Part shown: piece by piece, positions 1 to 64,000 of the stretch
Position numbering within the stretch: position 1 is the stretch's first letter
Layout of the letters: every line of letters begins with the position of its first letter
Source of the DNA: Phyllosticta citribraziliensis
Lineage: Eukaryota
Direction: 5' to 3'
NCBI RefSeq assembly: GCF_038025025.1
Contig: NW_027117340.1
Location: forward strand, 744,001 to 808,000
Length of the DNA stretch: 64,000 bases
The notes under the pieces: generated by a model
Database searches by the model: none
What the model was told of the DNA's origin: nothing
Seen by the model: the letters and a program-made list of their open reading frames with translations, nothing else
Program-made: the position numbers and the translations under genes

Positions 1-379
1 TAGGCACATATTTAGTAAAGCTATAGAAGCTATTTCTTCTTCTTTATAGGATATAATAATCTAACTAGATATTTATAGTACTAATTTAGGTATAAGAGTT
101 ATCCTATTTCTTAGGCTATCTATATAGCTAAAGTACCTATCTCCTATAACTACTAAGCTTACTAAGCTTACCCTTAGTATCTAATAGCTATAGTAGATCC
201 CTATAGAATCTACTACTATAGGTAGTAGCTAAAGTAGTTTATAGATACTCTTACCTATATCTACTATCTAGCCCTCTATTATATACTTAATTAATCTATA
301 TACTTAATCTATATACTAAAATCTATAAACCTAATCTATATACTAATCTACTAAACTATAGTAAAAGGAGGGAAAGGAA

Positions 380-1006
380 ATAGGGGGAATTTTACTTATT
401 ATTATTATCTATTACTATCTACTCTAGATTCTTCTCTTATTTACCTCTAGTATCTAAGAGGTAGGAGCCTATAACTATAGGATCCTACTCTAATCTAATC
501 TTAGCTATAGTATTATTATCCTAAGACTATTTACTACTTAAGTACTTAGATTATAACTAGTTATTATTATTATTATTAATTACTCTATTAACCTTATATA
601 TTATACTATTCTTATTATTCTTATCTATAGTACTATTAGTATTAGACTTATCTTTATTATTATATAGGTTAGTTAAGGCTAATATCTTATTTTTAAGATT
701 AATATTTTCTCTACTATCTATTATACTAGGGTATTATATTATAGATAGAAGTACTAAGGGTCTACTAATCTAGGGTTACTTAGAGCTAGGCTTATTAGGT
801 CTAGGTACTAGCTTAGTCTTTATAGGCTACTTCTTCTTAGGCTTAATTATAGTTATAGAGGTCTTAGAATTCTTACTCTTAGGATTCTTACTATTATTAG
901 TCTTTAAGCTATATTATAGTTTATTACTTAACTTCCTAGATCTAGTTATACTAGTAAATATACCCTAGTAGTATAGTATAGGTATTATAAGGCTAGATTT
1001 ACTAGG
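380..1006 (-). pseudogene. Unassigned RIP-degraded ORF relic (K/P-rich, then probably acidic, low complexity); host sequence of element F
   Basis: Minus frame reads KNPKSKNSKTS...KPKKK*PIKTKLVPRPNKPSSK. No recognisable domain. Confidence 0.3.
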
Positions 1007-1206
1007 TATTATACGCTATATAGCGCGTATAGTTTATATTTTATAGTATTTAGTACTTAGTATTTACTACTTATATATATACTGGCTATTTATACTAGCT
1101 AAGGAGTAGATAGTTATTCTATATAGGCTATATAATAACTACTCTTACTCCCTACCTATTAATTATTAGTAGTCTATATTAATTTACTCTACTAGGTACT
1201 ATAATA
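1007..1206 (+). repeat. 5' LTR of element F
   Basis: TATT...ATAATA termini (RIPed TGT...ACA). The 3' ~110 bp closely match the E LTRs. Followed by the same CTATTAATAGGT primer site as E. Confidence 0.85.
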
Positions 1207-1329
1207 CTATTAATAGGTCTCTTACTACTTATAAGAGGATAAGACTTATTATCTATCCCTTACTAATAAGTTTTCTTACTTTAATTATGCCCTATATAGT
1301 ATTAGGATAAAATACTATATATTTAGATA

Positions 1330-4300
1330 TACTAGAAGCTCTAGGTATTATTATTATTTATAGTTATAGCCTTAGATAAGGCTAGTAAGTAAGATTATAA
1401 GCTATTATAGCTCTAGATATAATAGAGACTTATTATCTTATTATATAATATAGTTAGGAACCTATATAATAGCTAAGAGTAGCTAGTCTACTAGTAGTAC
1501 TAAGCTATTAGCTACCCTCTAAATAATACTAATAGCTAGCTAGTAGTTAGCTACTACTAGCCTATTATCTACCTAACCTATTACCTTAGTAGGTAATAAT
1601 AATAATAAACTACCTATTACTACTACTATTCTAATAATATAATAGCTCTAGGAGTAGGTCCTAGGACTTGTATAGGTAATTTATAATAGGGGTAATATAC
1701 TAGGCTATAAGGTCTAGTACTAGTTTACTAATCCTAAGTACTAGTCTAGTAGTAGCTCTTATAAGGACTATTATATATAGTATAGTAGTATTAAGGATAA
1801 GCGATTATTTAATACTTATTATAAGCTAATAGATTACCTAATTAGTAGATAGTTTCTAAGTAACTATTTACCTTATACTAGGGTATATAAGTATAGGAGA
1901 TAATACTAAGTAAGAGAGTATATAAATAAGATAGAAGTTAAATTAGTACTAAGTCTACTTAGGAGTATTAATTATAAGAAAATAAAGATAGCTATCTATA
2001 GAGTCTATATAATAAGATCCTTTTATATTCTATTACTTAACTTACCTTAGGAAATATATAAGAGGGAAGGTAGGTACTATAAGGGAATAGGACCTTATCT
2101 TAACCCTATATTTATATAGTAGATTACTTGCTCTATAGTAGTAATATACCTCTTAAAACTAAATATTTAGTTAAGTCCTTATTATAGATATAGGAGGTAC
2201 TATTATTATTTCTATTATTATATTAGTATTATATTTATAGGTACTAGGATTAGTTTATCTAAGTAGCTATATAGTTTTTCTAGGAGTTAAGTAACTTTAG
2301 TATATATAGCTTATTATATAGCTAGTAGTTATAGTATAGGTATATATAGTACTTAATACTAAGTAGTATTTAATATAATTTTAGGTTTCTAGCTAGCCTA
2401 TAATAATAGTAGCTAGTATTAGGATAACATAGCTAAGGCTATATATATTTACTCTTACCTAACTAGTAAGGTAGCTCTAGCTACTATTATTATTATTATT
2501 AATAATAATAAGAAGGATAATAGTAATAATCCTATAGCTATCTAGACCCTATTAGATAGCCTATATAGTATTATAGACTAGAGAAGCAATACTATTACTT
2601 AGCTTACTACTATAGACTTAGTTTTAGGTACTAGGGCGGCCTTTAAAATATTATTATATATATATATTATATTAGCCTATTAGGCTAGCTAGGATAGCTA
2701 TATAGTTAAGGAATAGTTAGTTTATAAGCTCTAGAAGCTATTCTATAATATTACTATAGCCTAGATTATAGCTAGTTATAGTAAGCTATTATTAATTTTA
2801 GACTAGGCTACTAATATTAGCTAGGCTAAACTATTATCTATACTATACCTAATAGGCTACTACTAGGGAATAATTTATACCTTAGCTTTACTAGCTAGGC
2901 CCTCCTACTAGATAACCCCTACTATTAGTACTACTAGTAGTATTAAATAAGAGTAGACTACTATACTAGATAAGTATAGCTATAAGTATTATAGTAGCCT
3001 AGAGTACTAGATAAAGGACTACCTATATATAGACCTTACTAGTTATTAGCTAATCTATACCTATGTAGCTACTAGTATAGAGGAGGTCTAGGATAACTTT
3101 ATAGATATAGAGGATAAAGGTAAGGTTACTAGTATAGAGTCTAGTAATAAACTAGAGTTAGAAAATAAGTAGCCTCCTATAAAACTACTATAGGAGGTAC
3201 CACCTATAAGATAGCTATTAGTTATTTAATATAATTAGAGAATAGAGTTACTAGTCCTTCTTAATACTCTTATACTATATATATTTATATATATCCTAAT
3301 ATATTACTAAAGCTAGTTTATATCCTTATTAACTCTAGATATATAGGTAGCTTATATATAAGTTATTTACTTAAGTATAAGCTTATTACTACTAGTGCCT
3401 AGAAGTAGCAGCTATATAGGCTAATAATTAGTAGTAACTATATATAAAGCTAGACCTAATAGCTTACCTATAAGCTTATTATAGGCCTATCTTTTAGCTT
3501 AGTAAATACTACTAATATAGCCTTATAAAACTTATAGGCTTTAATAACTATTACCTAAATTAGCTCTATATATAATTTATTTATTAGCCTAGAGTATATA
3601 TATTAATTTAGGTTTATCTTAGACCTAGTATCTATAGTATATAGATTTATAGAGTAAAGTTAGTTAGTTTATATTAGTATAGTACTAATTTATAAAATAT
3701 TATTATAGCTAAACTCTAGGTAGCCTCTAGGCTAATTAAATCCTTACTACCTACTCTAATAATATCTTAGATATTATAAGTAAGTATAGCCTATCTATCT
3801 ATATCCTCTATAGCTATACCCTTACTAATAACTATAACTATAACTCCCTACTAGACTAGTAGCTAGTTATCTAATAACTATACCTTACTACTATTACTAT
3901 CTATAAATAATACTACCTTATCCCTACTATAGCCTACTACTATAACTTCTATTAAGATCTTATACTATAGCTAACCTCTTAATAATAATCTACTAGTCTC
4001 TTCTATATAAGTTAGTATTAAATTAGTAGGCTAGCTACCCTAGCTATAATATTATAAGCTAGGGCTACTAGAATATACCTAGTTATATTACTAATACTAA
4101 AGCTAATAGCTATTAAGGACTATCTCTACTATTAAGGAGACTATAAGTTACCTTAATAATTAGAGCTAGTCCTAGGTAAGCTTATTAGCTAATATTATAC
4201 TAATTACTACTTTTAATATAGTCCTACTCTAATACTAGCTAGAATATAAGGCCTACTCTATCTATACCTTTACTCCTATTAATTACTTATAGTATACTAA

Positions 4301-6081
4301 ACTTTACTTATCTAAGCCTATTATATAAGCTTTTAGTATAGGTAGTAATAAACCTTACCTCTATTATACTATCCCCTATAAGTATTATAAACTATTAGAT
4401 ATATTCTATAATACTAATCCTCTCCCTTATACCTATCTATAAACTAATTTCTATATAGAACTAAAGGATAGTACTAAATCTAAAGACCTTAGCTATATAC
4501 TATTCTATTATACTAATAATATCTAGCTAGTAGAGATTAAGTAGTATATTTAGGAGGGTATAAATCTTAGTATACTAGAGCCTAGTAAGGTAGGTATAGC
4601 CTTACCTATTTTACTTATAGCTAAGTCTAATAGTAGTATTTATTTCTATATTAATTACTAGAAGCTTATAAACTTATAAAGAAGGACTACTATCCCCTTC
4701 TATTACTAGATAGGATAATTTATTAAATATAAGGTACTAAGTATATTACTAAGCTTAAAATTAAGTAGGCTTTCTACTATATATATATTATAGATAAGTA
4801 GACTAAGGACCTACTAATATTCTAGACCTACTAAAGTACCTATAAGTACTTAGTTATACCCTTTAGTATAGCTAATAGCCCTAGTACCTAATAATACCTA
4901 ATAATACCTAATTAATAAGTATTTATTCTACTATCTTAGTAAGTATACTACTATATATCTTAATAATATCCTTATTTATAGCTAAATACTTATAGATTAC
5001 TAATAATATATCTAGGAGGTCCTTATATAGCTATAAGAGTATAGTTTATAAGTTAATATCTATAAGTATAAGTTCTATATCTAGGAAACCTAGTTTTTAG
5101 GTATTATTATATCTACTAATAGTATCTATATAGACCTATCTAAGATTAATATAATTATATCTTAGGAGTAGCCTATAATAGTAAAATAGGTTTAGTCCTT
5201 TCTTAGTACTACTAATTTCTACTAGTAATTTATTAAGGACTATAGTAAAACTACTAGGCTATTAATATAGCTAATATATAAGGATACCCTCTAGTAGTAG
5301 ACTAATACTAAATAATAGTTATTTAATAGTCTTAAGTATACCCTTCTAATAGTACTAGTCCTTACTTACTTTAACCTAGCTTATAAGACTATTTTAGAAA
5401 TAGACTTATCTAATTAGACTAATAGTAGCCTTCTATCCTAGTATAATAATAAGTAATAGCTCTACCCTATTATATACTACTCTAAAACTATAGTACTAGC
5501 TAAGCTTAACTATACTATCTATAATAAGGAGCTCCTAGCTATTATATATACCTTAGAGTTATAGGAGCCTAATCTTAAGGCTTATAGAATACTATTTATA
5601 GTATTTATAGATTACTAGATACTATAGTACTTTACTATAACTAAGTAGCTTACTTATTATTAAGCCTACTAGGCTAAACTCCTCTCTAGATATAACTTTA
5701 AGATTATATATTACCCTAGCTATACTAATATTAAGGCTAATACTCTTACTTATTATCTATAAGACACCCCTACTACTAATAAACTCTAATAATAAATATA
5801 ATATTAAACCCTACTCCTAGCTAATAAACTCTTAGCTAGTATATATAAGTACTAGGAACTAGCTCTAGTAGATACTACTAATAATAATAAAATATTTATA
5901 ATTTACTATTTATTAGCTACTAATACTATAGATACTACTAAAATAAATAATTAGAGGTATTATACTAGTAAGCTAGACTTACCCTTTACTATTATTAGAT
6001 ATTAGAATATCTTTATAGATAGATACCTTATTATACTAACTAAACTTAGGCCTCTCCTTATCTAGTATACCTATAAATAGC
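1330..6081 (+). pseudogene. gag-pol relic of F
   Basis: CCHC knuckle near 2985-3025, gag end ENK* near 3172, RT motif YLNN (=YLDD) near 4955-4966, RNase H NYTIYNKELLAII near 5510-5545. A 10-bp tandem duplication at 4891-4910 frameshifts RT. Confidence 0.85.
1817..2405. mobile_element. Solo LTR (589 bp) inserted in gag of F
   Basis: Inverted termini TATTATAAGCTA / TAGCCTATAATA (11 of 12 match). Flanks ATACT (1812-1816) and ATAGT (2406-2410). Removing it restores codon collinearity with E gag. Confidence 0.75.
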
Positions 6082-6317
6082 TATTATAAAGTAGTAGATT
6101 AGTGCCTAATAAGGCAAGTTGATTAGCTAATAGTTAATAATTATAAGGTAGAGTAGTAGGGAGGATATAGAGCTATAGCTAACTTAGCCTATAGCCTACT
6201 TAGGTATATATAGTACTATATAACTAAAGTTTAGCTAACCCTATACTTTAGTATCCTTATAGGCCTTATACCTACTCTACTACCTATCTACTCTATCTAT
6301 ATTAATTTATTTTACTA
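6082..6317 (-). repeat. Putative 3' LTR of D
   Basis: Lies between a polypurine tract and the abrupt break in F. TATTATA terminus at 6082 with less-RIPed bases nearby. No partner LTR in the window and the inner boundary is approximate. Confidence 0.6.
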
Positions 6318-6339
6318 CTCCCCTCCCCTCTAGGTCCTT

Positions 6340-7900
6340 AACCTAAGGACTAGCTATTAGGTAGGTATAGTCCCTTTTTATTATTTATCTAATACTAATC
6401 TAGGACTATTTCTACTACTCTATTAAATAAGCTATTATTAGTATTATACTAGGTTATATTAAGAGGATATCCTATCTAATAAACCTAAAACTATAGTATA
6501 CCTCCCCTTTACTTATTTATCTAGGTATCTAGAACCCTCTATATATACTACTCCTCTTTACTCTTATTATTTAACTCTAGTAGTAGTGGCAGCTCCTACT
6601 AACTAGGTAATAGCCTATTATTATATTAATATAGCTACTCTATATTAAATTAGTTTATAATACGCGAGCCCTATAGTAGGTCTAATATTACCTAGTTACC
6701 TCTTATAGAGTCTACTTAGTATAGACCTAGATTTAGCTATCTAAGCTTCTAGGGGTATCTAGTATCTATATATTTTACTTTAATAAAGATAAGATTATTC
6801 TCTTAGATATTATAAGTATATTAGTATTTATTAGCTTAGTATACTTATCTCTTCTTTATAAGTATAAGTACTAACTAAGTTTTTAACTAGATATCCTCTA
6901 TTAGTTTTACTTATTCTATAGCTAATATCTTAGCTCTTAATTTTAACTTTAGTCTTACTTTACTATAATTAAAGCTTATATATAGCTTAAAGCTATAATA
7001 TATAAAGAAGGGGGATATACCTATAGAGGTATTAATTAGTATATTAGTTATAAGTTTAGTAATTAGGAGCTATATATCCTAGTTATCTTACTACTAGTTA
7101 ATAAAGCTATATAAGTACTTCTTAAGCTCCTAGTTAACTTATTTAGTTTACCTATCTAACTATAGGTAATAGGGGCTTATTAGCTTAGCTATTATCTTTA
7201 ATTACTATAATACCTCCTTCTATAAGTTAGTAATAAATTATAGGCCCTAGTCTAAGATAATAGTCCTTAGTAGGCTATAGAGGCTAAATATATACTTAAT
7301 TATTATTTTAGCTATCTTTACTACTCCTATCCCTCTATCTTCTATACTATACTTAATATAGTACTTAGATTTACTAAATTAGTTATATACTATAAGGATA
7401 GTATTATAGCCTTATTTAGTTTTCTTAAGGCTAGTTATAAAGTCTATAGTAAGGTCTTCCTATAGGTACTCTCCTACTAGTAATAGCTATAGTAAGCTAT
7501 TTATCCTATTATACTTCTAGCTATAGCTATAGAGTATATAGTTCTTTATAAGATAGGTAATTAGTTCCCTTATCTTTAGAAAATAATACTAGTTTAATAC
7601 TATAGGGTATATTCTAGCTATACCTAGGTATCCTATTACTAGCTACTTATAGATATACCTAAGTAGGTAGATATATAGGTTATCCTTATCTAGGATATAT
7701 AACCTATTAGCTATATATAGTAGGCTATTATAGAGTATATATACTTTATACTCTCCTACTTATTTATAGAGAGAGTCTATTTCTAGAGTTATTATATAGT
7801 TAAACTATTTAATTACTTTAATAATATCCTCTAGGTCTACTAGGTATTTACCCTAGTAGTCTAGTTTACTAGTAATAGCTTTAGGGTCCTCTTACCTAGC
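6340..7900 (-). pseudogene. Integrase plus chromodomain relic of D
   Basis: Reads RLYILDKDNL...IYK*LVIGYLG (H..GHPG), L*EDLTIDFITSL (PWEDLTMDFVTGL) and L*F*VY*IGYPLNIT*Y (chromodomain). Confidence 0.85.
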
Positions 7901-8823
7901 TTTAGAGTCCTCTACCTAGGTATTACTATTATCTTTCTTTTTACTTATTATTAGGTTTACTATGCTAGTAGAAGATAAGATAAATAGGAGAGGAGTATTA
8001 TAATCTACTCCTCTTAAGTTTAACCTATTAACTAAGGTCTACTCTCCCTATTTATAGTATAGTACTACTAGCCGGCACGGTTTTTATAGCTCTAGAAGGT
8101 TATTTTCAGCCATTATTATTCCTATTCCTAATAGCTATTTTAGCTCTAATATAAGTAAGAGATTAGGCTGGTATAATAATAGGATAATAGATAGCTCTAG
8201 AATCTTAAAAAATTATAGTTCTATATAGTTTAGTAGTAATAATAATGGCCAATAAAAGTATAGGTAAACTTAGCATCTTTAGTAGTAATAGGAGGTCTTA
8301 TATTATTAGTATTCTTAGTAGTAGATTAGCTAGTTATATACCCCCTTTTATAGCTACTTATAGAGAGATACTACTTATATAAATAAAGTCTTTTATACCT
8401 AGTTAAACTATTATCTACTAAATACTTAGTTATTTATTTATTTATACTTATTATTTATACCTAAGTCTTATACTACTTAGATAATAAAATAATAGCTAGA
8501 TAGTAGCTTATTTTAGTTAGTTTAGTAGTTATTTTATTCCTATCCTATAGAGCCTACTTATTTACTACTAGTTACTATCTCTTATACCTCTTCTAGTACT
8601 GGTATTTTAGCCGGCTAAGTAAGTATATTAGTAAGTAGCTAGTCCTACCTATAATAGTTACTATTATTATTAGTACTTATAAATTATATTATATAGAGGG
8701 GGGGTATAGAGTTATAGTTATTAGCCTTAATTACCTTATAACCTATAGCTATACTTACTAAGCTAGAGCTTATAAGTAGTATTAGCTACTTATTTTCTAG
8801 CTTTACCTTAGTATACTCTAGGT

Positions 8824-9020
8824 TATTGCGCGCGCTAGCGCGCCTCTAGTATTTCTAGGTTTTAGTAATACCTTTCTCCCTATATACTAGCTATATATAG
8901 TTAGTATTAGCTATAAGGAGTAGATAGTCTTCCTATATAGGCTTTATAGTAACTACTCTTACTCCTTACCTATTAATTATTAGTAGTCTATATTAATTTA
9001 CTCTACTAGGTACTATAATA
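8824..9020 (+). repeat. 5' LTR of E
   Basis: Direct repeat of 14630-14826, differing by transitions. Confidence 0.95.
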
Positions 9021-9109
9021 CTATTAATAGGTTAACTTTACTTATAGAGGGTATTAATTCTCTATCTACTCCTCCCTAATAAGTTCTCTTACTCCTATCC
9101 CGCCCTATA

Positions 9110-12100
9110 AGGTATTAGGATAAAATACTATATTATTAGATATATTAAAAGCTCTAGGTATTATTAAGTTTATAGTCTATAGCCTCTAGTAAGATATATA
9201 AGTAAGATTTTAGGCCTAGATAGTTCTTAAGGTAATAGAGATAACTTATCTTATTATATTATATAATTAGTAAGCTATATAATAGCTAAGAGTAGCTAAA
9301 TCTCTACTAGTAGTATAGTACTATTAGCTACTCCTTAAATCTTACTAGTAGCTGGCTAGTAGTCTTTAGCTACTAGTCTATTATCTAGCCCTCTAGTTAT
9401 TCCTAGTACTACTAGGGATAATAACCTACCCCTAAGAATTAATAACTCTAAACTATTAACTTATAAGCTTCTAGTAGAGCTTATATAGGTACTTACTACT
9501 TATAGTAAACTAGCTAACTATAATAAGATACTAGTCTATAAGGTCTAGTACTAACTTACTAATCCTAAATATTTTAATAGTAAGGGTATACTAGAGGACT
9601 ATTATATCTAGTATTAAAATATTCTTAATAAGCTATTATTTAATAAGGCCTACTTCCTAGATAATATAGTAAAGGCTATATATATCTAGTTATACCTCTT
9701 AGGTATAGCTATATATACTATTATTATTAGTAACTATAATAAGACTAATCCCCTTAAGATCTAGGCTATATTAGATAGCCTATTTAGTATTACTAATATA
9801 TATAGCTATACCCTCTTATAGCTTACCTAGCTATATTTAATTTCTAGCTCTAGTACTAGTTTTAAATAGGACCTCTATATATACTAGATCCTTACTTATT
9901 AAGCTAGCTAGGATACTAAAATAAGTAAGGACTAGCTACTTTAGAGGCTAATTAGACTACTTTAGTTAGTTACTATAGCCTAAATTATAACTAACTATAA
10001 TAAGCTTCTAGGTAACTTAGAGTAAGTAGCTAATATTAGTAAGGTAATAGTAGACCTAGGTTTAAGCTCCTATTTAGTTAGGAATAAGGCTATAATTTAT
10101 AGCCTATTAGTTAGTATATTTTATTAGGTAATACTAGTAGTAGCCCTAGCTACTATTATAAAGTATAAGGTAACCCTAAGTACCTATAGTTATTAGTATT
10201 ATAGTAATCTAGACTACTAGATTAAGGATTATCTATACCTAGACCCTATTAGCTAACTATATACCTTTACTTATAGTATAGTAGTTATAGAGGAGGTTAC
10301 TAAGGAGTTTATAGATATAGTTAAAGAGCTAGAATTTACTATTATTAGTAAAGGTAATATTATAGCCTTAGATAAGATATTAGGAAATAAGTAGCCTCCT
10401 ATAAAACTATAATAGGAGGTAGTACCTATAAGATAGCTATTAGTTATTTAATATAATTAGGGAATAGAGTTATAGGTCCTTCTTACTATTCTTATACTAT
10501 ATATATTTATATATATCCTAATATACCCCTATAACTAGTCTATATCCTTATTAATTTAGATTATACTAGTAGCCTATATATAAGTTAGTCCCTTAAGTAT
10601 AAACTTATTACTACTAGTACTTAGAAGTAGTAGCTATATAAGCCCTAGATAATTAGTAACTATACTTATAGCTAGACCTAATATCTTACTTATAAGCTTA
10701 TTACTAGCCTATTATTTAGTTTAGTAGATTATAATACTACTATATTATTTAATCTATTTACTTCCCTAATAATTACCTAGATTAGTCCTATATATAATTT
10801 ATTTATTAGCTTAGAGTATATATACTAGTTTAGATTTATCCTAGATTTAGGATATATAGTAATAAGTATTAGAGGGGTAAAGTCTATAAAGACTTATTAG
10901 GACTATTTAAGATTAGGAGGTATCCTACTAGTTAAACCTTAGATAGTCTATAGGCTAATTAAATCTTTACTACCTACTACTATAGTATCTTAAACTTTAT
11001 CTTTATCCTTAGACTCCTCTATATTAATCTTAGTACTATTAATACTAACTATAAGTATAACCTTCCCCTAGAATAATAGCTAGTTATTCTTAGCTCCTAT
11101 CTTACTACTATTACTATCTATACCTACTACTATAACTCTAGTTAAGATCTTATATTATAGTAAACCTCTTAATTCTATTATAGTACCTACCTTACTATCC
11201 CTCTTAGCTAGCTCTAAATAAGTTAATAAGCTATAATACCTCTACTACCTTAAACCTTATCCCTTAGAGTACCTCTATTAACTAAGATACTATTATTAAT
11301 ACTAAGGGTAGTCTAAACTAGTTTCTACTTCTATTAAAGAGACTTTAAGTTACCTTAATAAGTAGAGTTAGGGCTAGGCTAGCTCTTTAGCTAATATTAT
11401 ACTAATTAGTACCTTTAATACTACTATCCTTTATTAATAGTATAGCTATAAAGCCTACTTAGTCTATATCTTTACCCCTATTAATAAACTAGAGTATACT
11501 AAACTTTATTTAATAGAGCTAACTACTTATATACTAGCTAGAGATAATAAGCTTTACCTATATTATACTATCCCCTATAAGTACTATAACCTATTAGGTA
11601 TATTCTATAATAATAACCTACTCCCCTATACTTATCCTTAAATAGACTTTAAAATTAAGTTAAAGGATAGTACTAAATCTAAAGACCTTAGCTATATATC
11701 TCTCTATTATACTAATAATATCTAGTTAGTAGAAATTAAGTACTATATCTAGGAGGGTCTTAACCTTAGTATCTTAGAGTATAGTAAGATAGATATAGCC
11801 TTACTAGTTTTACTAGTAGCTAAGCCTAATAGTAGTATATATTTCTATATTAATTACTAGAAGCTTAATAAACTTATAAAAAAGGACTACTATCCCTTAC
11901 TATTACTTAATAAGATAATTAGCTAGATATAAGGTACTAAGTATATTACTAAGCTTAATATTAAGTAAGCTTTCTACTATATCTATATTATAGACTTATA
12001 AACTAAGGATCTACTTATATTCTATACCTAATATAGTACCTATAAGTACTTAGTAATACCCTTTAGGGTAGCTAATAGGCCTAGTATCTAGTAATACTTA

Positions 12101-14614
12101 ATTAATAAGTATTTATTTTACTATCTTAGTAAGTATATTACTATATATCTTAATAATATCCTTATTTATAGCTAAATATTTATAGATTATTAATAATATA
12201 TCTAGGAGGTCCTTTCTTATCTTTAGGAGTATAGTTTATAAGTTAATATAAATAAATATAAGTTCTATATCTAGGAGACTAAGTTTTTAGGAGTTATTAT
12301 CTTAACTAATAGTATCTATATAGACCCTACTAAAGTTAATATAATTATATTATAGGAGTATCCTATAATAGTAAAATAAATTTAGTCCTTCCTTAGTACT
12401 ACTAATTTCTACTAGTAATTTATAAAGGACTATAGTAAGATTATAAGGCTATTTATCTAGCTTACTTATAAGGATATTCTATAGTATTAGACTAATACTA
12501 AATAATAGTTATTTAATAGTCTTAAGAAGGTTCTTATAACTATACTAGTCCTTACTTATTTTAACCTAGCTTATAAGATAGTAGTTAAAATAGACTCTTC
12601 TAACTAGATAAATAATAGCTTACTCTTATAGTATAGTAATAATAACTAACTATACCCTATTATCTACTACTCTAAGACTATAGCCCTAGTAGAGCTTAAC
12701 TATACTATCTATAATAAGGAACTCCTAGCTATTATCTATACCTTAGAACTATAGGAGCTAGATCTTAAGGCTTATTAGGTATTATTTATAGTATTTACTA
12801 ACTACTAGATACTATAATACTTTACTATAACTAAGTAACTAATATACTAATAAGTCTACTAGGCTAAACTCCTTTCTAAATATAACTTTAAGATTATATA
12901 CTATCCTAGCTATACTAATATTAAGGCTAATACTCTTACTTACTACTTATAGGATACTCCTAGTACTAATAACCTCTAGTACTAATAATAATATTAAATC
13001 CTACTACTAGATAGTAAGCTTTTAATTTATATATATAAGGTTTAGGAGCTTACTCCTATAGATATTACTCCTAATAATAAGCTATTCCTTATATATTATT
13101 TACTTATAGCTAATACTACTAATAATTATAAAATAAATAGGTAGAGGAGATAAGTAGGTAAGCTAGACTTACCCTTCTTAGTTAATAGGTATAGGAATAT
13201 CTTTATAGATAGCTATCTTATTATCCTAACTAAATTAAGACCTCTCCTTATTTATTATATCTATAAGTAGCTACTTACTAGCTACCCTAGCTATAATTAG
13301 TTATATAATCTACTTATACCTTATTTTTAGTTTCTATACCTTACCTAGTTAATTACCTAAGTTATTAATAACTATCTCTTATATATCTAGATCTATAAAG
13401 CTTACCCTATACTCTCTAGCTAGCTATAGCCTCTACCTATCTTATTATATCCCTAGTAATATATTACTATAGATTTTATAGGTCTACTACCCTATAGTAA
13501 TAATATAGATATAATTCTAGTAGTATATAACTACTTTAGTAAAGTATATTACTTTATTACTATAAATATCTTAGGTAATAGGACTATAGCTAAAGCTATA
13601 GCTTATATATTTATAGACTATATCTTTACTATTTATAGTTTCCCTCTCTCTATTATCTTAGACTATAGTAACTAGTTTATCTCTTACTTATAGGAGGGCC
13701 TTACTTATATTATTAGTATTAGTATAAAGCTATCTACTAGCTATTATCCCTAAACTAATAGATAAACTAAATAAGCTAACTAGGACCTTAAGAACTACTT
13801 AAGATAATTTATTAGGTTCTATTAGGATAATTAAAAACTACTATTATCTATTATATAGTTTACTACTAATAGTATACTATAAGAGAGCCTTAATAGCTAC
13901 TCTCCCTTCTATATCTACTATAGCTATAAGCTATAATTTAATTTTAATACTAAAGTAGCTATCTATAGTATCTATAGGCTAATTATAGATACTTATTCCC
14001 TCTAGTTATAAACTATATAGGCCCTTACCTAAACTATCTAATAGGTTTAGAAGGAGATAAGATAAAGCCTATTAGTTATATAATAGTAAATAGCTATATA
14101 AGTAAACTAATATTATTAGGATTATATAGTAGAGCTAGGTAAGTATATTTTTATCTATACTAAGTATACTTATATACTTTATAGCTAGCTAGCTACCCTA
14201 GATTACTATAATAATAGCCTATACTATATACTAGATATATATAGTAATTAGGCTATATTATAGCTCCCTATTAGGTCTTAAACCTATAATAAGTTTAATA
14301 TCTCTTATCTTATTATTACTAGTAATAATCTATTATATAGCTAATAACTAGCTATTAGGCCAGCTCTCTAAGATAATAATAAAGATACTAAATAGGAAGT
14401 TAAAGAGATTATTAGCTACTAGATCTTAGCTAATAGTAATCTTTAATTTAGGGTCTAATAGGTAAATTACCTACTAGACTATATATTTTATACTATAGAT
14501 AATAGAGAGTTTAATACTATATATAATATTATCCTATAGTATTATAAAAGGTACCTAGGACTATAGCTACCTATTAGCTAGACTCCTAACTATATAATAA
14601 GGTTATTACTTATT
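9110..14614 (+). pseudogene. gag-pol relic of E
   Basis: CCHC knuckle (de-RIP CWYCGNPDHWIKDCP) near 10190-10235, gag end GNK* at 10395, RT YLNN near 12145, integrase 13250-14250, chromodomain (de-RIP WEVEEI...LQFRVRWV) 14390-14540. Confidence 0.9.
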
Positions 14615-14629
14615 AGGAGGGGGGGATAG

Positions 14630-14826
14630 TATTATATATACTAGTATACCTCTAGTATTTCTAGGTTTTAGTAATACCTTTCTCCCTATATACTAGCTAT
14701 ATATAGTTAGTATTAGCTATAAGGAGTAGATAGTCTTCCTATATAGGCTTTATAGTAACTACTCTTACTCCTTACCTATTAATTATTAGTAGTCTGTATT
14801 GATTTACTCTACTAGGCGCTATAATA
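14630..14826 (+). repeat. 3' LTR of E
   Basis: Direct repeat of 8824-9020, preceded by the polypurine tract. Confidence 0.95.
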
Positions 14827-14831
14827 TAGAT

Positions 14832-17800
14832 TATCTCTAATAATACTATCCTTATACTTCTTTAGAGAAGTATAGAAGGGAGTATACTTATTATTATAGT
14901 TATTTATAATAGAGTTAGCTTAGTTCCCTTTTAATAGTAATAAGTCCTACTATTTATAGGACTTATCTAACCTTTTAGGGGGGAGTAGTACCTAATACTA
15001 GTACTAGTTATAGTTATTATTTTTAGTTACTTAGTCTTATATTTAGTAGGTAAGAGTATTAGCTTTACTATTTACTTTTCTAGGTTAGTAGATAATCTTA
15101 AAATAGTATCCTACTAGCTCCTTATTCTACTAGATCTAGTACCTTTAGAGCTTCTAAATTATTATAAACTATTATAATATCTAGTAATTAGTATATATAG
15201 TAAATAGTCCTAGGTCTACTAACTTTAACTCTAGCTCCTAAGCTTTAAGTACTATACTAATAGCTAATAGCTCCTTATTATAGATTATATAATTTATCTT
15301 AGCTAGAGTTATAGTATAGGAGAAGAATACTACTAGGTATATCTATCTATTAATCTTCTAAGAGAGAACCCTACTAATATTAATATTAGATATATTAGTT
15401 TCTATAATAGTCTTAAGCTTTAGGTTAAAGTAGTATAATATAGGTATACTTATTATAGTATCTTTAAGAGCCTTAAATATATACTACTATTCTAGTCCCT
15501 ATATAAATAGGATATCCTTCCCTATTAGTTATATTAGTAGCTTAGCTTTACTACTAAATCTATAGATAAAATACCTATAAAAGTTTATAAACCCTAAGAA
15601 TAACTAGATATTATATATAGAGTAAGGGGCTTACTAGCCTATAATTACTTTAATCTTTATAGGGTCTATTCTTAGTCCCTTATTAGTAATAATTATATCT
15701 AAAAACTTTATTTCTTATATATAGAAATTATACTTATTAATATCTACTTATAAGCCCTAATTATAGAGATATTTTAATACTTTATAGATATACTAGTAGT
15801 ACTATTTAAGTATCTTACTATAGATAAGTATATTATCTAGGTATACTATATAAAATTTATTTAGAAACTCTATAAGGTATTAGTTAATAAGATATTACTA
15901 AACTATAGGTCTATTAGTAATACTAAAGGGTATTACCTTATAATAATAGGTACTTAACTTTATTTAGAATATTATAAGATTATATAAGTCTTTATCTACT
16001 AGGATATAATTAAAGGCTTATCTAATATCTACTTTAATTAACTATTTAGCTCTTCTAATAAGAGTAATAGTCTTATTAATTAATAGGATAGTATATCTAT
16101 TCTTCTTTATTATAAAATTAGGTACTAATAGTCTATATAGAACTATATACCCCCCCTAGGTTTATAAACTAATAAGATAGGAGAGGAGGTAGGAGAGTAA
16201 CTCTTCTTAATAAAGTCCTTAGCCTTATTCTCTTAAATATACTACTTTACCTTACCTACTATTACTTTAGATATATATAATAGTCTACTATAACTAATAC
16301 TAGTAGTATTACTACTTAGTTTAATCTTAAAGTCTAGTCTAGGATAGGAAGGGGGGAGCTTATTAGATACTTTCTTAAAAAATACCTTAAGTAGGTTATA
16401 ATACTCCTCTAGTACTTTAGTCTTTAGGTTAGTAGCTAGTTTTAAGTACTTAGTTTACTAGTAATTAAGGTCCTCTTAGCTAATATAATTTACTCTTTTA
16501 CTCTATATATAGTTAATTACTTTAGGGTAATTAGTATTAATAAGATAATAAACTATAGTTTCTAACCTATCCTCTTTATCTATAAGTAGGAATATAGTAC
16601 TATAGGCCTTTAGGCCTTATTGTTTAATTATCCTTTTATATATAGACTATAAGATAGGAGTAACATCTATAGTACTATCCTACTTTACTTATATCTTATA
16701 TAATAATAGTAATAGAGCCTTATATCTAATTATTACTATAATTAATTCTTTACTATAAGTATACTTAGTATTAGTTTCTACTAGGATCTATTTTTATCTT
16801 AAGCCTTTTAGTTATCTAATTCTACTAGTAGAATAATTCAGGAAGTTTCTTTATTATTTAATTAGCTAGATTCTACTAGTAGAATCCTCTTTAGGATTTT
16901 AGGTATTATCTATAATTTACTATCTTTATAGAGTAATTCTATATTTATATTTACTAGTTATTAAATCTATAGGGTACTAGCTCCTATATTAATTATAAAG
17001 CTATACTACCTTTAGTACTCCTAGCTAATATATATATTATAATCCTTACTAAGTAGTATAATTATAAATAGTATAGAAAGGTTTTAATATAGTCCTACCT
17101 ATAGGTAGAAGTTTAATTAGTATATAAGCTAGTAATAGTCCTTTCTAGTAAAGCCTATTATAATATAAGGCTTTTCTAGAGGCTACTTATATACTCTATA
17201 CTAGTAGAGGTAGTTTACTAATAAAGTATTAATATATATATACCCTTTATAGCTAGTATCTACTAGTACTTAAAGAGGGATAACTTATCCTATAATATAT
17301 ATATAGATAATATAAGAGTAGGATAAAGAGAGTCTATTACTACTTAATCTATCCTTATCTATACTATTATCTTATATACCTTGCTCTATAACTTTAAGTA
17401 AGGCTATTAATTTTCTAAGTTAGTATTAATAATATAAATAGACTAAACCTTATCCTTACTTTTATCTAGGTAGTTATAGGATATATAGCCTATCTTATTA
17501 TAGTTATAATACTTTACTATAGATATATTATATTTACTAGTAATTTCCTTATCTTTATCTATATCCTTATTATCTATATAAGTAGTATTAGTAGTAGTAC
17601 TACTACTACTATAGCTACTATAGAATCCTCTATATCTACTATATCCTCTATAAGAAGTATATCCTCTAGTATATATATTATTATTACTATCTTTATAAGC
17701 CTTAGTACTAAAGGCGCAGTTATAAGTAGCCTAGGTATTAGTAGTCTCTATAAGGAATAAGACTATATTATTAAGAGGGTTATTATATTAAGTAAGTATA

Positions 17801-18445
17801 AGATAATAGTTACTTTATAAGAGTTTAACTAATAGGCTTTCCTTTATTATTATATTATCCTAGCTATAAGCTATAATAAGAGACTAGAACTTAATAAGAA
17901 ACTCTTTTAGTAGGGTTATACTTTATATAAGAGTACTAAGCTTAGTAATAGTATTACCTTACTTATTCTTAATACTATATATAGAATTAAGCTTATACTT
18001 TAGCTTAAAGGATAAGATAGTAATAATGCTATTCTTATAGTATCTAATAAAGGCTTTACTAGCTTTAGTAGAGAGATAGGATAAGATATAGGTAGTAACT
18101 TTAGTATTATTATCCTAAGTATATTAAGGTAAAGCTTAGTATTAAGCTTACTATACTAGTCCTTATACTTATCTAGGTTAGTATTAAATTTATTAGGGTT
18201 ATAGACCTAAGGCTTAGGATAGGAGCTACTATTACTAGTAGAGTAAATAGTAGCCTTATTATAGAGGGCTTTAATATTATCTTTACTTATAGTTAACTAA
18301 GCTTAAAGGTTATTAATTATTATATATAGGTTATTAGGCTACTAAGCCTTATACTTATTATACTTATTATACTTATTTTAGAGGGCTATTAGTTAGTTCT
18401 AGAGTATAGTAACTTTAGTTTTATACTTATAGTAACACTTATCTT
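14832..18445 (-). pseudogene. gag, protease, RT and RNase H relic of D
   Basis: Gag motif PNKF...*YSKLNTKL, RT YLDN at 15832-15843, RNase H end FKIIY*PRKVNSKANTLT near 15050-15100. Confidence 0.82.
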
Positions 18446-18733
18446 TATTATAATAGTCTATAATAAGCTAATTAAGGACTACATAGTACTAATTAGTCTA
18501 GCTATAAGTAATTATTATATTCTTAATACCTCTAACTTTATTAATTATATCTTTTATTAATTTAAGGTTATAACTCATCCTATAGACAGGCATATAAGCT
18601 AGATATATATTAATTAGACTAACTACCCTAGCTAGGGCTAGGGGCTAACTATATAGGCTAGGGCCCCTACCTATACTAGGGCTACTGCCCTAAATATATT
18701 AGGTGCTAAGTAAAGATATATAGATATATAATA
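18446..18733 (-). repeat. Putative 3' LTR of C (288 bp)
   Basis: TATTATAATA...TATATAATA termini. It interrupts D gag mid-frame, and its inner flank has the same TAGTAGCT motif as B. No partner LTR in the window. Confidence 0.55.
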
Positions 18734-18781
18734 AAATAGTAGCTATATACTAATAATATCCTTATTATATAATCTAGTTAT

Positions 18782-19184
18782 TGTCACGATAGGTGTACAC
18801 GCGCCTACGCGAGCACCAGGGCCAGTACGGACGAACCCGGCGTCGCGCGGTTATAGGAAGCACGAGCCTCACCTCAGGTAGCAGCCCGCCACAGCTCAGG
18901 CTAAAACCTGCAGGCTGGCACCAGCCACTACAGCCCTAGGCAGATACCATATAATAGCCCATCGACACCTTACCTTTATAACTTACCTAATAATAACTAA
19001 GGACCCTTATATAAAGGATAAGAGGTAGAATAGTATAAAGGAAGGACTAGGAAATATATAGGTAGTAAGTATCTTTTATATTTTATTCTTTTAACTTATT
19101 ATATTTAATTAAGATATATATATATTCTCTAGTAGTTTACCTTTAGCCCTTACCTATATAATAAGAAATCTATAAGTTATAATA
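18782..19184 (+). repeat. 5' LTR of A1 (403 bp, one copy of the internal 20-mer)
   Basis: Matches the four other A LTRs. The first ~200 bp are almost free of RIP. Confidence 0.95.
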
Positions 19185-19185
19185 G

Positions 19186-19196
19186 ATATAAAAGAT
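19186..19196 (+). promoter_or_regulatory. Self-priming (Tf1-type) primer binding site of A
   Basis: ATATAAAAGAT is the exact reverse complement of ATCTTTTATAT at 19071-19081 inside the LTR, downstream of TATA-like sequence. Confidence 0.7.
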
Positions 19197-19491
19197 TATT
19201 CTAAGTTTTAGCTCTATCCTACTTCTTACCTATAAAGGTATTATAATATTTAACCTAAGTGATGTTGTGTGTAGCTATAGTCTTATATAAGACTGCTTAT
19301 TACTTTTCCCTAGTAAACCTAAGTTATCTTTATTAGGCGTATTAGTATTATCTAAGGACTAAGGAGCATTAAGTATATATTAACTATAGAAGTCTTTAGT
19401 TAAGGCTATAGGGTAGTATATAAATATTTAGGAGGTATCCTATCTATAACCTGCTTAAGGGACATTCTAAGTAGAAGACTATAAAGATAGT

Positions 19492-20919
19492 ATGGCTAAG
19501 AATAAAGCTAATATATCTAGTACTACTAAAGGTGTTAGTACTAGTTAATTAACTTAATAAGATTTGCGTGAAGGGACTAAAGATTTATATAATACTAGAT
19601 ACTTATTAAATAATAATAAGAGAGGACCTACCCCTATTCTCCTATATAATTTCTACTTAGTTCTAGTAGTAGAGGTGAAAGAATGTACCTAAGACCTAGG
19701 GTTAACTTATATAGTTTAAGCTCTAGTTATAGAGGTATTTATGAAGGTACTACACTTAGATATTAATTAATTTAAATCTGAGATTGTATCCTTAAATAAG
19801 TCTTAAGTGTAGCAGTAACTAAACTATATATGAAGGTAGAACTAGGCTCTTAAGTAAATACTCTTAAACTATACTAATAGGCTTAGGGAAGTTCTAAGGG
19901 AAGGATATATTAGGCCCTCTTTATTATCTTAGTACCTAAGACCTATTACCCTCTCTTAAGATCCTCCTACCTATATAAGGGAAACTACTACTAAAACCTC
20001 TACTTTATCTTTAAGTAGTAAGAAATACTAAAGTAGTAAGGTTCCTAATCCTCCTCTTCTTACTAATAGAGAAGACCCCTTATATAAATACTAGACCCTC
20101 CTTATATAAAATAAAATTAAATAAAACTATAATTACTTTATTAAGGATATAGTAGAGGAGACTAAATAGAATATTATAGGTTATATTATTTCCTATATTA
20201 GTAGAGAAGTCTTATGTTACCTAACTCCTTTTCTTATTTCTTGTATAAAGGCTAATAAAGTTACTCTAGATAAGGATATCTTTAAATTCCTAGATAACCT
20301 CCTCTAGAGTCTATATAAATATAAGGATGTAAAGAAGTAGTTATACTCTCTTATATACTATATTCCTATAGACCTTTAGAAGTTTTAATTAAACTTTATA
20401 TAATTAGCCTTAGATATAGATCTTCCCTAAGAATAGTAGAAAGAGGACTTTTATAATGTAATAGATCCTCTCCTTTAAACCTATATAGTTACTATAGAGT
20501 AAGATAAGGATATTAACTTTTATAAGTACCTCTAATAAGCCTACCCTATTACTTAAAGTCTTAGTAACTACTATTCTAATTATAGAAAACTAATACTTAT
20601 GTTGTGTGAGGATTGAGTAAAGAAGAGATAATAAGAATAAGTAAAGATAACTACCTTAGGTAGTATGAGTACTTTATCTTCTAGTTATGCCTAGGCGCGA
20701 TCTATGTCTAGGGCTCCCTTATATAATATAACCTATAAAGGTAAAGTAGAAGTCTATATAGAGATTAGACTATATAATTACTATAGCTAGTTTAGCTATT
20801 TATGGAGGTAATACCTATAACTAGAGATAAAGGTAATAGAGTTAGTAGAAGAAGAAAGTATAGAAGAAGTCTATATAAATAAAGGAGATTAGTCTTTATT
20901 AGAAAATAATGAGGCCTAG
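19492..20919 (+). pseudogene. gag relic of A1
   Basis: ATG at 19492. CCHC knuckle (de-RIP CNYCGQFGHLWRQCP) near 20772-20815. Confidence 0.85.
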
Positions 20920-23900
20920 GTAAAGTCTCCTACCTTAGGTCTAAACTTAGAGTAATATATATTAAAGGTTCTTGTATAAATCTTAGTTACTTTATTGGAG
21001 GTATACCCTTTACTGTATAAACCTTAATTATATCTAATAGCTATACCTTGGAAATTTGTGCCCTAGCTAATACTAGTACTAGTAGTATAAGTTTTATTTA
21101 CCCTAAGCTACTACTAACTCTCTAGTCTATAGGTACTATAAAAAAGAGAATAATAGGTAAAGGGCTTAATATTACTAGGTTTAACTAATATATAAATAAG
21201 AAAGTTAATTTTTACTTTTATCTTTAACTCTATTTCTAAGATTGAATGGTTTCTACTTATGCTTTTATTTATGATATTGGCTGTAATAATATGATTCTTA
21301 GGTAATAGTTTTTTAACTAGTATAATATTCTTCTAGACTATAAATAATATAAACTAGTCTAGAGATAGCCACTAGTTAACTAATCCTTTTAGTATCTTTT
21401 ATACCTACTAAAAGTCTCTATGTAAAGTAAAGAACTATAGAAAGAATATTAAGTAGATATAGACTGTAGAGATAAAAAATTTAATAAATACCTTCTTCCC
21501 TTAGTATAGGTTATTAAGGGAATTAAATTTTAAAATTAAGATACTTTTAAGATTTCTATCTATGAATTATAACTTGTGCTAATAGAGATCTATACTATTA
21601 ACCTTATATAAGTTTAAGCAGCTCTTAAAGATAAAGAAACTAAGGAATTACTAGCTTCTAAGCTACTAGCTACTTATAAGGAATTTTAAGATATATTTTC
21701 TAAAATAGAGTCTAATAAGCTACTACCATATTATATAGGAGTTAATTATAAAATAACTCTTATATATAATAGTCTACTAGAGCTTCTACTAAGTCCTCTC
21801 TATAGAATGTCTCTGGAGCAGCTTAAGGCTGTAAAAGAGTATATTATTAAGAATATTTAGAAAGGCTTTATTACTAAAAGCTTTACTGCCTATACTTCTC
21901 CTATTCTAGTAGTAAAAAAGCCTAGTAGGGGATAGAGATTCTGTATGGACTACTAATAGCTTAATAAATAAACTACTAAGGATTTATACCCCCTTCCTCT
22001 TATTATAGAGTTGCTTCAGCGCGTTAGAAAGGGCAAAATTTATACTAAGCTTAATATTTAATAAGCTTTCTACTATATTTATCTTACTAAGGATTCTAAA
22101 GATAAGACTACCTTCTATATAAGATATGGCTTATTTAAATACCATATCTTACTATTTAGATTAAGTAATAGACCTATAGCCTTTTAATATTTTATTAACT
22201 AGGTTCTCTTTAAGTATTTAGATGATTTTATTGTGGCTTTTATAGATAATATACTTATTATCTCTAAAGACCCTATAGAGTATGAGGAACAAGTAAAAAA
22301 AGTACTAGTAAGACTATAAAAAGTAGGACTATAGGTGGATTTAAAGAAGAGTAAGTTTTTAGTTACTTATATAAAGTTCCTTAGATATATCATTTCTATA
22401 GAAGGCATTTAAATAGACCTAGATAAGGTAGAACCTATATAAAACTGGCTAATACCTAAAACCCTTAAAGCTCTTTAATCCTTCCTAGGTTTCTATAATT
22501 TCTACTAATAATTTCTCCCTAACTATAGATAAATTAGTTAGCTATTAGAGAAACTATACTCTAAGGTAAAATGGTGATAACTAGGACCCCTAGAAGAAGA
22601 GGTAATTTAATAACTTAAGAAGCTGATATATAGTAATATACTCCTAGCTAATTATGATCCTACTCTTAACACTTATATAGAGACTGATATAAGTAATAGA
22701 GTTACTATAGGTATTTTAATATAGCTCTAATAACCTTTATGTAATTAGAAACTAGTAGTATTCTACTCTAAGGTAATGGCTAATATAGAACTTTATTATG
22801 GAATATCTGATAAAGAACTGCTAGCTATTAAGAATAGACTAGAAGAATGGAGACTAATACTTATTAGCCTTAAAAAACCTTTTCTTGTAATTATAGACTA
22901 TTAGGTATTAGAGTACTACTCTACTAAATAATAACTTAATTAATAATAAGCTAGATAGTCTAAGTTTTTTATAGAGTTTTATATATACTTCTCCTATTAA
23001 CTAGGAAAGGAAAATATTATTACTAATTACCTTACTTAAAAATAAGAAGACCTAAAGACTTAAAAAGAAAAAGTAAAGGCTATATAAGAGATATACCTTA
23101 TCCTACTAGAGACTATTATCTCTCTTTCTATTTTAGAATAAGAACTTCCTCCTCTAGTATTATTTTTAGATAAACTTCTCTATATAAATTAAGAAGATTC
23201 TAAATTAGAACTCTAGAGATAGAAAGCCCTCTTAAAAGACCTTAAATAAAGAAATGGTTAGGAACTAAAGGATGGTCTTTTACTGTAATATAGTACCCTC
23301 TTTATATTAGATTATAATAACCTCCGCGCGAGAATGCTTAATACCTTATATACTACTTATATAACTACTTATCCTAGTATTATAAAGATGTAAAAACTCC
23401 TTAAGTAATATTACTACTAGCTAGCTATAAATTATATAATTAATATTCATGGGTGAGGATGCTATATTTACTACTAAATAAAAGAGTTTTATAATAAAGA
23501 CCTAGGCCTTCTATAACCCCTAGAAATTCCTACTTAACCCTGGCAATACTTAGCCATAGATTTTAAAGAGATGCCTAAGGACTAAAAAGGCTATAATATA
23601 ATTCTAGTTATTATAGACTAGTTAAGTTAAAGAACCTTTAGCTTACCTTATATAAAAAAGATTAATACTAAAGGAGTCTCTAGGCTCTTTTATAAATATA
23701 TTTATTATATTTATAGAAACCCTAAGTCTATCCTATCTAACTGAGGCCCTTAGTTCATCTCAGCATTTATAAATAAATTATATAAGCTAACTAGTATAGA
23801 GTAGTATTTTAACTCATCCTACTACTCTTAAACTAATAGTATTATAGAGATTATTAATTAGTATCTTATATAAAGATTAAGACCTTTTATTAATTACTTT

Positions 23901-24743
23901 TAGAATAATTAGTCTAATTTTCTACTATTAATGGACCTTATACAAGTAATACTTCCCTATAAAGCTACTAGACTTTTACCTTTTAAGATTAAGTTAGGAT
24001 ATTCCCCTTAAATATACTATAACTAGTAATAAAGAACAGAGACCCCCCAGTAACTAGAAAAGATGGCTTGCATAGTAGTATAAATGCTATAAAAGAGAAG
24101 ATAAGAAGCTTTTAAATTTATAAAGAATCTTATTCTTAAATCCTAAGAGTATATATACTAATAAGCTAATAAATACCGTCACGCGCCAGACTTTATAGTT
24201 AGAGATTATATCTATATTAAGAAAATAGGATAGTCTACTAATTAGCTAAACCTTAAATTAGACTTCCCTAATACTAGACCTTTTAAGATTATAGGAATAG
24301 AAGGACCCTCCTATATCCTTAATCTTCCCTTATATATAAAGATGGTTAACCTTTTCTATACTAATAGGCTATATAAGGCTGAAATAGAATAGCTTCCTAG
24401 TTAAGAATATACTAAACTAGAACCTAAGATTATTTAAGATGGGCCTAAGTAGGAAGTAGACTATATTTAAGCTAGTTAAGTCTTATATAGAAAGCTTTAA
24501 TACTAAGTTAAATGGACTAGATATAACTAAGATAACTAGTAGTATAATATAAGTTCTTTTAGTGGCGCACTATAGAAAATTAAAGAATTCTACTTATTAT
24601 ACCCTACTATAGTAGGACTATTAAAAAATCTAGAAAAATAGAAGACTGCCTTCCTCTAAGAAGAACTATAGATTAAAATAGAAAGTAATAATAAAATAAG
24701 TTACTTAGGCCTATAGTAAATATTATAAAGATATAGAAAGTAG
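20920..24743 (+). pseudogene. pol relic of A1 (PR-RT-RH-IN-chromodomain)
   Basis: Protease ALANTST (=ALADTGA) near 21060, RT *RFCMDY near 21935 and FIDN (=FxDD) 22239-22250, RNase H YGISDKELLAI near 22800, integrase PWQYLAIDF near 23540, chromodomain 24450-24600. Confidence 0.92.
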
Positions 24744-24857
24744 ACTAATTAGTTTACTATCTACCCTTATATAAATACTATTAACCTTAACTTCTACTCT
24801 CTAGTCTCTCCTTTTTACTACTTATCCCCTACTTCCCTCTTCTTTACTTTCTACCCT

Positions 24858-26356
24858 TTACTTCTATCCTTTTCCCTTCTTCTTATTATGACTATTATTA
24901 TATAAGATAGTCTCCTCTAGATCCTCTAGCTTATTAGGTAGGATATCCTATTTAGCTAAAGCCTAATTAGTTTAATCCTCTACCCTGGCTTAGTAGTATA
25001 AGTTCTAGAACTCCTCTATATAAATTTTATCTTTATACCTCTTATAATAAGTAGGCAGCTTAGCACCCTTTAAGTTACTAATAGTATAGTTTAAGTTACC
25101 TATACCCTAAAGGCAGTTAGTGCAACAGCCCTATAAGAAACTAGGTAGGTGGTAATAACTAATAAATATATAAGTATTAGTATTATTATAATACTTAGTA
25201 TAGCTAATAGGGTTATTAATTCTAGTATACTAGATAAGAAAAGCATTGCGTAAGCTAGCTTAAGTTTTAACTAATAAGTAGTTAAATTACTAAGTAGAAA
25301 CTATAATATATAAGTAAGGTATACTATTACCTAAGGCTAAGATATATTTAGTATACTCTTATACTTCAGAACTACTAAGGCGTGCCTGTATAGTTAGTTA
25401 GATAAGAATCCCTTATATTAGTAAGATAAACTTACTCGTGCGACACTCTCTATATTCTTATAAGGGATATAAAGTATTGACTTAAAGTCCTACTTAATAG
25501 GCACCTTATTAGAGCTGACTAGTGATGCTATAATGTAAATCTTACTATTACTACTATTATATAAAGCAGTAGGTAATAAGTACTTAGCTACTAGAACCTA
25601 ATAAGCTACAGGATTGCAATAATAGCGCGTATAAGTAGGCTCTTTACCTTCTTCCTCTAAAACAGGCTGTGCGACAGTAAACCAGTAGTAATATAGCATA
25701 ATAGGCTGGTTAGTAGTAGGCTATATAGCTATAGATGATAAACCTTATATAATAACTAATAATGCTAATTAAGTAGAACCTAATACTATAGTATACTATA
25801 GGTAAAGTAATAAGCCTATAGTAGTTCCTGGCTAAATAAGTAAAGCCTGGCCTAACTAAGTATTTATATAAGTATCCTCCTCTATAATTATATCAGTTAG
25901 CAAGACGGGACAATGAAGCAGTAAAACCTAGATATATAATACCACTTAATAGCCTAGATAATAATTAGTAATAGTCTAAAGAGATAGAATTAAAGTTTAC
26001 TCACCTTAGGACTCTATATAATAGCCCTTATAGATACTACTAGCTAAAATAGCTCTCTAAGTAAGTAGTAACTATAACAGATTATAAATAATACTACATA
26101 ATAATAACTTAATACTATGACTCTTATATAATAGTAATAAGTCCTGATAGACTAGACTATAATAAGTAGTAGATGTATTAAGTATATAGTAGCCAGGAAT
26201 ATCTACTTTACTATTAGTAGGGTATAAATTATTTAAATTATTAGAACCTTTATGCGCAATAGTTAGTTTACTAGATTATAGCTAAATTAGACTAGGATAA
26301 CAATATACTTTAATAGGGAGCTTTAGATATAGCTAAGTAAGATAGTAACCTTCTAT
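24858..26356 (-). pseudogene. Antisense intron-containing DUF3716-like cargo gene, A1 copy
   Basis: Reverse complement of 38895-40393. Retains the GTGAGT donor and GCTAAC branch site of intron 1. Confidence 0.75.
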
Positions 26357-26548
26357 AGGTTATGCGGTAAAAGAGATGGTAATAGAAAGAGATGGTATAG
26401 TAATAGACCTAGACTAATAATTATACTTTATAACTATATAGAATGCTTAAATTACTAAATTACTACTATTATATATTATAAGTCTGCGCCTGTATAAGTA
26501 TCTGCAGCTACTAATTCCTATGATTTTAGCTTCTCTTTAGGGGGGGCA

Positions 26549-26971
26549 TATTATAATAGGTATATATGCGCCTATATAAGTACTAGGGCCAGTATAGATA
26601 AACCTAGTGTCGCGCGGTCACAGGAAGTACGAGCCTTACCTTAGGTAGTAGCCTACTATAGCTTAGGCTAAAACCTATAGGCTAGTACTAGCTACTACAG
26701 GCTGGCACCAGCTACTACAGCCCTAGGTAGATACCATATAACAGCCCATTAATACCTCACCTTTATAACTTACCTAATAATAACTAAGGACCCTTATGTA
26801 AAGGATAAGAGGTAGAATAGTATAAAGGAAGGACTAGGAAATATATAGGTAGTAAGTATCTTTTATATTTTATTCTTTTAACTTATTATATTTAATTAAG
26901 ATATATATACATTCTCTAGCAGTTCACCTTTAGCCCTTACCTATATAATGAGAAATCTACAAGTCGTGACA
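26549..26971 (+). repeat. 3' LTR of A1 (423 bp)
   Basis: Direct repeat of the 5' LTR, follows the polypurine tract, ends TCGTGACA. Confidence 0.95.
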
Positions 26972-26976
26972 GTTAT

Positions 26977-28190
26977 CCTCCTATATATAAAACTCTAGTT
27001 TTTCTATTATTCCCTATTATTCTAATACTTCCTAGGGCTAATTATTAGGGGTCTAATATAGAATATTAGTAATACTAATATTAGGGGCTATAAGACCTAT
27101 ATACCTTATAGGGTAATTAGTAGTATAGTTAATATTAGTATTATACTATTATTAATTATTAAGGAGCTTAGTAAGTAGGTTATTCTATATCTTAGAGTTA
27201 ATATTATTATTAGCTAGTAGGATATAGATATACTAAATATTAATATTATAGTCCTCCTAGAAAGTCTAGGGTAGTAGTCTATATATAACTATAGAAGCTA
27301 CCTATACTACTATACTATTACTAATATTAATATTAAAACCCTTAATAAAGGCTTTAGACTTAGTAAGATAGTAGTAGTAGATTAAAGGTATATACCTTAG
27401 GTATATAAGCTACTTATACTTATACTAAAGGGGGTTATAGTTAGGGAGTAGGATAATATAGTAACCTATACTAAGCTTAAATTATAATATAGAAATAATT
27501 ATCTTATTCTAAGAAGCTTAGATAAGGAGACTACCTAGGATTAAGTAAGTAATTATAGTAGGGTCTATAATATTTAATAGTATAGGAATATTATAGTCTA
27601 TCTATAGGGTATAGATCCTAATACCTATAGTTTTAGGGTTTCTTATTATTAGGTAATTATAGATCCTAGTTAGTATAGCTTTATTATTATTAAACCTAAT
27701 AGTAAAGTAGTTATAAGGTACTTTAGTAGTAACTATACCTTAACCTATATAGATAGGGCTACTATTAGCTATATAGTAGGCTTCCTCTTTCTTAAGGGTA
27801 GTAGTAGCTTATATATTAGCTTTATTATTAGTCTACTTATTCTACTAGTATATCTCTTATAATATCTCTTTAGGGATATAATTAATCTAGCTACTATAGA
27901 TACCTAGAATAGCTATAAGGTAGTTAGATTATACTTCTAGGGTATCCTTACTATATATCTTAAGGAAATTAGAGTTATTTATAATTATAATAGTATCCTC
28001 TAGGGTAATATTAGATAAAGTATATAGGTAGTAGATAAAGTCCTTATCTTTTATAGGGATTATTAGGGCCTACTAGTTCTTTCTATTACCTACCTAAAGG
28101 GTATAGTACCTATTACTAATATTATACTCTCTATCCCTTTCTACTAGGTACTTTATAAACTTCTAGAGCTATAGTATTAGGAACTAGTAA
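26977..28190 (-). pseudogene. Third ORF of C, C-terminal half
   Basis: One coding-like frame (FIKYLVERDREY...IPIKDKDFIYYL...LKKEEAYY) continuous across the AAGTT TSD. Aligns by eye with ORF3 of B. Confidence 0.65.
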
Positions 28191-28195
28191 AAGTT

Positions 28196-28368
28196 TATTA
28201 TAAGTTTAGTTGGGACATCTTTTCTCAAGCAAGGATTATCTTCTTATTATTTCTATCTTGGCCCTAGGGCCCTACTTATTCTTATCTACTTACTTATACT
28301 ACTAAGCCTACTAGCTAGTACCTACCTTACTTACCTAAGGTATCCCTAACTATCTATAGACTATAATA
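28196..28368 (-). repeat. 3' LTR of B
   Basis: Direct repeat of 48047-48219. Confidence 0.93.
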
Positions 28369-28509
28369 GTAGTAGCTAAAAAAAGGAGTTATCCTTAACT
28401 TAGAATTTACTATTCTCCTCTACCTATTAAGAAACATCCCCCTCCTAGGATAAGTAAGGAAAGAAAAGGAAAATTAGAAAGAAAGAAATAGGTCTATACT
28501 AGAATATAT

Positions 28510-31440
28510 TTAATTACTAGTATCTCTATCTTTATCTATATTAAACTAGTCCTTACTACCTATTATATTATTATCTTAAGGTAGGGCTAATAACTAGATA
28601 AGGAGGTTTTTCTATATATTAATACTATAACTACTTTTACCTTCTCCTAGTATAGGTATATAATATATAGTAATACCTATATCTATATAGAAATTAGGGT
28701 AAAGGTATCCTAAGGGAATATAGCCTATAAACTAATTAGTAAACCTAATATTAGTATCTAGGAATTATTACTCTAGGCTATCTATATCCTATAATATATA
28801 TAATATAAGTAGTTATAGGGTAAGTAGTCTAGTAACCTATATATATTCTAGAGGGTCCTTCCTAATATATTAGATTAAGTAGTTTAATCCTATATAAAAA
28901 GTAAGGTTATTAACTAATATAGAAGTAATAAACTTATTAGAGATAATTCCTCTAATAATAAGGTATATAGCTTAGTAAGGGTCTATTATAAGGAGTATAG
29001 CTATTAGGTCTATATATTAATAAAGAGAGCCTACTTTACCTAAATTAAGGTATTAATATACTATATAGCTTATTAAGTACTCTAGGGAAGTAGCTATACT
29101 TAGACTAGTAATATTATCTTAATTAGTAGGACTATCCTTAGGGATTAAGAGGTCTTTTATACTAATATTAGATCTAATATACTTATTATTATTATTAGGT
29201 TTACCTAAAAGTAGCTTATCCTAAGTTATAAGTAGGGTATTATTAGTATCTACTATAAATATAGTATAGTTAGGGTAGTCTAGGTAAACCTATAGAGTAA
29301 GCTTATCTAGGCCTTTAGGTTTTATATCCTATAATATTATATCCTTATTAAAAGGGGATATACCTTAAAGTATTTTTATAAGCTCTACCTTATTATTATT
29401 AATAGGACTATTATATTAGTACTAACCTACTCCTACTCTAGGAGTATAGAACCTGGTACCTATAGACTACTTATTCCTATTTTTTATAAGGGTAGTAGTA
29501 AATATATAGAGCTCTACTAGTAGTATATTACCTCTTATTATATAGTCTATTATAAGAGTATAATAGCCTACTCTATCCTATATTTCTTACTTATAAAGGT
29601 ACTACTTTATACCCTTAGGGACTAGGATATCTTTATATATAGAGAAAAGTAGTCTATTATAACTATAAATAGTAAGGCCTCCTATTACCTAAGGGTATAT
29701 CTTATTAATATTAGGGTTACTAGGCTTCTTTCTACTAATATACTTATTATAGCCTTCCCTACTAATAAGTCTATACTATTCTATAAGTATTATATACTAG
29801 ATCTTACTATTCTTATCTTAGTAGTATAAGGCCTATCTATTAGGGTAATAATATAGGTTTAGTCCTCTATCTTTATAATAAAATAACTAGAGTTAGTAGA
29901 GGTTATAAAACTTAAGATCTATTATTACTTAATAAGCTAAGTAGTAGAGGGTACCTATTATTATAGAGGATAGGCTTATACTAGGTAGGGGAAGGTATTA
30001 ATCTTTAATAAATATATCTAAAATATAGTTAATAATAGAAAAGTTACTAGTATCTATAAGGAATATAGTATCCTAGTCCTATTTATACTCTATAAAAGTC
30101 TTAGGGTTATAGAATAGATAGTATATATTTTCCTTTAAGAATAACTAGTCTCCTATTTTACTTTAGGGACTAACTACTACTAGTTTATCTAGTATAATAT
30201 TAGGTATACCCCTTAGTTTCTTTAATTATATAGTAATATTTAGTATACTAGTAGTCTTCCCTATTTTCTTTATCTTTTATAGTATAGCTAATCCTTTAAG
30301 GTCTACCCTTTCTTTTCTCTATCTTAGTATTAGGGTATCTAGGAATTCCTTTCCTAAATCTATATTATTATTAGGAATTTAGGGTATATATTAAATTATA
30401 GTTATAATAATTTTATTAGTATTATAGGAAGTATTAATAAGTTAATAGGTTTACTTTCTAATAGCTAAATTCTAGGCCTATAGATCTATATTAGTAATAT
30501 CTACTATTTTATAACTTACCTTAACCTATAGAGTTACTCTAATTATACTAAAATTAGGAGGTATCTATATTAGGTAAGAAGCTAGTATTCCTATACTAAG
30601 AAGGCTTATAGCTAGGTTAGGGATAAGACTAGATTAAAGTATAATTTCTAATAAGAAGATAGGTATCTACTATCTCTTATCCTTAATATCCTCCTCTAAT
30701 TCTTTAGTAGTAAAGTACTTATACTTATTACTATAATTAGTATTATACTCCCTTATATATATTTCTAGTATACTACTATCTTTATTATCTTAGTAGAAGC
30801 TATAGGTCTAGTATCCTAAGCCTCTAGCCCCTAATATACTATATCCCTATATAGTTATAGAGGTAGAAGGTAGTATATTTATTATTAGTATATCTACTAT
30901 CTATATTATAGTACTAATATATAAAATAGTCTTAAAGGGGTCTACTATCTCTTTATTATTAGTAACTTAGTTTAGTATATCCTATTATAAATACTTACTA
31001 ATATTAGGAGAGAAGTAGTTATTCTATACTTCTAGTTTAGAAATAATATTATTTTACTTAAGAGTAGGTATACTATTACTAGTAGTAGAGGTATTATTTA
31101 GTATTATATCTACTAGGGGAACTATACCTATATTAGGTACTATATTATAGTTATTATATAAAAGGTTTTACTATTCTTATAGGTTAGTAATATTTATTAG
31201 GGTAGTACTAGTAAGTCTATTCCTATTATAGTTTAAAGACTAACTATATTAGTCTCTTAGATAGTTTATATATTTATATTATAGATAAGGTTATATAGTA
31301 AGGTTAGTATAGGGTTATAAGTTAATATCCTATAGGGCCTAGTATTAATTAGGTATATATACTATAGCTAGTATTAGTTACCCTATTAATATATAGCCCT
31401 CTTCTTACTTAGTAATACTTATATATATAAAATATTTTTA
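28510..31440 (-). pseudogene. Third ORF of B (about 900-980 codons, unknown function)
   Basis: One minus frame is coding-like for ~2.9 kb (KYFTTKELEEDIKDKR, DLGKEFLDTL, REGYNKYISRKKP). Its stops are TAA/TAG, compatible with RIP. Confidence 0.7.
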
Positions 31441-31544
31441 ATAGTAATATCCTTATAGGCCTCCTTTTATTAGGAGGTACTTAGGTATACTATATTAGCT
31501 CCCTCTATAAGGTAGGTACTAATTTAGTACTCTTTTCTAGTAGT

Positions 31545-34500
31545 TTAGGGTTTCTTCTCCTTATTCTTTATACCTAGTAGATAACCTTATTACTTTAATA
31601 TTATAGGGATAGCTATTTCTAGTAGTATATATAGTAGTTTATTATATAATAGCTTATTCTATAGTAGTTTATTATATACCTTAGTAGGTAGTAGCTTATC
31701 TATATTATTATTTTCCTTTAGGTCTCTAGGTATAATAGTAGTATATTAAGGTAGTCCTAGTTTCTATTAGGGCCTATACTAGTCTAGCTTTACTATTATC
31801 TCTTTATTTAACCTTATATTATATTCTCTAATAAGATCTATTACTCCCTTTAAATTATCTAAGTTATATTATACTTAATACTATAGCCCCTAGCCTTTCT
31901 AATTAATTAAATATTATAGTTTCCTAGTCCTATAATATTTATACCTATCTACTAAGTATAAGATTTTATACTTAGGTACTAGCTTATTAGTATTAATAAT
32001 AGGTCCTAGCTCTAATATAGTATTATACTTAAAAGGGTTAGGACCCTCCTTTTCCTTTTCTAATTAGGAGATATTAATAACTAGATAAATCCTTAAGCTA
32101 CTAGGGATAGCTAGTTTATAGGCTTATATACTAATTACTTATATTACTTTATAAGGTCTAGTATATATATTCTAAAGTTTCTATAGTAGATTACTATATA
32201 TCTTATATTTATAGTATAACTATAGATATACCTTATCCCCTAGTTTAAACTAGACTAGATAGTACTTATTATTATATTACTCCTTTTATACTACTACTAT
32301 AAAAGTAAGGGCTTCTTAAGCTTTAATATAGTAGTTTAAATAGAGGGTTTTTAAGTCTATATCTTTAATAGATTCTATCTAGTTATACCTATTATCTTAT
32401 AGGTTAAATCTATATAAGATTTTATAGGGGGTATATCCTATTAAGGTATTTTAAGAAGAATTTATAGTCCCTTAAATATAAGGGAGAGTATTTATCTAAC
32501 TCTAATTAGGGTTAGCTATAATAAAGAACTATAGAGTAATTTCTATTATCTAGTTAATATACTTACTTTATCTATCTATCTAGGAATAGTAAGTAGTAGT
32601 AGTATTTAGGTTAATTTTTATTATTTTAAAAATACTACTTATAAATTACCCTAACTAATAGGAGTCCTAGTCTATAATTATAATAGAAGGTAGACCCTAT
32701 CTATATCTATAGAGTTCTTTAAACTATAAACCTCTCTAATTACCTATAGTCTAGGTCTCTTAACTAGGGATTAGTAAGATTACTTTAGAAAATTTATAAA
32801 TTATAATTAAAAGTATATTAAAATCCCCTTTACTATATATAGGTAGCTTAGTAATAAAATTAATATATATAATAAAGAAGGGGACCTTTACTACTATAAT
32901 AGGGACTATTAACCTATTAGGTTTATATTAAGGTATTTAGTTAATATAATAGTTAGGATAGTAATTAATATATACCTATACCTACTAGTATAGGTACCTT
33001 ATATAGTAGTAAGTATAAATATAATCTATATATTAGTCTATACCTTAATAGAAATACTAATTATATACTTATTTAAATACTACTTACTTATAGCTTTAGG
33101 GAATATATAGCTATTCTTACTAGTCTCTTAAGTAGTCTATAAAGTAGATTAGCCCTTTCTATAGAAAGAAGTATAGACTAGGAACTAGTCCTTTATAGGG
33201 GTCCTTATTTTCTTCTATATTATTAAGGGGAATAGGCTCTACTACTATAATAGGGGCCAGTATTACTATAGGTATAGGGTTTATATTAGTAGGTTACTCT
33301 ATAGTTATTATAGGGTTTACTAGCCTATAGTTATATTCCTACTACTACTTAAGGGCCTACTCTAAAATATAGAGTACCTTCACCTATTATATATTAGTAC
33401 TATATACTATATAGAGCTCTTACTTAAATCTATTAAAGAGTTCTACTAATACTATATAGAAGTAAGTAGTAGTATTACTACCTTTTAAGGTATACTAAAC
33501 TAGGTCCTTATTATTAGGGAATTCTATACTATTAAGGGTATTATCTATATCTATAATTACCTTAGATAATAATTAGCTTAGTATATTAGGGATAATATAG
33601 TTCCTCCCTAGCTAGTACTATACCTTTAATAGATACTAGCTTAGATATTAGCTTATATATATTAGATATAGGTTTAGTTACTCTATAAATTAGGAGTTTC
33701 TAAAGTATAGCTAGTATATAATAGTAGTAACTACTAAATAGTTAGTAAATACCTAAGTATCCTTAAAGGCCTATATAAGTATTTATAATTTCTTAATTAT
33801 CTAAATAACTCCTATTATCTTAAGCTTAGTAGTCTAGTACCTTATCTTAGCTCCTAAAAGATACTAGAATAGAAAGGCTATTAATTTAATAGACTACTTT
33901 AAGAAGTCCTTAGCCTTCTTAAGCTAATTTATAGTAGGGTTTTTACCCTCTATATTCTCTATATTTATAGTAGGAGTCTAGTCTTCTATAACTAATTTAA
34001 GATTACCTTTTATATAGTAGGCTATTATACTAAAACCTAACTCTTTACTAGTATCTATATTAATAAAAAGGGGCCTCTTAGGTATATAGTAAAAATACTA
34101 TTATATTTTATAAAGGGTTATTTATATAGCCTTAAATAATACTACTAATACTAGGGAGTCTAGTAGTACCTATACTACTATATATTAGTAGTATACTTAT
34201 TTATCTTTAGGAGTACTTTATAATAGTATAGTTTTTATAGCTTCTAGTAGTTCTACTAGTTATATATAGTAGGGATAGTTATCCTATAGCTAGCTAATAA
34301 GCCCTATAAAGGTTTCTAGTTCTTAGAGGGTCCTTAGGAATTTAAGGTCTTTTAGAGCTTAGATCTTAGCTTCTAATATTATAATACTAAACCTAGATAC
34401 CTACTATTCTAATAGTATAATAGATAGGTATCCTAACTAAGACTTCTTAATACTTAGGCTTATATTTATACTATTAAAGATAGTAAATACCTTTTTAAGG

Positions 34501-37500
34501 TAATCTAGGTATTCTTTTAATATTTTAGAGAAAATAGTAATATTATTAATATATATTTATATAAAAGTATAGTAGTTCTAAAGAAGAGTATTATACTACT
34601 ATTATATATATTATATAGAGTTATAGTATCCTATTAGGGCTATATTTAACTATTTAGTACCCTAGTAAGTAAGTATAATTAGCTTATATTAGTTATTAGG
34701 ATAGATCTACTACTAATAGAAGAAAGAGATAGTATCTACTACTAAGATATAGAGGTAATCCTAGATATTAGAGATAATATTAATAGCTAGGGGGAGTAGC
34801 TATAAGTCCTTTTTACTAATAGTATTAAAGGCTTATATATTTATAACTACTTATCCTTTCTACTCTAGGGTCCTATTCTCTTTAGGGACTAGCTTCTATA
34901 CTATAAATATAAAGAAGTTAAGATAAGTATCTCTATATACCTATTCTACTTTTCCTTATTTATATATAGGGTTAAGTATAGTATCTTAGAATTTATAGTC
35001 CCTTTAGGATATAGGGTATAGTCTTTAGTATTTAAAATATTTATACTAGCCTAGAACTAATAGTATCCTTATCTAATCCTTTTTAGGAACCTTAATAAAT
35101 CCCTTTTAATTATAGAAAAGATCTTAAAACTAATCTACTAGTTTCTAGTATAGTAACTAAACCTTAGGGGTCCTAAATATAGTAATACTATTATTAAGCT
35201 TAGCCTCCTCTATAATAGGTATAGTAGGATTTAAACTAGCTAGGCTATATTCTATATCTATAAAGTAGTATATCCTATTAAATTCTATAGTAATAATACT
35301 ACCTAGCTATATATTCTAGGAGATTATAAGAGACTAATCTAAGTTATTTCTAGTAATAATCTAGTTTATATCTATACTAGTAACTATAGTATAAAGAGTA
35401 CCCCCCTTTTATAGGAAGGGTATAGGATATATAGTTTTATTAGGATAGAACTTATATACTTAGTAAGGGAGGTCTAGTCCTAGGATTTTAATAAGTAGTT
35501 TTATCTAGGACTATAGGGGTATTATTATATTCTTTATAGTATATATATATTAGTAGATAGGAGTTAAAAATAGCTTAGTTATTATACTAGTATTTAGTCC
35601 CTTAGGCCCTATATATAGCTATACTACTTAGTTCTAACTAATATTAATAATTACCCCTTTAGGATATAGGAGGTTATTTCCTATAAATAAAGGGATATTT
35701 AACTTATTAGTTATCTAAGTATAGTAGGGAAGAAAGCTAAGAGCCTATCCTACCTTAGTTTATCTAGATAAATAAAGGGGAAGTATTATATAATTAGTAT
35801 ATTCTATCTTATATCCTACTTTAGTAATAATTATAGGTTTCTTAAATATTATTATCTTAATATTAGGGAGCTTTTCCTTTAAAAATATTCTATTTACTAT
35901 TAAGGATAAGGTACCTATATTAAGATACCTAATATCTATTATTCCTATAGGGGTTAGCCTAAAACTAATCTCTATTAATTAATATTTAGAAAATAGAGGT
36001 AGATTATCCCCTATACTAAGTCCTATAAAGGTTATAGATAACTCTAAGATTAGTACCTTTAATTCTATATTAACTATGGCCTTATCCTTTATCTTCCTAT
36101 ATTTACTATTAACTATATTAAACCCTAATATAGTAAGGTAGACTATTTAGTAATAGTATCCCTAACTAAGTATAGGAGTACCTTACCTATAGTACTATAT
36201 TACCTATACTATAAGGCTAAGAGGAAAGATTAATACCTACTAAAGAGCTATAACTATTAGAGTAAAGATATACTAAGAGGGGATAATATATTACTTAATT
36301 CTATTATTCTAATAGCTTTTAGGTACTAGTTACCTACTAACTAGATAGTACTCTATTTAGGTCCTAAATTCTTAAGTAGCCTAATACTTACTTAATTTAA
36401 ACTATATTTAAAACTATTATCCCTTAGGTACTAGTATAACTTATATTTAGAAGGGAAGCTTATTTAGTAGCTATTATATACTTTTTAGGGATTAAGTACT
36501 ATTATATTATTACTAGGAGTATAGTTAAAAGTATTATCCTAGATAAGTATATATCTATACTAGGAGTAGTAATTAGCTCCTATTATAATTATAGGCTTAC
36601 TATTATTTAACTATAATTTCTCCTTATTAATTATAGGGGTCTCTATACTAGTATCCTTATTACTTTTAGTATCTTTACTTTCCTTATTAGTATCCTTATA
36701 CTTACTTTTAGAGCTATCCTAGGTATAGTATTATATATATATAGTAGGTTTATAATTATAGTTATAGTTATAGTTATAGTTATAATAATCCTTAGGCTTT
36801 AAATAGGACCTAGAACTAGACCCTTTTAGGTTAGGAGTAGGGAGTATACCCTACTTAGGATAGGTTACCTATTTTATATTACTTAGTCTCCTAGTACTTA
36901 TATTATACTAGGATACTAAGTATATTCTATTAGATTAGTTAAAAGGCTAGCTAGTAGTCTATATTAAAGTATATCCCTAATTCTAGCCCTTAGGGAAGAA
37001 TACCTTACTAGTAGTAGTTATATTAAAATATTAGGATAGGTATTCCTAAGTCTACTAGTAACTCTTAATATTCTTAATAAATACTTAAATTATAGTATTT
37101 ACTATAGGTTTAGGGATCTACTACTAGAAGTAAGGGTTAATATATATATAGGTATTAGCTAATTAATTATATATAGTAAGGAAACTAGTAGCTTATCCTA
37201 GATATATATAGGTAATAATAAAGTCCCTTATACTTTTAGTATAGACCTCTAGGAGCCTAAAGTATACTCTATTTAGTACTTTAATAACTTTATATTATAT
37301 TATACTAAAGTCTTTATATAGTAGTAAAGTCTAATTATTAATACTATATCTAATATATATAAAAGCTTAGTCTTCCTCTATAAGTTAGGAGGTATACTAT
37401 ATATTTAATAATCCTTTTAGGTACTTCTATAGGTTAGTATAGATTAGATCTACTCTATAGGTAGTATAAGCTATTAAGGTACTATTAATAAACTACTCTA

Positions 37501-38279
37501 TAGTATAGTATAAGACCTTCCCTTATTTAGTTATACTATCTCTATAGCTAATATCTTCTTCTAGTAGATTAGGGTTAAAGTAATTAATATTATCTAGATA
37601 GAAATACTAGGCTATCCTCCCTATATATAATTCTAAGGTTAAGGCCTAGTTATACTCCTTATTATCTCCTATACCTTATAGAGGAATAAATTAAAAGGTA
37701 GTAAACTATTTATCCTCTTTATCCCTATCTTTAAGAGAAGGGGAGCTTAATAGGGGTAGTTCCTCTATCTTATACTAGGTATACCTTTCCTAGTATTACT
37801 ATCCTTAATTTTTACTAGAGAAGTAGTTCCCTTCCTATAGCTATAGTAGTCTTAATAGTAGTCTACCTCTACCTTAAGGTATACTTATTTTAAGTATAGA
37901 TAGGTATATACTAAGCTTCTTAAGTTACTTATTAACCCCCTTATTTATTATAATAAGGTTTATTATCTATACTTTCTATTATTTAAAGAATATATCTTAA
38001 AGTATATCTAGCTTTACTTCTAAAGATTCTAGGGTTATAATAGGCTACTAGATCTCTTTAGTCTAGTCTATAGTATTATACTAGTTATATATATATAGGA
38101 GTATTATATTATATAGGGGTAGCTAGTTATAATATATATACTTTAGGGGAGGATTTTAGTTTCCTAGTAGCTATTAGTAGAAGAAAGGAAGACTACTATA
38201 TATATATTAGCTAGAGGTCTAAATAAAACCTAGGCCTATACTACTCTAGAAAATATTAGGTAGTTAACTAAAGGGTTAA
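31545..38279 (-). pseudogene. gag-pol relic of B
   Basis: Gag with a C2H2-like finger at 36425-36481, protease near 36050-35950, RT 34542-34553, RNase H PLFINIDTSK near 34050-34080, integrase 32100-33100, chromodomain L*YLIN*KG*G near 31890-31925. Confidence 0.88.
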
Positions 38280-38702
38280 TGTCATGACTTACAGATTTCT
38301 TATTACGCAGGTAAGGGCTAAAGGTAAACTACTAGAGAATGCGTATGTGTCTTAATTAAATCTAATAAGTTAAAAGAATAAAATATAAAAGATACTTACT
38401 ACCTATATATTTCCTAGTCCTTCCTTTATACCATTCTACCTCTTATCCTTTATATAAGGGTCCTTAGTCATTATTAGGTAAGTTATAAAGGTAAGGTATT
38501 AATGGGCTATTATATAGTATCTGCCTAGGGCTATAGTAGCTAGTACTAGCCTATAGTGGCTAGTGCTAGCCTATAGGTTTTAGCCTGAGCTATAGCAGGC
38601 TACTACCTAAGGTAAGGCTCGTGCTTCCTATAACTATATAATACCAGGTTTATCCATGCTGGCCCTAGTACTTATATAGGCATATATATGCCTATTATAA
38701 TA
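38280..38702 (-). repeat. 3' LTR of A2
   Basis: Reverse complement of 26549-26971. Confidence 0.95.
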
Positions 38703-38894
38703 TGCCCCCCCTAAAGAGAAGCTGAAATTATAGGAATTAGCAGCTATAGGCACTTATATAGGTATAGACTCATAATATATAATAGTAGTGATTTAGTAAT
38801 TTAAGCGTTCTGTATAGTTATAAAGTATAATTATTAGTCTAGGTCTATTATTATACTATCTCTTTCTATTACCATCTCTTTTACCGCGTGACCT

Positions 38895-40393
38895 ATAGAA
38901 GGTTACTATCTTACTTAGCTATATCTAAAGCTCCCTATTAAAGTATATTATTATCCTAGTCTAATTTAGCTATAATCTGGTAAACTAACTATTACGCGCG
39001 AAGGTTCTAATAATTTAAATAATTTATACCCTACTAATAGTAAAGTAGATATTCCTGGCTACTGTGCGCTTAATATATCTGCTGCTTATTATAGTCTGGT
39101 CTATTAGGACTTATTACTATTATATAAGAGTTATAGTATTAAGTTGTTATTATATAGTGTTATTTATAATCTGTTATAGTTGCCGCTTACTTAGAGAGCT
39201 GTTTTAGCTAGTAGTATCTATAAGGGCTATTATATAGAGTCCTAAGGTAAGTAAACTTTAATTCTATCTCTTTAGACTATTACTAATTATTATCTAGGCT
39301 GTTAAGTGGTATTATATATCTAGGTTTTACTACTTTATTATCCTGTCTTACTAACTAATATAATTGTAGAGGAGGACACTTATATAAATACTTAGTTAGG
39401 CTAGGCTTTACTTATTTAGCCAGGAACTACTATAGGCTTATTACTTTACCTATAGTGTGCTATAGTATTAGGTTCTGCTTAATTAGTATTATTAGTTATT
39501 ATATAAGGTTTATTATCTGCAGCTGTATAGCCTACTACTAACTAGCCTATTATACTATATTACTACTGGTTTACTGTCGCACAGCCTATTTCAGAGGAAG
39601 AAGGTAAAGAGCCTACTTATATATACTATTATTATAATCCTGTAGCTTATTAGGTTCTAGTAGCTAAGTACTTATTACCTACTACTTTATATAATAGTAG
39701 TAATAGTAAGATTCGCGTCATAGTGTTGCTAGTTAGCTCTAATAAGGTGCCTATTAAGTGGGACTTTAAGTTAATACTTTATATCCCTTATAAGAATATA
39801 GAGAGTGTCGCGCGAGTAAGTTTATCTTACTAATATAAGGGATTCTTATCTAACTAACTATGTAGGTGCGCCTTAGTAGTTCTAAAGTATAAGAGTATAC
39901 TAAATATATCTTGGCCTTAGGTAATAGTATACCTTACTTGTATATTATAGTTTCTACTTAGTAATTTAACTACTTATTAGTTAAAACTTAAGCTAGCTTA
40001 TATAATGCTTTTCTTATCTAGTACACTAGAATTAATAACCCTATTAGCTATACTAAGTATTGCGATAATACTAATACTTATATATTTATTAGTTATTACT
40101 ACCTACCTAGTTTCTTATAGGGCTGTTGTGCTAACTACCTTTAGGGTATAGGTAACTTAGACTGTACTATTAGTAACTTAAAGGGTGCTAAGCTGCCTGC
40201 TTATTATAAGAGGTATAAAGATAAAATTTATATAGAGGAGTTCTAGAACTTGTACTACTAAGCCAGGGTAGAGGATTAAACTAATTAGGCTTTAGCTAAG
40301 TAGGATATCCTACCTAATAAGCTAGAGGATCTAGAGGAGACTATCTTATATAATAATAGTTATAATAAGAAGAAGGGAAAAAGATAGAAGTAA
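38895..40393 (+). pseudogene. Antisense cargo gene of A2: 3 exons (about 38895-39246, 39370-39815, 39866-40393), about 440 aa, C-terminal DUF3716-like CANC domain
   Basis: Introns 39247-39369 and 39816-39865 have GTRAGT donor, CTAAC branch and YAG acceptor, and splicing keeps the frame. De-RIP reading RNAFLIQYTG...CxxC...RAF.SC.HLPGF..GCCANCL.G....C. The start is uncertain. Confidence 0.78.
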
Positions 40394-40510
40394 AGGGTAG
40401 AAAGTAAAGAAGAGGGAAGTAGGGGATAAGTAGTAAAAAGGAGAGACTAGAGAGTAGAAGTTAAGGTTAATAGTATTTATATAAGGGTAGATAGTAAACT
40501 AATTAGTCTA

Positions 40511-43500
40511 CTTTCTATATCTTTATAATATTTACTGTAGGCCTAAGTAACTTATTTTATTATTACTTTCTATTTTAATCTATAGTTCTTCTTAGAGGAA
40601 GGTAGTCTTCTATTTTTCTAGATTTTTTAGTAGTCCTGCCATGGTGGGGTATAATAAGTGGAATTCTTTAATTTTCTATAGTGTGCTGCTAAAAGAACTT
40701 ATATTATACTACTAGTTATCTTAGTTATATCTAGTCTATTTAACTTGGTATTGAAGCTTTCTATATGAGACTTGACTAGCTTAAATATAGTCTACTTCCT
40801 ACTTAGGCTCATCTTGAATGATCTTAGGTTCTAGTTTAGTATATTCTTAACTAGGAAGCTATTCTATTTTAGCCTTATATAGCCTATTAGTATAGAAAAG
40901 GTTAACTATCTTTATATATAAAGGAAGATTAAGGATATAGGAGGGTCCTTCTATTCCTATAATCTTAAAAGGTCTAGTATTAGGGAAGTCTAATTTAAGG
41001 TTTAGCTAATTAGTAGACTATCCTATTTTCTTAATATAGATATAATCTCTAACTGTAAAGTCTGGTGTGTGATGGTATTTATTAGCTTATTAGTATATAT
41101 ACTCTTAGGATTTAAGAATAAGATTCTTTATAAATTTAAAAGCTTCTTATCTTCTCTTTTATAGTATTTATACTACTATATAAGCCATCTTTTCTGGTTA
41201 CTAGGGGGTCTCTATTCTTTATTGCTAGTTATAGTATATTTAAGGGGAATATCCTAACTTAATCTTAAAAGGTAAAAGTCTAGTAGCTTTATAGGGAAGT
41301 ATTACTTGTGCAAGGTCTATTAATAGTAGAAGATTAGACTAATTATTCTAAAAGTAATTAATAAAAGGTCTTAATCTTTATATAAGATACTGATTAATAA
41401 TCTCTATAATACTATTAGTTTAAGAGTAGTAGGATAAGTTAAAATGCTACTCTATACTAGTTAGCTTATATAATTCATTTATAAATACTGAGATGAACTG
41501 AGGGCCTTAGTTAGATAGGATAGACTTAGGGTTTCTATAAATATAATAAATATATTTATAAAAGAGCCTAGAGACTCCTTTAGTATTAATCTTTTTTATA
41601 TAAGGTAAGCTGAAGGTTCTTTAACTTAACTAGTCTATAATAACTAGAATTATATTGTAGCCTTTTTAGTCCTTAGGTATCTCTTTAAAATCTATGGCTA
41701 AGTGTTACTAGGGTTAAGTGGGAATTTCTAGGGGTTATAGAAGGCCTAGGTCTTTATTATAAAACTCTTTTATTTAGTAGTAAATATGGCATCCTTGCCT
41801 ATAAATATTAATTATATAATTTATAGCTGGCTAGTAGTAATATTACTTAAGGAGTTTTCGCATCTTTATAATACTAGGATAAGCAGTTATATAAGTAGTA
41901 TATAAGGTATTAAGTATTCTTATACAGAGGTTATCATAATCTAGTATAAAGAGGGTACTGTATTATAGTAAAAGACTATCCTTTAGTTCCTAACTATTTC
42001 TTTATTTAAGGTCTTTTAAGAGGGCTTTCTATCTTTAGAGTTCTAATTTAGAATCTTCTTAGTTTATATAGAGAAGTTCATCTAAAAATAATACTAGAGG
42101 AGGAAGTTCTTATTCTAAAATAGAAAGAGGGATAATAGTCTCTAGTAGGATAAGGTATATCTCTTATATAGCCTTTACTTTTTCTTTTTAAGTCTTCAGG
42201 TCTTCTTATTTTTAAGTAAGGTAATTAGTAATAATATTTTCCTTTCCTAGTTAATAGGAGAAGTATATATGGAACTCTATAAAAAACTTAGACTATCTAG
42301 CTTATTATTAATTAAGTTATTATTTGGTAGAGTAGTACTCTAATACCTAATAGTCTGTAATTATAAGAAAAGGTTTTTTAAGGCTAATAAGTATTAGTCT
42401 CTATTCTTCTAGTCTATTCTTAATAGCTAGTAGTTCTTTATTAGATATTCTATAATGAAGTTCTGTATTAGCTATTGCCTTAGAGTAGAACGCTACTAGT
42501 TTCTAATTATGTGAAGGTTATTAGAGCTATATTAAAATGCCTATAGTAACTCTATTACTTATATTAGTCTCTATATAAGTATTAAGAGTAGGATTATAAT
42601 TGGCTAGGAGTGTATTACTATATATTAGCTTCTTAAGTTGTTAAATTACCTCTTCTTCTAGGAGTCCTAGTTATTGCTATTTTACCTTAGAGTATAGTTT
42701 CTCTAATAGCTGGCTAATTTATCTATAGTTAGGGAGAAATTATTAGTAGAAATTATAGAAACCTAGGAAGGATTAAAGAGCTTTAAGGGTTTTAGGTATT
42801 AGCTAGTTTTATATAGGTTCTACCTTATCTAGGTCTATTTAAATGCCTTCTATAGAAATAATATATCTAAGGAACTTTATATAAGTAACTAAAAACTTAC
42901 TCTTCTTTAAATCTACCTATAGTCCTACTTTTTATAGTCTTACTAGTACTTTTTTTACTTATTCCTTATACTCTGTAGGGTCTTTAGAGATAATAAGTAT
43001 ATTATCTATAAAAGCTATAATAAAATTGTCTAAATACTTAAAGAGAACCTAGTTAATAAAATGTTAAAAGGCTGTAGGTCTGTTGCTTAATCTAAATGGT
43101 AAGATATAGTATTTAAATAAGCTATATCTTATATAGAAGGTAGTCTTATCTTTAGAATCCTTAGTAAGATAAATGTGGTGGAAAGCTTATTAAATATTAA
43201 GCTTAGTATAAATTTTGCCCTTTCTAACGCGCTGAAGTAACTCTATAATAAGAGGAAGGGGGTATAAATCCTTAGTAGTTTATTTATTAAGCTATTAGTA
43301 GTCTATATAGAATCTCTATCCCCTACCAGGCTTTTTTACTACTAGAATAGGAGAAGTGTAGGTGGTAAAGCTTTTAGTAATAAAGCCTTTCTAAATATTC
43401 TTAATAATATACTCTTTTATAGCCTTAAGCTGCTCTAGAGATATTCTATAGAGAGGACTTAGTAGAAGCTCTAGTAGACTATTATATATAAGAGTTATTT

Positions 43501-45759
43501 TATAATTAACTCCTATGTAATATAGTGGTAGCTTATTAGACTCTATTTTAGAAAATATATCTTGAAATTCCTTATAAGTAGCTAGTAGCTTAGAAGCTAG
43601 TAATTCCTTAGTTTCTTTATCTTTAAGAGCTACTTAAACTTGTATGAGGTTGATAGTATAGATCTCTATTAGTATAAGTTGTAATTTATAGATAGAAATC
43701 TTAAAAGTATCTTAATTTTGAAATTTAATTCCCTTAATAACCTGTACTAAGGGAAGAAGGTGTTTATTAAATTTTTTATCTCTGTAGTCTGTATCTGCTT
43801 AATGTTCTTTCTGCGGTTCTTTACTTTATATAGAGACTTTTAGTAGGTGTAAAAGATACTAAAAGGATTAGTTAACTAGTAGCTATCTCTAGACTAGTTT
43901 ATATTATTTATAGTCTAGAAGAATATCGTGCTGGTTAAAAAACTATTACCTAAGAATTATATTATTATGGCTAATATTATAAATAAAAGTATAAGTAGAA
44001 ACTATTTAATCTTAGAAATAGAGTTAAAGATAAAAGTAAAAATTAACTTTCTTATTTATATATTAGTTAAACCTAGTAATATTAAGCCCTTTGCCTATTA
44101 TTCTCTTTTTTACAGTACCTATAGACTAGAGAGTTAGTAGTAGCTTAGGGTAAATAAAACTTATACTACTAGTACTAGTATTAGCTAGGGCATAAATTTC
44201 TAAGGTATGGCTATTAGATATAATTGAGGTTTGTATAGTAAAGGGTATACCTCTAATAAAGTGACTAAGATTTATGCGAGAACCTTTAATATGTATTACT
44301 CTAAGTTTAGATCTAAGGTAGGAGACTTTACCTAGGCCTTATTATTTTCTAATAAAGACTAATCTCCTTTATTTATATAGACTTCTTCTATACTTTCTTC
44401 TTCTACTAACTCTATTGCCTTTATCTCTAGTTATAGGTATTACCTCTATAAATGGCTAAACTAGCTATAGTGATTATATGGTCTAATCTCTATATAGACT
44501 TCTACTTTACCTTTATAGGTTATATTATATAAGGGAGCCCTAGATATAGATCGCGCCTAGGTATAATTAGAAGATAAAGTACTTATACTACCTAAGGTAG
44601 TTATCTTTACTTATTCTTATTATCTCTTCTTTACTTAATCCTTACGCGACGTGAGTATTAGTTTTCTTTAATTAGAATAGTAGTTACTAAGACTTTAAGT
44701 AATAGGGTAGGCTTATTAGAGGTACTTATAAAAGTTAATATCCTTATCTTACTTTATAGTAACTATATAGGTTTAAAGGAGAGGATCTATTATATTATAA
44801 AAGTCCTCTTTCTACTATTCTTAGGGAAGATCTATATCTAAGGCTAATTATATAAAGTTTAATTAAAACTTCTAAAGGTCTGTAGGAATATAGTATATAA
44901 GAGAGTATAACTACTTCTTTATATCCTTATATTTATATAGACTCTAGAAGAGGTTATCTAGGAATTTAAAGATATCCTTATCTAGAGTGACTTTATTGGC
45001 CTTTATATAAGAAGTGAGAAAAGGAGTTAGGTAATATAAGACTTCTCTACTAATATAGGAAATAATATAACCTATAATATTCTATTTAGTCTCCTCTACT
45101 ATATCCTTAGTAAAGTGATCGTGGTTTTATTTAATTTTATTTTATATAAGGAGGGTCTAGTATTTATATAAGGGGTCTTCTCTATTAGTAAGAAGAGGAG
45201 GATTAGGAACCTTACTACTTTAGTATTTCTTACTACTTAAAGATAAAGTAGAGGTTTTAGTAGTAGTTTCCCTTATATAGGTAGGAGGATCTTAAGAGAG
45301 GATAATAGGTCTTAGGTACTAAGATAATAAAGAGGGCCTAATATGTCCTTCCCTTAGAACTTCCCTAAGCCTATTAGTATAGTTTAAGAGCATTTACTTA
45401 AGAGCCCAGTTCTACCTTTATATATAGTTTAGTTGCTGCTATACTTAAGACTTATTTAAGGATGTAATCTTAGATTTAAATTAATTAATATCTAAGTGTG
45501 GTACCTTTATAAATACCTCTATAACTAGAGCTTAAACTGTATAAGTTAACCCTAGGTCTTAGGTATATTCTTTCACCTCTACTGCTAGAACTAAGTAGAA
45601 ATTATATAGGAGAATAGGGGTAGGTCCTCTCTTATTATTATTTAATAAGTATCTAGTATTGCGCGAATCTTTAGTCCCTTTATATAAATCTTATTAAGTT
45701 AATTAACCAGTACTGACACCTTTAGTAGTGCTAGATATATTAGCTTTATTCTTAGCTAT
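40511..45759 (-). pseudogene. gag-pol relic of A2
   Basis: Collinear reverse complement of A1 19492-24743. Confidence 0.92.
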
Positions 45760-46066
45760 ACTATCTTTATAGTCTTCTACTTAGAATGTCCCTTAAGTAG
45801 GTTATAGATGGGATACCTCCTAAATATTTATATACTACCCTATAGCCTTAACTAAAGACTTCTATAGTTAATATATACTTAATACTCCTTAGTCCTTAGA
45901 TAATACTGATGCGCCTAATAAAGATAACTTAGGTTTACTAGGGAAAAGTAATAAGTAGTCTTATATAAGACTATAGCTATATATAATATTGCTTAGGTTA
46001 AATATTATAATACCTTTATAGGTAAGAAGTAGGATAGAGCTAAAACTTAGAATGATCTTTTATATC

Positions 46067-46489
46067 TATTATAACTTATAGATTTCTCATTATATAGGTA
46101 AGGGCTAAAGGTAAACTACTAGAGAATATATATATATCTTAATTAAATCTAATAAGTTAAAAGAATAAAATATAAAAGATACTTATTACCTATATATTTC
46201 CTAGTCCTTCCTTTATACTATTCTACCTCTTATCCTTTATATAAGGGTCCTTGGTTATTATTAGGTAAGTTATAAAGGTGAGGTGTTAATGGGCTGTTAT
46301 ATAGTATCTACCTAGGGCTGTAGTGGCTGGTGCTAGCCTATAGTGGCTAGTACTAGCCTATAGGTTTTGGCCTAAGCTATAGTGGGCTGCTACCTAAGGT
46401 GAGGCTTATGCTTCCTATAACCGCGCGACGCTAGGTTTGTCCGTACTGGCCCTAGTGCTCGCATAGGCGCGTGTATGCCTATCGTGACA
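46067..46489 (-). repeat. 5' LTR of A2
   Basis: Direct repeat of 38280-38702, ends ATCGTGACA. Confidence 0.95.
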
Positions 46490-46494
46490 GTTAA

Positions 46495-47940
46495 TAAGAA
46501 TAGCTATAAAGAGGCCTATAGCTAGGTAAGAAGGGAGGTTATCTAAACTAGCCTTTATAAATATAGCTAGTACCTTTCCTAAAGTTTAGTAGAATATACT
46601 AGTCTTTAAAATTATTATCTATAGAAGAATAGAGACTCTATAGATTATATTTTAACTTATTATCTATAAGTAGGCTACTAGTATAGGTAACTAGCTACTT
46701 TCCTTTAAAAGATTTTAATTAGGAAGTCTAAAGAGGTATTATCTACTTATCTTAGGGCTAGTATAGCCTTATAGTTATATATATCTATAACTAGAGTTAT
46801 TAATAGGTATATATAGAAGTAGAGTAATATAAAGAAGATAAGTATCCTTAAGTAGGTATAGGTATTAGTAAAATAGGTTATTAAGGCTCTATAAATAGTA
46901 TAGGTTATAGATAAATTAATATATAATATAGAGATTTTAATTAAGGTTATCTATAAAGTAAGGTAATAGATATTTATACCTAAGAAGAGGGTAGATCTAT
47001 TAAGTAGATAACTAGTTAGCCCTTTCTCTATTTAGATATAGTATAGCTACTAGTAGGAGAAGTAGGTCCTAATAGTTTCTAGATTAACCCTAGTATAACT
47101 TCTAGGGTAATTATAATAGGTCTTAAAGGTAACTAGGGTACTATCTTAACTTATAGCTAGGGAGGTACTTTAAGGACTATACCTAGGGCTAGTACCTCTA
47201 GTATAGTAGGATATTCTAGTATAGTTAGAGAAAGGTACTAGAATAGATTATATAGGGACTAGGATACCCTTAAACCTATATTTATATTATATTAGCCTAC
47301 CTCCTTATATAGTATAATTAGGACTAGATTTAGCAGTAAACCTACTATATTAGTAGAGGTTAATATACTTAGTATTATAATCTTTATACCCTTAGCTAGA
47401 GCCTCTTCTATATATTCCTATTCTATAACTACTAGGTAATTCTCTAGGAATAGTTTAGTATAGGTAGTATTAACTTATTCTAAGGCTTATTAGAAAGTAG
47501 CCTAGTTTATACCTCCTATAAAGTCCTAGTATACTAGATAATCTAGGTACCTTTAAGAGGCTATAATTTATTAAGTAGATACTCCTATACTATCTAGGGG
47601 CTTAAATATTTCTATAATAAGGTTAATATAAGTTCTAGTTACTAGGATAATCTATTTAAGCTATTATTTATATTTACTATAATAGAGGAAGGCCTTAAGT
47701 TACTAAATAGATAGTATATCCTCTTCTAAAACTAATATAGTAAACTTATTATTTAGGGACTATATTATAGATAGTTCCTTATACTAGTACTAAGTATTAA
47801 AGGGAGGAGTAAGTATAGTAGAAGTAAGGGTCCTACTATAATAATACTAATACTAGGTTATATAAGAAAGGAGATCCTTACTAGGTACTATATAGAAGTA
47901 TATTATTAGCTATTTTAAGGGGATCTTCCTAGGTTTTAAT
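46495..47940 (-). pseudogene. Extra ORF(s) upstream of gag in B (ORF0)
   Basis: Coding-like minus frame about 47940-46930 (FTILVLEEDILS, KLFLENYLVVIE*EYIEEALAKG, LEYPTILEVLALG) and a second frame about 46930-46500. Confidence 0.5.
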
Positions 47941-48046
47941 AGAAGTAGACTTATAGTATTTATATATTAGTAGTAATAAAGGTCCTAGATATAGAGGGGA
48001 TACTATAGTAAAAGGAAGTACTATAGTACTTTTAGCTACTAAAAAA

Positions 48047-48219
48047 TATTATAAGTTCAGTTAGGATATCTTTTCTTAAATAAGGATTATCTTCTTATTA
48101 TTTCTATCTTAGCCCTAGGGCCCTACTTATTCTCATCTACTTACTTATACTACTAAGCCTACTAGCTAGTACCTACCTTGCTCATCTAAGGCGTCCCCAA
48201 CCATCTGCGGACTACGACA
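48047..48219 (-). repeat. 5' LTR of B
   Basis: Direct repeat of 28196-28368. The outer end is un-RIPed (...ACTACGACA). Confidence 0.93.
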
Positions 48220-48224
48220 AAGTT

Positions 48225-49552
48225 AGCTAGGTCTAATATTAATAGATAGAATTATAATTCTATAGGGAAGATTAAGTATATATAATCTAATATAAATTTA
48301 GGGACCTTAAATATATAGTCTAGGATTAGAAATAGACTATAGTACTTATATAAGTTAACTATAATACTATACTATAGGGTAGTAGAGTTAATATTAATAT
48401 CCCCTTCCTCCTTATAGTCTAGGAACTATTAGTAACCCTAGTCTCTATAGAATAAGTATCTACCTAGCTTAGTAAGATAGGTAAAATATACCTATCCCTA
48501 CTTATTAATAATTAGTAAACTAAAACCTATAGGGTAATATAGTCTATTTATACCACCTTCTATTAGGAAATAGGGGTATAGGCTCTTAGTAGTATAGTAA
48601 TAAGTTAGCTAGATAAATAGACTCCTTATAGTAGTAGGGTATTATTATAGATAATATAATAATAGGCCCCTATATACTTAAAAAGTAGCTACTTATAGGT
48701 ATCCTAGAGGAAGTAACCCTTTCTATAATTAGAGGGTTTAAAGGTATTAATATTATATAGCTTTAGCTTCTATAACTTCTTTAGGTATATCTAGTTACTA
48801 GCTATAGTTAATTTAGCCTTATCTTTACTAAAGTTATTATTATTATCTCTATAGAGTATTAAGGTATTATTATCTATAGTACTATACTCCTTAATATTAT
48901 AAGTAGCTTTACCCTTACCCTTATAGTAGGTTATAATAGGGGTATTATTATTACTAGATATTAGAATAAAACCCTCTACTTTATTAGTATCTAGTATAAT
49001 AGGGGCCTTTCCTATTAGTATAAGAAGCTATTTATACTTAAAGGGAGTAGTTATAGCTATTAGTAAAGTATTATTTAATTAGTTTCTATTATAGTCTAGG
49101 GGCTAGCTACTATTCTTCTTTATATTAGAGGTCTTATCTTTATTACTTTATCCTATAACTATAACCTCCTCCTTATTACTTTCCTTAGTATTATTACTTT
49201 AAGTATATTAGGGTTATTTAGTAATAATAGGTAAACTACTTATAGGTATACCCTACTTAGTTATTATTAGTATTTCTAGTAACTATATAAGTAAAGATAT
49301 ACTTCTAGGTATTTCTAGGAGTATAACTATAGCCTTTAGTATAATACCCTTAGGTTTATCTAGTATAGCTAGGGGTAAGTCTATACTACTACCTTTAGTA
49401 CCTTTCTTTAGCTTTATAATATAATAAGGAACTATATTAAGTAAGTTAGGCTTATTAGTCTTAGTTAAATAGATAAAGTATTAGATAGTAGTACCCTTAA
49501 TAGCTAAGGTACTTACTAATATACTAGAGATACCCTTCTTTTTTAGGGGTAT
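48225..49552 (-). pseudogene. Third ORF of C, N-terminal half
   Basis: Begins ATA CCC CTA AAA AAG AAG (de-RIP MPPKKK). Low-complexity N-terminus with KGKGKA, one apparent frame change near 48600-48660, then continues at 28190. Confidence 0.6.
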
Positions 49553-49949
49553 AGTATAAAGGATAGTATATAGTATAAATTAGAGGGTATACTAGTTATA
49601 AGGGTAGGTTAATAGTATAGTAAAGATTAGCTATATACTAAAATAGTAGGTCCTAAATTAGTAGGTACTAAGCTCTAAATAGTTCTAGATTAAAATAACT
49701 AACTTAGGAAAATCTATTTAGCCCTTTATATTATTTATATATCTACTATACCTCTCTAAATAAAGGAATAAAATAAAGAAACTCCCTTATAACTCTATTA
49801 TTCTTTATTATTAACTATTCCTCCTATTAAATAAAGGAAATCATTATTCTCCCTATTATATAAAGGGGTAATTTCTATATAAATAGTAATATAAAATAAT
49901 AATAGGAAATAAGAAAGAATAGGAATACTAATACTAACTATACTATATT

Positions 49950-52900
49950 TATAAATACTATAGGCTAAGGGCCCTTATATAGGGGGGATTACTACTAAAG
50001 GGCTAGAGTACCTAGTCTAGAAATAGGTCTAGTAGCTACCCTATAGCTTAGTAGTATCCCTACTATTAGCTAGGATATAGTTATTAGTAGGGTATATAAT
50101 TATAGTATATACTAGTAGTTTTAGTATATATAGTAGTTATCTTCTTATAGAGTATAGGGTAGTACTAGTCTTAAGTCTTTTATTATACTCTTTAATAAGG
50201 TCTATAGTATTTTTAAGGTTATTAATATTATACTAGACTTAGTACTAAGGGCTATAGCCCCTCTATTTAACTAAGTACTAGAGCTACTTTATAAAGGGGT
50301 TATATTAGTAGTCTAGTAAGGTTTTAATTTTATACTCTAGGGCCAGGTTATTAATATTTACTATAGGTATAGGGTCTAGTAGTACTTAGTAACTATAAGG
50401 GTTATTATTAGAATTATACTTAAGTTAGCTAACTAATATAATAGGGTAGATTTTTATTAGCTCTAGGAGGTTAAGCTTATATACTAAGGGGCCTATAACT
50501 CTCTTTACTTAATAAGGCCCTATTCTTAGTAGTTATAGCTTTTTTAGTAGGTTACTATAAATCTTATACCTAAAATATAGGTATAGTAGTACCTTATCTC
50601 TAATCTTAAACTAGACTAGCTTATAGTAAGAGTTATAGTACTCTTTCTAGATAATAGTAGTAAAAGCTAGGGCTTCTTAGGCTTCTACCTAGTACTAGGT
50701 ATATAGTACCTTAGTATTAATATCCTTTATACTCTTAAAATTACTAAATATAGTAGTTTATAGGTTAAAGCTATATAGAATCTTATATAGTATATACCTA
50801 GTAGATATATTATAGGATATATTTATTATCCCTTATATATAGGGAAGTATATCTATCTATATATAATTAGGATTAGTAAATATAAAATAATATATTATAT
50901 ATTCTAAAGTCTAGTTAGTATATTCTAACTATCTATTAGCCTATAGGTAATATACTATAGTACTATAGAATTATATCTTTAATATTATAAAAACTTATAT
51001 AATAAATTTAGATAGCTATTTTATATCCTAGTTTAAGATTAATATACTAGGTAGGCCCTAGCTATAACTATATAGGTCCTTAAACTAAATTAAGGCCTAT
51101 TACCTAGTAGTCTATATTTCTAGCCCTAGGGTAAGTAGGATTACTTTAGAGAACTTATATATAATAATAAGGAGGCTATTAAAACTACTATCTATAATAG
51201 CTAGGAGCTTTATAATAAAATTAGTATATAATATAAAGAAGGGGATCTTAACTATAGTAATTAGTATTAAGCTACTATAGGGGTAGTACTATTTAGTAGT
51301 TATATACTTATAGTTAGGGTAATTTTCTATATATAAGTATAGCTACTTATATAACTAGTATATATAAAATAAGGCCCTAATAAAGTCTATAGCTTAATTA
51401 GGGCCTTAATAGCTATAAGTATTATATATAAACTAGAAGATCTCCTTCTTATAGGCTAGAGGGATATATAGATATTTCCTATTTTTCTTAGTATAGTTAA
51501 TAAAGTAGATAAGCCTATAGTATAGGATAAACTATAACTTTAGAATAGGATTATTCTTACTAAAGTATATCTTAATACTCTATAGCTATTCCTTATTACT
51601 TACTTCTTCTTAAGGGGCCTCTACTAGTAAGTTACTTCCCCTAGGTATATTTATCCTAGTTAAGACTAGTATATCTACTCTAGTTAATATAGGTATATCT
51701 ACCCTAGTTCTATCCTAGGTTACCTTAATAGGCTAGCTTTTAAACTATCTTTCTAGGGCTATAGCTTATTTAAGTACTTATAATATATAAGCCTACTATA
51801 GATCTACTATATAGCCTTTCTATACTTTATTTTTAAAAGTATTAGTTATTTCTACTAATATAATATAGAAGTAGCTTATAGCCCTAGTAGGGTTAGAGTT
51901 ATATATTACTATAAATTATATAGGATCTATATTATCTAGGAATTCTACCTTATCTATAATATCTCTATTATTATAGCTAGCTTTTAAAGGTAACTAGCTT
52001 AAGGTATCTAATATAATATAATTCTATCTAAAATAGTACTTTATAGTTAAAGGAAATTATAATAGATATTATAATATTTATATTAGGTATAGATTTAATT
52101 ACTTATTAGATTAAGAAGTAGTAAATATTTTCTACTATACTAGTACTATTATTATAGTATAGTCTATAAAAAGTATTATATAGGCTACTAACTATACTAA
52201 AGTATATAGTTTCTTAACTACCTAGTATACCCTAGTTATCTTAAGTTTAGTAATCTAGTACTATATTTCTATATTAAATAGCTATTATAAGAGGAATATA
52301 ATTAGCTTAATTAATTAATATAAAAAGTCCTTTACTTATTTAAGCTATAGGGGTAGTCTCTCCTTATTAATATTAGCTATTATAACCTTTAATTACTAGT
52401 CTTCTATTTCTAATTTAGGGTCTTTAATAATATAGTATACTATAACTCTAAATCCTAACTCCTTTAAAGTATCTATATTAATATATAGTAGTTATAATAG
52501 ATTATAGTAAAACCTCTAATATATCTTATAAAGTATATTATATATTATATTAAATACTATTATTAGTAATAGCTCTAATAATATTAGTTTAATTATTATA
52601 AAGTATCTCCTTACTTACTTATCTTTTAGGGCTTTTTATAGATATAATATCTTAATTACCTCTAGGGGCTTAGCTAGCTAGGTATAATAGAGGTAATTAT
52701 CTTATAGCTATTCTATTAGTCTAATAAATATCTTAAGTTTTTATAGTATATAGGGGAAAACTATATCCTTAAGGGCCTAAATCTTAGTATTAAAGGTAGT
52801 AATTCCTAGCCCTAATACCTATTAGCCTAAGAGTATAATTAATAGGTACCCTAGATAAGTTTTCTTAATAGATAGGCTTATATTAACTTAGTCTAATATA

Positions 52901-55900
52901 GTAAAGATAGCCTCTAAGTACTAGATATACTTATCTAATAATTATAAGAAGATAATAATATTATTAATATAGGGGTATAAAAAGGCCTAGTAATTCTAGA
53001 GTAATATATTATATTATTACTATATATACTAAATACTATTATAGTAGCCTATAAGAGTAATATTACTTTATTCTACTCTATAATAGGTAAGTATTACTAG
53101 CTTATATTAGTCCTCTATATATACTCTCTATTAGTAGAAGAATATAATTATATTAACTACTAAAATAAAGAGGTACCCTTAGATTTCTAAAATAATATTA
53201 GATACTAGTAGTAGAGGGTAGCTATTCTTCTCTATAATAATATTTAGTATATAAATATTAATAATAATATAATCTTTCTATTTAAGCTCCTTATTTTTAC
53301 TAGGGACCTATCTCTATACTATAAAAACTAGGAACCCTAGACTTATATTACCTTATACCTATTTAGCTTTACCCTACTTATATATAGGATTAAGAGTATT
53401 ATCTTAGAATTCTTTATCTTATTATAAGGCTATATATAATTATATCTATTAGAATTTATCTCTCTAATCTAAGACTAGTAAAATATATATCTATTCCTCT
53501 TTAAGAACCTTAATAAACCCCTTTTAATTAGTAAATAGGTCCTTAAATTAGTTTATAAGGGCTTAGTAATATTCCCTAGTCTTAGAGAGGCTAAAGATTA
53601 GGATACTATTATCTAGCCTTCCTTCTTTTATTATTAGGAGTAATAGGTTTAGGGCTACTAGGCTATAGTCCCTATTAATAAGCTAATAGCTTATATTAAA
53701 CTCTACTACTATTAGACTACCTAATTATATATTCTTTAAGATAGTTAGGGTCTAGTTAGAGTTATTTTATATAATAATCTAGGTTATATTAGTATTTATT
53801 ATAATAGAATATAGGGATCCTCCTTTCTATAAGAAGGGGATAGGTCTTATACTATAATTAAGGTAGAACTTATAATATTAGATTAGTAATATTAGTCTAG
53901 GTATATAGATAGGTACTTTTATAGTACTATAAGGTAGTACTATAGTATATTTACTTATTATAATATATTAATATACTAGTATTATATATATCTTTATTAT
54001 TACTAAGATTTTAAAGCCTCCTTTACTAAAGTAGGGCTAAATTACTTAATCCTTTCTAAGGTCTATAATTACTACTTTAGGATATAGAATATTATTCCCT
54101 ATTAGTAGTAGGACTAATATATCTTAATTAATAATATATATATAGTAAGGGATATAGGCTATAGCTTTACTATCCTTTATATACCCTAGTAGGTAAAGGG
54201 ATAGGAGTATATAGTCTATATATAATATTATAGTACTAATACTATTAATTTATATAGGCTTTAGGAGTATAAGGATTTTTATATCTAGTAGTTACTCTTA
54301 TAAGAAGCCTTAGGTAATTAGTAAGGATAATACCCTAGTATTAAGATATATAATATCTATAAGTCCTAATATATAGAGCTAAAAGCTATACTTAAGGGAC
54401 TAGTAATAAGGAAACCCTAATAAGCTATTATCTACTAGTAACCCTAATAGTACTTATTTAGATATTAAGATAGGGGGATCCTTATTAGATAAAGCCTTTT
54501 TATTAGTCTCTTTAGTACTAGGATCTATTATACTTACTATTATAAATAAACTACCTATTAATAGGGTATAGCCTTTAGCTTTACTCCTTTAGTCCTAGTA
54601 TAGTATAGTATATATAGCTAAGCTAAATAGGAAGAGTAGGCTCTATATTAATATATAGATTACTAGAATAAGTTATAGTTAAGAAGGGGCTATATATTAT
54701 CCTATTATATAGCCCTAAGTCCTTTTAGGGACTCTTATTATTAATAGTAGCTATAAATATATCCTTACCCTATATATTATAGGTAGCTCTTAAAGAACTA
54801 TATTAGTAACCTATACCCTATAAATAGTAATATAGCTATTATTTTAACTAGAACCTCTCCTAATAACTATTATATACTATTATATATATAGGGGCTAGTT
54901 TAGGTCCTATATTAAGCTAGTCTAGGGATTAGTTAAAAGCTATTAGATAATAGTATTAGCTATAATTATAGACTAATATATTAAGAGATTAATTAGTAGA
55001 TTCTATCTTCTCTTCTCCTATTATCTTAGAGATAGGGGAACCTAGCTCTTTAGGGGCTAGTTTCTCCTCTTTACTAAACTTATCTTTAGCTTCTTTATAT
55101 TATATAAGGTATTATCTATAAGTAGTTTATTTCTTATTAATATTCCTTATATTATTACTCTTAGACTATTATAACTAGGATTCTAAACCTAACTCTTTTT
55201 TTAATCCTATTCCTATATTTCCTAGGGTAGGTAATATAAGTTATTTTAGGTATATAACCTATTTATTATTACTTAGTCCCTTAGTACTTATATTATACTA
55301 AGAGGCTATATATCTTTTATTAGTCCTTTTATAGTTTACTTAGCTATAGGGGTAATCTTAATTAATTATCTATCTCTAGCCTTACTAGGGGAAGGTTCCC
55401 TTACCTACTTTATAATATTATACTAGGTACTCCTAGATTTAGTAATAACTCTTAATTATTTTAATAAAGAATTATATAGTTATTTAGGGTATAGGCTCCT
55501 CTAGCTACTACTAGTAGAAAGGATTAATCTTAGTAAAGGTATTAATAAGCTAGTTATAAATAGTCTAGAAACTAGCTATATATCTTAAATAGATATAAAT
55601 AATTATAAAGTCTTTAATACCCTTATTATATACCTCTTTAAGACTAAAGCTAATAGTATTTAAAGTATTAATTATCTTATACTAGGTTATACTAAAATCC
55701 TTATAAAGTAAGGTAGCCTAGTATTTAATATTAACCTTAGTATATATATAGGTATAATCCTTCTCTATAATTTATAAAGTAAACTATATATTAGTAGTTC
55801 CTTTAAGATACTTCTATAGGTTAAGTTATACTATCCTAGTACTAAATATTATATAAGTTATCTAAGTACTATTAATAAATTATTCTATAGTATAGTAAAC

Positions 55901-57379
55901 TACTTTTCTATATTTTATAGTACTACTACCCTAGCTAACCTTATCTTTACCTAGATTAGGGTTAAAGTAGCTAATATTATTAAGAGAGAAGTATAGAAAA
56001 GTAAAAGAGTAGTTATAGTTATTATCTATATATTAAGTAATTTATTAGTCTATTACTAGTAGTAGAGATTATTTATATATTATACTATTAAAGAAATAGA
56101 ACTAGAAGTATAATAGTAGTAGTAGTTATATAAGGTTTAATAGTCCTCTATAATTATAGGTTTTAGAAGGAGGAAAACTAGAATAGGTATAATATTTCTA
56201 GTAGTACTATACCTTTATATCTAGATAAAAGTAACCTATATTATCTTAAGGGTAGTAGGTATTATTTATAGTATTACTAGTAGATTTAAGACTAGCTAGA
56301 TACTTACTTAATAAGCTATAAAGGGTATTAATACTATTATTTATACTCTTAAAGCTTTTTATTTATATATATTACTAGTTAAGGATAAGCCCCTAGAGCC
56401 TAGTAATCTAGCTTATTAATATAGTATACTCTACTAGGCCTTATAGGATCTCCTCTATCTTATCTATAGTATTATAGTACTATCTTTCCTCCCCCTAAGT
56501 ATCTATTCTTTAGCTAGTAGGGCCTAGCCTAGCTATAAATCTTTAAATACTAGGGCTACTAGTAGTACTAGTTTTAAAACCTAGTAAATTAGGGCTAATT
56601 ATATTATTTATATTAAAACCTATAATAGGTATATCTTATATTTATATAGATAGGATAAAGGTTCCTATAGTTTAAGCTAGTAGAGGTAGGAAGATTCCTA
56701 CTATAGGGGCTATTAATATAGTAGCCCTAATAGAAAAGGGGGCTTATATTTACTCTATACTAGTACTATAGGTATTAAAAGCTTAGGTATATAATTTTAG
56801 TAGGGGTATTATTATTCTAGATCTCTAAGTACTTAAGAGATCTAAATAGCCCCTTTACTAGGTTTTATTATCTTTATCTCCTTAATAATTATTAAGACTA
56901 TTATTATAAGGGTTTTTATACTACTTAGTATTATAATTAATATATAGGTTCTCTCTATTATAGGGTAATATCTCCTCTATATACTTACTATTACTATATT
57001 AGGGGTTTAGTTTAACTATCTCTATTAAGGAGATATAATATCCTTTACCTTTATTAATAGGGGCCTATAAGGCTATAATTAAACTAGTATATAAATATAT
57101 ACTTTCCTATCTATAAGTACTAACTAAGGTTTAGCTAAGTTAACTTAAGGGCTAGGCTCTTAATTAAAAGTATAGGAGTAGTTTTATAAAACTAGGAGAA
57201 CTATAACTATATCTTTATAGTATTTAGGGTAGAGTAGTCTTAATTAAATTATTAGGTAGAGCTAGAATATTAAGTTATAAGGTATACTCTATATAAGATT
57301 TATAGGTAGGAGAGTTAAGTATAAGAGTTAAGGGGTATTCTTAAAGAGTAGTAATAGGTATATAGGCTAATAAGGATAA
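49950..57379 (-). pseudogene. gag-pol relic of C
   Basis: Collinear with B gag-pol: C2H2-like finger 54821-54877, RT 52960-52971, RNase H LLYINIDT near 52470, integrase, chromodomain *YLVK*RGYSP near 50250-50280. Confidence 0.88.
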
Positions 57380-57802
57380 TGTCACGACTTGCAGATTTCT
57401 TATTATATAGGTAAGGGCTAAAGGCGAACTGCTAGAGAATACGTATATATCTTAATTAAATCTAATAAGTTAAAAGAATAAAATATAAAAGATACTTACT
57501 ACCTATATATTTCCTAGTCCTTCCTTTATACTATTCTACCTCTCATCCTTTATATAAGGGTCCTTAGTTATTATTAGGTGAGTTATGAAGGTGAGGTATT
57601 AATGGGCTATTATATGGTATCTGCCTAGGGCTGCAGTAGCTGGTGCTAGGCTGTAGTAGCTAGTACTAGCCTATAGGTTTCAGCCTGAGCTATAGTAGGC
57701 TACTACCTGAGGTGAGGCTCGTGCTTCCTATAACTGTATAATACTAGGTTTATCTATGCTGGCCCTGGTGCTTATATAGGCGCATATACGCCTATTATAA
57801 TA
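57380..57802 (-). repeat. 3' LTR of A3
   Basis: Direct repeat of the A2 LTRs. Confidence 0.95.
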
Positions 57803-57994
57803 TGCCCCCCCTAAAGAGAAGCTGAAATTATAGGAATTAGTAGCTATAGGCGCTTATATAGGCATAGACTTATAATACATAATAGTAGTAATTTAGCAAT
57901 TTGAGCATTCTGTATAGTTATAAAGTATAATTATTAGTCTAGGTCTACTACTATACTATCTCTTTCTATTACTATCTCTTTTACTGCGCGACCT

Positions 57995-59493
57995 ATAGAA
58001 GGTTACCATCTTACTTAGCCATATCTAAAGCTCTCTATTAAAGTATATTATTACCCTAGTCTAATTTAGCTATAATCTAGTAAACTAACTATCACGCATA
58101 AAGGTTCTAATAATTTAAATAATTTATACCCTACTAATAGTAAAGCAGACATTCCTAGCTACTATATACTTAATATATCTACTACTCATTATAGTCTAGT
58201 CTATTAGGACTCATTACTATTATATAAGAGTTATAGTATTAAGTCATTATTATACAGCATTATTTATAATCCATCACAGTCACTACTCACTTAGAGAGCT
58301 ATTTTAGCCAGCAGTATCTATAAGGACCATTATATAGAGTTCTAAGATAAGTAAACTTTAATTCCATCTCTTTAGACTATTACTAATTATTATCTAGGCT
58401 ATTAAGTAGCATTATATATCTAGGTTTTACTACTTCATCATCCCATCTTGCTAACTAATATAATTATAGAGGAGGATACTCATATAAAGACTTAGTTAGG
58501 CTAGGCTTTACTTATTTAGCTAGGAACAGCTATAGGCTTATCACTTTACCCGCGGCATACTACAGTATTAGGTTCTACTTAATTAGTATTATTAGTTATC
58601 GCGCAAGGTTCATTATCTATAGCTATATAGCCTGCTACTAACTAGCACATTATACCACATTACTGCCAGTTTACTGTTATACAGCCTGTTTCAGAGGAAG
58701 AAGGTGAAGAGCCTACTTATATATGCTATTATTATAATCCTATAGCTTATCAGGTTCTAGCAGCTAAGTACTTACTACCTACTACTTTATATAATAGCAG
58801 TAATAGTAAGATTTACATTACAGCATTACTAGTTAGCTCTAATAAGGTACCTATTAAGTGGGACTTTAAGTCGACGCTTTACATTCCTTATAAGAATATA
58901 GAGAGTATTATACAAGTAAGTTTATCTTACTAATATAAGGGATTCTTATCTAACTAACTATACAGGCACACCTTAGTAGTTCTAAAGTATAAGAGCGCGC
59001 TAAATGCATCTTAGCCTTAGGTAATAGTATACCTTACTTATATATCATAGTTTCTACTTAGCAATTTAACTACTTATTAGTTAAAACTTAAGCCAGCTTA
59101 TATAATGCTTTTCTTATCTAGTACACCAGAATTAATAACCCTATTAGCTATACTAAGTATTATAATAATACTAATACTCGCGCGTTTATTAGTTATCACC
59201 ACCTACCTAGTTTCTTATAGGGCTACTACACCAACTGCCTTTAGGGTATAGGTAACTTAGACTGTACTATTAGTAACTTAAAGGGTGCTAAGCCGCCTGC
59301 TTATTATAAGAGGTATAAAGATAAAATTTATATAGAGGAGTTCTAGAACTTGTACTATTAAGCTAGGGTGGAGGATTAAACTAATTAGGTTTTAGCTAAG
59401 TAGGATATTCTACCTAATAAGCTAGAGGATCTAGAGGAGACTATCTTATATAATAATAGTTATAATAAGAAGAAGGGAAAAGGAAGGAAGTAA
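57995..59493 (+). pseudogene. Antisense DUF3716-like cargo gene, A3 copy
   Basis: Offset +19100 from the A2 copy. Retains many ancestral Cs (AAC TGC, GAG CGC GCT AAA TGC, acceptor TACAG) and ends KKKGKGRK*. Confidence 0.78.
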
Positions 59494-59596
59494 AGGAAGG
59501 GATAGTAGGGAATAAGTAATAAAAAGGAGAGACTAGAGAGTAGAAGTTAAGATTAATAGTATTTATATAAGGGTAGATAGTAAACTAATTAGTCTA

Positions 59597-62500
59597 CTTT
59601 CTATATCTTTATAATATTTACTATAGGCCTAAGTGACTTGTTTTATTATTACTTTCTCTTTTAATCTAGGGTTCTTCTTAAAGGAAGGTAGTTTTCTATT
59701 TTTCTAGATTTTTTAGTAGTCCTACTATAGTAGGGTATAATAAGTAGAATTCTTTAATTTTCTATAGTACGCCGCTGAAAGAACTTATATTATACTACTA
59801 GTTATCTTAGTTATATCTAGTCTATTTAACTTAGTATTGAAGTTTCCTGTATAAGACTTAACTAGCTTAAATATAGTCTACTTCCTACTTAGGCTCATCT
59901 TAAATAATCTTAGGTTTAGGTTTAGTATATTCCTAACTAGGAAGCTATTCTATTTTAGCCTTATATAGCCTATTAGTATAGAAAAGGTTAACTATCTTTA
60001 TATATAAGGGAAGATTAAGGATATAGGAGGGTCCTTCTATTCCTATAATCTTAAAAGGTCTAGTATTAGGAAAGTCTAATTTAAGGTTTAGCTAATTAGT
60101 AGACTATCCTGTTTTCTTAATATAGATGTAATCTCTAACTATAAAGTCTGGCGCGCGACGGTATTTATTAGCTTATTAGTGTATATACTCTTAGGATTTA
60201 AGAATAAGATTCTTTATAAATTTAAAAGCTTCTTATCTTCTCTTTTATAGTATTTGCGCTACTATGTGAGCTATTTTCTCTAGTTACTAGGGGGTTTTAG
60301 TTCTTTATTGCTAGTTATAGTATAATTAAGGGGAATATCCTAACTTAATCTTAAAAGGTAAAAGTCTAGTAGCTTTATAGGGAAGTGTTACTTATATAAG
60401 GTCTATTAATAGTAGAAGATCAGATTAATTATTCTAAAAGTAATTAATAAAAGGTCTCAATCTTTATATAAGATGCTAATTGATAATCTCTATAATACTA
60501 TTAGTTTAAGAGTAGTAGGATAAGTTGAAATGCTACTCTATACTAGTTAGCTTATATAGTTTATTTATAAATGCTGAGATGAACTAAGGGCCTTAGTTAG
60601 ATAGGATAGACTTAGGGTTTCTATAAATATAGTAGATATATTTATAAAAGAGCCTAGAGACTCCTTTAGTATTAATCTTTTTTATATAAGGTAAACTGAA
60701 GGTTCTTTAACTTAACTAGTCTATAATAACTAGGATTATATTATAGCCCTTTTAGTCTTTAGGCATCTCTTTAAAATCTATAGCTAAGTGTTACTAGGGT
60801 TAAGTAGGAATCTCTAGGGGTTATAGAAGGCCTAGGTCTTTATTATAAAACTCTTTTATTTAGTAGTAAATATGGTATCCTTACCCGTGAATATTAATTG
60901 TGCGATTTATAGCTAGCTAATAGTAATATTACTTGAGGAGTTTTCGCATCTTTATAATACTAGGATGGGTAGTTATATAGGTGGTATATAAAGTATTAAG
61001 TATTCTTATGCGGAGGTTGTTATAATCTAGTATAAAGAGTATACTATATTATAGTAAAAGACCATCCTTTAGTTCCTAACTATTTCTTTATTTAAGGTCC
61101 TTTAAGAGGGCTTTCTATCTCTAGAGTTCTAATTTAGAATCTTCCTAGTTTATATAGAGGAGTTTATCTAAAAATAATACTAGAGGAGGAAGTTCTTATT
61201 CTAAAATAGAAAGAGGGATAATAGTCTCTAGTAGGATAAGGTATATCTCTTATATAGCTCTTACTTTTTCTTTTTAAGTCTTTAGGTCTTCTTATTTTTA
61301 AGTAAGGTAATTGGTGATGATATTTTCCTTTCCTAGTTAATAGGAGAATTATATATAGAACTCTATAAAAAACTTAGACTATCTAGCTTATTATTAATTG
61401 AGTTATTATTTAGTAGAGTAGTACTCTAATACCTAATAGTCTATAATTATAAGAAAAGGTTTTTTAAGGCTAATAAGTATTAGTCTCTATTCTTCTAGTC
61501 TATTCTTAATAGCCAGCAGTTCTTTATCTAAAATTCTATAATGAAGTTCTATATCTACTATTACCTTAGAGTAGAACGCTACTAGTTTCTAATTATATAA
61601 AGGTTACTAGAGCTATATTAAAATACTAGTAGTAACTCTATTACTTATATTAGTCTCTATATAAGTGTCAAGAGTAGGGTCATAATTAGCTAGGAGTATA
61701 TTACTATATATTAGCTTCTTAAGTTATTAAATTACCTCTTCTTCTAGGGGTCCTAGTTATCACTATTTTGCCTTAGAGCATAGTTTCTCTAATAGCTAGC
61801 TAATTTATCTATAGTTAGGGAGAAATTATTAGTAGAAATTATAGAAACCTAGGAAGGATTAAAGAGCCTTAAGGGTTTTAGGTATTAGCTAGTTTTATAT
61901 AGGTTCCACCTTATCTGGGTCCATTTAAATGCCTTCTATAGAAACAATATATCTAAGGAACTTTATATAAGTAACTAAAAACTTACTCTTCTTTAAATCT
62001 ACCTATAGTCCCACCTTTTATAGTCTTACTAGTACTTTTTTTACTTATTCCTCGTGCTCTACAGGGTTTTTAGAGATAATAAGCATATTATCTATAAAAG
62101 CTATAATAAAATCATCTAAATACTTAAAGAGAACCTAGTTAATAAAATATTAAAAGGCTGCCAGTCTATTACTTAATCTAAAAGGTAAGATACGGTATTT
62201 AAATAACCTATATCTTATATAGAAAGTGGTTTTATCTTCAGAATCCTTAGTAAGATAGATGTAGTAGAAAGCTTATTAAATATTAAGCTTAGTATAAATC
62301 TTGCCCTTTCTAACGCGCTAAAGCAACTCTATAATAAGAGGGAGGGGGTACAAATCCTTAGTAGTTTATTTATTAAGCTATTAGTAGTCTATATAAAATC
62401 TCTATCCCCCACCAGGCTTTTTTACTACTAGAATAGGAGAAGCATAGGTGGTAAAGCTTTTAGTAATAAAGCCTTTCTAAATATTCTTAATAATATACTC

Positions 62501-64000
62501 TTTTACAGCCTTAAGCTGTTCTAGAGACATTCTATAGAGAGGGCTAGGTAGAAGCTCTAGTAGACCATTATATATAAGAGATATTTTATAATCAACTCCT
62601 ATATAATATAGTAGTAGCTCATTAGACTCTATTTTAGAAAATATATCTTAAAATTCCTTATAAGCAGCTAGTAGCTTAGAAGCTAATAATTCCTTAGTTT
62701 CTTTATCTTTAAGAGCCGCTTAAACTTATATAAGGTTAATAGTATAGATCTCTATTAGCGCAACTTATATTTTATAGATAGAAAGCTTAAAAGTATCTTA
62801 AGTTTAAAATTTAATTCCCTTAATAACCTATACTAAGGGAAGAAGGCATTTATTAAAGTTTTTATCTCTATAGTCTATATCTACTTAATATTCTTTCTAT
62901 GGTTCATTACTTTATATAGAGACTTTCAGTAGGCGTAAAAGATGCTAAAAGGATTAGTTAACTAGTAGCTATCTCTAGACTAGTTTATATCATTTATAGT
63001 CTAGAAGAATATTATACTGGTCAAAAAACTATTGCCTAAGAATTATATTATTATAGCTAATATCATAAATAAAAGCATAAGTAGAAACCATTTAATCCTA
63101 GAAGCAGAGTTAAAGATAAAAGTAAAAATTAACTTTCTTATTTATATATTAGTTAAACCTAGTAATATTAAGCCCTTCACCTATTATTCTCTTTTTTATA
63201 GTACCTATAGACTAGAGAGTTAGTAGTAGCTTAGGGTAAATAAAACTTATACTACTAGTACTAGTATTAGCTAGGGTACAAATTTCTAAGGTGTGGCTAT
63301 TAGATATAATTAAGGTTTATATAGTAAAGGGTACACCTCTAATAAAGTAACTAAGATTTATATAAGAACCCTTAATATATATTACTCTAAGTTTAGACCT
63401 ATAGTAGGAGACTTTACCTAGGTCTTATTATTTTCTAATAAAGACTGATCTCCTTTATTTATATAGATATCTTTAGTACTTTCTTCTTTAACTAACTCTA
63501 TTACCTTTATCTCTAGTTATGGGTATTGTCTCTATAAATAGCTAAACTGGCTATAGTAATTATATAGTCTAATCTCTATGTAGACTTCTGCTTTACCTTT
63601 ATAGGTTATATTATATAAGGGAGCCCTAGATATAGATCGCACCTAGGTATGACTAGAAGATAAAGTACTTATACTACTTAAGGTAGTTATCTTTACTTAT
63701 TCTTATTATCTCTTCTTTACTTATTCCTCGCGTGACGTGAGCGTTGGTTTTCTATAGTTAGAATAGTAGTTACTGAGACTTTAAGTAATAGGGTAGGCTT
63801 ATTAGAGGTACTTATAAAAGTTAATATCCCTATCTTACTCTATAGTAATTATTTAGGTTTAAAGGAGAGGATCTATTATATTATAAAAGTCCTCTTTTTA
63901 CTATTCCTAGGGAAGATCTGTATCTAAGGCTAATTATATAAAGTTTAATTAAAACTTCTAAAGGTCTATAGGGATATAGTATATAAGAGAGTATAACTAC
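59597..64000 (-). pseudogene. pol and 3' part of gag, relic of A3
   Basis: Collinear with A2 from 40511 onward. Confidence 0.92.

Follow-up and report, generated by a model that had tools for sequence, protein, structure and literature searches.

To our knowledge, retroviruses and LTR retrotransposons are all taken to prime their plus strand from a purine tract that resists RNase H. The available text of a Ty3 review (PMC5371799) defines the plus-strand primer site as whatever sequence abuts U3; in Ty3 of S. cerevisiae, U3 is immediately preceded by a purine tract of 12 nt, GAGAGAGAGGAA. The element studied here, B, shares with Ty3 its LTRs, a 5-bp target duplication, the order reverse transcriptase (RT), RNase H, integrase, and a short tRNA-iMet primer binding site (PBS, putative in B) a few nt after U5, but lacks the purine tract. 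At the usual place of the tract, B carries the complement of its own PBS.

B is a single Ty3/gypsy insertion on the minus strand of the 64-kb window (the whole stretch of DNA analysed), with a second element, D, nested within it. The best reading of B is a RIP-inactivated Ty3/gypsy LTR retrotransposon with an initiator-tRNA-type PBS, TGGTAGCTA... Its target-site duplication AAGTT lies at 28191-28195 and 48220-48224 (chance probability of a 5-mer match 0.005 at this base composition). The two 173-bp LTRs, both on the minus strand, are 88% identical, and all 21 differences over the 173 aligned positions are transitions, with no indels; the 3' LTR (28196-28368) is heavily RIPed, and the 5' LTR (48047-48219) has a little-RIPed U3 end that starts TGTCGTAGTCC on the sense strand. 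The LTR starts with TGTCGTAG, which the U5 end repeats in inverted form, and the LTR of a relative, L011, starts alike (TGTCGTAGATCC); we therefore regard the U3 border of B as genuine.

The RIP-degraded pol (31761-35570, minus strand) encodes RT, RNase H, integrase and an SH3_Tf2-1-like domain. Gypsy polyproteins are the top phmmer matches to it (10,208 hits) and are colinear with it, e.g. P0082, aligned to residues 3-1054 of the query; in their precomputed annotation the hits carry the Pfam domains RVT_1, RT_RNaseH and rve, and Pfam applied to B itself gave SH3_Tf2-1 alone, whose 29 bits fall just short of the cut-off of 30. The polyprotein matches over RT, RNase H and integrase, together with the SH3_Tf2-1 hit, set the sense strand of B as minus. 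A chromodomain-like stretch at the tail of the pol translation was spotted by eye only; the Pfam Chromo profile gave no hit on B at E <= 0.01, and PF00385 is present in some related proteins. Pol is separated from the 3' LTR by an extra region of ~3.3 kb (28400-31775, minus strand), whose few-stop sense frame looks like the remnant of an ORF3; it has no Pfam match in six frames, and tblastn for homology of the ORF3 to relatives gave no hit at E <= 10. An inverted copy of the B 5' region was considered for this segment and rejected on the lack of Pfam matches in six frames and the sense-strand position of the low-stop frame.

No purine tract abuts U3 of B. The sense strand there reads AACTCCTTTTTTTAGCTACTAC, with purines at 6 of 22 positions and at 4 of the last 12, and the nearest sense-strand G-run, AGGAGGGGGA (28437-28446, minus strand), is 69-78 nt upstream of U3, too distant to define the LTR end. 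The sequence-only reading, made earlier from the letters, had reported both this absence and the survival of G-runs through RIP in elements A, D and E. The absence stands, and so does the survival in D and A: the D tract AGGGGGGGCA directly adjoins U3 and is kept in D copies, and AGGAGGGGGGGA lies close to where the LTR begins in an A copy at ~14.6 kb. RIP makes transitions only and cannot turn a purine into a pyrimidine. Since all 21 LTR differences are transitions, the pyrimidine-rich pattern at the B junction is older than RIP, and, with no indels among them either, a non-RIP change at the junction is unlikely. As B is, moreover, a complete integrant, having two LTRs and a target-site duplication, it follows that the parental RNA already had the same arrangement and that plus-strand DNA of B nevertheless began exactly at the U3 border.

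The putative PBS occupies 48030-48041 (minus strand) and on the sense strand is TAGTAGCTAAAA, the form that RIP gives to TGGTAGCTA...; a 5-nt spacer (48042-48046, minus strand; TTTTT on the sense strand) separates it from U5. The same 12-mer recurs on the plus strand at 28370-28381, so that the sense (minus) strand at the usual polypurine tract place reads TTTTAGCTACTA, then one C, then U3; the spacer to the 3' LTR is this 1 nt (28369). Positions, orientation and spacers are thus as first reported. In the whole 64 kb, TAGTAGCTAAAA has two occurrences, one per strand, and no others. Exact inverted matches of at least 12 nt were found in 69 of 198,749 random pairs of 20-nt windows (3.5e-4, or about 3.5 in 10,000, a rate inflated by the true inverted repeats of the 64-kb window).

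That the 5' motif is an initiator-tRNA primer site, as the sequence-only reading had it, is plausible: TGGTAGC stands at the PBS place, 2-3 nt past the 5' LTR end, in four intact relatives (L001, L007, L008 and L017), which supports such a site in B. In L017 the PBS place reads TGGTAGCTA, un-RIPed, and TAGTAGCTA is RIP-compatible with it; the ancestor assumed earlier, TGGTAGCTG, is therefore not needed. The earlier match had been made to what was presumably the 3' end of the Neurospora initiator tRNA-Met. Against the tRNA implied by L007 and L017 (PBS TGGTAGC[A/T]ACGC), the 12-mer matches at only ~9 of 12 nt, if the host tRNA is similar. No tRNA genes were found in the 64-kb window.

The anomaly is real, in a single dead copy, and that one copy hints at an unconventional priming of DNA synthesis. 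Our preferred reading, with a probability of roughly 0.4, is that when B transposed it had a primer-site mimic instead of a purine tract, namely an exact complement of the PBS 1 nt upstream of U3. Minus-strand DNA at the 3' site would then read as a second PBS, so that the plus-strand primer would be an RNA ending ...AGCUACCA. This RNA may be a second tRNA-iMet annealed at the 3' site, or could be a fragment of the genomic RNA that mimics the tRNA 3' end and is cut by RNase H with the specificity it has in releasing the tRNA primer; the 12 nt would also allow the genomic RNA to pair its 5' end with its 3' end. Were this so, less-RIPed copies of B would read TGGTAGCTA... and ...TAGCTACCA. The wider proposal, that a fungal Ty3/gypsy lineage gave up the polypurine tract and that an inverted second PBS starts its plus strand through a second initiator tRNA or a tRNA-mimic genomic RNA fragment, one motif serving both primings, seems to us unlikely. 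We are not aware of any precedent for plus strands primed by a tRNA, and literature searches gave none; searching the literature by sequence word and for 'no polypurine tract' phrases returned nothing relevant. By eye, the 76 nt upstream of U3 show no cloverleaf: they have only GGAT at T-loop distance and lack both a 5' acceptor strand and a CAT anticodon.

The survey of relatives covered 56 loci of at least 4.5 kb, 23 of them with distant direct repeats. Twenty were inspected (L014, L066 and L076 were left out, their repeats not being LTR-like), and 14 entered the inverted-repeat count, which excluded L006 (repeat running to the contig end; 3' junction read alone) and L027, L028, L050, L052 and L064 (repeats that are contig-end overlaps). 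None of the 14 intact relatives with both junctions has an inner-edge inverted repeat longer than 6 nt, the longest inverted matches being 4-6 nt, and the four nearest LTR-pair relatives have G-rich tracts at U3 (GGGCAGAT, GGGCAGG, GGGGCATA and GGGAG). Intact relatives with a normal tract were what the sequence-only reading had set against its own case; at the level of the clade they exist, with the PBS complement in 0 of 14, and these are distant relatives, outside the family of B. By this comparison of junctions the relatives appear to count against the inverted repeat as a family-wide feature. Seven related loci at 28-30% identity were seen in viral_contigs. A separate scan of viral_contigs for AGCTACCA-N(0-3)-TGTCGTAG gave 29 matches, as expected by chance, none of which encodes pol.

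Other copies of B exist in public runs X1, X5 and X6, in pieces 84-98% alike, and a contig of X5 holds the empty site of the nested D-type LTR element (38282-46489, minus strand; target duplication GTTAA at 38277-38281 and 46490-46494). Within the 64-kb window there is no other clear copy of the B LTR, the best non-self matches scoring 64.5 and 54 where the 99th percentile is 61.7. B itself was inserted once, cleanly, into an older relative, B', because its flanks are colinear with B's own 3' region (score 443.5 versus 311 for the reverse-complement control) and bear the AAGTT duplication. The score-54 match (18276-18411, minus strand) was accepted as the putative 3' LTR of B', a weak match, only since its position fits this colinearity; its plus-strand inner flank, ACTTTAGTTTTA, seems to be without the 12-mer and, in a weak alignment, has a sense strand more purine-rich than that of B.

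Among the alternatives, the one that survives best, and which we consider possible if somewhat unlikely, is coincidence: the lineage had some short or unconventional plus-strand signal, and the inverted 12-mer arose by chance, from a T-run (the usual 'U-box') before U3 and an A-run after the PBS that each happened to lie beside the RIP-common TAGCTA. The 12-mer is indeed composed of a T-run and the palindrome TAGCTA, each common in RIPed DNA; the shorter 9-mer TAGTAGCTA occurs 34 times in the 64-kb window (18 + 16 copies), a rate, in the needed orientation, of 2.8e-4 per position or ~2e-3 per 6-nt zone; and several elements had been looked at in the sequence-only reading. The 12-mer overlaps a seven-T run on the sense strand (28378-28384, minus strand) like the T-run upstream of U3 in L011, and the feature is absent from the relatives. 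Chance nevertheless has to produce the full 12-nt match, which is rare (3.5e-4) and whose 12-mer stands nowhere else in the window, and it leaves the absent purine tract unexplained.

A second alternative, which we hold to be improbable, limits the role of the PBS complement to RNA end-pairing: it would join the 3' end of the genomic RNA to the 5' end and aid initiation or the first strand transfer, the plus strand being primed otherwise. The complementary B RNA ends could pair over 12 bp, with a further 8-bp helix contributed by the terminal inverted repeat of the LTR, and the 12-nt repeat reaches 3 nt past the likely tRNA match. Interactions between 5' and 3' ends are required in Ty1 and Ty3, according to the available text of the respective sources (PMC4974528, PMC5371799). 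Such pairing would, however, compete with the tRNA for the PBS and leave plus-strand priming unexplained, and the duplex energy of the two RNA ends, -17.4 kcal/mol, is reached by 9.9% of 3,000 random pairs and does not discriminate.

Equally improbable is a one-off defect, a junction changed in this copy alone by aberrant reverse transcription or by post-integration deletion or rearrangement and thus silent on how the family replicates, since, although B' seems to differ there by ~5 transversions in 12 nt (weak alignment) and transversions make up ~1/10 of the differences listed among the public-run copies, the 173 aligned LTR positions hold 0 indels and 0 transversions, and a deletion must still place a perfect 12-nt complement beside U3 by chance. 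A snap-back copy of the 5' region is not supported, because the likeness to the PBS region ends at exactly 12 nt.

If a lineage did swap its tract for a copy of the tRNA primer site, then a purine tract is not the only means of specifying the second primer, and B-like elements would offer a natural system for how RT-RNase H selects primers and removes them. Should the feature be confined to the single B copy, it is a curiosity in RIPed DNA.

Several described systems share parts of this arrangement. Ty1 retains a purine tract. Its CYC5:CYC3 pair is like B in that a site near the PBS has its complement at the genomic RNA 3' end, but CYC5 lies downstream of the PBS and is distinct from it, whereas in B the PBS itself is complemented; the available text on Ty1 describes the CYC5:CYC3 complementarity as required for efficient initiation (PMC4974528). 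In Ty3 the RNA ends are also brought together, and the portion of the review at hand places part of the 3' PBS within U3, where it pairs with the T arm of the tRNA, in contrast to the 3' motif of B, the complement of its own PBS (PMC5371799). Tf1/sushi elements, like B, have a stretch of their own RNA complementary to the PBS. In Tf1, as given in the available text, this stretch comprises the first 11 bases, which RNase H cuts (PMC7175516), and it lies within the LTR, where the transcript begins, whereas the complement in B lies upstream of U3. Self-priming of the Tf1 type was considered for B and rejected, the longest exact PBS complement in either LTR being 6 nt, whereas the background has a mean of 6.7 and its 95th percentile is 9. 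Dictyostelium Skipper, of the chromovirus lineage, also has a canonical priming signal replaced, and non-canonical priming has been proposed for it in the part of the source available (PMC5006619); there, the PBS is replaced by a polypyrimidine stretch, whereas in B it is the polypurine tract that is replaced, by a complement of the PBS.

Element B, a RIPed Ty3/gypsy LTR element, lacks a polypurine tract next to U3, the usual plus-strand primer site. Immediately before U3 the sense strand is AACTCCTTTTTTTAGCTACTAC, where purines occupy only 6 of 22 positions; the closest run of G lies at a distance of 69-78 nt. RIP makes C-to-T and G-to-A changes only, so it cannot have turned a purine tract into this sequence, and the LTR pair shows no non-RIP changes; the absence of a tract, which had been claimed from a sequence-only reading and is confirmed here, can be taken as real and pre-RIP. 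The D copies in the window, unlike B, retain AGGGGGGGCA against U3, bearing out the further claim that a G-run survived RIP there. The U3 border of B itself looks genuine: the little-RIPed 5' LTR begins TGTCGTAGTCC, and its first eight positions agree in purine/pyrimidine pattern with the reverse-complemented U5 end, which makes the LTR ends an inverted repeat if RIP transitions are discounted; the LTR of the intact metagenome relative L011 begins TGTCGTAGATCC. The B copy here is a complete insertion, so its plus strand must have begun at the U3 border with no purine tract abutting it.

The proposed inverted 12-mer at both inner LTR flanks is indeed present. Each strand of the 64-kb window has TAGTAGCTAAAA once: the sense-strand copy follows the 5' LTR (U5 end) after 5 nt, and the inverted copy precedes the 3' LTR (U3 end) by 1 nt. 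The likeness between the inner edges goes no further than these 12 nt on either side. That this arose by chance is an unlikely explanation, though one to be taken seriously: the 9-nt core alone is frequent, with 34 copies in the window, and an inverted exact match of at least 12 nt was found in 69 of 198,749 pairs of random 20-nt windows.

The window, with GC of about 27%, is AT-rich and depleted of CpA and TpG (294 CA and 483 TG vs. 14,459 TA), which is the signature of fungal RIP, and contains piled-up, nested LTR retrotransposons. The LTRs of B are direct repeats of 173 bp each (28196-28368 and 48047-48219), with 21 differing positions, all 21 transitions, and no indels; just outside them lies the target duplication AAGTT (28191-28195 and 48220-48224), a 5-nt identity with a chance of 0.005. 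The sense strand is the minus strand, as a translation with X at stops is colinear with gypsy polyproteins over RT, RNase H and integrase. A phmmer search with this translation gave 10,208 matches (best E 2e-103), the best being intact polyproteins from metagenomes; Pfam on B itself returned SH3_Tf2-1 alone, at 29 bits, slightly below cut-off. An 8.2-kb D-type element (38282-46489, target duplication GTTAA) is nested in B, and a contig of public run X5 joins 38274 to 46490, the empty site of a B copy, in another genome, without the nested D. From the end of pol (about 31775) to the 3' LTR, a minus-strand region of ~3.3 kb (28400-31775) has far fewer stops in one sense frame than in the others, which looks like the remnant of a third ORF; it had no Pfam matches and no tblastn matches among the fetched relatives. 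Long ORFs downstream of pol also occur in two relatives (L003 and L009).

The flanks of B (left, 27056-27453; right, 48532-50421) are colinear with the 3' region of B itself (RIP-tolerant score 443.5 vs. 311 for a reverse-complement control), and since nearly the same B coordinate emerges as the insertion point from either flank, B is a single clean insertion into an older relative, B'. The pol of B' (50505-55993) is about 67% identical to that of B. Colinearity predicts its 3' LTR near 18253-18425, and a putative one sits at 18276-18411, where the LTR search across the window had its second-best non-self match, a weak one taken by itself. The B' pieces (26985-28190, 48225-57350 and 18276-18411) are split by a D copy in inverted orientation (18782-26979, with GTTAT as its target duplication) and by a third D copy (about 57352 to the window end); the nesting has three layers (B inside B', and the D copies). 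Target DNA outside the LTRs of B is weakly like its inner edges (28169-28195 vs. 48021-48046, CTAGTAAAAG vs. CTACTAAAAA; 28369-28380 vs. 48220-48231, with TAGCTA in the same register), probably by chance in RIPed DNA; this likeness had extended the blastn LTR match.

Pieces of B in public runs are 84-98% alike and differ mostly by transitions in both directions, and thus are differently RIPed copies. One contig of run X1 passes from the 5' inner region through one LTR to the 3' inner region (47839-48180 joined to 28330-28869). A tandem B-LTR-B or a one-LTR circle would give such a contig, but a path switch in the k=31 assembly graph is simpler and more likely, because a 45-nt identical run is common to both LTRs. 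In the same run the D contig has roughly 50-100x the depth of the B contig, which suggests far more copies of D, although contig depth reflects copy number only roughly.

An alignment (A1) of 14 of the best-matching metagenome polyproteins led to 80 fetched metagenome loci, 56 of them at least 4.5 kb long; distant direct repeats were found in 23 of the 56, and 20 of these 23 were inspected. The minus-strand primer binding site (PBS) in the nearest clade is TGGTAGC, 2-3 nt past the LTR end (TGGTAGCACC in L001, TGGTAGCAATG in L008, TGGTAGCAACGC in L007 and TGGTAGCTACGC in L017, the best tblastn match to the pol of B). This supports reading TAGTAGCTA of B as TGGTAGCTA, in favor of the earlier tRNA-iMet assignment of the 5' motif; the PBS of these relatives also suggests a tRNA match over only about 9 of the 12 nt in B. 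The expectation that intact relatives would share the missing purine tract fared worse: short G-rich tracts stand at U3 in L001 (...GACGGGCAGAT), L008 (...GGGCAGG), L006 (...GTGGGGCATA) and L011 (...CGGGAG, preceded by a T-run), the relatives being remote (identity of about 25-30% with the degraded B query and 40-50% with one another). Where both junctions were available, at 14 loci, inverted inner-edge matches never exceeded 6 nt (12 nt in B). The corresponding place in B' has ACTTTAGTTTTA on the + strand, some five transversions away from the 12-mer in a weak alignment. Together with the G-rich tracts, these results argue against the inverted 12-mer being a general feature of the clade. In the distant relative L045 (9277-9322), TGGTAGCAAC lies in direct orientation, some 20 nt ahead of the purine tract and 3' LTR. 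D (19185-19205, 46040-46063) and A (1207-1225, 9021-9040), another LTR element, have no TGG-type PBS after the 5' LTR, reading GATATAAAAGATCATTC and CTATTAATAGGT, and may use self-priming or another primer.

Minus-strand DNA beside U3 of B reads G-TGGTAGCTAAAA, which would make it a second PBS. The plus-strand primer must have ended at U3 or 1 nt before it, so its sequence would be that of the tRNA-iMet 3' end, coming from a second tRNA or from a fragment of the genomic RNA itself. In the latter case, the RNA/DNA hybrid would be identical in sequence to the tRNA:PBS hybrid, which RNase H would already have to recognise to release the minus-strand primer. Priming by tRNA or genomic RNA, or circularisation, is plausible on sequence grounds, from one copy and with relatives lacking the feature; that a working PBS mimic is the plus-strand primer site of B we put at roughly 0.4. 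The RNA ends could also pair through the 12 nt plus the 8 nt of the LTR terminal inverted repeat, and a role in end-joining only seems improbable, the pairing energy of the ends being unremarkable in the RIPed sequence. Equally improbable is a one-off defect peculiar to this copy. Tf1-type self-priming, which uses an LTR complement of the PBS (PMC7175516), is excluded because the LTR of B has no complement of its PBS region.

The literature searched, of partial coverage such that absence is not proven, contained no account of a PBS complement in the place of the purine tract. A minority of plant elements are predicted to self-prime or to have no detectable PBS (PMC6317226). Among chromoviruses, a precedent for a replaced canonical priming signal is Skipper, whose PBS is replaced by a polypyrimidine stretch (PMC5006619). 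Pairing of the RNA ends of B would resemble the CYC5:CYC3 interaction of Ty1 (PMC4974528) and the tRNA bridge of Ty3 (PMC5371799).

What the first reader, a model, noticed from the sequence alone, without database searches (positions are those of the whole stretch)
28510..31440. Large third ORF after pol is shared by the divergent elements B and C
Seen: B has a ~2.9-kb sense coding-like frame between pol and the 3' LTR, where retroviruses carry env. C has a ~2.6-kb one split by insertions (49552-48225, 28190-26977, to about 18750). The RIPed translations align in order by eye: YLFYNPKTFIEYK vs YLFYRD*GY**FLDYK; IDLIAILLIIDPY*AIYLII vs IDYNIPILLNIIDPTIITYLIL; SNKFITSIL vs S*NKIIISIL; KDPLEY vs YNPL*Y; DTNIRFT...GYLYPNF vs NTNINYT...GLIAPNI. 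Inference: a conserved accessory protein of unknown function. With the odd primer sites and C2H2 gag, it may define an under-described Gypsy lineage. Caveat: RIP biases translations toward I/Y/N/L and inflates similarity.
Basis: partly seen in the sequence, partly recalled or inferred. Interest (0 to 1): 0.8.

Follow-up and report, generated by a model that had tools for sequence, protein, structure and literature searches.

The report
RIP-killed third ORF in fungal Gypsy
Two related, mutation-wrecked fungal Gypsy retrotransposons each carry, after pol, the dead remains of a large extra gene that matches nothing known, though the damage is too heavy for that blank to mean much.

Summary
The window is a nest of LTR retrotransposons mutated to saturation by RIP. 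In the ORF3 stretch 0 CpA and 1 TpG remain in 2,841 nt.

Element B lies on the minus strand. Its LTRs are at 28169-28378 and 48021-48229, and it measures about 11.85 kb once a nested 8.2-kb element is removed. Between the end of pol (~31650) and the 3' LTR it holds one sense frame, about 31200/31040 to 28530, with the codon usage and periodicity of RIPed coding DNA. The counterpart in element C shows the same signal. B and the 8.2-kb element have split it.

Only the C-terminal ~480 codons of B and C align. They score above all shuffles and above all real RIPed controls, and the two C pieces map to adjacent parts of B. The N-terminal halves do not align.

Pfam, exhaustive phmmer, PDB, metagenome and viral contig scans and AlphaFold2 all gave nothing. 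RIPed pol is itself nearly invisible to these tools, so these negatives are weak.

Verdict: a real, decayed third ORF of a Gypsy lineage. Its function is unknown and its novelty is unproven.

The parts
28169..28378 (-). Element B 3' LTR, about 210 bp. It starts TAGCTAC... at 28378.
   Evidence: Self-blastn pairs 28169-28363 with 48021-48214 at 86%. Alignment A1 gives the ends.
28379..28529 (-). Spacer between the end of the ORF3 frame and the 3' LTR. It holds purine-rich tracts that could be the polypurine tract.
   Evidence: The codon-model signal ends at about 28530. Sequence read.
28530..31200 (-). Element B third ORF relic, with codon starts at 31800-3k. It covers about 840-890 codons. 7.7% of its codons are stops, and it has no Met, Trp, Cys, Gln or His codons left.
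   Evidence: Stops by frame, periodicity, codon model, composition, RIP indices.
28588..30027 (-). Part of B ORF3 that is demonstrably homologous to element C (480 codons).
   Evidence: Smith-Waterman scores 109 and 96 exceed all real RIPed controls. The two C pieces map to adjacent parts of B: B residue 632, then 646.
31201..31650 (-). Gap between pol and ORF3 with no frame preferred. A small tandem repeat (period 15/27) lies at 31628-31705.
   Evidence: Periodicity over 31800-31100 gives p=0.09. Fine scan. Tandem repeats.
31800..36020 (-). Element B pol (RT to integrase, then a chromodomain-like tail). Its frame is one base off the ORF3 frame. The Tf2-1-type SH3 domain is at 32055-32240.
   Evidence: Pfam SH3_Tf2-1, E 3.7e-7. 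The eight weak hits listed are retroelement polyproteins by their precomputed Pfam domains, seven of them with Ty3/Gypsy-type domain sets. The codon model picks this frame in every window.
48021..48229 (-). Element B 5' LTR.
38281..46489 (.). Copy 2 of the 8.2-kb element A, nested in B. It is flanked by GTTAA on both sides.
48749..49603 (-). Element C ORF3, upstream part (frame 49603-3k). It is not alignable with B.
   Evidence: Codon model gives +7.3 bits per 100 codons and this frame is the best of six in 2 of 2 windows.. Smith-Waterman z 0.1.
48231..48746 (-). Element C ORF3, middle part (frame 48746-3k). It is homologous to B 30027-29544 and ends at the B insertion. The frame changes within 48750-48550.
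26972..28168 (-). Element C ORF3, downstream part, lying between the B insertion and the A insertion. It is homologous to B 29502-28587.
   Evidence: Codon model gives +8.8 bits per 100 codons and this frame is the best of six in 3 of 3 windows..
18782..26971 (.). Copy 1 of element A (TG...CA ends). It is inserted just upstream of C's 3' LTR, with a perfect 5-bp target duplication at 18777-18781 and 26972-26976.
18700..18745 (-). Start of element C's presumed 3' LTR. It reads TAGCTACTA from 18745 downward, like the start of B's LTR.
   Evidence: Sequence read. C's other LTR lies outside the window, so this is not confirmed by a pair.

Best explanation
The stretch is the dead relic of a third, sense-strand protein-coding gene of about 850-900 codons. 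That gene belonged to the common ancestor of two related Ty3/Gypsy retrotransposon families, B and C, whose integrase carries a Tf2-type SH3 domain and probably a chromodomain.

The gene sat 300-450 nt behind pol, in another frame, and ended about 150 nt before the 3' LTR. That is the place where retroviruses and some Gypsy elements carry env. It was copied along with the element in its genomic RNA.

The gene diverged much faster than pol, and only its C-terminal half is still recognisably shared. RIP later destroyed every copy seen here: all Gln and Trp codons became stops, and all Met, Cys and His codons are gone.

**Shown:** the coding-type frame in both elements, the homology of the C-terminal half, the element anatomy and the RIP saturation.

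**Inferred:**
- That it was translated. If it was, the route was most likely a spliced or internally started sub-genomic RNA, as for env-type third ORFs.
- That it served the element as an accessory protein and was not a passive passenger.

Its biochemical role could not be read from this DNA.
For: **1. One consistent sense frame.**
- Stops per 150 codons are 7-12 in this frame against 16-30 in the other two, across six windows.
- Base composition by codon position matches that of pol. First-position purine is 0.62 against 0.57 in pol, with G lowest at position 2 and T highest at position 3. Periodicity p is 1e-13.

**2. Cross-trained codon model (bits per 100 codons).**
- Held-out B pol: +5.6, best of six frames in 11 of 13 windows.
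- B ORF3: +2.7, best in 7 of 9 windows.
- C ORF3 pieces: +7.3 (2 of 2) and +8.8 (3 of 3).
- C pol: +4.5 (11 of 13).

**3. Stop density fits a formerly open frame.** The stop fraction is 7.7% in ORF3 and 9.7% in pol, a frame that was certainly open once. Both have 0.0% Met, Trp, Cys, Gln and His.

**4. Homology of the C-terminal half.** Scores of 109 and 96 beat 0 of 270 and 0 of 138 real RIPed controls. The two C pieces flanking the B insertion align to adjacent parts of B. For the C1 block the signal appears only in this frame pair: the other two collinear frame pairs give z -0.6 and -0.2.

**5. Selection signature in one block.** Transversions per site by codon position are 0.31/0.28/0.43 in the C2 block (p=3e-4). 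This has the same direction as pol, 0.16/0.11/0.36.

**6. Not a separate insertion.** No terminal repeats bound the stretch.

**7. Other copies exist.** Contigs from 3 studies cover the stretch at 80-99% likeness: 60 contigs laid, with depth in 25, 28, 14 and 24 of 30 bins. Their differences are mostly transitions in both directions, as expected for independently RIPed copies of one family.
Against: - No protein relative was found by any search.
- The N-terminal halves of B and C do not align.
- tblastn with composition correction finds no B-C match in this region at E up to 10.
- DNA-level local alignment is barely above controls (33.7 against a maximum of 32.0, n=45) and is not collinear.
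- The C1 block shows no third-position excess of transversions.
- For the C2 block, a different frame pair scored as well as the proposed one (z 3.7 against 2.1-2.5).
- Stop counts alone do not tell the strand. Two plus-strand frames have 93 and 95 stops over 28400-31600, against 93 for the sense frame over the slightly longer 28300-31700. Only the codon model favours the sense strand.
- B's codon-model score is about half that of pol.
- C's frame changes once.
- No start codon can be placed, because RIP has turned every ATG into ATA.
Confidence: 0.65

Rival explanations
1. A captured passenger. The stretch would be a host gene, or a piece of another mobile element, that entered the 3' end of the ancestral element before B and C split. 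It has since been carried along without serving the element.
For: - It is coding-like but far more diverged than pol.
- The N-terminal halves are not alignable and differ in length by about 300 nt.
- Capture of additional ORFs by LTR retrotransposons is on record for bdelloid rotifers (PMC5408684, abstract seen in the listing).
Against: - It is kept collinearly, at full length, in two families whose pol is only 66.6% identical.
- The C2 block shows the third-position transversion excess expected under selection.
- It has no termini of its own.
- It matches no transposase or host family. That search was insensitive, however.
Confidence: 0.2
2. A non-coding 3' region. It would be a long untranslated tail of the element whose three-base periodicity and low stop count are side effects of RIP or of chance.
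For: - No open frame, no start codon and no protein relative were found.
- DNA-level and composition-corrected comparisons of B with C are at noise level.
- Stop counts are equally low in two antisense frames.
Against: - The periodicity is as strong as in pol and has the same codon-position pattern.
- A model trained on the other element's pol picks a single sense frame over about 2.6 kb in B and in all three C pieces.
- The neighbouring 700 nt (31800-31100), which underwent the same RIP, show no periodicity (p=0.09).
- Translated similarity exceeds all 408 real RIPed controls.
Confidence: 0.1
3. A C-terminal extension of pol. The stretch would be extra polyprotein domains reached by a frameshift or read-through, not a separate gene.
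For: The frame is offset by one base from pol, as in the gag-pol frameshifts of retroelements. That comparison rests on established knowledge.
Against: Roughly 300-600 nt between the last pol signal (~31650) and the first ORF3 signal (~31200-31040) favour no frame and hold a tandem repeat. C has a similar gap at 50050-49600.
Confidence: 0.05

Closest known systems
RLG_Rolly of Leptosphaeria maculans
   Same: It is a Ty3/Gypsy element, listed at 11,875 bp with 235-bp LTRs, in a table of repeats of a RIP-affected genome (PMC3105345, Table 4, passage seen). B measures about 11,847 bp with LTRs of about 210 bp.
   Different: - I could not make a sequence comparison, because no Repbase copy was available.
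- The organism of the window is unknown to me.
- The 8.2-kb element A, with about 410-bp LTRs, matches no size in that table.
- The passages I saw say nothing about what Rolly's extra 4-5 kb encode.
Boty / BcGypsy1 of Botrytis cinerea with its additional ORF 'brtn'
   Same: It is a fungal Gypsy element reported with an additional ORF besides gag and pol. Other B. cinerea families are also drawn with additional predicted ORFs (bioRxiv 10.1101/2021.04.13.439636, methods passage seen).
   Different: I had no sequence to compare. The size and position of brtn were not in the passages I saw, and the figure and supplements were not readable here.
env-carrying Ty3/Gypsy elements (insect errantiviruses; plant Athila-type elements)
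   Same: They carry a third ORF between pol and the 3' LTR. The errantivirus env comes from the abstract of PMC13524379, seen in the listing. The Athila case is recalled.
   Different: - There is no similarity to any fusion glycoprotein.
- Signal peptide, membrane anchor and heptad repeats cannot be judged, because RIP turns Ser, Pro, Thr and Ala codons into Leu, Ile and Val codons.
- I know of no env in a fungal element. My three literature searches found none.
Bdelloid rotifer LTR retrotransposons with captured extra ORFs
   Same: Accessory ORFs are added to gag-pol elements and shared between families (PMC5408684, abstract seen in the listing).
   Different: The host kingdom differs. Those ORFs have recognisable domains, and this one has none that can be detected.

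Membership tests
Ty3/Gypsy LTR retrotransposon (element B as a whole) | A pair of direct long terminal repeats flanking the internal region | tested here: met
   28169-28378 and 48021-48229, 86% identical over 195 bp.
Ty3/Gypsy LTR retrotransposon (element B as a whole) | pol with reverse transcriptase, RNase H, then integrase | tested here: inconclusive
   Pfam sees only the integrase-associated SH3_Tf2-1 domain (30.6 and 29.9 bits against a cut-off of 30). The 8 weak protein hits (best E 5e-16) carry RVT_1 and RNase H domains, and five of them carry rve, in their precomputed Pfam lists. Domain order in B itself was not resolved.
Ty3/Gypsy LTR retrotransposon (element B as a whole) | Target-site duplication of 4-6 bp | tested here: inconclusive
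   No clean duplication appears at the ends as aligned. TTAGA/CTAGA fits only if each LTR end is moved 2 nt outward, at the cost of one transversion.
Chromovirus clade of Ty3/Gypsy | Chromodomain at the C-terminus of integrase | tested here: inconclusive
   Pfam Chromo scores E 0.25, 11.7 bits, against a cut-off of 25.1 in C. The matching B stretch looks alike by eye and got no Pfam hit.
Ty3/Gypsy elements with an env-type third ORF | A long ORF between pol and the 3' LTR on the sense strand | tested here: met
   The ORF survives only as a relic. The coding-type frame runs from about 31200 to 28530 in B, with a counterpart in C.
Ty3/Gypsy elements with an env-type third ORF | Similarity to a viral fusion or envelope glycoprotein | tested here: inconclusive
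   No hit in Pfam, in 1.84 billion representatives, or in PDB. RIPed pol is itself almost undetectable by these tools.
Ty3/Gypsy elements with an env-type third ORF | Signal peptide, membrane anchor and coiled-coil heptads | not testable with these tools
   RIP saturation has rewritten hydrophobicity and removed all Met, Cys, His, Gln and Trp.
RLG_Rolly family (L. maculans) | Nucleotide similarity to the Rolly reference | not testable with these tools
   No reference sequence was available. Only the size and LTR length are alike.

The most novel reading that the evidence does not exclude
B and C represent a fungal Gypsy lineage, probably chromodomain-bearing, that regularly carries a large (~870-aa), fast-evolving third gene with no relative in current protein databases. 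That gene would be an element-encoded accessory factor, for example one that handles entry into new nuclei or hyphae or counters host genome defence. It would be analogous in position to env but unrelated to it.
Probability: 0.2. Interest if true: 0.6.

Novelty: new variant of a known kind. Interest (0 to 1): 0.35.

Why it matters
Fungal LTR retrotransposons are usually described as gag-pol only. A large third gene shared by two diverged families would add an accessory function to fungal Gypsy biology. It could also explain why some fungal Gypsy families are about 12 kb long.

The copies here are too mutated to say what the gene did. The value of this finding is as a pointer. Intact relatives of this family, if any exist, would be worth finding and folding.

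There is also a practical lesson. Sequence searches with RIP-saturated translations are close to blind, so 'no homolog' must not be read as novelty.

Tried and rejected
**Protein family and structure searches**
- Pfam on all six frames of 28379-31800 at E up to 5: 0 families.
- Pfam on the three C pieces: 0 families.
- Exhaustive phmmer of 1,140 read-through residues against 1.84 billion representatives: 0 hits at E up to 0.001.
- Word-indexed search: 0 of 8,000 candidates at E up to 0.1.
- PDB sequences: two kinase chains at E 0.68 and 0.92, which is noise.
- AlphaFold2 on the B+C alignment: mean pLDDT 28.4, with 0 of 480 residues above 50. I therefore ran no fold search.

**Contig scans**
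- Metagenome contigs with ORF3: 363 pattern matches, 0 confirmed.
- Metagenome contigs with the B+C pol alignment: 494 matches, 0 confirmed.
- Viral contigs with the B+C ORF3 alignment: 113 matches, 0 confirmed.

- The ESM Atlas does not accept a read-through translation. I left it at that.
- No whole genome is held for this window.

**Sequencing runs**
- No RNA holder is listed for the stretch.

**Earlier findings of this scan**
- Four look-ups returned nothing relevant.

**Other checks**
- Internal repeats within ORF3: none, all six quarter-by-quarter comparisons at z 0.4 or below.
- Terminal repeats bounding ORF3: none convincing. The 31-nt inverted pair at 28612/31366 is 77% complementary, and it is one of 26 such pairs in 4.2 kb.
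- Frame continuity of C across the B insertion: unresolved, because B's exact ends and duplication are unclear.

**Literature**
- Searches for a described third ORF in fungal Gypsy elements gave only the Botrytis 'brtn' note. The passages returned for the words additional, env, unusual, longest and extra in the survey PMC3248453 describe no third-ORF family.
Full report
**Setting.** The whole window is AT-rich, with GC 0.22-0.33 per kb. It has no ORF of 60 aa or more between 20000 and 33000 in any frame. RIP indices are extreme. For the window, TA/AT is 1.79 and (CA+TG)/(AC+GT) is 0.13. In the ORF3 stretch 0 CA and 1 TG remain in 2,841 nt, and in B pol 2 CA and 0 TG remain in 4,021 nt. No genome is held for the window.

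**Anatomy.** Self-blastn and end inspection give a nest of elements.
- Element A is 8.2 kb with TG...CA ends and LTRs of about 410 bp. It occurs at three places:
  - 18782-26971, with target duplication GTTAT on the plus strand;
  - 38281-46489, with duplication GTTAA;
  - 57373 to the window end.
- Element B lies on the minus strand. Its LTRs are at 28169-28378 and 48021-48229 (86% identical). Without the nested A copy it measures about 11,847 bp.
- Element C also lies on the minus strand and is related to B. Their pol regions align at 66.6% DNA identity (32144-35947 with 50505-54368). Their translations are 43-49% identical.
- B sits inside C. One A copy sits just upstream of what looks like C's 3' LTR, which starts TAGCTACTA at about 18745, like B's LTR.
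- Pfam recognises only the Tf2-type SH3 domain of integrase in B, at 32055-32240. It gives a sub-threshold chromodomain in C (E 0.25).

**Is there a coding-like frame?** Yes.
- All 11 peptide strings I searched for lie on the minus strand, in the stated places.
- Stop counts. In the frame with codon starts at 31800-3k, stops number 7-12 per 150 codons in six consecutive windows from 31071 to 28400. The other two sense frames have 16-30.
- Codon-position pattern. Base composition by codon position matches the true pol frame: purine-rich first position, G-poor second, T-rich third. The chi-square for periodicity gives p=1e-13, against 1e-10 for pol and 0.09 for the spacer 31800-31100.
- Three-frame codon model. 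A model trained only on C pol finds the B pol frame in every window from 36300 to 31800. It then finds the ORF3 frame in 17 of 18 windows from 31200 to 28650.
- Six-frame codon model, in bits per 100 codons:
  - ORF3 of B scores +2.7 and is best in 7 of 9 windows.
  - Held-out B pol scores +5.6 and is best in 11 of 13 windows.
  - The C pieces score +7.3 and +8.8 and are best in 5 of 5 windows.
- Change points put the B frame between about 31040-31200 and 28530.
- Amino-acid content. The translation has 0.0% Met, Trp, Cys, Gln and His, exactly like pol. Its stop fraction is 7.7%, against 9.7% in pol. That is what a formerly open frame looks like once every CAA, CAG and TGG has been turned into a stop.
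- Strand caveat. Stop counts alone do not tell the strand: two plus-strand frames are equally poor in stops. The strand call rests on the codon model.

**Is it shared by B and C?** Partly.
- blastn stops at the end of pol.
- A global DNA alignment gives 46-56% identity with many gaps in this region, against 52-70% in pol.
- A transition-tolerant local DNA alignment barely exceeds real controls and is not collinear.
- tblastn with composition correction finds nothing.
- Translated Smith-Waterman alignment of the B frame does give a signal:
  - C 48746-48231 scores 109, reached by 0 of 300 shuffles and 0 of 270 real RIPed controls from unrelated elements (maximum 89).
  - C 28168-26972 scores 96, reached by 7 of 300 shuffles and 0 of 138 real controls (maximum 90).
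- The two C pieces, separated in the window by the 20-kb B insertion, align to adjacent parts of B: residues 471-632, then 646-951, of the protein that starts at 31440.
- For the first block the signal exists only in this frame pair. For the second block another frame pair scores as well.
- Transversions, which RIP does not make, were counted by codon position:
  - pol: 0.16/0.11/0.36;
  - second block: 0.31/0.28/0.43 (p=3e-4);
  - first block: 0.41/0.31/0.42, which is no different from spurious alignments.
- The N-terminal halves (B about 31200-30027, C 49603-48749) do not align (z 0.1).
- C's frame changes once, between 48750 and 48550.
  - pairs 2-4 lie in the supported alignment;
  - pair 5 is not significant alone;
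  - pair 1 is locally good, but 127 residues off the supported register.

**Is it a separate insertion?** No sign of that. Only short repeats of 71-90% identity, typical of this DNA, occur around it. It is collinear in two diverged families. Contigs from three studies' runs cover the stretch and its junctions at 80-99% likeness, with mostly transition differences in both directions. That fits independently RIPed copies of a multi-copy family.

**What is it?** I could not tell. Every search was blank and the AlphaFold2 model is useless (pLDDT 28.4). The calibration matters here:
- The RIPed pol of B (1,407 residues) belongs to one of the largest protein families known. It retrieved only 8 of 7,999 scored candidates, the best at E 5e-16 with 27% identity over 13% of the query.
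- Pfam recognised none of RVT_1, RNase H, rve or the integrase zinc domain in either B or C pol. Only SH3_Tf2-1 appeared, at threshold and in B only.

The blanks therefore exclude a relative as abundant and conserved as pol, and little else.

**Comparison with what is known.**
- RLG_Rolly of L. maculans is listed at 11,875 bp with 235-bp LTRs (PMC3105345, Table 4, passage). That is close to B in size, but no sequence was available and element A fits no family in that table.
- Fungal Gypsy elements with additional ORFs are on record in Botrytis ('brtn' in BcGypsy1; methods passage of the preprint).
- The passages I searched in the survey 'LTR Retrotransposons in Fungi' describe no third-ORF family.
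- By position the ORF resembles env of errantiviruses and Athila-type elements. No env feature could be tested.

**Verdict.** The best reading is a RIP-destroyed third ORF of a Gypsy lineage (confidence 0.65). It is fast-evolving, and its function is unknown. Whether it is undescribed cannot be decided without TE libraries and fungal genomes.

Noticed in passing
window 18777-18781 / 26972-26976; 38276-38280 / 46490-46494: Two copies of the 8.2-kb element A have perfect 5-bp target duplications (GTTAT and GTTAA). Their TG...CA ends are intact, and the three A copies are 92-94% identical. A is therefore the youngest layer of the nest. All three insertion flanks are similar (a purine-rich run, then TAA), which may reflect a target preference.
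   Followed up: partly
window 31628-31705: A small tandem repeat (period 15/27, about 3 copies) lies just after the chromodomain-like end of B pol. It reads as repeated NKLLY in the pol frame.
   Followed up: no
window 32000-36020 vs 50505-54438: B and C pol translations carry stops at the same aligned positions, for example runs of three. This fits RIP converting the same conserved Gln and Trp codons independently in both elements.
   Followed up: no
window 30120, ~29700 (B); 48458, ~28150 (C): A short motif of the type Y-L-x-x-R-D-x-x-Y turns up twice in each element's ORF3 translation. Quarter-by-quarter self-comparison found no significant internal repeat.
   Followed up: partly
window 1-18000: This stretch holds further repeated elements, with direct repeats at spacings of about 7.2 and 7.8 kb and 66-77% identity. 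They are unrelated to ORF3 by tblastn. I did not analyse them.
   Followed up: no
window 28169-28378 and 48021-48229: B's LTRs are short (about 210 bp) and their ends are not a clean TG...CA. The target duplication is ambiguous. A purine-rich tract (GGAGGGGGA) lies about 60 nt upstream of the 3' LTR, not directly against it.
   Followed up: partly

Follow-up and report, generated by a model that had tools for sequence, protein, structure and literature searches.

A probable antisense DUF3716-type gene relic in RIP-mutated copies of a fungal Ty3/gypsy chromovirus

Introduction

Antisense genes between pol and the 3' LTR are known from LTR retrotransposons of both fungi and plants. In fungi, such a gene is brtn of Boty (Zhao et al. 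2011, Virology 417:248, as cited in PMC7264820, PMC8365987 and PMC4227169). In plants, the elements Grande1, RIRE2, Retand and PvRetro13 have antisense ORFs (aORF-3R) between pol and the 3' LTR, for which a regulatory or nuclear role is mentioned as a suggestion in PMC7264820. The original prediction for the locus described here had treated its arrangement as unusual; since antisense extra genes at this place had already been described, fungal Boty included (PMC7264820), the layout itself is not new. The DUF3716 domain, for its part, is known from the DNA transposon REP9. It also occurs in cellular proteins; one of these, Fusarium PSC58, has been described as an orthologue of NCU05718, the TTAGGG-binding protein of Neurospora (PMC10776026, PMC4650311). 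Here, we describe copies of a fungal chromovirus whose antisense strand appears to carry the relic of a DUF3716 gene, and we compare this relic with the systems above.

Results

Three copies of a chromovirus in RIP-mutated DNA

Self-BLAST of the window, that is, the whole 64-kb stretch of DNA analysed here, revealed three copies of a Ty3/gypsy chromovirus of about 8.2 kb, element A, with identities among the copies of 94.3% over 8218 nt, 91.7% over 6663 nt and 92.5% over 6643 nt:

18782-26971, sense strand +: element A1, complete copy, TSD GTTAT; accessory region 24690-26548
38280-46489 (8210 bp), sense strand -: element A2, complete copy, 5-bp TSD TTAAC
57380-64000, sense strand -: element A3, truncated by the window end; accessory region 57803-59650
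57380-57802, strand -: 3' LTR of A3
38280-38702 (423 bp), strand -: 3' LTR of A2
46067-46489 (423 bp), strand -: 5' LTR of A2
38703-38712, strand -: polypurine tract (PPT) of A2, AGGGGGGGCA, immediately upstream of the 3' LTR
40619-43666, strand -: Pol of A2, protease to chromodomain, RIP-degraded, located by tblastn of un-RIPped Pol relatives

The hallmarks of an LTR retrotransposon are all present in element A: direct LTRs (423 bp, with TG...CA termini reading TGTCACGA...TCGTGACA), a 5-bp TSD and a PPT, which has the same sequence in all three copies. The Pol relatives compared with A2 are un-RIPped and have rve and Chromo Pfam domains; for one of them (P0055), residues 303-1326 of 1360 are colinear with A2 43666-40619 (tblastn, E 1.5e-134). 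On the X-masked translation of A2, Pfam called RVT_1 (1.4e-17) and RT_RNaseH (6.4e-12), and it called neither rve nor Chromo on this RIP-mutated Pol reading. Read through these alignments, Pol has the order of a chromovirus, namely RT, RNase H, integrase and chromodomain.

The window is RIP-mutated fungal DNA. Transitions account for 230 of the 234 variable columns among the A copies, the RIP indices are 1.7-1.9 for TpA/ApT and 0.31-0.46 for (CpA+TpG)/(ApC+GpT), and all three A copies are dead through RIP. Four further sequencing runs gave contigs over parts of the accessory region with 90-99% likeness; these are short (100-340 nt) and RIP-mutated, and no less-mutated copy was found among them. 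None of the runs with matches to the stretch is recorded as RNA.

The accessory region between pol and the 3' LTR

In A2, the Pol homology ends at 40619, about 1.8-1.9 kb from the PPT, which agrees with the predicted 1.8 kb between chromodomain and PPT. The proposed gene lies in this space, between the pol end and the PPT/3' LTR and on the opposite strand, in all three copies. A1 and A2 differ in their TSDs (GTTAT vs TTAAC), and LTR termini and PPT are intact. That these two copies have TSDs of their own supports the view that the accessory region moved along with element A.

The 1.9 kb could also derive from a REP9/IS3EU-like DNA transposon, a piece of which inserted into an ancestor of element A; REP9 of Zymoseptoria tritici, a class II element of 7.9 kb, does contain two DUF3716 genes (PMC8232023). 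The accessory region shows none of the features of such elements (TIRs, a 6-bp TSD, a DDE/RVE transposase). All 16 inverted pairs found in it are short, AT-rich and internal, so that no TIRs bound the region, and its six frames contain no transposase-like signal, although RIP could hide either. A nested transposon is therefore, in our judgement, very improbable.

A DUF3716-type domain on the antisense strand

We back-translated the motif F-x2-GCCANC-x2-G of the window and searched it in metagenomes. Among the 26 loci obtained, only L008 and L010, which have the same sequence, were open and eukaryote-like, and their ORF matched Pfam DUF3716 with 36.3 bits (cut-off 22; E 5.3e-9). H-L-P, L and Q are common to L010 and the window reading, though the search pattern did not impose them. 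The L010 ORF has 46 relatives at E<=1e-3, PF12511 being present in 45 of the 46, and from 45 relatives we built a profile. With this profile, 642 chunks of 200 codons across the whole window, of which 582 served as controls, were scored by a RIP-likelihood Viterbi method, and the following sites were obtained:

39983-40192, strand + (antisense to the element): putative DUF3716-type domain relic of A2, 33.2 bits
25059-25268, strand -: putative DUF3716-type domain relic of A1, 34.0 bits
59083-59292, strand +: putative DUF3716-type domain relic of A3, 31.1 bits

The best control chunk reached 19.8 bits (median 11.2), which is 11-14 bits below the three sites, and by a Gumbel fit 7e-5 to 5e-4 such matches would be expected per window. 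After removal of the seed and of all GCCANC-bearing members (40 sequences left), the sites still scored 33.4, 32.6 and 30.8 bits vs 20.9, and with other mutation rates they scored 29.5-34.3 bits vs at most 19.9 for controls. Scored jointly, the three copies, which are not independent witnesses of the domain, gave 39.0 bits over profile positions 46-113. These scores support a DUF3716-type domain on the antisense strand of all three A copies and bear out the resemblance to DUF3716 that had been proposed.

A cysteine-rich string may also arise by chance if the T and A of RIP-mutated, Tyr-rich DNA are read back freely as C and G. Indeed, scoring of the "best possible ancestor" discriminated poorly, with 74.2, 72.6 and 61.7 bits at the sites vs 65.6 elsewhere in the window, and since it was too permissive we replaced it by the likelihood scoring; moreover, every TAA and TAG stop is formally RIP-derivable, whatever the frame. 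Under the weighted likelihood, however, the site stands above all 582 control chunks, also with the seed left out, and a plain hmmsearch --max of the six X-masked frames of the window, in which no letter is modified, already returns three places only, the three copies of this site. Chance is thus an extremely improbable source of the domain.

Pfam scans of the present-day sequence with stops as X gave no match at E<=10, either for the three exon-3 readings or for the six whole-region frames. Because the same scan misses the element's own integrase and chromodomain, we take this blank to reflect RIP damage. Since the present-day sequence does not reach the Pfam gathering cut-off for DUF3716 (PF12511), 22 bits, we file the locus as a DUF3716 gene relic and not as a present-day member. 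In a protein homologue search with the X-read exon 3, 25 candidates shared words with the query, and none reached E<=10. The expectation that a de-RIPped consensus would match DUF3716 held in part: the three-copy C/G-retaining consensus scored 12.9 bits (E 2.5e-5) against the profile we built, whereas the raw Pfam scans were those just described. A RIP-aware likelihood profile search can therefore recover, in RIP-saturated DNA, a domain of about 70 residues that ordinary scans miss.

The domain of the window can be read as C-x2/3-C ... F-x2-C-x2-LP-x-F-x2-G-C-C-A-N-C-x2-G-x5-C, a cysteine-rich module of about 70 residues in which the family's whole conserved block is present and colinear. The C/G-retaining consensus is ...RNAFLI*YT...RAFISYHHLPSFL*GCCANCL*GIGNLDC...KKKGKG, so that the motif originally described is found again in its parts RNAFLI*YT, GCCANCL*G and KKKGKG. 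C2, C4, C5, C6, the Gly before CC, and A-N are each retained in at least one copy, and C1, C3 and the Gly of "RG" are RIP-compatible only (TAT, AGA) in all three. RIP changes are directly visible in exon 3 as codon differences between copies (TAT/CGC, TAT/TGC, TAA/CAA). The G-x-F Gly of the family is Arg in element A, and the alignment of the window to the profile contains two single-residue insertions, one within the first Cys pair and one ahead of the Phe. An AlphaFold model of a DUF3716 family member was confident (pLDDT 92.5, pTM 0.83); neither Foldseek at E<=0.001 nor a wide VIA-align search at Z>=2 over 48,161 chains found a PDB match to it, so that the fold offered no functional clue.

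Introns, exons and reading frame

Along the antisense strand of A2, the proposed gene would be divided as follows:

38895-39246, strand +: proposed exon 1, weakly suggested
39247-39369 (123 nt), strand +: putative intron 1, GTAAGT/GTGAGT ... CTAAC ... YAG
39370-39815, strand +: proposed exon 2, likely coding, no homologue
39816-39865 (50 nt), strand +: putative intron 2, GTAAGT ... CTAACTAAC ... YAG; frame +f2 to +f1
39866-40393, strand +: proposed exon 3, with the entire conserved block of DUF3716 and a tail rich in Lys; end putative

The two predicted introns were found at their coordinates, each with CTAAC and YAG. The donor of intron 2 is GTAAGT in all three copies; that of intron 1 is GTAAGT in A2 and GTGAGT in A1, and the prediction fails in A3, where it is destroyed (ATAAGT). 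Over the two strands of the window (128 kb in all), the pattern GTRAGT...CTRAC...YAG has only 10 occurrences, five of which are these putative intron sites. Removal of both introns does join the three exons as proposed, into 1326 nt or 442 codons, but the joined frame is not open: stops remain, 30 in A2, 23 in A3, 28 in A1 and 22 in the consensus. Since even the true pol frame does not stand out by its stop count, open-frame length or number of "rescued stops", we dropped such statistics as coding evidence; of additional note, exon 2 of A3 contains an open stretch of 95 codons.

At 123 nt, intron 1 is divisible by three, and the reading frame is the same with or without it. Between exon 2 and the domain, by contrast, the frame has to switch within 39795-39983 (the upper bound being set by the domain alignment), and this interval encloses the 50-nt intron, which thus fits the frame change as had been claimed. 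A change-point scan of generic coding potential placed 40144 and 39814 nearly level and did not locate the switch sharply. In each of the three exons, the proposed frame has the highest coding score per 100 codons among the six. Exon 2 (+1.8 vs -9.6 for the next frame) and exon 3 (+4.1) lie in the same range as the true gag (+2.1) and pol (+5.9) frames; exon 1 is best of six, yet negative (-4.4), and the exon frame inside intron 1 scores -14.4. It is coding potential, and not homology, that weakly suggests exon 1, intron 1 and the start codon, which is ATA in all three copies; we regard intron 1 and exons 1 and 2 as putative. The N-terminus had been called S/P-rich. With 11% Ser and 7% Pro in exons 1-2 of the consensus, this description is not borne out and would depend on further reversals.

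Contigs of other runs touch on the introns in two ways. Six of the nine indels listed in them fall within intron 1, at 39260-39275, which, as only two contigs, from two runs, are involved, is a weak hint at most. Contigs of run X11 (39156-39405, 39749-39882) cross both putative introns unspliced; the RNA label of X11 is a guess, and because its source may be DNA, these contigs carry no weight on splicing.

Relation to an intact DUF3716 gene

The L010 gene has short introns, encodes a spliced protein of 331 aa and adjoins an adenylate-kinase-like gene; it is not in a retroelement. When the spliced L010 protein was compared with the accessory region, only the domain was significant (41.0 bits; shuffles reached at most 20.5). 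Neither exons 1-2 nor the tail showed similarity to this protein, its N- and C-terminal parts scoring within or barely above shuffles, and the best N-terminal scores (17.7, 18.0) lay in frames other than the proposed exon frames.

A piece of a host DUF3716 gene, intron included, might have been picked up once in reverse orientation and carried as a dead passenger that never served the element. L010, the closest intact relative found, lies outside any retroelement, as such an origin would allow, and the nearest intact Pol relatives are on contigs of about 5.5-6.1 kb, which, by an inference from length only, would have no room for a 1.9-kb insert if they are whole elements; selection, moreover, is unreadable from RIP-saturated copies. 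Nevertheless, the colinearity of the family's whole conserved block, the canonical splice signals retained in A1 and A2, and the survival of the region through at least two, probably three, separate insertions (it is also found in copies from other runs) speak against a passenger, which we regard as unlikely.

Discussion

Based on these results, we propose that the transposing element A carried one extra DUF3716 gene, antisense, between the pol end and the PPT, and we give this reading a probability of roughly 0.75. It builds on what was observed: a domain with a defined strand and place that recurs in independently inserted copies, and a reading frame that has to shift at the position of the putative 50-nt intron. 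The extra gene would lie on the strand opposite gag-pol and encode a protein with a DUF3716 domain. Because the gene is antisense, its intron or introns would not be recognised in the sense-strand genomic RNA and would therefore be copied intact at each retrotransposition. Expression would be possible only from integrated DNA, either from a promoter of its own, which we infer, or by putative antisense activity near the 3' LTR. The protein may be a DNA-binding accessory factor for the element's own expression, targeting or silencing.

It is also possible that element A is Boty-like and that its antisense gene is brtn or a homologue, in which case only the Pfam label would be new. The LTR of Boty is about 0.6 kb, compared with 423 bp in element A, which counts against this identity. 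Boty-like elements of Botrytis cinerea and Sclerotinia sclerotiorum do have an antisense brtn between pol and the 3' LTR (PMC7264820, PMC8365987), "brtn-106" is named in PMC4227169, and many DUF3716 matches are about 70-170 aa long, a size that fits a small antisense ORF. On the other side, neither "brtn" nor "DUF3716" occurs in the text supplements of PMC8365987, and neither of the two papers found to name DUF3716 deals with an LTR element. Taking these points together, we consider identity with brtn conceivable, though somewhat unlikely.

If element A carried an antisense DUF3716 gene of its own, as we prefer to think, the accessory gene on the antisense strand of a fungal LTR retrotransposon could be assigned to a named family, DUF3716. 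Together with REP9, this suggests that the uncharacterised, cysteine-rich DUF3716 is recurrently linked to mobile elements. Intact relatives, if there are any, would make it possible to test what DUF3716 and antisense retrotransposon genes do. Going further, we may speculate, on a view that is more likely wrong than right by a wide measure, that DUF3716 is a DNA-binding module repeatedly recruited by unrelated fungal transposons (the class I chromovirus and the class II REP9), possibly for targeting, transcriptional control or blunting of genome defence; that some "cellular" DUF3716 genes, telomere-repeat binders included, are domesticated transposon genes; and that the antisense, intron-bearing layout is a way for an LTR element to keep a spliced gene through reverse transcription. 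No TTAGGG repeats were found within the 64-kb window.

Compared with the known systems, element A has something in common with each. The gene has the same position and orientation as the aORF-3R of plants, whereas the plant elements belong to non-chromovirus lineages and encode unrelated proteins, none of which is given as DUF3716 in the parts of PMC7264820 concerned with them. The cellular DUF3716 (PF12511) proteins of Ascomycota share the conserved block and the cysteine spacing with the domain of element A, whereas their genes, as described for L010 and PSC58, are single-copy host genes outside transposons; in L010 an intron follows directly after the last Cys, and in element A the putative intron would lie about 40 codons before the domain. 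Boty, which we compare by the description of brtn only, is like element A a fungal chromodomain gypsy element with one antisense extra gene between pol and the 3' LTR; for element A, the cargo is identified as DUF3716, and every copy is RIP-dead. Finally, REP9 resembles element A only as a multicopy fungal transposon with DUF3716 cargo (REP9-1 and REP9-2; PMC8232023): it belongs to class II, is IS3EU-like and has TIRs of 43 bp and TSDs of 6 bp, whereas element A, an LTR retrotransposon, has LTRs of 423 bp and TSDs of 5 bp.

Element A and its accessory region

Self-comparison of the window gave three copies of element A, an 8.2-kb Ty3/gypsy chromovirus LTR retrotransposon, and since their target-site duplications or flanks differ, they represent separate insertions of one family. 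Identity is 94.3% over 8218 nt between A1 and A2, 91.7% over 6663 nt between A2 and A3, and 92.5% over 6643 nt between A1 and A3. The LTRs are 423 bp long, starting with TGTCACGA and ending with TCGTGACA.

Copies of element A and the polypurine tract (window positions)
18782-26971, sense on +: copy A1, 5-bp target-site duplication GTTAT
38280-46489, sense on -: copy A2, 5-bp target-site duplication TTAAC
57380 to the window end, where it is cut: copy A3, flank different again from A1 and A2
38703-38712 (A2): polypurine tract AGGGGGGGCA, adjoining the 3' LTR

With stops read as X, Pfam detected RVT_1 (1.4e-17) and RT_RNaseH (6.4e-12) on the - strand of A2, and the A2 reading retrieved 73 intact Pol proteins at E<=1e-5, in which rve and Chromo domains are present. 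Intact Pol aligns colinearly with 43666-40619, up to residue 1326 of 1360. Pol thus ends near 40520-40619 and about 1.8-1.9 kb, the accessory region, remains before the polypurine tract, in agreement with the roughly 1.8 kb originally predicted between chromodomain and tract. For the integrase and chromodomain of element A itself, Pfam made no call on the mutated reading, a yardstick for judging blank Pfam results in such DNA. By coding potential, gag lies in - strand frame -f1 (44300-45700) and pol in -f0 (40700-44200); either a frameshift was used or an indel was acquired.

G+C content is 23-31% across the whole 64 kb. In the three-copy alignment of the accessory region (1869 columns), transitions account for 230 of the 234 variable columns; the TpA/ApT ratio is 1.7-1.9 and the (CpA+TpG)/(ApC+GpT) ratio 0.31-0.46. 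The damage is that of classical repeat-induced point mutation (RIP), near saturation. A second, much more diverged repeat family (66-70% identity) lies at 32144-37606 and 50505-55993, beside A2 and A3 at similar distances; since A2 and A3 have different immediate flanks, these look like separate A insertions near the same older family, not a single duplicated block. Other old families occupy 1076-16150 (2423-6083 versus 9660-13273 at 77%, with inverted partial copies near 15000-16150). As a whole, the window appears to be made up of nested RIP-mutated transposons without an intact gene.

A DUF3716 domain on the strand opposite pol

Our analysis gives good support to a DUF3716 domain (PF12511, cysteine-rich), to its strand and place, and to its carriage by element A. 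Pfam at E<=10 returned no match for three readings of the predicted third exon or for any of the six accessory-region frames, and a word-indexed protein search with the exon-3 reading was likewise blank. We back-translated the window motif F-x2-G-C-C-A-N-C-x2-G and scanned it against metagenome contigs. Among 26 loci, only L008 and L010 (identical sequence, 48-49% G+C) were open and eukaryote-like, reading ...ACERCQRNLGRYQICVHLPDFFSGCCANCLQGGTNSCSL; in two further contigs of 33% GC, L012 and L017, the motif sits inside a long Asn/Thr/Cys-rich repetitive frame unrelated to DUF3716. The L010 ORF is a Pfam DUF3716 match (36.3 bits against a cut-off of 22; E 5.3e-9) and shares unforced features with the window: H-L-P before Phe, Leu after Cys, and Gln opposite a window TAG. 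The L010 gene itself (1393-2487) has three apparent exons separated by introns at about 1706-1749 and 2059-2111, the second immediately after the last Cys of the domain, and a 331-aa product, of which the 97-aa database protein P0003 is probably a truncated call. As query in a full HMMER search, the ORF retrieved 46 proteins at E<=1e-3, with PF12511 in all but one; named relatives among the matches listed are Amylocarpus, Kalaharituber, Ophiocordyceps and Hyaloscypha. Our profile (120 states) was built from 45 of the 46.

Plain hmmsearch with this profile, all filters off, against the full window in six X-masked frames at E<=1000 marked three places only, with very low scores: 25098-25151 (-) in A1, 40103-40192 (+) in A2 and 59200-59286 (+) in A3, at 1.6, 0.5 and -4.1 bits. 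The resemblance to DUF3716 originally proposed from sequence alone, blank in raw Pfam, emerged with our profile in the three-copy consensus: among six frames, the predicted one scored 12.9 bits (E 2.5e-5). We then used a RIP-aware Viterbi search whose codon score is the likelihood of the observed codon given each possible ancestral codon; C-to-T is permitted if A or G follows, G-to-A if T or C precedes, and the null uses the same model. Across 642 chunks of 200 codons in six frames, A1, A2 and A3 scored 34.0, 33.2 and 31.1 bits, against a maximum of 19.8 in the 582 chunks from elsewhere in the window (median 11.2 and 99th percentile 18.9 over all 642). The number of scores this high expected per window, from a Gumbel fit (location 10.53, scale 1.46), is 7e-5 to 5e-4.

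Because the seed had been picked via the window motif, we made a second profile that left out this seed, its two nearest relatives and all GCCANC-bearing members; the 40 remaining sequences gave 33.4, 32.6 and 30.8 bits versus 20.9 elsewhere. Varying the mutation rates from 0.5/0.2 to 0.95/0.7 gave 29.5-34.3 versus at most 19.9. Scoring by the best possible ancestor was discarded as too permissive (74 versus 65.6). The two top control scores, at 33429 (+) and 33605 (-), lie 180 nt apart in the other repeat family; at 19.8 and 19.1-20.9 bits they match the top score to be expected among about 600 chunks and are probably noise.

The joint three-copy score is 39.0 bits over profile positions 46-113 (A2 39983-40192), and the three copies count as one witness for the domain, not three. 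At least one copy still encodes each of four conserved Cys, the Gly preceding CC, and A-N. For the first and third Cys and the 'RG' Gly, all copies read TAT or AGA, which is RIP-compatible only, as the original prediction admitted. The needed RIP changes are directly visible between copies (TAT/TGC, TAT/CGC, TAA/CAA). The motif string first proposed is indeed obtained when C or G is taken wherever any copy keeps one.

The antisense gene model

Proposed gene, opposite to pol (A2; coding scores per 100 codons)
38895-39246, +: exon 1, -4.4 (next-best frame -7.9)
Between exons 1 and 2: putative intron 1, 123 nt, donor GTAAGT in A2, GTGAGT in A1, ATAAGT in A3
39370-39815, +: exon 2, +1.8 (next-best frame -9.6)
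39816-39865: putative intron 2, 50 nt, donor GTAAGT in all three copies
39866-40393, +: exon 3, +4.1 (next-best frame -2.0)

The predicted coordinates, splice motifs and arithmetic are correct, and the exons sum to 1326 nt. Both introns have CTAAC and YAG, and the intron-1 donor is destroyed in A3; GTRAGT...CTRAC...YAG is rare, with 10 instances on both window strands, half of them proposed intron sites. Joined in frame, the exons keep 30, 23 and 28 stops in A2, A3 and A1 and 22 in the consensus, any TAA or TAG being formally RIP-derivable in whatever frame. In this DNA, stop counts and open-frame lengths fail to distinguish even the true pol frame. By a RIP-aware generic coding score (amino-acid-weighted versus uniform codons), the true pol frame reaches +5.9 and gag +2.1 per 100 codons, and the remaining frames lie between +1.3 (in the + strand frame opposite pol) and -22. 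On this scale the proposed frames rank top among six in every exon, and the exon frame falls to -14.4 within intron 1.

Frame +f2 is favoured to about 39795 and the domain lies in +f1 from 39983, so a frame shift is needed between them; intron 2 falls there, as predicted, and is likely real. Since the length of intron 1 is a multiple of three, the frame does not require it, and this intron is only plausible. The full three-exon model, including the predicted exon 1, ATA start and promoter, is not well supported. The N-terminus described as S/P-rich has just 11% Ser and 7% Pro in the C/G-retaining consensus, and similarity of the spliced L010 protein to the accessory region is confined to the domain (41.0 bits versus a shuffle maximum of 20.5). 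Alternatively, a shorter protein could begin within exon 3. There, read by eye, 'IPYLY' (codons 22-26) is a candidate for the M/L-P-x-x-R block of the family, 29 residues from the 'RG' Gly as in DUF3716 proteins. At the proposed stop after KKKGKG, A3 lacks 14 nt (40385-40398 in A2 coordinates), not a multiple of three, which makes the true end of the frame uncertain.

Proposed mechanism and relation to known systems

All copies of element A are dead, and our searches reached no intact relative. In the simplest reading, a DUF3716 gene with introns would have been carried antisense by its active form. When introns lie antisense, the spliceosome does not recognise them in sense genomic RNA and they survive reverse transcription, a principle on which engineered retrotransposition reporters rely. 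The gene would then have to be expressed from integrated DNA.

Any function is not well supported. A confident DUF3716 model (pLDDT 92.5) had no structural match in the PDB. The DUF3716 protein PSC58 of Fusarium is reported to be orthologous to Neurospora NCU05718 (PMC10776026), which directly binds double-stranded TTAGGG repeats without an annotated DNA-binding domain (PMC4650311). A DNA-binding accessory factor is therefore our best guess, and a tentative one.

PMC7264820 describes extra ORFs, antisense and placed between pol and the 3' LTR, in the plant elements Grande1, RIRE2, Retand and PvRetro13; in Botrytis cinerea and Sclerotinia sclerotiorum, the element Boty has such an antisense gene, brtn, in the same interval. 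Neither 'brtn' nor 'DUF3716' occurs in the text supplements of PMC8365987. We think it rather unlikely that brtn encodes a DUF3716 protein. In a literature search on DUF3716, the portions of papers available did not connect it with LTR elements. PMC8232023 describes DUF3716 genes as cargo of REP9 in Zymoseptoria tritici. Antisense extra genes at this place and transposon-borne DUF3716 are each already known; REP9 is a class II carrier of the domain, whereas element A is an LTR retrotransposon.
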